Shown here piece by piece: positions 1 to 15,236 of a stretch of 15,236 nucleotides of DNA. A program made the position numbers and the translations under genes. Under the pieces are notes generated by a model. That model was given only the letters and a program-made list of their open reading frames with translations, was not told the DNA's origin and did not search any database. Position 1 is the stretch's first letter; every line of letters starts with the position of its first letter. The DNA comes from a virus. The stretch covers positions 1-15,236 of the IMG/VR virus record IMGVR_UViG_3300023486_000048, one strand, 5' to 3'.

Positions 1-51
1 TGTGGAATGCCTGTGGATTAACTACAACCCCCAACTGACGCTTTTTTGATT

Positions 52-576
52 ATGGCGCGTAAACCAACATCTTTAATCCCGCGGACGCACCGGGAATTAT
101 GCGAAATTGCTGAACGCTGGCTCATGGGCTCTGCCCGTTGCCGGGTGGCGATCGCGGAACCGAACTGCATCGTTACGGACGAGCAGCCCGACGCTATAGG
201 TTTCAAGGGATCGTATAGCATCCTCGTTGAGGCTAAAACCAGCCGGGCGGATTTTTTGGCAGACCTCAAAAAGCCGTTCCGCCTCCGTCCTCAAAAGGGT
301 ATGGGGTATTGCCGATACTACATCTGTGAGCCGGGGATCATCACAGAAGATGACCTGCCGGAACGGTGGGGATTACTGTATGTCCTCCCTGGCGGACGGG
401 TTCGGATAGTTCGGTACAGCAGACATTTCCGTGAGGCAAACTACGCCGCTGAAAGGAGCCTTTTGACCGCATGCCTGTACATCCAGAAGCCGCTAAAAAT
501 CAATACTGTTCAAGGCAGGAAAATACAGCTCTCACCTGCATTTGGCGCAGAAGCAAAAGAGAAGGAGGGGATATAG
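52..576 (+). CDS. PD-(D/E)xK-fold nuclease-like protein (MmcB-like), phage early gene
   Basis: ORF track 46..576 starts at TTG 46, with ATG at 52. The motif D(AIGF)...ILVEAKTSRADFLAD...K followed by YYICEPG matches the D...E-x-K nuclease core seen in MmcB-type proteins. Stop is TAG 574-576. Confidence 0.55.
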   Translation: MARKPTSLIPRTHRELCEIAERWLMGSARCRVAIAEPNCIVTDEQPDAIGFKGSYSILVEAKTSRADFLADLKKPFRLRPQKGMGYCRYYICEPGIITEDDLPERWGLLYVLPGGRVRIVRYSRHFREANYAAERSLLTACLYIQKPLKINTVQGRKIQLSPAFGAEAKEKEGI

Positions 577-581
577 TATAT

Positions 582-1337
582 ATGGCCGGAGACTGGATAA
601 AGGTTGAACACACAACACCCGACAAGCCGGAAGTGGTGAAGTTGGCCGACATGCTCGGCATTGATCAGGATGCCGTGGTTGGAAAGCTGCTGCGCCTTTG
701 GATTTGGGCTGATCAACAATCCGTCTCTGGTAACGCTATCACCGTTACAAATTCGTTTCTCGACCGTCTCGTATTCTGCCCCGGTTTCGCCGCTGGGCTT
801 GTCAAAGTCGGCTGGTTGAATGGACGCAATGGACTCCTTTCAATCCCCAATTTTGACCGCCATAATGGCCAAACCGCTAAGAATAGGGCCAATACGAACC
901 GCCGAGTTGCGAATCACCGAAAAGGACGTAACGATGAAACCGTTACAGATGTAACGCCCGAACCGTTACAAAAACCGTTACCAGAGAAGAGAAGAGAAGA
1001 TAATACTACTACACCAACTACAACCGGGCGCGAAGTCTGCCAATTTCCGCAGGACGTGTCCGAAATTGACCGCTTCATGGCCGCTCAAGTGCTGCACCCG
1101 CTCGGAGACGAGCTTACCCGGTGCGCCGAACGGTTTTTTAACGAGCAAGCCGCCGTTGGCTGGAAAAACAAGCACGGCATCCCCCTGGCGGACTGGCGGC
1201 CCCTGGCCCGCCAATACGCCGCCACCTGGGCCCGCAACAACGCGGCCGAAGCTGGCTTAAAGCCCGCCAATGCCGCGGGAACCGCATCAAAATCAACACC
1301 TAAACCATCACGAAGAGATGAACTCTGGACAGACTGA
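582..1337 (+). CDS. phage replication initiation / replisome organizer protein
   Basis: ATG 582 lies 11 nt after a strong SD (GAAGGAGGGG, 561-570), so the ORF-track start at 471 is an upstream extension overlapping the previous gene. The N-terminus WIKVEHTTPDKPEVVKLADMLGIDQDAVVGKLLRLWIWADQQS and the C-terminus FNEQAAVGWKNKHGIPLADWRPLARQYAATWARNN resemble phage replisome-organizer/DnaD-like proteins. A helicase loader follows. Confidence 0.7.
   Translation: MAGDWIKVEHTTPDKPEVVKLADMLGIDQDAVVGKLLRLWIWADQQSVSGNAITVTNSFLDRLVFCPGFAAGLVKVGWLNGRNGLLSIPNFDRHNGQTAKNRANTNRRVANHRKGRNDETVTDVTPEPLQKPLPEKRREDNTTTPTTTGREVCQFPQDVSEIDRFMAAQVLHPLGDELTRCAERFFNEQAAVGWKNKHGIPLADWRPLARQYAATWARNNAAEAGLKPANAAGTASKSTPKPSRRDELWTD
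729..982. repeat. iteron cluster (CGTTAC / GTAACG), putative phage origin inside the replication gene
   Basis: There are seven copies of the hexamer in 250 bp: GTAACG at 730, 928 and 951; CGTTAC at 743, 941, 964 and 976. Three share the longer form AACCGTTAC(A/C) at 938, 961 and 973. About 0.1 copies are expected by chance, and the rest of the window holds only background numbers. The cluster lies in a linker-like part of the protein and is followed by a purine-rich run (982-1000). Confidence 0.55.
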
Positions 1338-2058
1338 CGACCCCATTGACGCCCGGCACGCCCTCAAAGGTGCCGACATTGAAAGCCTCTTGGCATCCAT
1401 GACAGCGCTTGCCACGGATGACGGAAGAAGCATTGAAGAACTGGAAGCGGAAGCGCTCGCCGCCGAGAAACAGCGGGAGGAAGAACGCAAGGCAACCTAT
1501 GAACGCCTGGGCCTGGTTGACCGAGGCTTTCCTCGCCGGGCGATTGATTGCCTCGACGAAGTGACCGGAGAACCATGGAAGAAGGCCCTCCGTGATGCCT
1601 ATCGCCTTGTTTTGACTCCTGGGAGTATCATTGTACTAAACGGACGCTACGGCACCGGGAAAACGGTTTTAAGCACGTTTCTTGCCCGCGTCATGTACCG
1701 GCGCAAGAAGCGCGTCCTCTATACCAAGGCCTATGATTACACGATGGCCCTGCGGGAGACGTTCAACGGCGGCGGCTCTGAATCCTCTGTCATGGCCCGC
1801 TACAAGTCGCCTTATCTGCTGGTCCTGGACGAGTATCACGAGGTAAAGGACACGGACTTTACAGGCCCGGCGCTGGAACGGCTCATTGACTACCGGCACC
1901 AGAACGGCAAGCCGACCATCATCATTGCCAACTACAGCCCCGCCGCCCTGGAGGATCGCCTCGGCCCGGCCATTGTTTCACGCATCCATCTATGCGGCAC
2001 CATCATCACGTGTGATTGGCAATCGTACCGTGAGATCAACTACAACCTCCGGGAATAG
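1318..2058 (+). CDS. DnaC/IstB-like AAA+ helicase loader
   Basis: Walker A is GRYGTGKT and Walker B is LLVLDEYH. The position after the replisome organizer fits. The start is uncertain: ATG 1318 overlaps the upstream stop by 20 nt, and ATG 1270 is the ORF-track start. Confidence 0.8.
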   Translation: MNSGQTDDPIDARHALKGADIESLLASMTALATDDGRSIEELEAEALAAEKQREEERKATYERLGLVDRGFPRRAIDCLDEVTGEPWKKALRDAYRLVLTPGSIIVLNGRYGTGKTVLSTFLARVMYRRKKRVLYTKAYDYTMALRETFNGGGSESSVMARYKSPYLLVLDEYHEVKDTDFTGPALERLIDYRHQNGKPTIIIANYSPAALEDRLGPAIVSRIHLCGTIITCDWQSYREINYNLRE

Positions 2059-2094
2059 CCCTGGAATCTCGTATACCCCCTGGAATCTCGTATA
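2059..2094 (+). repeat. perfect 17-bp tandem direct repeat CCCTGGAATCTCGTATA x2 (2-nt spacer)
   Basis: Copies lie at 2059-2075 and 2078-2094, immediately after the stop of the helicase-loader gene at the high-GC/low-GC boundary. Confidence 0.9.
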
Positions 2095-2109
2095 GGGGGC
2101 GCGTTTTTA
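2076..2109 (+). terminator. weak hairpin plus T-run between convergent genes
   Basis: CCCCC (2076-2080) pairs with GGGGG (2095-2099) across a 14-nt loop, followed by CGCGTTTTT. The short stem and large loop give only moderate support. Confidence 0.35.
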
Positions 2110-2120
2110 TCTTGGAAAGA

Positions 2121-3425
2121 TCAAGATTGTTTCTTTGTAGACCGCCCCCTTGTATCAAACGCCGGGATATTTAATTTTCTCCTTGCTTTTCCGATAACTT
2201 GTATTGATTTGCCTGTTTTATTAGCGACTTCTTTATCAGTCATTGTGCCCAGCAGGGATTTAATGTATTCGTCCCCTTCTATTGTTTCTTGCAAGCTTTT
2301 TTCCTCACGTAATGCCGGAACATTCAATTTCTGTCTAATTCTTCTTACTGCCTCGTCATCAATATTAAATTTTTCGGCTATTACTCTATCATAAACTTTC
2401 CCAAGCATAGATAAGAGTTTTTTACGTTGGTCCGGTGAAAATCTTTCTAAAATGCTTTTACTGAAAGGCTTAATTTTGTTCTGTTCTCTAAATTTTTTAA
2501 TTACATATACGCTGTACCCTGTTTTTTTTGCAATTTTTAAATCTGATACTCTTCCCAATAAATTAAGAATTATATCCTTGTCCGCATCCTTAATGGGAGA
2601 GTATGGAGCTGGAGCAATTTTTAATTTTCTACGGTTCCGCGCTACAACATTAAGCGATATTCCAAGCCTTTCAGCAATTTCGCTATCAGGAACTTTCCCA
2701 AGCATGGATAGCATTTCTTCGCGTTTCTCTTCGGGGAATTTAGTATCAGATAATGATGGAATGCCCATCTTTTTTCTAATAAGCGCAATTCCTGCCTTGG
2801 AATAACCGAATTTTTTAGCAATTTCATCATCCGGGGTCTTTCCAAGCATGTTAATTAACTCTTCGGGATACTCTTTTTTCTTGTGTGGTTTATTTGGGTC
2901 TCGTGGCTGACGGGGTTTACGCGGCCCCCTATATGACTTAATCCCTAATTTCTTTCTAAGGTAGGCTACTCTGGAATTTGAGTATCCAAACTTCTTGGCA
3001 CACTCCGAGTCAGGAATTTTTCCGAGCACTGCAATAAGCTCTTCATCGTGTTGGATGCGGATTGCTTCAGGGCTGCAATACTTTTTGATACCTAATTTAT
3101 AGCGTTCAGTCTGGACCGTGACGCGCGCTATTCCGAGTAGCTCGGCGATTTCCAGATCAGGTTTTTTGCCCAACATGGACCGCATTTCTTCACGCTGTTC
3201 GTGAGAAAGAATGCGGTGAAACCTCTTTTCTCGGTATTTTTCATGCAATAACTCCATGAGCAATTGCATGTATTCAGGCGTGGGATGTGGTTTTTTAGTA
3301 TTTAGCCACTTCCAAACAGCATCTTCCGTCACCCGCATCATCTGCGCGGCCCTTTTTACAGCTTGGGTAGGATTTGGAAGATTGTTGGCAGTTTGAAGCC
3401 AGTCGATAAATTCTTGTGCGGTCAT
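2121..3425 (-). CDS. DNA-binding protein with an N-terminal HTH plus seven tandem HTH-like repeats (GcrA / sigma region-4-like modules)
   Basis: The ORF is 434 aa. The repeat core x-LG-K-x-PD-x-EIA-K-K-x-G-x-S-x(3)-V-x(3)-R-K-L-x-I recurs with LG anchors at aa 85, 134, 194, 242, 290, 341 and 392 (period 48-60 aa, DNA about 2160-3206). The protein is Lys/Arg rich. The gene is about 35-40% GC against about 60% in its neighbours. Confidence 0.85.
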   Translation of the reverse strand: MTAQEFIDWLQTANNLPNPTQAVKRAAQMMRVTEDAVWKWLNTKKPHPTPEYMQLLMELLHEKYREKRFHRILSHEQREEMRSMLGKKPDLEIAELLGIARVTVQTERYKLGIKKYCSPEAIRIQHDEELIAVLGKIPDSECAKKFGYSNSRVAYLRKKLGIKSYRGPRKPRQPRDPNKPHKKKEYPEELINMLGKTPDDEIAKKFGYSKAGIALIRKKMGIPSLSDTKFPEEKREEMLSMLGKVPDSEIAERLGISLNVVARNRRKLKIAPAPYSPIKDADKDIILNLLGRVSDLKIAKKTGYSVYVIKKFREQNKIKPFSKSILERFSPDQRKKLLSMLGKVYDRVIAEKFNIDDEAVRRIRQKLNVPALREEKSLQETIEGDEYIKSLLGTMTDKEVANKTGKSIQVIGKARRKLNIPAFDTRGRSTKKQS

Positions 3426-3437
3426 AGTGAGAAAGGA

Positions 3438-3456
3438 GGGGCGGCTTTGCCGCCCC
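3438..3456 (-). terminator. GC-rich hairpin between the two leftward genes (attenuator or processing/stability element)
   Basis: GGGGCGGC-TTT-GCCGCCCC forms an 8-bp perfect stem with a 3-nt loop. On the minus strand it is followed by TCCTTTCTC and then directly by the ATG of the HTH-array gene. Confidence 0.4.
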
Positions 3457-3466
3457 TGGGGGTTAT

Positions 3467-3790
3467 TTAGTGAGCTTCAACGCGGGAAGCGTCCTGCGTC
3501 CAGTTGAGGTTTTCTCCTTCAATTTCTTCGCCCGTCATTTGTTCAAAGACCATGAAGATTTCAACCTTGTTCCCTTCTGCATCATAGCCGGGAGCAGACC
3601 ATTCTTCCATATAGCTGCCGTCTTCGTATTTGTCCGCATAGGAGCCAGGGAAAACCCTGTTGGTGTATTCCATCTGGCGCGCTGCATAGTAGGTCTTGCC
3701 TTCAAACTTGTAGCTGCCAAATTCACGTTCAAGAGCGGTCAGGTTGATTTCTTCTCCGTCTTCCGTGGTGATGATTTTGTTATCGTTCAT
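3467..3790 (-). CDS. small highly acidic hypothetical protein
   Basis: The ORF is 107 aa with an ATG start, and it is the first gene of the leftward cassette. It has 24 D/E against 9 K/R residues by direct count. I recognise no family. Confidence 0.7.
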   Translation of the reverse strand: MNDNKIITTEDGEEINLTALEREFGSYKFEGKTYYAARQMEYTNRVFPGSYADKYEDGSYMEEWSAPGYDAEGNKVEIFMVFEQMTGEEIEGENLNWTQDASRVEAH

Positions 3791-3862
3791 TGTCTTGTTC
3801 TTTCTAGTTTTGTTATTTGGATTATGTCTTCGTTCGGTCCCTTACCTCCCGTCAACAAAATT

Positions 3863-3891
3863 AAGTTACTATAAAATTTATAGTAACGCAA
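3863..3891 (-). promoter_or_regulatory. leftward promoter candidate with an embedded 23-bp perfect palindrome (operator)
   Basis: The palindrome GTTACTATAAA-A-TTTATAGTAAC spans 3865-3887. On the minus strand TTGCGT (3891-3886) and TAACTT (3868-3863) are separated by 17 nt, so the palindrome fills the spacer and overlaps both hexamers. It lies about 75 bp upstream of ATG 3790. Confidence 0.45.
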
Positions 3892-4057
3892 GAGAAAAAA
3901 TGAAAAAAGGTGAAAAAAGTTGTCATTCCGTTTTTGCTTGCGGCCTGGCGCAGAATATGAGAGAAGTAATTTGTTCTTTCTAGGAACACGTCAGCCCTCC
4001 GGGGCTGTGGATTAAAACGATCACAAGATCAGCACGAGCGGAAACGCTCATTCCCTT

Positions 4058-4090
4058 AAAAAGGGCGGTTCTTCGGGGCTGCCCTTTTTT
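4058..4090 (+). terminator. rho-independent terminator, structurally plus-strand specific
   Basis: The structure is AAAAA, a 9-bp stem (4063-4071 paired with 4076-4084), a TTCG loop (4072-4075) and TTTTTT (4085-4090). Three G-T wobble pairs become A-C mismatches on the minus strand, leaving only a 4-bp stem there. Confidence 0.6.
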
Positions 4091-4607
4091 ATTCCTTCGG
4101 GACGGCAGGGGCGGCAAGTACCCGCCATCCGGCGCCGCTGCCATGTCCGCATTTGCGGAAGCGTTGTGCAGCACAAACCAGGAGCTTATAGACCTTTTTC
4201 CCCTTTTCTTCGCCGTACCGGTCTATCATGTAGAGTTTGAGATTCCGAGCCGTGACTTTCTCTCCATCCGGGGATTCCAGCAGCCATATCTTTGCATGGC
4301 AATTTGTCTCAAATTTCCCTGTTCTGGGGTGCTTCCTGGGGCCGGGAACTCCCCGATGCTTGCAAGCCTCCTGAAAGGCTTCTGACGTGATTTTCCGCCC
4401 CTTCTGGGCTGCATTCGCGCAAGGATAAGAGCAATGTTTCCGCCGAAAGAGTTTTTTAGCGCGGAATTCCTTTCCGCACACGGGGCAGGTGATAGTTTCC
4501 CAGGCCTCCGCATAGTGAGCCTGGAGGCAGGCCCGGGAACAGTACACGCTGTCGCGCTTGCCCGCGCGGGGAGGGACATCCTTGCCGCATATAGGACACT
4601 TTTTCAC
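4089..4607 (-). CDS. double zinc-ribbon (FCS/TRASH/YacG-like CPxCGK...CSxxC) protein with a NUMOD-like C-terminal region; possible late-gene regulator
   Basis: The ORF is 172 aa with a GTG start at 4607. Two modules are present: CPICGK...YCSRAC and CPVCGKEF...HCSYPC. The C-terminal WLLESPDGEKVTARNLKLYMIDRYGE resembles DNA-binding modules of homing-endonuclease-associated proteins. The gene is divergent from the late operon. Confidence 0.7.
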   Translation of the reverse strand: MKKCPICGKDVPPRAGKRDSVYCSRACLQAHYAEAWETITCPVCGKEFRAKKLFRRKHCSYPCANAAQKGRKITSEAFQEACKHRGVPGPRKHPRTGKFETNCHAKIWLLESPDGEKVTARNLKLYMIDRYGEEKGKKVYKLLVCAAQRFRKCGHGSGAGWRVLAAPAVPKE

Positions 4608-4674
4608 AAAATCTGTATATGTGAGAGGGTCAGATTTGTCAATGGGCCCAGAAAGGAATGAACAAACAGAGTGC

Positions 4675-4704
4675 TTGATTTGCTAGCTACTTGTCCTCTA
4701 GAGT
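4675..4704 (+). promoter_or_regulatory. sigma70-like promoter candidate for the late operon
   Basis: TTGATT (4675-4680), an 18-nt spacer, then TAGAGT (4699-4704). This would place the transcript start within a few nt of the TerS AGG at 4713. It is a sequence match only. Confidence 0.3.
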
Positions 4705-4712
4705 AGACCTGC

Positions 4713-5228
4713 AGGAAAAAGAAGCAATCACCTACCGCCAACAAGAAAATAGGACGGCCCAGCCTCTATACGGAGGCATTAGCCGACGAGATAGCCTCCC
4801 GTTTAGCCAACGGGGAAACGATGAAGTCCATTTGCTCGGACGATCACATGCCGGAGGTTTTAACTGTCTGGAGATGGAGGCACGAACGGGAAGAGTTTTG
4901 TAAACTCATTCAACGCGCGCGGGAAGCGCAGTCAGAAGCCATGCTCGACGAGTGTCAGTCTTTGTCAGATGCCGCTGCCCAGGTTGCCCTCGACCCCGAA
5001 TGCGGATCCGCCTCCGTCGCTGCCAAGAAGCTCGCCATTGAAACGCGGCTGAAAGTTGCCGCCCGTTTTGCCCCCGAGAAATTCGGCGACCGAGTCCGGC
5101 AGGATGTAGCGGGCGTTCCCGGCGCTCCATTGGAACGCAAAATCACCCTGGACCCCGAGCAGCTTGCCCAGCTCCGGGAAGACGAGAAAACCGCGCTGGA
5201 AACCATTGCCGGCAAACTCCACCCTTAA
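4713..5228 (+). CDS. terS: terminase small subunit (HTH N-terminus); start non-canonical or unresolved
   Basis: The in-frame translation from 4752 reads GRPSLYTEALADEIASRLANGETMKSICSDDHMPEVLTVWRW...RAREAQSEAMLDE...ETRLKVAARFAPEKFGDRV. This is the pattern of a widespread small-terminase family whose HTH sits at the extreme N-terminus. The first canonical start (ATG 4821, ORF track) would delete that HTH. The in-frame stop is TAG 4704-4706, and there is no ATG/GTG/TTG between 4707 and 4820. In-frame AGG is at 4713 and ATA at 4749. Confidence 0.8.
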   Translation, partial: RKKKQSPTANKKIGRPSLYTEALADEIASRLANGETMKSICSDDHMPEVLTVWRWRHEREEFCKLIQRAREAQSEAMLDECQSLSDAAAQVALDPECGSASVAAKKLAIETRLKVAARFAPEKFGDRVRQDVAGVPGAPLERKITLDPEQLAQLREDEKTALETIAGKLHP

Positions 5229-5234
5229 TCGAGC

Positions 5235-6608
5235 AGGAACCATCTCCCCGTCAGCTTCTTCCTCCGTCACATTCTCGGACTCGATCCTTATCCCTGGCAA
5301 ATCGAGGCCATCAAGGCATTGCTTCTTGGAAAGGTGAGGCTGGGAGGTCGAAGCGTGGCCATGGTTGCTCCGAACGGATCGGGAAAGACGAGCCTATCCA
5401 TTGCGCCCGCAATCCTGTGTTTCCTTACCTATTTTCCTCGGGGTCAGGTGCCAGTCACGTCATCATCATGGATGCAGGTAGAAAAACAGCTCTTTCCCGC
5501 GCTTCGCCGCTATATGGATAACCCTTTCTTTGACGGCTGGACATTCAACAAAACCGAAATCCGCACGCCGGAAGGAGGATTTGCCGTGGGATTCTCAACC
5601 GACAACGCGGGACGCGCAGAAGGGTGGCATCCGAAAATCTCGCCCGACGTGGATCCCGTCTTTTACGTCCTGGACGAAGCCAAGACCATTCCCGACTCCA
5701 TCTTCACCGCTGTTTCCCGCTGCACGCTCTTCAACGCGTTCATCACCTCGTCGCCGGGTGCCGATTCCGGAACCTTTTACGACTGCTTCCACAAAAATTC
5801 ATCCCTCTACTACAAAATCCGCGTTAAATACGAGGATTGCCCGCACATCGAAATCAACGATCCAGGCAAGGCCGAACGCCTGAAAAAAGAATACGGCGAA
5901 CAGTCCTCCTTCTACCGCTCGGCCATCCTCGGCGAATTCACGGACCTTGACGGGCAATCCGTCATTTCCCGCCGCGCCATCATGGAGCTGCTCAACAACC
6001 CGCCTCCCTTTTTGGACACCGGGGAGACCTGCGGCGGCTTTGACTTCGCCGCCGGGGGTGATGAGAATGTCTTCGCGGCCGGACAGGGCAACCGTTTTTT
6101 CATCGCCGACCACTGGGCCGACCCAGACACTGTAGGAGCGCGCGGACGTTTCCGCCGAAAGGCCGCCGAACTCGGCATCTCTGCCGACCGCATCTTTGCC
6201 GACGGCGACGGACTGGGGCTTCCCATCATTGACGACTTCCGGGCTGAGGGTTTCCCCGTGCACTCCTACCGGGGAGGCTTCCCGGCAGATGACACACAAG
6301 CCTTTGTCAACCTCCGCGCCCAAGCATGGCGGGCTCTCGCCCGCGCCATCGAAGAAAAAGAACTCATCCTCGACATTGACGAGGATACGATTGAGCAGCT
6401 GGTTGCTCCACGACTCCAAACCGACGCAATAGGCCGCGTCCGCATTGAAAGCAAAGAAGATATGGCAAAGCGGGGCGTTCGTTCCCCAGACCGGGCCGAC
6501 GCCCTTGTGATGGCCTGGCACGCGCGCCGGAACAGCGGACTGGCGCGGACGCTGGGAGCCTGGTACGCCCGTCCCGTGTCATCAAAACGCGCTTACGGGA
6601 GATATTAG
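5235..6608 (+). CDS. terL: terminase large subunit; start non-canonical or unresolved
   Basis: Walker A is APNGSGKTS and Walker B is FYVLDEAK, with a C-terminal nuclease-sized domain. The ORF-track start is TTG 5319, but the in-frame sequence FLRHILGLDPYPWQIEAIKAL, typical of a TerL N-terminus, lies upstream. No canonical start occurs between TAA 5226-5228 and 5319. In-frame AGG is at 5235 and ATT at 5271. Confidence 0.85.
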   Translation, partial: RNHLPVSFFLRHILGLDPYPWQIEAIKALLLGKVRLGGRSVAMVAPNGSGKTSLSIAPAILCFLTYFPRGQVPVTSSSWMQVEKQLFPALRRYMDNPFFDGWTFNKTEIRTPEGGFAVGFSTDNAGRAEGWHPKISPDVDPVFYVLDEAKTIPDSIFTAVSRCTLFNAFITSSPGADSGTFYDCFHKNSSLYYKIRVKYEDCPHIEINDPGKAERLKKEYGEQSSFYRSAILGEFTDLDGQSVISRRAIMELLNNPPPFLDTGETCGGFDFAAGGDENVFAAGQGNRFFIADHWADPDTVGARGRFRRKAAELGISADRIFADGDGLGLPIIDDFRAEGFPVHSYRGGFPADDTQAFVNLRAQAWRALARAIEEKELILDIDEDTIEQLVAPRLQTDAIGRVRIESKEDMAKRGVRSPDRADALVMAWHARRNSGLARTLGAWYARPVSSKRAYGRY

Positions 6609-6610
6609 GG

Positions 6611-6639
6611 TTGACAACATATCAAGATATCAATATATG
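6611..6639 (+). promoter_or_regulatory. sigma70-like promoter candidate in an AT-rich island between terL and portal
   Basis: TTGACA (6611-6616), a 17-nt spacer, then TATATG (6634-6639). The spacer contains the direct repeat ATATCAA x2 and a GATATC palindrome. Confidence 0.35.
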
Positions 6640-6661
6640 ACGATATGTAAGCAATCGCAGG

Positions 6662-8110
6662 GTGGTGAAACGGTATCACGCGGGGTTCCTGTCCCCGAAT
6701 CGAAGGTCCAACTCCTTCCCCTGCAACCACCTTTTCTTTAGCCTCAGGTTTAACGCCGTCAAAAATATCCTCAACGCCCCGAAGCTGGTAGCCCAACAGG
6801 AGACCAGAATCAAGGAGCTTGAAACGGACCTGGCCCGGCGAGCGTTGACGGAACAGAGCCGGAAGCCTAACCAGCCTCAATGGTACGAATATTGGGACCC
6901 GTTACAGGGCGCCGACCTGCAAACCCTGATTGACGCCCGGAACGAAGCGCGGCGTGGAGCCTTTGCCCGCCAAATGCTCATTTGGGACGAGGTCATCTAC
7001 TCGGACGGCTTGATGGGCATGCTCTATTCCCGGCTCATTGAAAGCGTCTCCATGCAGGGATGGAAGATTGACGCCGCGGACGACAGCCCGGAAGCCCAGC
7101 GTCAGCAGAACGCGCTGGAAGAATTCTATCACTCCGTCACCGGACTTCAACAGGCCTTTGGGCAGTTGGCCTCCGCTATGTTTTACGGGTACGCCCACCT
7201 CCAATACATCGAAGATTCCTGGGGCCGCCGCTTTGAATTCATCCCGCAGCGATACTGGGTGCGGCCCGGAGAGCTGAACGAATGGCAGTTTAATCCCCAG
7301 TGCTACATCGGGGTCGACACGGGCGAGAGCGTAGAGGAAGAAACGCTCGTGGTCATGGAGCACCGGAACCCCATTCTTTTTCCGGCAACCCGCGCCTCTT
7401 TTGAGCGGAATCACGCCAAAGTTACGTGGGACAACCATATGGACCGCTACGGGAGCGCCCCGGTCATCATCACGGCGCCCAAGGACGCGAGCGCCGCCGT
7501 CATGGACGCGCTGGAACGGGCCTGTGAGGAACTCAAATCGGGAGCCTCCATTGTGCTTCCTCCCGGCTGCACCGCCGAACCGTTGAAAGCCTCCAACATC
7601 AACGAAAACTATTTCCTATCCCGAATCAACATGTCCGACAAGGACCAGGTGCGGTTTGTAATGGCCGGCACTCTGACCGTCCTGAATGAATCAGGATCCG
7701 GCACGCTGGCCGGGGGAGCGCACACGGACAGCTGGAATTCGGTCGTCTCCGCGGTCTGTTCCAAGGTCGCCGAAGCTTTTAACGCCGCCATCAGCCCGCT
7801 TGTCCTGGGAGACGGCGAACCGCTGGCCCGCCTCCACATCACTTTTGACACCGTCCAGACCCCGCTGCAGAAAGCCGAGGAAATCGCCGCGCTTGCCGAC
7901 GGAGGCGTCCGCCCCGAGAAGACCGAGATTGAAGAAAAGATCGGCATGTCGATCGAGGACACGCAGGACCCCGTTCCGGTGACGGCGGCGGCCAACAGGG
8001 AACCGGAAAAAGCACTCATTCCGCCCGATGCTTATGAACAGCTTCAGCAAATGATTTACGCCGGACTCATGAAAGGATTTACCGATGATCAGCACGAAAC
8101 AAATCAATGA
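6662..8110 (+). CDS. portal protein (DUF935 / Mu gp29-like)
   Basis: The ORF is 482 aa and sits after terL. The segment RGAFARQMLIWDEVIYSDGLMGMLYSRLIESVSMQGWKI...DDSPEAQ fits the Mu gp29-type portal pattern. GTG 6662 is immediately preceded by in-frame AGG 6659-6661. Confidence 0.75.
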   Translation: MVKRYHAGFLSPNRRSNSFPCNHLFFSLRFNAVKNILNAPKLVAQQETRIKELETDLARRALTEQSRKPNQPQWYEYWDPLQGADLQTLIDARNEARRGAFARQMLIWDEVIYSDGLMGMLYSRLIESVSMQGWKIDAADDSPEAQRQQNALEEFYHSVTGLQQAFGQLASAMFYGYAHLQYIEDSWGRRFEFIPQRYWVRPGELNEWQFNPQCYIGVDTGESVEEETLVVMEHRNPILFPATRASFERNHAKVTWDNHMDRYGSAPVIITAPKDASAAVMDALERACEELKSGASIVLPPGCTAEPLKASNINENYFLSRINMSDKDQVRFVMAGTLTVLNESGSGTLAGGAHTDSWNSVVSAVCSKVAEAFNAAISPLVLGDGEPLARLHITFDTVQTPLQKAEEIAALADGGVRPEKTEIEEKIGMSIEDTQDPVPVTAAANREPEKALIPPDAYEQLQQMIYAGLMKGFTDDQHETNQ

Positions 8111-9197
8111 CCTGTCCCGACCCGCCAACGGCTGGTTCCACGTTGAGAAAAGCGGAGACCATGACGTTGACTACGGCGAGGGTCCCGCCGTGTTGCGCAT
8201 CGACGAGCAGGCGATCCGGGACATGGTGGACGACTTCAACGCCCGCACCTTTGACGGCCCGGGCATGCTCATCGACGGCGACCACCTGAGCCACGACCTT
8301 TCCCGCGATACTCGGGCCCTCGGATGGCTCAAGAGGCTGGACACCTACCGCGACCCTTCCGGCACGCTGGAACTCTACGGGTTCATCGAATGGACGCCGC
8401 GCGGCCTGAAGATGCTGCAGGACAAGGAATACACGCAATCATCCACCGAATATGGCGAAGGCATGACTTTGACGGACGGCGTCTACCGCCCGTCGCGTCT
8501 GACCGGCTTCGCTCTGACCAACCGGCCGCGCATCAAGGGAAAGCGGCCTCTGGTCAACCGACAGACTTCCCCCGCCTCCGACGAGGCCGGGGGCGACCCC
8601 AAAAGCCCCGAAGAGGGGGAAACAACCCAGAAAACCAATATGGAAAACGACGATAGAGAATATCCGTCCAAGGAGATGGACAAGGCCCAGCGGGCCCTGT
8701 TCGACTCCCTGCTTGACAAGCTGGATGTCGAATTTGACGGCACCGACGACATGAGCAGGGCGATCCTCGGACGCCTTGATGAACTGCTCTCGCTGGAAAA
8801 GCGTGAGAAAGACCACGTGAACGCCGAAGTGGACGACGCCGTCAGCACGTACGAAAACGCGCTGGACGAGGAAGAACGCGAGGAATTCACGGAAGAACGC
8901 CGGGAAGAGCTGAAAAACTCTCTCCGGGAAAGCCCCGCCGCGCTGAACGCTTTTATCCGTGCGCTCAACCGCCAGACTCCGCCCAAAAAACCGGATCAGG
9001 AGGAAAAGAAGGAACTGCCGAAAAGGACGCCTCTGAACCGCCGCGCGACGCTGAATCCCCCTGACCCATTCCGCAAGAAGGAATCCATTGACGGATTCAA
9101 CAACCGCGTCAACGAACTGATCAAGGACGGCATGAAGCGCTATGACGCCTACCAGAAAGCGACCGAAGAAGGCTTCATCGTCTCCGCCAACCGATAA
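8085..9197 (+). CDS. Mu gpI-like prohead protease with a C-terminal scaffold-like charged region
   Basis: The N-terminal GWFHV...IDGDHLSHD...ALGWLKRL...GFIEWTPRGLKMLQDKEY...LTGFALTNRPRI matches the Mu-like prophage I protein pattern. The C-terminal about 190 aa are E/K/D rich and look coiled-coil. ATG 8085 overlaps the portal stop. Confidence 0.75.
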   Translation: MISTKQINDLSRPANGWFHVEKSGDHDVDYGEGPAVLRIDEQAIRDMVDDFNARTFDGPGMLIDGDHLSHDLSRDTRALGWLKRLDTYRDPSGTLELYGFIEWTPRGLKMLQDKEYTQSSTEYGEGMTLTDGVYRPSRLTGFALTNRPRIKGKRPLVNRQTSPASDEAGGDPKSPEEGETTQKTNMENDDREYPSKEMDKAQRALFDSLLDKLDVEFDGTDDMSRAILGRLDELLSLEKREKDHVNAEVDDAVSTYENALDEEEREEFTEERREELKNSLRESPAALNAFIRALNRQTPPKKPDQEEKKELPKRTPLNRRATLNPPDPFRKKESIDGFNNRVNELIKDGMKRYDAYQKATEEGFIVSANR

Positions 9198-9215
9198 CTT
9201 AACCCATATCAACCA

Positions 9216-9647
9216 ATGCCATCACTCAACGTAACCCAGAAAAACGCCATCGTCTATTTCAACGCCCCTGAAGGCGTTGACCTGTGCGGACAGGAAGGAA
9301 CCGTCGTGGCGCTGACCGCCAATCCTGACATCCCCGAATTTGTCGGAACTCCGTTGTCCGCCATCCCCACGCAGACGCAGCTGCTCGGCGTCGTCCTGCA
9401 GGGACAGCCCAACAAGGGAACCTGCGTCGCCGCGCTCGTCGGAATGTATGCCGGCCTGATCAAGGCGGCTCTATCCGACACGCCCGGAACCATCAACGCC
9501 GGAACGCCCGTCACCATCACGGCCAACGGGACATGGAAGGCCGCCGCCAGCGGCGACACCGTCTATGCCCGCGTTATTCATGCCCAGTGGGAACAGGGCC
9601 TTGTGGAAATCGGCTTCGTTCCGTCCTACCAGGTCGCCGCAGCCTAA
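9216..9647 (+). CDS. hypothetical head protein in the decoration-protein position (gpD/DUF2190-like placement)
   Basis: The ORF is 143 aa with an ATG start. It is Gly/Ala/Val/Thr rich and lies immediately upstream of the major capsid gene. The assignment rests mainly on position. Confidence 0.6.
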   Translation: MPSLNVTQKNAIVYFNAPEGVDLCGQEGTVVALTANPDIPEFVGTPLSAIPTQTQLLGVVLQGQPNKGTCVAALVGMYAGLIKAALSDTPGTINAGTPVTITANGTWKAAASGDTVYARVIHAQWEQGLVEIGFVPSYQVAAA

Positions 9648-9681
9648 CTATTAACCCCAACCAACAGAAAGACCAAGAACA

Positions 9682-10608
9682 AGGGCTACTCCATTTTGCT
9701 CCGCCGTTCAGTTCACCGATGTCCTGACCTCCTATTCCGCGGGGTCCGGGAACACCGAAGAGAACTCCATCATCAGCCGCATCGCTCCGATCGTCCCGGT
9801 CTATGACCTGAATTTCCAGTACAAGGTCTGGGACACGGAATCGGCCTTCACCGTCCAGCCCATCCAGGTGGGACCGGGCGAACCTCCCCGCCAGACCGTC
9901 CTGCGCGGAAGAAACGAAACCGACACCCTTCAGGGCTACGGCTTGACGCTGCCCATCCCTGACGCCTTGCTGGGCGTCAACCGGGAAAAGGCGCAGGCCA
10001 TCACCCTGGCGGAATACAAACTCATCGAATCCCAGTTTGTGACGTCGTACGAATACGAACGCGCCAAGCTTCTGATGAGCCAGCTTCCGGCCGCTTCCGG
10101 GATGGGTGACTGGGCCAACCAGCAGAAAAACCCGTTGGCGGATCTGGACCAGGCGATCCTGTCCATCAACGCCGCAACCGGACACATGCCGAACACGATT
10201 GTCTTCGGCATCAACGCATGGCAGCTGCTTCGCTCCAACACGCTCGCGCGTCAGGTGGTTTCCTTCAACAGCGTCGGCCTGTTCAACGAAGACCTTCTTC
10301 GCATGGCTCTGATCCGGCCCATCCGGGATATTTACATCGCCTCCATGCCGTACCGCGACGCTTCCGGCGACGCGAAAACCATCATGGAAAACGAAGTCTA
10401 TGTCCTGTACAAGGAAGACTCCCCGACGCAGTTCGACGCCTCCGCCGTCAAGACCTTCGGTCTTTCCGGCAAGCTTCGCCGAGAAGTCATCACTGAATAC
10501 AAGCCGACGCCGGCCTTGACGCTCGTCACAAACCGCGTCTACTCGCTGACCAAGTTGACGAACCCCAGCGCCATCGTCCGCATCGACGCGACGGCCACCG
10601 GCGATTAA
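9682..10608 (+). CDS. major capsid protein (lambda gpE-like); start non-canonical or unresolved
   Basis: The segments IISRIAPIVPVYDLNFQYKVWD and NPLADLDQAILSINAATGHMPNTIVFGINAWQLLRSN parallel lambda gpE segments (YVSPIVSGEVI and DPTDDIEAYALNASGVVNIIVFDPKGWALFRS). The first segment lies upstream of the ORF-track start GTG 9868. The frame is open from 9655 with no canonical start. Starting at in-frame AGG 9682 gives 308 aa. Confidence 0.75.
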   Translation, partial: RATPFCSAVQFTDVLTSYSAGSGNTEENSIISRIAPIVPVYDLNFQYKVWDTESAFTVQPIQVGPGEPPRQTVLRGRNETDTLQGYGLTLPIPDALLGVNREKAQAITLAEYKLIESQFVTSYEYERAKLLMSQLPAASGMGDWANQQKNPLADLDQAILSINAATGHMPNTIVFGINAWQLLRSNTLARQVVSFNSVGLFNEDLLRMALIRPIRDIYIASMPYRDASGDAKTIMENEVYVLYKEDSPTQFDASAVKTFGLSGKLRREVITEYKPTPALTLVTNRVYSLTKLTNPSAIVRIDATATGD

Positions 10609-10627
10609 CCCCAACCCCGCCTCCATC

Positions 10628-11104
10628 ATGTCCGCCTTTCCTGCCTGGTCCACGATTTCCACCGACGAAGCCGATCGGCTGCTCGGTCTCAACACCGCCG
10701 AACGCGATGCCCTGGTAACAGCCGGGGAACAGCGCAGCCTGGACTACCGGGATGTCATGATGGAGGCGGTCAACGATGTCTGCATGACCATCCGCGGGGC
10801 GCTGGCCAACAACCTCGCCCTGCGGCAATCGCTCCAGAACAGCGGCATGTACGACATTCCGCAAAGCATGCGGTCCCTGGCATGGCCGCTGATCATCCGG
10901 CAGCTCTACCTGCGCTACCAGCTCAACCTGACCGAGACGCGCCAGAAGGCCGCCGAATCGGCGGACGCGATGCTGGCGCTCTACGCCAAAGGGGACATGC
11001 TGCCGGAAAGCGTGGACGGCTCCGCGCCCGCGGATCCCGCCTACATGATGCCGCGCTACACGCGCCGCCCCTGGTTCAACCCCATGCGAAGCACCTACCG
11101 ATGA
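10628..11104 (+). CDS. putative head-tail connector / head completion protein
   Basis: The ORF is 158 aa with an ATG start and lies directly after the capsid gene. It has a weak resemblance to the DUF1320/gp36-like class. The call is mostly positional. Confidence 0.55.
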   Translation: MSAFPAWSTISTDEADRLLGLNTAERDALVTAGEQRSLDYRDVMMEAVNDVCMTIRGALANNLALRQSLQNSGMYDIPQSMRSLAWPLIIRQLYLRYQLNLTETRQKAAESADAMLALYAKGDMLPESVDGSAPADPAYMMPRYTRRPWFNPMRSTYR

Positions 11105-12237
11105 TGACCGCCGCCCAGATGGAGATGATCGCCAACGACTACGCCGAACGCGCCTTTTTCGTGTCCGGCGTGGAGCCCGGCGTTATCCTGTCCGACTTTG
11201 AGGAAAAGGCGGGGAAGGTCGCCTCCGGCGCCCTGAGCTATGAAGAGGCGCAGCAGTCCATCCGCGAAACCCTGCGCCAGCAGGGCTACCGACCGCCGGC
11301 AACGGGGCAGGGCGGCATTCAGGATTTGTCATCCTGGCTCCGCATCCAGGTCGTCATGGAAACCAATGCGGCCATGGCGCACGGTTACCGGAACTGGTAT
11401 AACTGGATGCAGGACGAAGACACGGCCGCCTTCAAATTTTACCGCTCCCAGGGGCGGGAAGACCCGCGCTATTGGGCCGAACGCTGGAACCGTGCCCGGG
11501 CCGGGCTGGAAGAAGAAGCCACGGAAGCGGTATCATCCGGCTTCATCCGCGGGGAAATCGTCGGCTATGCGCTGGCGGCCTCCGATATCTGGATCCGCCT
11601 TTCGCGCTTTGGCACGCCTTACCCGCCCTTTGACTACCTGTCCGGCATGAACATTGCCCCCGTGGGCGCCGAAGAAGCCCGCGCGGCCGGGCTGGCCGTG
11701 TCGCGCGTCCGTCCCGCTCCCCCCAGCTTCAACGCAACCTTGGAAAGCAACGCCAAAGGCGTGACGGAATCCAACAGGAACAAGATCCGCCGCATCCTGA
11801 AAGACGCCGTGCGCGTCAAGACCGGGAACGACGGCAATACCACCTTTGCCTACACGGACCCGAACGGCACGCGCCCTTACACGGACGCGGAACTGGCGGA
11901 CGTCCTGTCCGGGGATTTCCCGGAAGAGATCCCCTTGCGCCAGGCCCAGGCCTTCAGCCTGGCGGCAGCCGGGGGAGCCGTGGCCGGAACGCTGGCGGCC
12001 CTCTACCTGGACCGTCTGCTGGACCGTCTGGCTTCCGAGCCGGAAGGTGATTGGTACGCCCGGCCCGCAGACGTGGCCGCCGCGTCCTCCCGCCAGTATA
12101 TCCCCGTTTCCCCAAAGGAAGAGGGGGAATTCACCTATCCCATTACCTCCGGGCACGTCAGGAAAGTGGAAGACGTCGCCGGAGCCCTCAATGTGGAACT
12201 GTCAACCCCTTACGTTTTACCCGTCAAATGGCTGTAA
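11101..12237 (+). CDS. minor head protein (Mu F / SPP1 gp7-like) with an extended C-terminus
   Basis: ATG 11101 overlaps the upstream stop (ATGA), so the ORF-track start at 10882 is an out-of-context extension. AFFVSGVEPGVILSDFEEK...SWLRIQVVMETNAAMAHGYRNW fits the head-morphogenesis F-family core. Confidence 0.65.
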   Translation: MMTAAQMEMIANDYAERAFFVSGVEPGVILSDFEEKAGKVASGALSYEEAQQSIRETLRQQGYRPPATGQGGIQDLSSWLRIQVVMETNAAMAHGYRNWYNWMQDEDTAAFKFYRSQGREDPRYWAERWNRARAGLEEEATEAVSSGFIRGEIVGYALAASDIWIRLSRFGTPYPPFDYLSGMNIAPVGAEEARAAGLAVSRVRPAPPSFNATLESNAKGVTESNRNKIRRILKDAVRVKTGNDGNTTFAYTDPNGTRPYTDAELADVLSGDFPEEIPLRQAQAFSLAAAGGAVAGTLAALYLDRLLDRLASEPEGDWYARPADVAAASSRQYIPVSPKEEGEFTYPITSGHVRKVEDVAGALNVELSTPYVLPVKWL

Positions 12238-12893
12238 CCGTCCACATCGACCAATCCGCGATTAACCGCGCGTTTGCCGACATGGCGCCGTCCGCCGCCC
12301 TGCACAAGACCGCCATCCGCAAGGCGGGCGTTGCCCTCAGTCTGATGATTCAGCAAACCTTGCGCCAGCAGGGCAAGGACTACTACGACGCCGCGGCGGA
12401 CGCCACCAGCATGGAAGAAACCGCCGAAGGCGTCAGCGTCTCCATTGCCTGGCGCGGCATCGGCCTGCACTGGATAGGCACGCAGGGCTACCTGGGCGGC
12501 CCGCTGCGGCCCACCGGACGCACTTCGGAAGTCACCGGCAAGCCGATTCAGAACCTCGCCATCCCCACCATCAACGCGCCACGAGGGCATGGAGGGACCC
12601 GAAGCATTTACAGCGCAGGCTTCCGCAAAGAGGACTTGCAATTCATCCCCTCCAAAAATGGAGGACGGAATGGAAATGTAACCGGTGTCCTGATTCTCAA
12701 GACAGCCCAGTCCTCCACCGGGAAGAAAGCGGCCCGCAAGCTTTTCAGCAAAGGAACGAAAACAGGAGACGTCCTCTATATCCTGTGCCGGGAAGTAACG
12801 ATTGCTCCTACTCCTGGCATCCTGCCGACGATGGACCAAATGGCGCAGCGCGCCGCGGAAACATACCTCACCCAAATCGGAAACGAATCATGA
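12228..12893 (+). CDS. hypothetical virion morphogenesis / neck protein
   Basis: ATG 12228 overlaps the upstream stop by 10 nt (ORF-track start 12051 is an extension). The product is 221 aa and is translationally coupled within the structural operon. Confidence 0.6.
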   Translation: MAVTVHIDQSAINRAFADMAPSAALHKTAIRKAGVALSLMIQQTLRQQGKDYYDAAADATSMEETAEGVSVSIAWRGIGLHWIGTQGYLGGPLRPTGRTSEVTGKPIQNLAIPTINAPRGHGGTRSIYSAGFRKEDLQFIPSKNGGRNGNVTGVLILKTAQSSTGKKAARKLFSKGTKTGDVLYILCREVTIAPTPGILPTMDQMAQRAAETYLTQIGNES

Positions 12894-13420
12894 TCCCCTC
12901 CATTGACCAGACCATGAGCTGCCGCATCATTGAGCGGCTCAAAAGCAGCAAGGAATTGAGCTGCCACATCTTTGACGCGCCCTTTGATCCGGAGTATGCC
13001 GCCAATGACATCATCATGTCTGCAATGGGGAATAACGGCGTGGTGCTGGTGTGTCCCGGGGATGCGGATGAATACCAGGACGGACACGGGCAGACGGCGG
13101 AACCTACCATGTGGAGGCAGTATTTCATTATTGTAGCCATCTATCACAACGCTGCCCTGTTCCCGGAGGAATGCCTGACGCCGGCCTACTATTTGCGCGC
13201 CGTGGGCGACGTGATTGAGCATGCCCTGTGGAACTGGAATCCACTTCCGTTTCCCGCGCCCGCCATGATGAAGCCCAAGATCAAGGGGCGCTTTGCCTCT
13301 TCCGGGATTATCGACGGAGAGAAGAGGCAAATGAACGTCTTGACCGTGGACTACCGCGTCCCGATCAATATCAACATACGAACCAAAACGGAATTCCATG
13401 AGCAGAACGCCAAAAAATAA
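12890..13420 (+). CDS. hypothetical neck / tail-completion protein
   Basis: ATG 12890 forms an ATGA overlap with the upstream stop (ORF-track start 12785 is an extension). The product is 176 aa. Confidence 0.6.
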   Translation: MIPSIDQTMSCRIIERLKSSKELSCHIFDAPFDPEYAANDIIMSAMGNNGVVLVCPGDADEYQDGHGQTAEPTMWRQYFIIVAIYHNAALFPEECLTPAYYLRAVGDVIEHALWNWNPLPFPAPAMMKPKIKGRFASSGIIDGEKRQMNVLTVDYRVPININIRTKTEFHEQNAKK

Positions 13421-13595
13421 ACAGCAAAAAGACCAGGGGGATCACCAGGACAAGGTGACCGTCCGCGTCGTCAGCACGAAAACAGAACTGGATGGAGGGC
13501 TGGTCATCAGCCTCTTCATGAAAACCGACACCCCGGAACTTCCCGCGACCATCGCGGAAGCTCTGGCAACCCTCAACCTTGTTGACATCAAATGA
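13398..13595 (+). CDS. small hypothetical structural-operon protein (65 aa)
   Basis: The ATG start overlaps the previous gene by 23 nt, and the stop overlaps the next ATG (ATGA at 13592). Confidence 0.5.
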   Translation: MSRTPKNKQQKDQGDHQDKVTVRVVSTKTELDGGLVISLFMKTDTPELPATIAEALATLNLVDIK

Positions 13596-13789
13596 GCAAA
13601 GCAGCTGCAGCCAACACCGAACCGGAGAAGAAGACGGAGCAGGCCGCCGTCATCAACACGAACATCCTCATTCTGTCCAAAGAAGTGAGGATAGGGCGCT
13701 CAACGTTCTTGAAAGGAGCGCATATTCGTGTTACGAAAGAACTCGCCGATAAGCTGGAAGCCGACGGCAAGGCAACAATCATCTACTAA
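13592..13789 (+). CDS. small hypothetical structural-operon protein (65 aa)
   Basis: ATG start with ATGA coupling to the upstream ORF. It lies immediately before the putative tube gene. Confidence 0.55.
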   Translation: MSKAAAANTEPEKKTEQAAVINTNILILSKEVRIGRSTFLKGAHIRVTKELADKLEADGKATIIY

Positions 13790-13803
13790 CCGTTTCAAGC
13801 ACC

Positions 13804-14454
13804 AGGGCAACTACATACGATCCCACATTCACGAACCGCAACGTCACGCCGCAGATTACCGGCGTTCTGGCTATTTTCCTCCCCGACGGCATCAAGGTGA
13901 CCGAAGACGAGGGAGCTTCTTACGTCACCGGGCCGGACCAGTTTCCGACGCCTCCGACGTCTCCGCCAACGGATCCGACCGCCGGGCCTGAACAGCCCTG
14001 GGTGAGCTTCGGGCTGCTGGGAGCGTTCCAGTCCGTCGCCACCCAGGTCGAAGGGGAAGTGACGCGCTTTTACGGCGGTGCGCTGGGATATCGCCAGCAG
14101 CGCAAGAACACCACGACCGGCAAGCGGATGACCTTCACCACGCCGGACATGTCCCCCGAATGGTTCCAGCTTTCTTTCGCCTTGGGAGCGCCTCCCGCCA
14201 ACGGCGAGGAATCGACCACCGTCGGACATGGCGGCGACAATAAGATTGAGGGGTATCTTCACTTCTGGTATCAGAACGACGTGGGTACTATCTATCTGGT
14301 CGGAACGGCGCATGGCGCCTTGCGCCTCCTGCAGGATCCCGAACACACCACGGCGATTGCTTCACCCCAGTTCGAGTTCGAAATGGATTATCGCGGCAAG
14401 TACCAGTTCACGCCCTCCAATGTGCAGGACGTGACGCCGGCGCCGGGTTCCTGA
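13804..14454 (+). CDS. putative major tail (tube) protein; start non-canonical or unresolved
   Basis: The ORF track gives GTG 13897..14454. The in-frame upstream sequence ATTYDPTFTNRNVTPQITGVLAIFLPDGIK looks like genuine beta-rich protein. No canonical start lies between the previous stop (13787-13789) and 13897. In-frame AGG is at 13804. A strong terminator follows. The function is inferred from position and composition. Confidence 0.55.
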   Translation, partial: RATTYDPTFTNRNVTPQITGVLAIFLPDGIKVTEDEGASYVTGPDQFPTPPTSPPTDPTAGPEQPWVSFGLLGAFQSVATQVEGEVTRFYGGALGYRQQRKNTTTGKRMTFTTPDMSPEWFQLSFALGAPPANGEESTTVGHGGDNKIEGYLHFWYQNDVGTIYLVGTAHGALRLLQDPEHTTAIASPQFEFEMDYRGKYQFTPSNVQDVTPAPGS

Positions 14455-14466
14455 CGCGTTTCACCA

Positions 14467-14499
14467 GGGGGCGCGCTGCGCCCCCGCATCCTCTTTTTT
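14467..14499 (+). terminator. rho-independent terminator / attenuator after the tube gene
   Basis: GGGGGCGC-GCT-GCGCCCCC forms an 8-bp stem (14467-14485), followed by GCATCCTC and TTTTTT (14494-14499). Confidence 0.65.
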
Positions 14500-14502
14500 C
14501 CC

Positions 14503-15236
14503 AGGCAGCAGGCAGGCAAATACGATATCCGGACCGTCACGGGGCTGAACCAGTCGCTGGTCGTCCGTGTGGTAGATTTTCAGGGGGATCCCGTCGACAT
14601 GAGCGGCGTCACCCTCCGCGGCGCTGTCCGTCTCAAGACAGGCGTCGCCGAGTTCGGCTTTTCCCGCGACGATGAGGGTAACGGCGTGCTTTCCTGGGCT
14701 TCGGTGCCTGCGGGCAGGTGGTCCTACGACGTCTTCATGGACGACGGAAACGAGGAAAGACCGCTGCTCTACGGATGCTTTGTTTCTGCGGGCCGTGTAA
14801 CGCCTGACTTGCCGGACGAACAGCAGGCCGTGGCGGGCGCGGTCGTCGTGCAGCTGCCGGAAGGAAGCGGCTGCGTGCAGGTGGTGCTTGATAATGCGTC
14901 AAGCGCCGCCTGGTACGCGGAGCAGGCCAAGAAGTACGCCGAGAATTTCAATCTTTCGGTGGACCGGGTCACTACCGGCGAGCCTGGCACTCCTGCCGCA
15001 GCGGAAGCCGTGAAAGGCTCGGAAGCGGGCTCTTATCTGTTGTCGTTTACCATCCCCAAAGGAGACGCCGGTCCCGAAGGCCCACCAGGCCCGCAGGGGG
15101 AACCGGGCGAAACCGGCCCCGAAGGCCCTCAGGGTCCCAGGGGCGACGCAGGACCTCAAGGTCCTCAGGGAGCGACCGGAGAACAGGGACCAAGAGGCGA
15201 CATTGGAGAAACCGGACCGCAGGGTCCTGCCGGCCC
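14503..15236 (+). CDS. tail fiber / baseplate protein with a BppU-like N-terminal Ig domain and collagen-like repeats (3' partial)
   Basis: The frame is open from 14455 to the window end; the ORF track omits it, presumably because it has no stop in the window. [41 protein letters not shown]...[11 protein letters not shown] resembles BppU-N-type Ig domains. [15 protein letters not shown] is followed by G-X-Y repeats. In-frame AGG is at 14503; the first canonical starts are GTG 14569 and ATG 14599, both inside the domain. Confidence 0.7.
15061..15236 (+). repeat. collagen-like G-X-Y coding repeat (19+ triplets, continues beyond the window)
   Basis: The translation is [58 protein letters not shown], with glycine at every third position and no interruption. 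Confidence 0.9.

Follow-up and report, generated by a model that had tools for sequence, protein, structure and literature searches.

The cassette at the locus

We analysed a stretch of viral DNA of 15,236 nucleotides (IMG/VR record IMGVR_UViG_3300023486_000048, positions 1 to 15,236), hereafter the window. Between its replication and packaging modules lies an open reading frame (ORF) for a protein of 434 residues, which we call the fusion gene. It runs on the strand opposite to the replication and terminase genes and on the same strand as a gene for an acidic protein of 107 residues, an arrangement that an earlier note on this DNA had described and that the ORFs bear out. The leftward block comprises the following elements:

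2121..3425, minus strand: fusion gene, ORF with ATG start, 434 aa; a Cro/Xre-like module and seven helix-turn-helix (HTH) units
3437..3457, minus strand: G+C-rich hairpin between the acidic and fusion genes, probable intrinsic terminator or attenuator (-19.2 kcal/mol, z -4.6)
3467..3790, minus strand: ORF for the acidic 107-aa protein (pI 4.2), which opens the cassette
3791..3925, minus strand: AT-rich, nearly invariant leader or promoter-like stretch ahead of the acidic gene
3865..3887, no strand assigned: perfect 11-1-11 palindrome GTTACTATAAA-T-TTTATAGTAAC, putative cassette operator, single copy in the window
4058..4089, no strand assigned: terminator-like hairpin after the zinc-ribbon gene, 14-pair stem with flanking A-run and T-run
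4089..4607, minus strand: zinc-ribbon 172-aa protein gene (ORF and family matches), optional upstream member of the block

The acidic protein has no match in any family library or among PDB sequences; its homologues form 42 clusters, and the named ones come solely from Akkermansia. Its gene immediately precedes the Cro-like module in each of the five close cassette types that were read. The pairing is not specific to the array of HTH units, since the gene accompanies the Cro-like module whether or not an array is appended. For the same reason, the comparison does not support the acidic protein as a partner that the array requires or as a DNA mimic that antagonises it.

The hairpin between the two genes is conserved among loci with compensatory changes, and in four of them (L001, L005, L006, L019) a T-run comes after it and stops 7-10 nt ahead of the ATG of the array gene. 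The fusion gene had been described as bracketed by hairpins. The upstream one stands, whereas the downstream stem does not surpass shuffled sequence (z 0.37 / -0.02) and is better explained as a terminator that serves the loader gene on the plus strand. An Rfam search of positions 1900-4900 returned no structured RNA at E<=1.

In an alignment of four loci, nearly all columns of the leader are identical, although the array proteins of these loci share only 46-98% identity with the query. A sigma-70 consensus scan gave no more sites than shuffled sequence does, and no promoter in 3791-4088. The palindrome within the leader is exact in 9 array-bearing loci and has one or two mismatches in L005 and L016; it is retained in a second phage backbone (L005) and in a locus without the zinc-ribbon gene (L001). 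L023 carries a different perfect 11-1-11 palindrome in the same place, together with a different Cro-like recognition helix, in a comparison of two well-defined operator classes and a third that is imperfect. We read the palindrome as a putative operator because it is conserved across backbones and differs where the Cro-like recognition helix differs, although it could be bound instead by a repressor encoded elsewhere in the phage.

The zinc-ribbon gene has homologues of 72-80% identity in L005 and L006 and is missing from L001, while the hairpin at its end is kept in all four aligned loci, L001 among them. None of the 22 clusters of zinc-ribbon homologues contains a nuclease domain, and a derivation of the cassette from a homing endonuclease was rejected on this ground.

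Copies of the fusion protein that are 100% identical occur in IMG/VR viral contigs, and its homologues at 98% identity form a cluster with 120 member sequences. The gene is carried by prophages of the medically relevant gut bacterium Akkermansia muciniphila; a search of species-representative genomes gave one partial match only. The array-bearing cassette occurs in two different phage backbones, and in L005 it lies downstream of, and in the same orientation as, an S24 CI-like repressor gene. A cultured relative, the phage DTMo-2021a, is complete and lacks the cassette. The fusion gene is thus optional in the Akkermansia prophage.

No repeated DNA motif that would suit seven units was found near the fusion gene. 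The 17-bp repeat at 2059-2094, which had been suggested as a site to test for binding, belongs to the phage backbone instead: the 17/19-bp repeat (2057-2094) is present in 1, 2 or 5 copies, abuts the loader gene and is missing where the array sits in another backbone.

The Cro-like module and the seven units

The product is a basic protein (pI 9.9; 92 K+R versus 57 D+E; net charge +35). It consists of an Xre/Cro-like HTH module and seven HTH units of three helices, which are independent of one another and connected by short flexible linkers. Its parts, all encoded on the minus strand, are:

3213..3425, minus strand: N-terminal Xre/Cro-like HTH module (aa 1-71), AlphaFold2 helices 3-13, 19-30, 34-42 and 51-67
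3069..3203, minus strand: unit R1 (aa 75-119), unit HMM; helices 75-84, 90-97 and 101-111 in the AlphaFold2 model
2922..3056, minus strand: unit R2 (aa 124-168), unit HMM; among the middle units that differ in number between homologues
2877..2921, minus strand: basic proline-rich linker RKPRQPRDPNKPHKK (aa 169-183), net charge +6, pLDDT below 50
2742..2876, minus strand: unit R3 (aa 184-228), unit HMM; present in duplicate in homologues P0004 and P0016
2598..2732, minus strand: unit R4 (aa 232-276), unit HMM; holds the best Pfam HTH_23 stretch (aa 244-266)
2454..2588, minus strand: unit R5 (aa 280-324), unit HMM
2301..2435, minus strand: unit R6 (aa 331-375), unit HMM
2148..2282, minus strand: unit R7 (aa 382-426), unit HMM

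A non-circular unit HMM was built from units of distant homologues only (proteins <=30% identical), the Akkermansia clade being left out. It finds exactly seven units in the fusion protein, of 34-51 bits each and 290.8 bits in total, against a maximum of 5.1 bits in 500 shuffles. This confirms the N-terminal HTH with seven degenerate repeats that the earlier note had seen in the sequence, and the repeat core that it gave, LGKxPDxEIAKKxGxSxxxVxxxRKLxI, agrees with the unit sequences. The seven units share 35% mean pairwise identity. Units R1, R5, R6 and R7 hold the same positions across orthologues while the middle units differ in number among close relatives (4-9).

The full-length AlphaFold2 model has a pTM of 0.27, with pLDDT of about 80-89 in the units and below 50 in the linkers, and we therefore regard the units as independent modules. 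Modelled singly, a unit forms three helices (pLDDT 91.4), and its best structural match is the DNA-bound HTH of FapR (TM 0.66-0.67, rmsd 2.4 A). The charge of the unit is concentrated on helix 3, which together with its tail carries +2 to +8. These results bear out that the modules are HTHs: AlphaFold predicts three-helix HTH units rather than helical repeats that do not bind DNA, and a solenoid is ruled out by the compact fold of each unit and the low inter-unit confidence.

The Pfam family HTH_23 matches the fusion protein at 2.6e-10, and the single unit matches the sigma-54 RpoN-box domain (E 1.1e-3) and the FapR HTH (E about 1e-3). In these alignments helix 3 and its 'LGIP' tail pair with ARRTVAKYREMLGIPSSRERR of the RpoN box and IRLDRTYLNIPELRKR of FapR. 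However, FapR/DeoR-type and RpoN-box proteins have one HTH per chain plus other domains, and the matches stand at E about 1e-3 or worse. All PDB matches of the fusion protein and its parts, by sequence or by fold, lie at E >= 1e-3; the sequence search with the full protein gave chance-level KaiA matches only, and the fold search with the full-length model gave no match at E<=1e-3, sigma factors being among the weak ones.

The resemblance to sigma region 4 or GcrA that had been pointed out is real but weak. Sigma70_r4_2 reaches E 5.6e-6 and 26.4 bits (cutoff 25.7) as a sum only, with no single stretch significant, and Sigma70_r4 scores 17.2 bits, under its cutoff of 24.1, so that no single sigma domain passes the Pfam gathering score. 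The fusion protein has no hit to Pfam GcrA (PF07750) at E<=1, and the signs of GcrA amount to a phage 'GcrA cell cycle regulator' fold match (E 4e-3) and a faint precomputed match on a distant relative (P0033).

In the N-terminal module, residues M53-Y64 are invariant across the full-length alignment (A1). Its family matches are weak: Pfam YdaS_toxin at E 0.0039, below cutoff, PHROG 16553 'transcriptional repressor' at 0.006-0.007 and, with the module profile, the Xre-type structure 3bs3 at E 1.1e-3. On this weak evidence we call the module Cro/Xre-like, in line with the Cro/YdaS-like N-terminus first proposed. A reading of helix 51-67 as a separate dimerisation element was toned down because helix 4 of the Xre fold aligns with it. 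The locus shares with Xre/Cro-type phage repressors a small helical HTH with a conserved helix, an adjoining palindromic putative operator and a self-contained cassette, but the matches to such repressors are weak (E 1e-3 to 4e-3) and the module is here fused to a seven-unit array.

Elsewhere the module stands free. Proteins of 69 aa in L023/L024 (50% identity, E 1e-19), 79 aa in L022 and 86 aa in L014 are its homologues, and these free-standing Cro-like proteins hold the same cassette slot as the fusion gene. We therefore define the basic cassette without the array: a putative palindromic operator, the acidic protein, a terminator hairpin and a small Cro-like protein, in this order.

The fusion gene is compositionally foreign, as the earlier note had it: its GC3 is 0.37 against 0.53-0.80 across all neighbours, and the low GC thus holds at synonymous sites. 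Within the gene, GC3 is 0.48 in the N-terminal module and 0.35 in the array; the array gene of L006 has 0.60 over its initial 50 codons and 0.16-0.36 thereafter. In both the window and L006 the break falls at or just past the junction of the Cro-like module and the array. Based on this break and on the free-standing homologues in the same slot, we conclude that the fusion gene arose when an AT-shifted unit array was appended to the small Cro-like gene in a cassette of two genes that already existed. The free-standing counterparts, the cassette order, the AT-shifted appendage, the change of the palindrome with the recognition helix and the absence of the cassette from DTMo-2021a are what is new here.

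The wider tandem-unit family

An exhaustive profile search with the unit yields 1,656 cluster representatives at E<=1e-30, and the best 145 proteins of this search carry 5-19 units each. HTH binders are familiar, but here proteins with serial units run to thousands, in phages and on plasmids. Members include Pseudomonas plasmid proteins, those of megaplasmids with up to 14 matching places, and one member is a unit array fused to a ResIII/Helicase_C helicase. In a viral structure library, further phage proteins align with the fusion protein across several hundred columns.

The unit signature of the wider family is W6..L14 G15..D19..A23..V33..R37..L40 G41 I42 P43, with a period of about 48 aa; over 819 family units, D19 is conserved at 99%, R37 at 98% and W6 at 84%. 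Written as WT..e...LG...D..iA..LG.s...V...R..LGI, it presumably recalls the GcrA N-terminal motif. In the fusion protein, position 6 of the units reads Q/H/Y/K/D/Q/G, with no W, and the W6-T7 signature of helix 1 is missing. The Akkermansia clade is a divergent branch of the tandem-unit family.

No curated model in Pfam or NCBIfam covers the 48-residue unit; DUF7317 was considered, but its match was not reproduced, and a literature search found no paper on it. To this extent the claim that no described family has the tandem architecture stands. It fails in that PHROG 323 and PHROG 12058 match, and in that T5 D5, homing-endonuclease tails and more than 1,600 multi-unit cluster representatives have such arrays. 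A literature search on tandem HTH arrays brought analogies only (TnsD, BREX PglZ), and as far as we found, the free-standing proteins of 5-19 units have been neither studied nor given a curated family. The C-terminal regions of Tn7 TnsD-like proteins fold into multiple HTH domains (PMC10293859). Together with eukaryotic Myb repeats, TALE and zinc-finger arrays, the TnsD region is a case of small DNA-reading modules in series, and the likeness is one of analogy.

Possible roles of the fusion protein

We hold with moderate confidence that the fusion protein is an autoregulated accessory DNA binder, with its Cro-like anchor at the operator and its units on flanking or additional DNA. The Cro-like module would bind the putative 11-1-11 operator in the upstream region of its own cassette and so regulate itself, and the array gene would be expressed at a low level through read-through of the terminator just ahead of its ATG. 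The seven units, each with a basic helix 3 and the invariant arginine, may then bind DNA beside the anchor or elsewhere, which would widen the footprint and increase avidity. With these properties the protein could occlude or silence DNA at long range, or bridge separate segments of it. The accessory status follows from the absence of the cassette in DTMo-2021a. The DNA-binding reading of the units draws on the HTH fold, the charge on helix 3, the conservation of R37 and D19, and the fusions of the same unit to a helicase and to phage endonucleases. A part in the conflict between mobile elements or in prophage control is our guess.

The window offers a tractable entry to such proteins: the array is joined to a small Cro-like module with a candidate operator adjoining, array-less cassettes occur naturally for comparison, and close relatives differ in unit number. 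Learning what the array contributes would show how DNA binders of high avidity or with long sites are assembled by mobile elements, and could uncover a new class of element-encoded silencers.

The fusion protein might instead coat DNA globally as a T5 D5-like factor, binding duplex cooperatively with little sequence preference, shutting off one class of transcription and aiding replication or the late switch. PHROG 323 ('transcriptional regulator, D5-like') matches at 3e-26 in three stretches, the best over profile positions 86-234 of 319, and the viral fold matches include a Vibrio phage 'D5 protein' (E 2.3e-5). T5 D5 (T5.118), whose annotation describes a DNA-binding protein that replication and late transcription require, is alike in its several tandem HTH-like units of about 50 aa, and the position of the fusion gene between replication and packaging modules would suit such a role. 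We nevertheless find this reading rather unlikely. Compared directly, the similarity is marginal (BLASTP E 9e-4 in a two-sequence comparison; hhalign unit profile probability 22%), and T5 D5 has 4-5 units of the 'WTPEqE...' type, comes from a lytic phage and lacks the Cro-like N-terminal module. The fusion gene is transcribed against the lytic operons and is dispensable, since DTMo-2021a does without it. Moreover, the Cro-like anchor looks sequence-specific and the units retain individual identities.

A retron is also reported to sense T5 D5 by way of msdDNA binding (bioRxiv 10.64898/2026.07.11.737809), an analogy that would favour a role of the fusion protein in anti-defence or defence on behalf of mobile elements. 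Its array would then shield incoming or resident DNA from host DNA-sensing systems, titrate them, or block the DNA of superinfecting phages. The gene is accessory cargo in a variable slot, in an orientation typical of prophage-expressed genes, and the position of the L005 cassette behind the CI-like repressor gene agrees with this. One distant family member directly follows an AcrVA2-like gene within a ParB/SSB/methylase-rich element, another adjoins a DISARM-like island, and the family is common on Pseudomonas plasmids, where 42 of 66 records with members are conjugative. These associations are anecdotal, however, with a single locus each, the plasmid neighbourhoods examined were uninformative, and a PADLOC defence-system search with the fusion protein gave weak generic matches only (mad1 1e-4, HEase 2.5e-4). 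We consider this role unlikely.

Homing endonucleases (GIY-YIG/HNH) use this type of HTH unit in tandem in their tails for DNA binding, and such tails typically have one to three units. A protein derived from them could read a single long site, its eight modules spanning 40-80 bp, and thereby protect it from cleavage or mark it for recombination or insertion. The PHROG homing/HNH endonuclease families 7168, 59 and 1891 and the PADLOC 'HEase' model match the fusion protein, endonucleases are present among the viral fold matches, and the only tblastn matches in deposited phages are the GIY-YIG/homing endonuclease tails of Vibrio phages, at 30-33% identity. The unit sequences are distinct and positionally conserved, and in recent unit duplicates helix 3 changes faster than the other two helices, with 0.33 substitutions per site per pair versus 0.17 and 0.08 (binomial p 1.2e-4), in a small sample of 12 pairs from 7 proteins. 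Against this reading, no nuclease family matches the fusion protein or either cassette neighbour, the homologues have no nuclease domain either, and the protein departs from the endonucleases in its seven units and Cro-like N-terminus. A number of middle units that varies among close relatives (4-9) is hard to square with one fixed long site, and we regard such a reader as doubtful.

We give similarly little credence to the broader idea that the 48-residue unit serves as a module for reading DNA, so that phage and plasmid arrays with 5-19 copies of it would read long sites unit by unit. Specificity would be set by a few exposed helix-3 positions (30, 31, 34, 36 and 38) and would evolve through duplication and loss of units and substitution in helix 3. 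The positional identities of the units, the faster change of helix 3 in duplicates and the helicase and nuclease fusions are compatible with it. If true, units that read DNA singly would provide a new programmable scaffold and a bacterial mobile-element counterpart of zinc-finger and TALE arrays, here with a Cro-like anchor.

It is very improbable that the units are decoys that bind protein instead of DNA, imitating sigma region 4 or the sigma-54 RpoN box and thereby titrating RNA polymerase, activators or anti-sigma factors. The Sigma70_r4_2 and RpoN-box matches and the sigma factors among the weak full-length fold matches would fit, but no sigma match reaches significance at the level of a domain, the net charge of +35 is concentrated on helix 3, the same unit is fused to helicases and nucleases, and the best structural match is a DNA-bound HTH.

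Architecture and setting of the array gene

The array gene encodes a basic protein (pI 9.9; 92 K+R against 57 D+E), in which a Cro-like module is followed by helix-turn-helix (HTH) units, R1 to R7.

2121-3425, minus strand: array gene, ORF with a 434-aa product
aa 75-119, 124-168, 184-228, 232-276, 280-324, 331-375 and 382-426 of the product: the seven units

A unit HMM, trained on distant homologues alone to keep the test non-circular, finds exactly seven units in this protein at 34-51 bits each. Its total of 290.8 bits compares with a maximum of 5.1 among 500 shuffles, bearing out the seven tandem HTH-like repeats claimed in the earlier note. Mean pairwise identity among the units is 35%, and in the DNA the repetition is old and diverged only (four 70-nt copies, 60-71% identity).

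The gene is also, as had been proposed, low in GC and opposite in orientation to both flanking modules. GC drops to 0.36-0.39 across it, and at 0.37 its GC3 lies below that of every neighbour (0.53-0.80). Together with two upstream genes, encoding a 107-aa acidic protein and a 172-aa zinc-ribbon protein, it forms a leftward block flanked by rightward replication genes (initiator and DnaC-like loader) and rightward packaging genes (TerS and TerL). Of the hairpins said to bracket the gene, the upstream one (3437-3457) is strong (z -4.6), whereas the downstream one is indistinguishable from shuffles.

The AT shift at third codon positions recurs in diverged Akkermansia-phage array orthologues (0.31-0.42 against 0.51-0.74 in neighbours) and in two unrelated elements, L011 (0.41 against 0.54-0.74) and L012 (0.45 against 0.64-0.73), in a comparison that took in window 2121-3425 and loci L005, L006, L011 and L012. 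Its persistence across diverged orthologues and unrelated elements argues against recent transfer alone.

Fold and spread of the unit

An AlphaFold2 model of a single unit, built from 96 aligned non-redundant units, is a confident three-helix bundle (pLDDT 91.4) with helices at positions 4-13, 19-26 and 30-40. In the full-length model the units reach pLDDT of about 80-89, the linkers stay below 50 and pTM is 0.27, which indicates that the units would be independent modules on a string rather than a rigid solenoid.

Pfam returns generic HTH models only (HTH_23 at 2.6e-10, HTH_28 and Sigma70_r4_2, the last by its summed score). The best solved relative of the unit profile is the sigma-54 RpoN-box domain (E 1.1e-3), followed by the FapR N-terminal HTH (E 2.6e-3); the alignment with each takes in helix 3 and the 'LGIP' tail after it. 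The best fold match is the DNA-bound FapR HTH (TM 0.66-0.67, rmsd 2.4 A), with a Foldseek E of just 0.35. No match in Pfam or among solved structures, by profile or fold, is strong enough to place the unit in a named HTH family, and neither the unit nor the 434-aa protein has a significant solved homologue. Charge is polarised in the unit, helix 3 and tail carrying +2 to +8 and helices 1-2 carrying -2 to +3. Taken together, fold, HTH matches and helix-3 charge point to DNA binding as the probable function.

A word-indexed search gave 38 relatives of the 434-aa protein, the close ones being Akkermansia or unnamed metagenome sequences with 4-10 units. An exhaustive profile search, whose hits come without genome context, returned 13,679 cluster representatives at E<=1e-3 and 1,656 at E<=1e-30; its best 145 proteins have 5-19 units over about 80% of their length, repeating every 48 aa at the median. 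The scaffold shared by the family consists of W6, L14, G15, D19, A23, V33, R37 and L40-G41-I42-P43, with G15, D19 and R37 each kept in at least 98% of units and W6-T7 lost in the Akkermansia clade. Names, where sources give any, are 'hypothetical protein' or automatic guesses, and one HTH_50 stretch in P0060 is the only individually significant Pfam stretch in the members. Among proteins annotated as hypothetical are P0161 (675 aa), a ResIII/Helicase_C helicase with six units, and P0039 (934 aa, Pseudomonas guariconensis WP_409286734.1), a chromosomal protein with 19; on megaplasmid pQBR103 (NC_009444.1), 14 places match the unit, likewise annotated as hypothetical. Members occur in 66 plasmid records, 58 from Pseudomonas and 42 conjugative.

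The tandem architecture, for which no described family had been known to the earlier note, is not new as such, HTH arrays being known from T5 D5, endonuclease tails and TnsD (PMC10293859). What stands is that the unit has no curated model; we also found no experimental study of the family in the literature.

The cassette and its accessory status

Residues 1-71 of the 434-aa protein form four helices in the AlphaFold2 model and weakly match Xre/Cro-type HTH proteins. Free-standing homologues of this module occur in locus L022 (79 aa, two genes after the acidic gene), in an Akkermansia genome (86 aa, beside an integrase) and in loci L023/L024, where a 69-aa ORF (50% identity to the module, E 1e-19) directly follows the acidic gene with its hairpin, the phage type and the slot between loader and TerS being those of the window's array gene. 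This homologue, encoded on the plus strand at 5322-5531, was missed by the gene caller; the 70-aa minus-strand ORF recorded there is a probable mis-annotation.

Judging from these free-standing homologues, the basic cassette is array-less, consisting of the upstream region with its palindrome, the acidic protein, the hairpin and a small Cro-like protein, and the window cassette is a derived form, its Cro-like gene lengthened by seven units. No earlier description is known of such a Cro-like::array fusion that has array-less counterparts in nature. The compositional anomaly maps mainly to the array extension: GC3 is 0.46-0.55 in the module, 0.56-0.62 in free-standing versions and 0.28-0.36 in the units. 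In the L006 array gene it falls from 0.60 over the first 50 codons to 0.16-0.36 in later 50-codon blocks; the drop in the window comes later, from R3 onward.

The units are positionally orthologous: in homologues as little as about 46% identical, the order of module, R1 and R5-R7 is unchanged, and middle units are duplicated or lost. P0004 (728 aa; L005 8001-10187) has four tandem Cro-like modules, then eight HTH units. Its gene belongs to another phage backbone, where an S24 CI-like repressor gene precedes it in the same orientation and an amidase gene adjoins it.

The cassette is accessory to the phage. The nearest deposited phage, Akkermansia phage DTMo-2021a (31.9 kb), has flanks about 84% identical to the window's and about 1.2 kb in place of window 586-4710, with no homologue of the array, acidic or zinc-ribbon protein. 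Six loci occur in IMG/VR; species-representative genomes gave one match only, a partial one. In L001, the most abundant variant of the window's phage, the zinc-ribbon gene is missing and its terminator and the upstream region are retained. The acidic protein of this variant (L001 7363-7953) makes up the C-terminal half of a longer, 196-aa protein, in which an additional domain of 91 aa forms the N-terminal part.

Regulatory elements and possible roles

The stretch of roughly 130 nt that precedes the acidic gene hardly varies among loci with array proteins at 46-98% identity to the 434-aa protein. This region contains one element present in a single copy in the window:

3865-3887: perfect 11-1-11 palindrome

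Nine array-bearing loci carry the palindrome without a mismatch, and two others with 1-2 mismatches; it follows the cassette into the different backbone of L005 and is kept in L001, without the zinc-ribbon gene. In the same promoter-like scaffold, L023/L024 carry a different perfect 11-1-11 palindrome at 4906-4928, TATACTAAACA-T-TGTTTAGTATA, and L025 has another at 4602-4624, AAATTTGCAAT-T-ATTGCAAATTT, in or near the scaffold of a related cassette, which suggests an operator family with swapped specificities. The Cro-like recognition helix of L023 differs too, reading VTEMAVWQWL against VT[EQK]D[AT][VI]WKWL. By elimination and by this covariation, seen in very few lineages, the Cro-like module is the best candidate binder of the palindrome.

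The hairpin that precedes the array gene is conserved, with substitutions that compensate one another, and in most lineages is followed by a T-run ending 7-10 nt before the array-gene ATG. As this leaves no room for a promoter, the array gene is probably expressed by attenuated read-through of the hairpin.

With moderate confidence, we propose that the 434-aa protein is an accessory DNA binder subject to autoregulation. Its Cro-like module would anchor it at the putative operator and the seven basic units would contact DNA beside this anchor or further DNA, which would give a large footprint, high avidity or bridging, so that the protein may act as an occluder or bridge.

Other roles are less likely. 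Matches in a viral structure library comprise other phage proteins, aligned across several hundred columns, a T5-like 'D5 protein' and several endonucleases. T5 D5 itself has 4-5 similar units and only marginal direct similarity to the 434-aa protein; a D5-like, non-specific coater of DNA is unlikely. An anti-defence or exclusion factor is rather doubtful, the settings of distant members being single cases: one in an element rich in ParB, SSB and methylase genes, where it adjoins an AcrVA2-like gene, one (L010 1-6734) on a 5.2-Mb chromosome beside a VapBC pair and a DISARM-like set (MmeI-type methylase, helicase, DUF1998/MZB and PLD), and one among the many small unannotated genes of a contig. 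A reader of a long site, related to homing-endonuclease tails, is improbable, as is a unit-by-unit DNA code read by the array. Compatible with such a code, recent unit duplicates show helix 3 changing at 2-4 times the rate of helices 1 and 2, in 12 pairs from 7 proteins only. A sigma-like protein decoy, to which the sigma-type matches might speak, is highly improbable beside the evidence for DNA binding.

Further repeats were noted. The cassette upstream region has two copies (window 3971-3983 and 3795-3807) of a 13-nt direct repeat, CTAGAAAGAACAA as read on the minus strand, the latter copy ending just before the acidic-gene ATG; both are invariant in four loci. In the phage backbone, a 19-bp unit, TATACGAGATTCCAGGGGG (minus-strand reading; window 2057-2094), is repeated in tandem at the 3' end of the DnaC-like loader gene, with one copy in L006, two in the window, L001 and L016, five in L018 and none in L005. 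A 23-nt iteron-like repeat, GTAACG..N..ACCGTTACAAAT, has three copies inside the replication-initiator gene (window 730-752, 928-950 and 951-973), which is probably where the phage origin of replication lies.

Follow-up and report, generated by a model that had tools for sequence, protein, structure and literature searches.

An initiator-type tRNA with anticodon CCU and AGG start codons in the late operon of an Akkermansia phage: a candidate natural orthogonal initiation pair

The stretch of DNA analysed here (the window; 15,236 nt) comes from a temperate phage of Akkermansia muciniphila and comprises its early/late junction together with the operon for virion assembly. A first-pass annotation of the window had claimed that the N-termini of five late genes lack a canonical start and carry an in-frame AGG in its place, and the list of stop-to-stop open reading frames bears this out. 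Five stretches on the plus strand run from an upstream stop to the first ATG, GTG or TTG with exactly one in-frame AGG each, namely those of the small terminase (TerS; 4707-4820, AGG at 4713), the large terminase (TerL; 5229-5318, AGG at 5235), the major capsid protein (9655-9867, AGG at 9682), a virion protein that the annotation called 'tube' (13753-13896, AGG at 13804) and the tail fibre (14455-14568, AGG at 14503). The N-terminal peptides proposed for these genes hold except for TerL, which reads (X)NHLPVSFFLRHILGLDPYPWQ and not MNPSPVSFF, and a C does precede five of the six AGGs that had been listed.

Family matches support these gene assignments for all but the 'tube' protein. The TerS gene (4713..5228, start AGG 4713-4715) matches PF20901 over residues 18-129 and phrog_1482 over residues 6-134; the phrog_1482 match extends well upstream of the first canonical start, which is the ATG of codon 37 at 4821. 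The TerL gene (5235..6608, start AGG 5235-5237) matches phrog_2. In the major capsid protein gene (9682..10608, start AGG 9682-9684) the first GTG is codon 63, and the match to phrog_1005 (residues 12-262) begins at residue 12. Capsid entries of this clade in the databases have been called short, at 246 or 278 aa, so that 62 or about 30 N-terminal residues are missing, and the full-length relatives P0001, P0006 and P0048 have M at the position of the capsid AGG or within one codon of it. The 'tube' gene (13804..14454, start AGG 13804-13806) encodes a protein with no Pfam, PHROG or PDB sequence matches. The collagen-like tail fibre gene (14503..15236, start AGG 14503-14505) matches PF01391 and tail-fibre PHROGs and is incomplete, extending past the window end at 15236; its AGG is immediately preceded by a T-rich tract and a GC-rich hairpin (14467-14485).

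The sixth AGG had been placed at 6659, directly before the GTG of the portal gene. This AGG does precede GTG GTG, yet it belongs to a tRNA gene (6656..6729, plus strand), of which it forms positions 4-6, an overlap that the annotation overlooked. The portal gene (6746..8110, PF06074 Portal_Mu) starts neither at AGG 6659 nor at GTG 6662 but at AGG 6746-6748, where the conserved portal N-terminus FNAVKNILNAPKLV begins; this AGG is in frame, is likewise preceded by C and lies 17 nt downstream of the 3' end of the tRNA. Upstream of the tRNA gene, after the stop of terL (6606-6608), lies an element consisting of TTGACA, 17 nt and TATATG (6611..6639, plus strand), whose spacer holds two ATATCAA repeats (6619-6625 and 6627-6633). 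TTGACA is found in 18 of the 19 distinct variants of the DNA upstream of the tRNA, the exception being TTTACA in locus L024. Although a scanner for consensus promoters did not flag the element, because the last base of its -10 hexamer is G, we infer that it serves as a promoter.

The remaining late genes start with ATG, as the first-pass annotation had stated for the translationally coupled genes and for those at 9216 and 10628. The protease/scaffold gene (8085..9197, plus strand), which overlaps the end of the portal gene, and the gene at 9216..9647 (plus strand) have ATG in every related locus, and these internal controls indicate that the start codons of the operon are not generally degraded. 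A further six genes on the plus strand between 10628 and 13789 start with ATG at 10628, 11101, 12228, 12890, 13398 and 13592. All but the first of them overlap the gene before, in keeping with translational coupling. The ATGs of the six are conserved where the start can be aligned in relatives, which for 13398 is not the case in many loci.

We compared these starts across 41 tRNA-bearing IMG/VR, GenBank and genome loci and 52 metagenome loci, in all about 90 related loci of Akkermansia phages and prophages. The AGG starts are conserved in these loci, behind upstream DNA that is unrelated or filled with stops, although the loci differ in study, assembler and sample type and their portal proteins diverge by up to about 18%. 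All six are kept in a phage isolate in GenBank with 84.6% DNA identity. For TerS, the AGG and the AAA AAG AAA after it are kept in 18 distinct contexts, in which the upstream DNA is unrelated and contains stops; of the 41 loci from IMG/VR, GenBank and genomes, 40 have the TerL AGG, as do 45 of 45 from metagenomes; and the AGGs of the portal (19 distinct upstream contexts), 'tube' and fibre genes occur in every locus that has the gene. In the stretches that lead from the AGG to the first canonical start, substitutions fall 20:15:85 at codon positions 1:2:3 with no gaps. Judged by these sequence comparisons, we show here that coding begins at the AGG. Inside the late genes in-frame AGG is a rare codon, at 3.8 per 1000 codons (13 of the 212 arginine codons). 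It nevertheless stands at the codon that aligns with the start codon of a divergent relative in the portal, capsid, 'tube' and fibre genes, and two codons away from it in TerL, a placement far beyond chance. With regard to the phage itself, it encodes an integrase, numerous copies reside in Akkermansia chromosomes (L077 and long contigs), the GenBank phage record is a separate complete sequence with no annotation at all, and one metagenome contig that carries the phage has 758x coverage according to its name.

The tRNA gene at 6656..6729 is the only one that ARAGORN detects, and the program labels it tRNA-Arg. Its anticodon, CCT (6688..6690, plus strand; in the loop TTCCTGT, by ARAGORN and the Rfam alignment), reads AGG, so that the CCU initiator-like tRNA for which the annotation had proposed a search lies inside the window. 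The Rfam tRNA model scores it at 52.7 bits and flags 1:72 as non-standard, and its minimum-free-energy structure is a cloverleaf in which bases 1 and 72 do not pair. All of the approximately 90 loci have the anticodon CCT, including in a search whose pattern left the anticodon free. Among 21 distinct variants of the tRNA, 20 of 21 stem pairs are always paired, and compensatory changes on both sides occur at eight pairs, two of them in the acceptor stem (4:69 and 7:66). Position 1:72, on the other hand, is CxA in all 21 variants and is never paired.

The acceptor stem is initiator-like. It agrees with E. coli tRNAfMet (as verified against 5,426 genomes) at six of seven positions, including CxA, G2:C71, C3:G70 and A73, and is unlike that of E. 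coli tRNA-Arg(CCU); the argW-type elongator has G1:C72, and no paired 1:72 was found in the phage tRNA. G2:C71, C3:G70 and A73, the formylation determinants as defined in E. coli, are all present, with C3:G70 invariant among the 21 variants and G2:C71 changed to G:U in one. The three G:C pairs G29-G31:C39-C41 are found in the window tRNA and in 13 of the 21 variants overall; the other eight have only two of the three (A29:U41 or U31:G39), and G30:C40 is invariant. Because phage elongator tRNAs also have GGG:CCC anticodon stems, this feature by itself is weak evidence. Other parts of the molecule depart from the model. Canonical initiator tRNAs carry A11:U24, which was sought and is absent, all 21 variants having the elongator-like U11:A24. 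The CAU anticodon of methionine identity is likewise absent, as every copy has CCU, and the molecule is therefore no tRNAfMet but combines a body of initiator type with another anticodon. Position 37 carries G, except in two variants with A; a pairing of G37 with the conserved C at -1 was considered and is unsupported by covariation, as the A37 variants keep C at -1.

The annotation had also suggested looking at the orthologous codons in relatives, and these change where the tRNA is missing. In the relative L074, which has no tRNA within 15.5 kb, ATG or TTG stands at the exact aligned codon for four genes: TTG at the codon aligned with AGG 6746 in the portal gene, ATG at those aligned with AGG 9682 in the capsid gene and AGG 14503 in the fibre gene, and in the 'tube' gene ATG GCA ACT ACT against AGG GCA ACT ACA in the window. 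The TerL gene of L074 has ATG two codons upstream of the position aligned with the AGG. Locus L024 is intermediate, as it keeps the tRNA and has ATG for the capsid (at the exact codon) and TerL (one codon downstream), with AGG at the other four of the six starts. AGG starts thus appear to co-vary with the presence of the tRNA, which is the pattern expected of an orthogonal initiation pair, on the basis of one tRNA-less lineage (L074-L076), L024 and a 1.5-kb fragment (P0048), and hence of few phylogenetic events. Two of the 52 metagenome loci (L151 and L174) keep the AGG starts, but of the tRNA they have no more than the final 14 nt, beside foreign DNA; an intact copy may lie beyond the DNA that was fetched for them.

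Taken together, these data make it very probable that the phage gates virion production at translation by means of an initiator-type tRNA whose anticodon is CCU and of AGG as the start codon of six late genes, those for the small terminase, the large terminase, the portal, the major capsid protein, one further virion protein and the fibre. Dedicated initiation had been the first option listed in the first-pass annotation, and the tRNA lends it support. It is likely, if slightly less so, that this amounts to natural orthogonal initiation, in which the genes heading the coupled blocks of the late operon can be translated only with the phage's own tRNA. The tRNA would be charged by host enzymes, most likely by ArgRS, since MetRS requires CAU whereas C35 and U36 mark a tRNA for arginine as identity elements. 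In E. coli A20 is also an ArgRS identity element, a rule that may not be Akkermansia's; position 20 of the phage tRNA is U, in a D loop of 7 nt (AACGGUA) so short that its numbering is uncertain. The host formyltransferase would accept the tRNA, given that the acceptor-stem determinants are present, and it counts against this step that the E. coli enzyme handles basic aminoacyl groups poorly. IF2 and IF3 would then place the tRNA in the 30S P site, where CCU and AGG would pair perfectly. AGG would be read very poorly by host tRNAfMet, so that the AGG genes and the ATG genes coupled to them would be expressed efficiently only with the phage tRNA. With its own conserved promoter-like element, the tRNA could serve this phage, part of whose life is spent as a prophage, as a translational key to making virions, or a non-linear gate. 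The proteins that start with AGG probably begin with (formyl-)arginine and not with the methionine assumed in the annotation, and internal AGG presumably still encodes arginine.

There is a small chance that the tRNA is instead an ordinary elongator tRNA-Arg(CCU) serving a rare codon, with host tRNAfMet initiating at or near the AGGs as near-cognate codons for deliberately low expression. The ARAGORN label, a D arm that has U11:A24 and resembles that of E. coli argW, and the rarity of internal AGG would all fit, and native initiator tRNA does show some promiscuous initiation that includes AGG (bioRxiv 10.64898/2026.04.16.719103). An elongator, however, should not hold the 1:72 mismatch in every variant while neighbouring acceptor pairs compensate, and a helper for rare codons leaves unexplained why AGG stands exactly at six starts and why the tRNA-less relative has ATG. 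For its part, EF-Tu requires a paired 1:72 in elongator tRNAs. The low-expression device that the annotation had offered is at best incomplete, because the gene of the major capsid protein, which is needed in hundreds of copies and is an unlikely target for near-cognate initiation at a level of about 0.1%, is among those that start with AGG.

Still less probable is that no start codon is recognised at all and that ribosomes reinitiate after upstream termination, by coupling or 70S scanning, with AGG incidental. The TerL AGG lies 6 nt past the terS stop and the 'tube' AGG 14 nt past the previous stop, as this would have it, but TerS heads the operon, the portal gene follows a tRNA gene and the fibre gene follows a hairpin and a 48-nt gap. 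Moreover, an incidental codon would drift, whereas the AGG is invariant, and the coupled genes of the operon use ATG. Decay of defective prophages that have lost their start codons is a little more doubtful again. Chromosomal integration of many copies would suit it; the open reading frames, however, are all intact, as the annotation had noted, and evolve with a third-position bias, and the same AGG would have to arise in six genes (about (1/9)^6 for random single-base changes of ATG, given that all six changed), and a phage genome deposited as a separate complete sequence and the high-coverage contig also speak against decay. Finally, a systematic T-to-G sequencing or assembly artefact, for example at methylated CATG (five of the six sites read CAGG, or CATG if the G were T), and laboratory engineering, both raised in the annotation, can be rejected with near certainty because identical AGGs recur in about 90 independently assembled and divergent loci, while CATG is present 72 times in the window and the matching anticodon is encoded beside the AGG starts.

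To our knowledge, textbook initiation relies on a single initiator tRNA with anticodon CAU, which also reads non-AUG starts. The phage initiator proposed here resembles tRNAfMet in its C1xA72, acceptor-stem determinants, G:C pairs at 29-31:39-41 and encoded CCA, and differs from it in having CCU for CAU, U11:A24, G37, a 7-nt D loop, a 4-nt variable loop and, in most variants, C55. Like genes with natural GUG, UUG, AUU or CUG starts, the phage genes begin with a non-AUG codon; unlike those codons, which tRNAfMet reads by wobble or mismatch, AGG mismatches CAU at its middle base and is matched by a dedicated tRNA. The closest parallels are the initiators engineered in E. coli, namely amber (CUA), i-tRNA(AAC) and i-tRNA(CCU) (bioRxiv 10.64898/2026.04.16.719103; 10.1101/2021.05.25.445580; 10.1101/524249), which likewise combine an initiator body, a non-CAU anticodon and the complementary codon at gene starts, and which make expression depend on the special tRNA, as is proposed for the phage pair. 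Among 12 orthogonal pairs, the one that joins engineered i-tRNA(CCU) to an AGG start was reported to give the highest expression, and to do so in all strains tested (bioRxiv 10.64898/2026.04.16.719103). Those initiators are metY mutants and laboratory constructs, whereas the phage pair is natural, phage-encoded and set within a late operon, and the short D loop, U11:A24 and G37 of its tRNA distinguish it from point mutants of tRNAfMet. The stop recoding of gut phages (bioRxiv 10.1101/2021.08.26.457843; PMC10879173) also has a phage tRNA change the meaning of a codon that is enriched in late or structural genes, and has similarly been proposed to tie late-gene translation to a phage product. 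Suppressor tRNAs, however, act on a stop codon in elongation, whereas here a sense codon would acquire a second meaning in initiation only; no in-frame stops of the kind expected for a suppressor code switch were found in the late genes, whose frames stay open under the standard code.

We found no earlier account of a natural initiation system of this kind, and this would be, as far as can be told, the first natural case in which a dedicated initiator tRNA makes a sense codon serve as a start. For annotation, the consequence is that gene callers shorten or miss genes that start with AGG. A phage isolate exists along with its host in culture (for example DTMo-2021a and A. muciniphila NBRC 114322), which makes the system directly testable. 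If it is borne out, synthetic biology would gain a naturally evolved AGG/CCU pair, the same that reportedly performed best among the 12 that engineers tested in E. coli. A virus with a second initiator and rewritten late start codons would then represent a new layer of flexibility in the genetic code, and a new type of phage gene regulation in which a translational key operates independently of transcription.

The first-pass annotation had noted an in-frame AGG, at 4713, 5235, 9682, 13804 and 14503, in place of the initiator of five late genes, and all five sites are borne out by a stop-to-stop listing of open reading frames, in an analysis that is computational throughout. In each of these frames (ending at 5228, 6608, 10608, 14454 and the window end), the stretch from the upstream stop to the canonical start holds a single in-frame AGG, lying 22 to 62 codons before the first ATG, GTG or TTG. 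The N-terminal peptides deduced earlier agree with ours, except that TerL had been misread (NHLPVSFF, not NPSPVSFF). The AGG at 6659, which had been noted directly before a portal GTG, is actually bases 4-6 of a tRNA acceptor stem; the conserved portal N-terminus begins at an in-frame, C-preceded AGG at 6746, 17 nt past the encoded CCA of that tRNA. Family matches uphold the gene identities for TerS (starting at 4713; PF20901 and phrog_1482), TerL (5235; phrog_2), portal (6746; PF06074), capsid (9682; phrog_1005) and the collagen-like fibre (14503; tail-fibre PHROGs), but the 'tube' label (13804) is without support, since no relatives were detectable for this protein among families or PDB structures. 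For TerS and capsid, the family profiles extend far ahead of the first canonical start codons, which therefore cannot be genuine. Between the AGGs and the first canonical starts, substitutions relative to two relatives fall at codon positions 1:2:3 in the ratio 20:15:85, with no indels.

Among the capsid homologues P0002-P0046 (database proteins), public gene calls from this phage clade are N-terminally truncated, at 246 or 278 aa versus 308, and include NCBI and UniRef entries named 'major capsid protein [Akkermansia muciniphila]'; the few full-length homologues have M at the AGG position or at most one codon from it. The GenBank phage record CP084202.1 is without any annotation. As a separate observation, the 8-base palindrome CCTGCAGG occurs at 4708-4715, 9395-9402 and 14328-14335 (3 versus 0.32 expected, a count reached in 1 of 200 shuffles), and one copy overlaps the TerS AGG.

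The annotation had also called for a search for an initiator-like CCU tRNA, and one tRNA gene is indeed present inside the window, at 6656-6729 (+). Both ARAGORN and Rfam assign it the anticodon CCU, the complement of AGG. Its sequence is CGCAGGG-UG-GUGA-AACGGUA-UCAC-G-CGGGG-UUCCUGU-CCCCG-AAUC-GAAGG-UCCAACU-CCUUC-CCCUGCA-ACCA; the sole non-standard pair flagged by the Rfam alignment is 1:72 (C opposite A), and minimum-free-energy folding gives a cloverleaf in which bases 1 and 72 stay open. For comparison, the sequences of E. coli tRNAfMet and argW were verified in 5,426 E. coli genomes and aligned. The acceptor stem matches that of tRNAfMet at 6 of 7 positions, and the two tRNAs have in common CxA at 1:72, G2:C71, C3:G70 and A73, which are formyltransferase determinants, as well as the G29-G31:C39-C41 stem. 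E. coli tRNA-Arg(CCU), in contrast, pairs G1 with C72, and the polarity of its stem is reversed. Features that set the phage tRNA apart from initiators are U11:A24, G37 and the D loop, which is short and nearer in sequence to that of argW. Judged on these features, the phage tRNA is initiator-like, although U11:A24 leaves room for surprises.

Pattern and protein-anchored scans yielded 21 distinct variants of this tRNA. In every variant, 20 of the 21 cloverleaf pairs are standard, with double compensatory changes at 8 pairs, including 4:69 and 7:66 of the acceptor stem, and G30:C40 is unchanged throughout. Position 1:72 is CxA in 21/21, while slid-register controls give pairing of only 37-66%. 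The 1:72 mismatch is therefore selected and does not reflect decay. The anticodon is CCT in all copies of the tRNA; a search with the acceptor/D-arm pattern and the anticodon left free likewise found no other, all 36 copies having CCT. Scans of IMG/VR for other phages, with canonical tRNAfMet anticodon arms carrying either CCU or any anticodon lacking A35, gave only chance matches or ordinary elongators whose 1:72 is paired; exact-pattern scanning is a weak test. The same scans show that GGG:CCC anticodon stems are not unique to initiators. The elbow of the molecule varies as well: the nominal G19 (second G of the D-loop GG; D loop 6669-6675) is replaced by C, A or U in three of the variants, and position 55 (T loop 6707-6713) is mostly C, a few variants having U. 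Such relaxation is unusual for a tRNA.

To what extent the AGG starts are shared was evaluated in two collections, comprising 41 tRNA-bearing loci from IMG/VR, GenBank and genomes (window included) and 52 metagenome loci, counts being restricted to loci that include the gene concerned. The unannotated GenBank Akkermansia phage DTMo-2021a, 84.6% identical to the window, keeps all six AGGs and the tRNA at local identities of 80-92%. In the first collection, AGG is found at the portal, 'tube' and fibre starts of all loci, at TerS wherever resolved (one locus unresolved), and at TerL and capsid in all except L024. In the metagenome loci it is found at TerS in 42/44 (two unresolved), TerL in 45/45, portal in 52/52, capsid in 48/48, 'tube' in 35/35 and fibre in 32/32. 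The genes at 8085, 9216, 10628, 11101, 12228, 12890 and 13592 have ATG throughout both collections. The DNA that precedes the AGG is scrambled (18 distinct contexts for TerS and 19 for portal), many of these contexts carry stops within 2-10 codons, and sequence conservation starts at the AGG itself.

In loci L074 and L024, canonical starts take the place of some or all of the AGGs that could be aligned. The more distant relative L074 (a Logan assembly; 60% portal and 81% capsid identity to the window, 43% GC versus 57%) contains no copy of the tRNA in its 15.5 kb, and at the exact aligned codons it has TTG for portal and ATG for capsid, 'tube' and fibre, with a TerL ATG two codons away from the AGG of the window. 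L024, the most divergent tRNA carrier, has ATG at the same codon for capsid and one codon away for TerL, and AGG at the other four starts. It should be noted that the tRNA-less comparison consists of one lineage, one intermediate and one fragment; a search for further tRNA-less outgroups in species genomes, IMG/VR and metagenomes returned the same clade only, the species genomes contributing one locus with the tRNA present. Outside the window, a 721-aa late protein (L001:28905-31073 and loci L111-L130) offers a seventh candidate AGG start, its C-AGG being kept in 20 loci in a TerL-like context (AGC AGG AAC CAC). Between this AGG and a TTG that lies nine codons further on, variation is mostly third-position; the start is ambiguous because the TTG is also conserved.

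The AGG genes head the blocks of the operon. TerS comes first, TerL follows 6 nt later, portal lies after the tRNA, gaps of 34 nt and 14 nt precede capsid and 'tube', and a hairpin stands before fibre. Of the eight ATG genes, six overlap the end of the gene before them, and those at 9216 and 10628 are preceded by short gaps of 18 and 19 nt. The fibre hairpin is GC-rich (GGGGGCG-CGCTG-CGCCCCC) and is succeeded by a pyrimidine-rich tract running into the AGG (14467-14502); the portal and 'tube' AGGs likewise lie behind pyrimidine-rich leaders without a Shine-Dalgarno.

Among other explanations, a plain elongator tRNA-Arg combined with near-cognate initiation accounts neither for the selected 1:72 mismatch nor for the exchange of ATG and AGG that tracks the tRNA. 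Reinitiation independent of the start codon cannot cover TerS, portal and fibre, and it fails against the invariance of AGG. Gene decay as the cause of the missing canonical starts is excluded, as the frames are intact and evolve as coding sequence and one codon stands in place of all six starts. An origin in artefact or engineering is excluded, the independent assemblies being too many and too diverse; CATG methylation or basecalling error was rejected because the window contains 72 CATG sites and assemblies made independently show the AGGs again.

The annotation had correctly observed a C before five of the six AGGs that it listed. With the portal start corrected, C occupies 4712, 5234, 6745, 13803 and 14502, one base before AGG, and across relatives, whose upstream contexts are otherwise unrelated, it stands before AGG in 73 of 75 distinct contexts for the TerS, TerL, portal, 'tube' and fibre genes; at the capsid gene, -1 is invariably A. 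In initiator tRNA, pairing is possible between position 37 and mRNA position -1 (PMC10018350), and position 37 of the phage tRNA is G. However, C at -1 is also retained in the four loci that carry one of two A37 variants, so a fourth base pair, G37:C(-1), is without covariation support and stays a conjecture.

In two of the 52 metagenome loci (L151 and L174), which keep the AGG starts, all that is left of the tRNA is its final 14 nt (TTCCCCTGCAACCA), immediately before the portal AGG (L151:3370-3540 and L174:7830-8000). The preceding DNA is unrelated and AT-rich, encoding Toprim, ERCC4 and GYF-domain proteins. Since the two junctions are diverged homologues, the arrangement is real and recurrent. 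It resembles an att-type junction within a tRNA gene, for which an intact copy would be expected at the far end of the inserted element. The initiator-type tRNA gene of the phage may have been the integration site of a mobile element.

The tRNA begins 47 nt after the terL stop and is preceded by a conserved TTGACA-17 nt-TATATG element with two tandem ATATCAA repeats, on which a consensus promoter scanner made no call. The spacer (6611-6655) is more conserved than other intergenic DNA, contains further GATAT motifs, and may serve the tRNA as a regulated promoter or operator. Copies of ATATCAA also lie shortly before the ATG genes at 9216 and 13398. The region that precedes terS is mosaic (1-4607 versus L001:9116-10811, a related locus), DTMo-2021a carrying other genes there; in the window it encodes, all from canonical starts, a replication initiator (471-1337), a DnaC-like loader (1270-2058), a protein with several HTH domains (2121-3425, minus strand) and an HNH/zinc-ribbon protein (4089-4607). 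A complete relative carries genes for an integrase and for a RecT/nuclease pair. A Pfam search of this relative recognised no aminoacyl-tRNA synthetase, formyltransferase or initiation-factor genes; therefore, the tRNA would have to be serviced by host enzymes. Akkermansia muciniphila is identified as the host by the GenBank host field, by a prophage within a 283-kb MAG contig of A. muciniphila and by the source names of capsid homologues.

The literature searched describes phage stop-codon recoding and initiator tRNAs engineered to carry non-CAU anticodons, whereas neither a natural non-CAU initiator tRNA nor a natural AGG start system was found there (full text, with incomplete coverage, such that an earlier description is possible). 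E. coli metY with CCU, paired with an AGG start, gave the top expression of 12 pairs in six of six strains, and beat AUG in Nissle 1917 (bioRxiv 10.64898/2026.04.16.719103). The N-termini produced with an engineered i-tRNA(AAC) were formyl-valine (bioRxiv 10.1101/2021.05.25.445580). Because the amino acid follows the new anticodon in engineered systems, the first residue of the phage proteins is probably (formyl-)arginine rather than methionine. Alternative benefits may be evasion of host defences directed at the host's own initiator tRNA, or protection against hijacking of the late genes. The likely benefit is tight, non-linear gating: in a temperate phage, the tRNA would gate the virion and packaging proteins, and if the coupled genes depend on translation of their leaders, it would control most of the operon.
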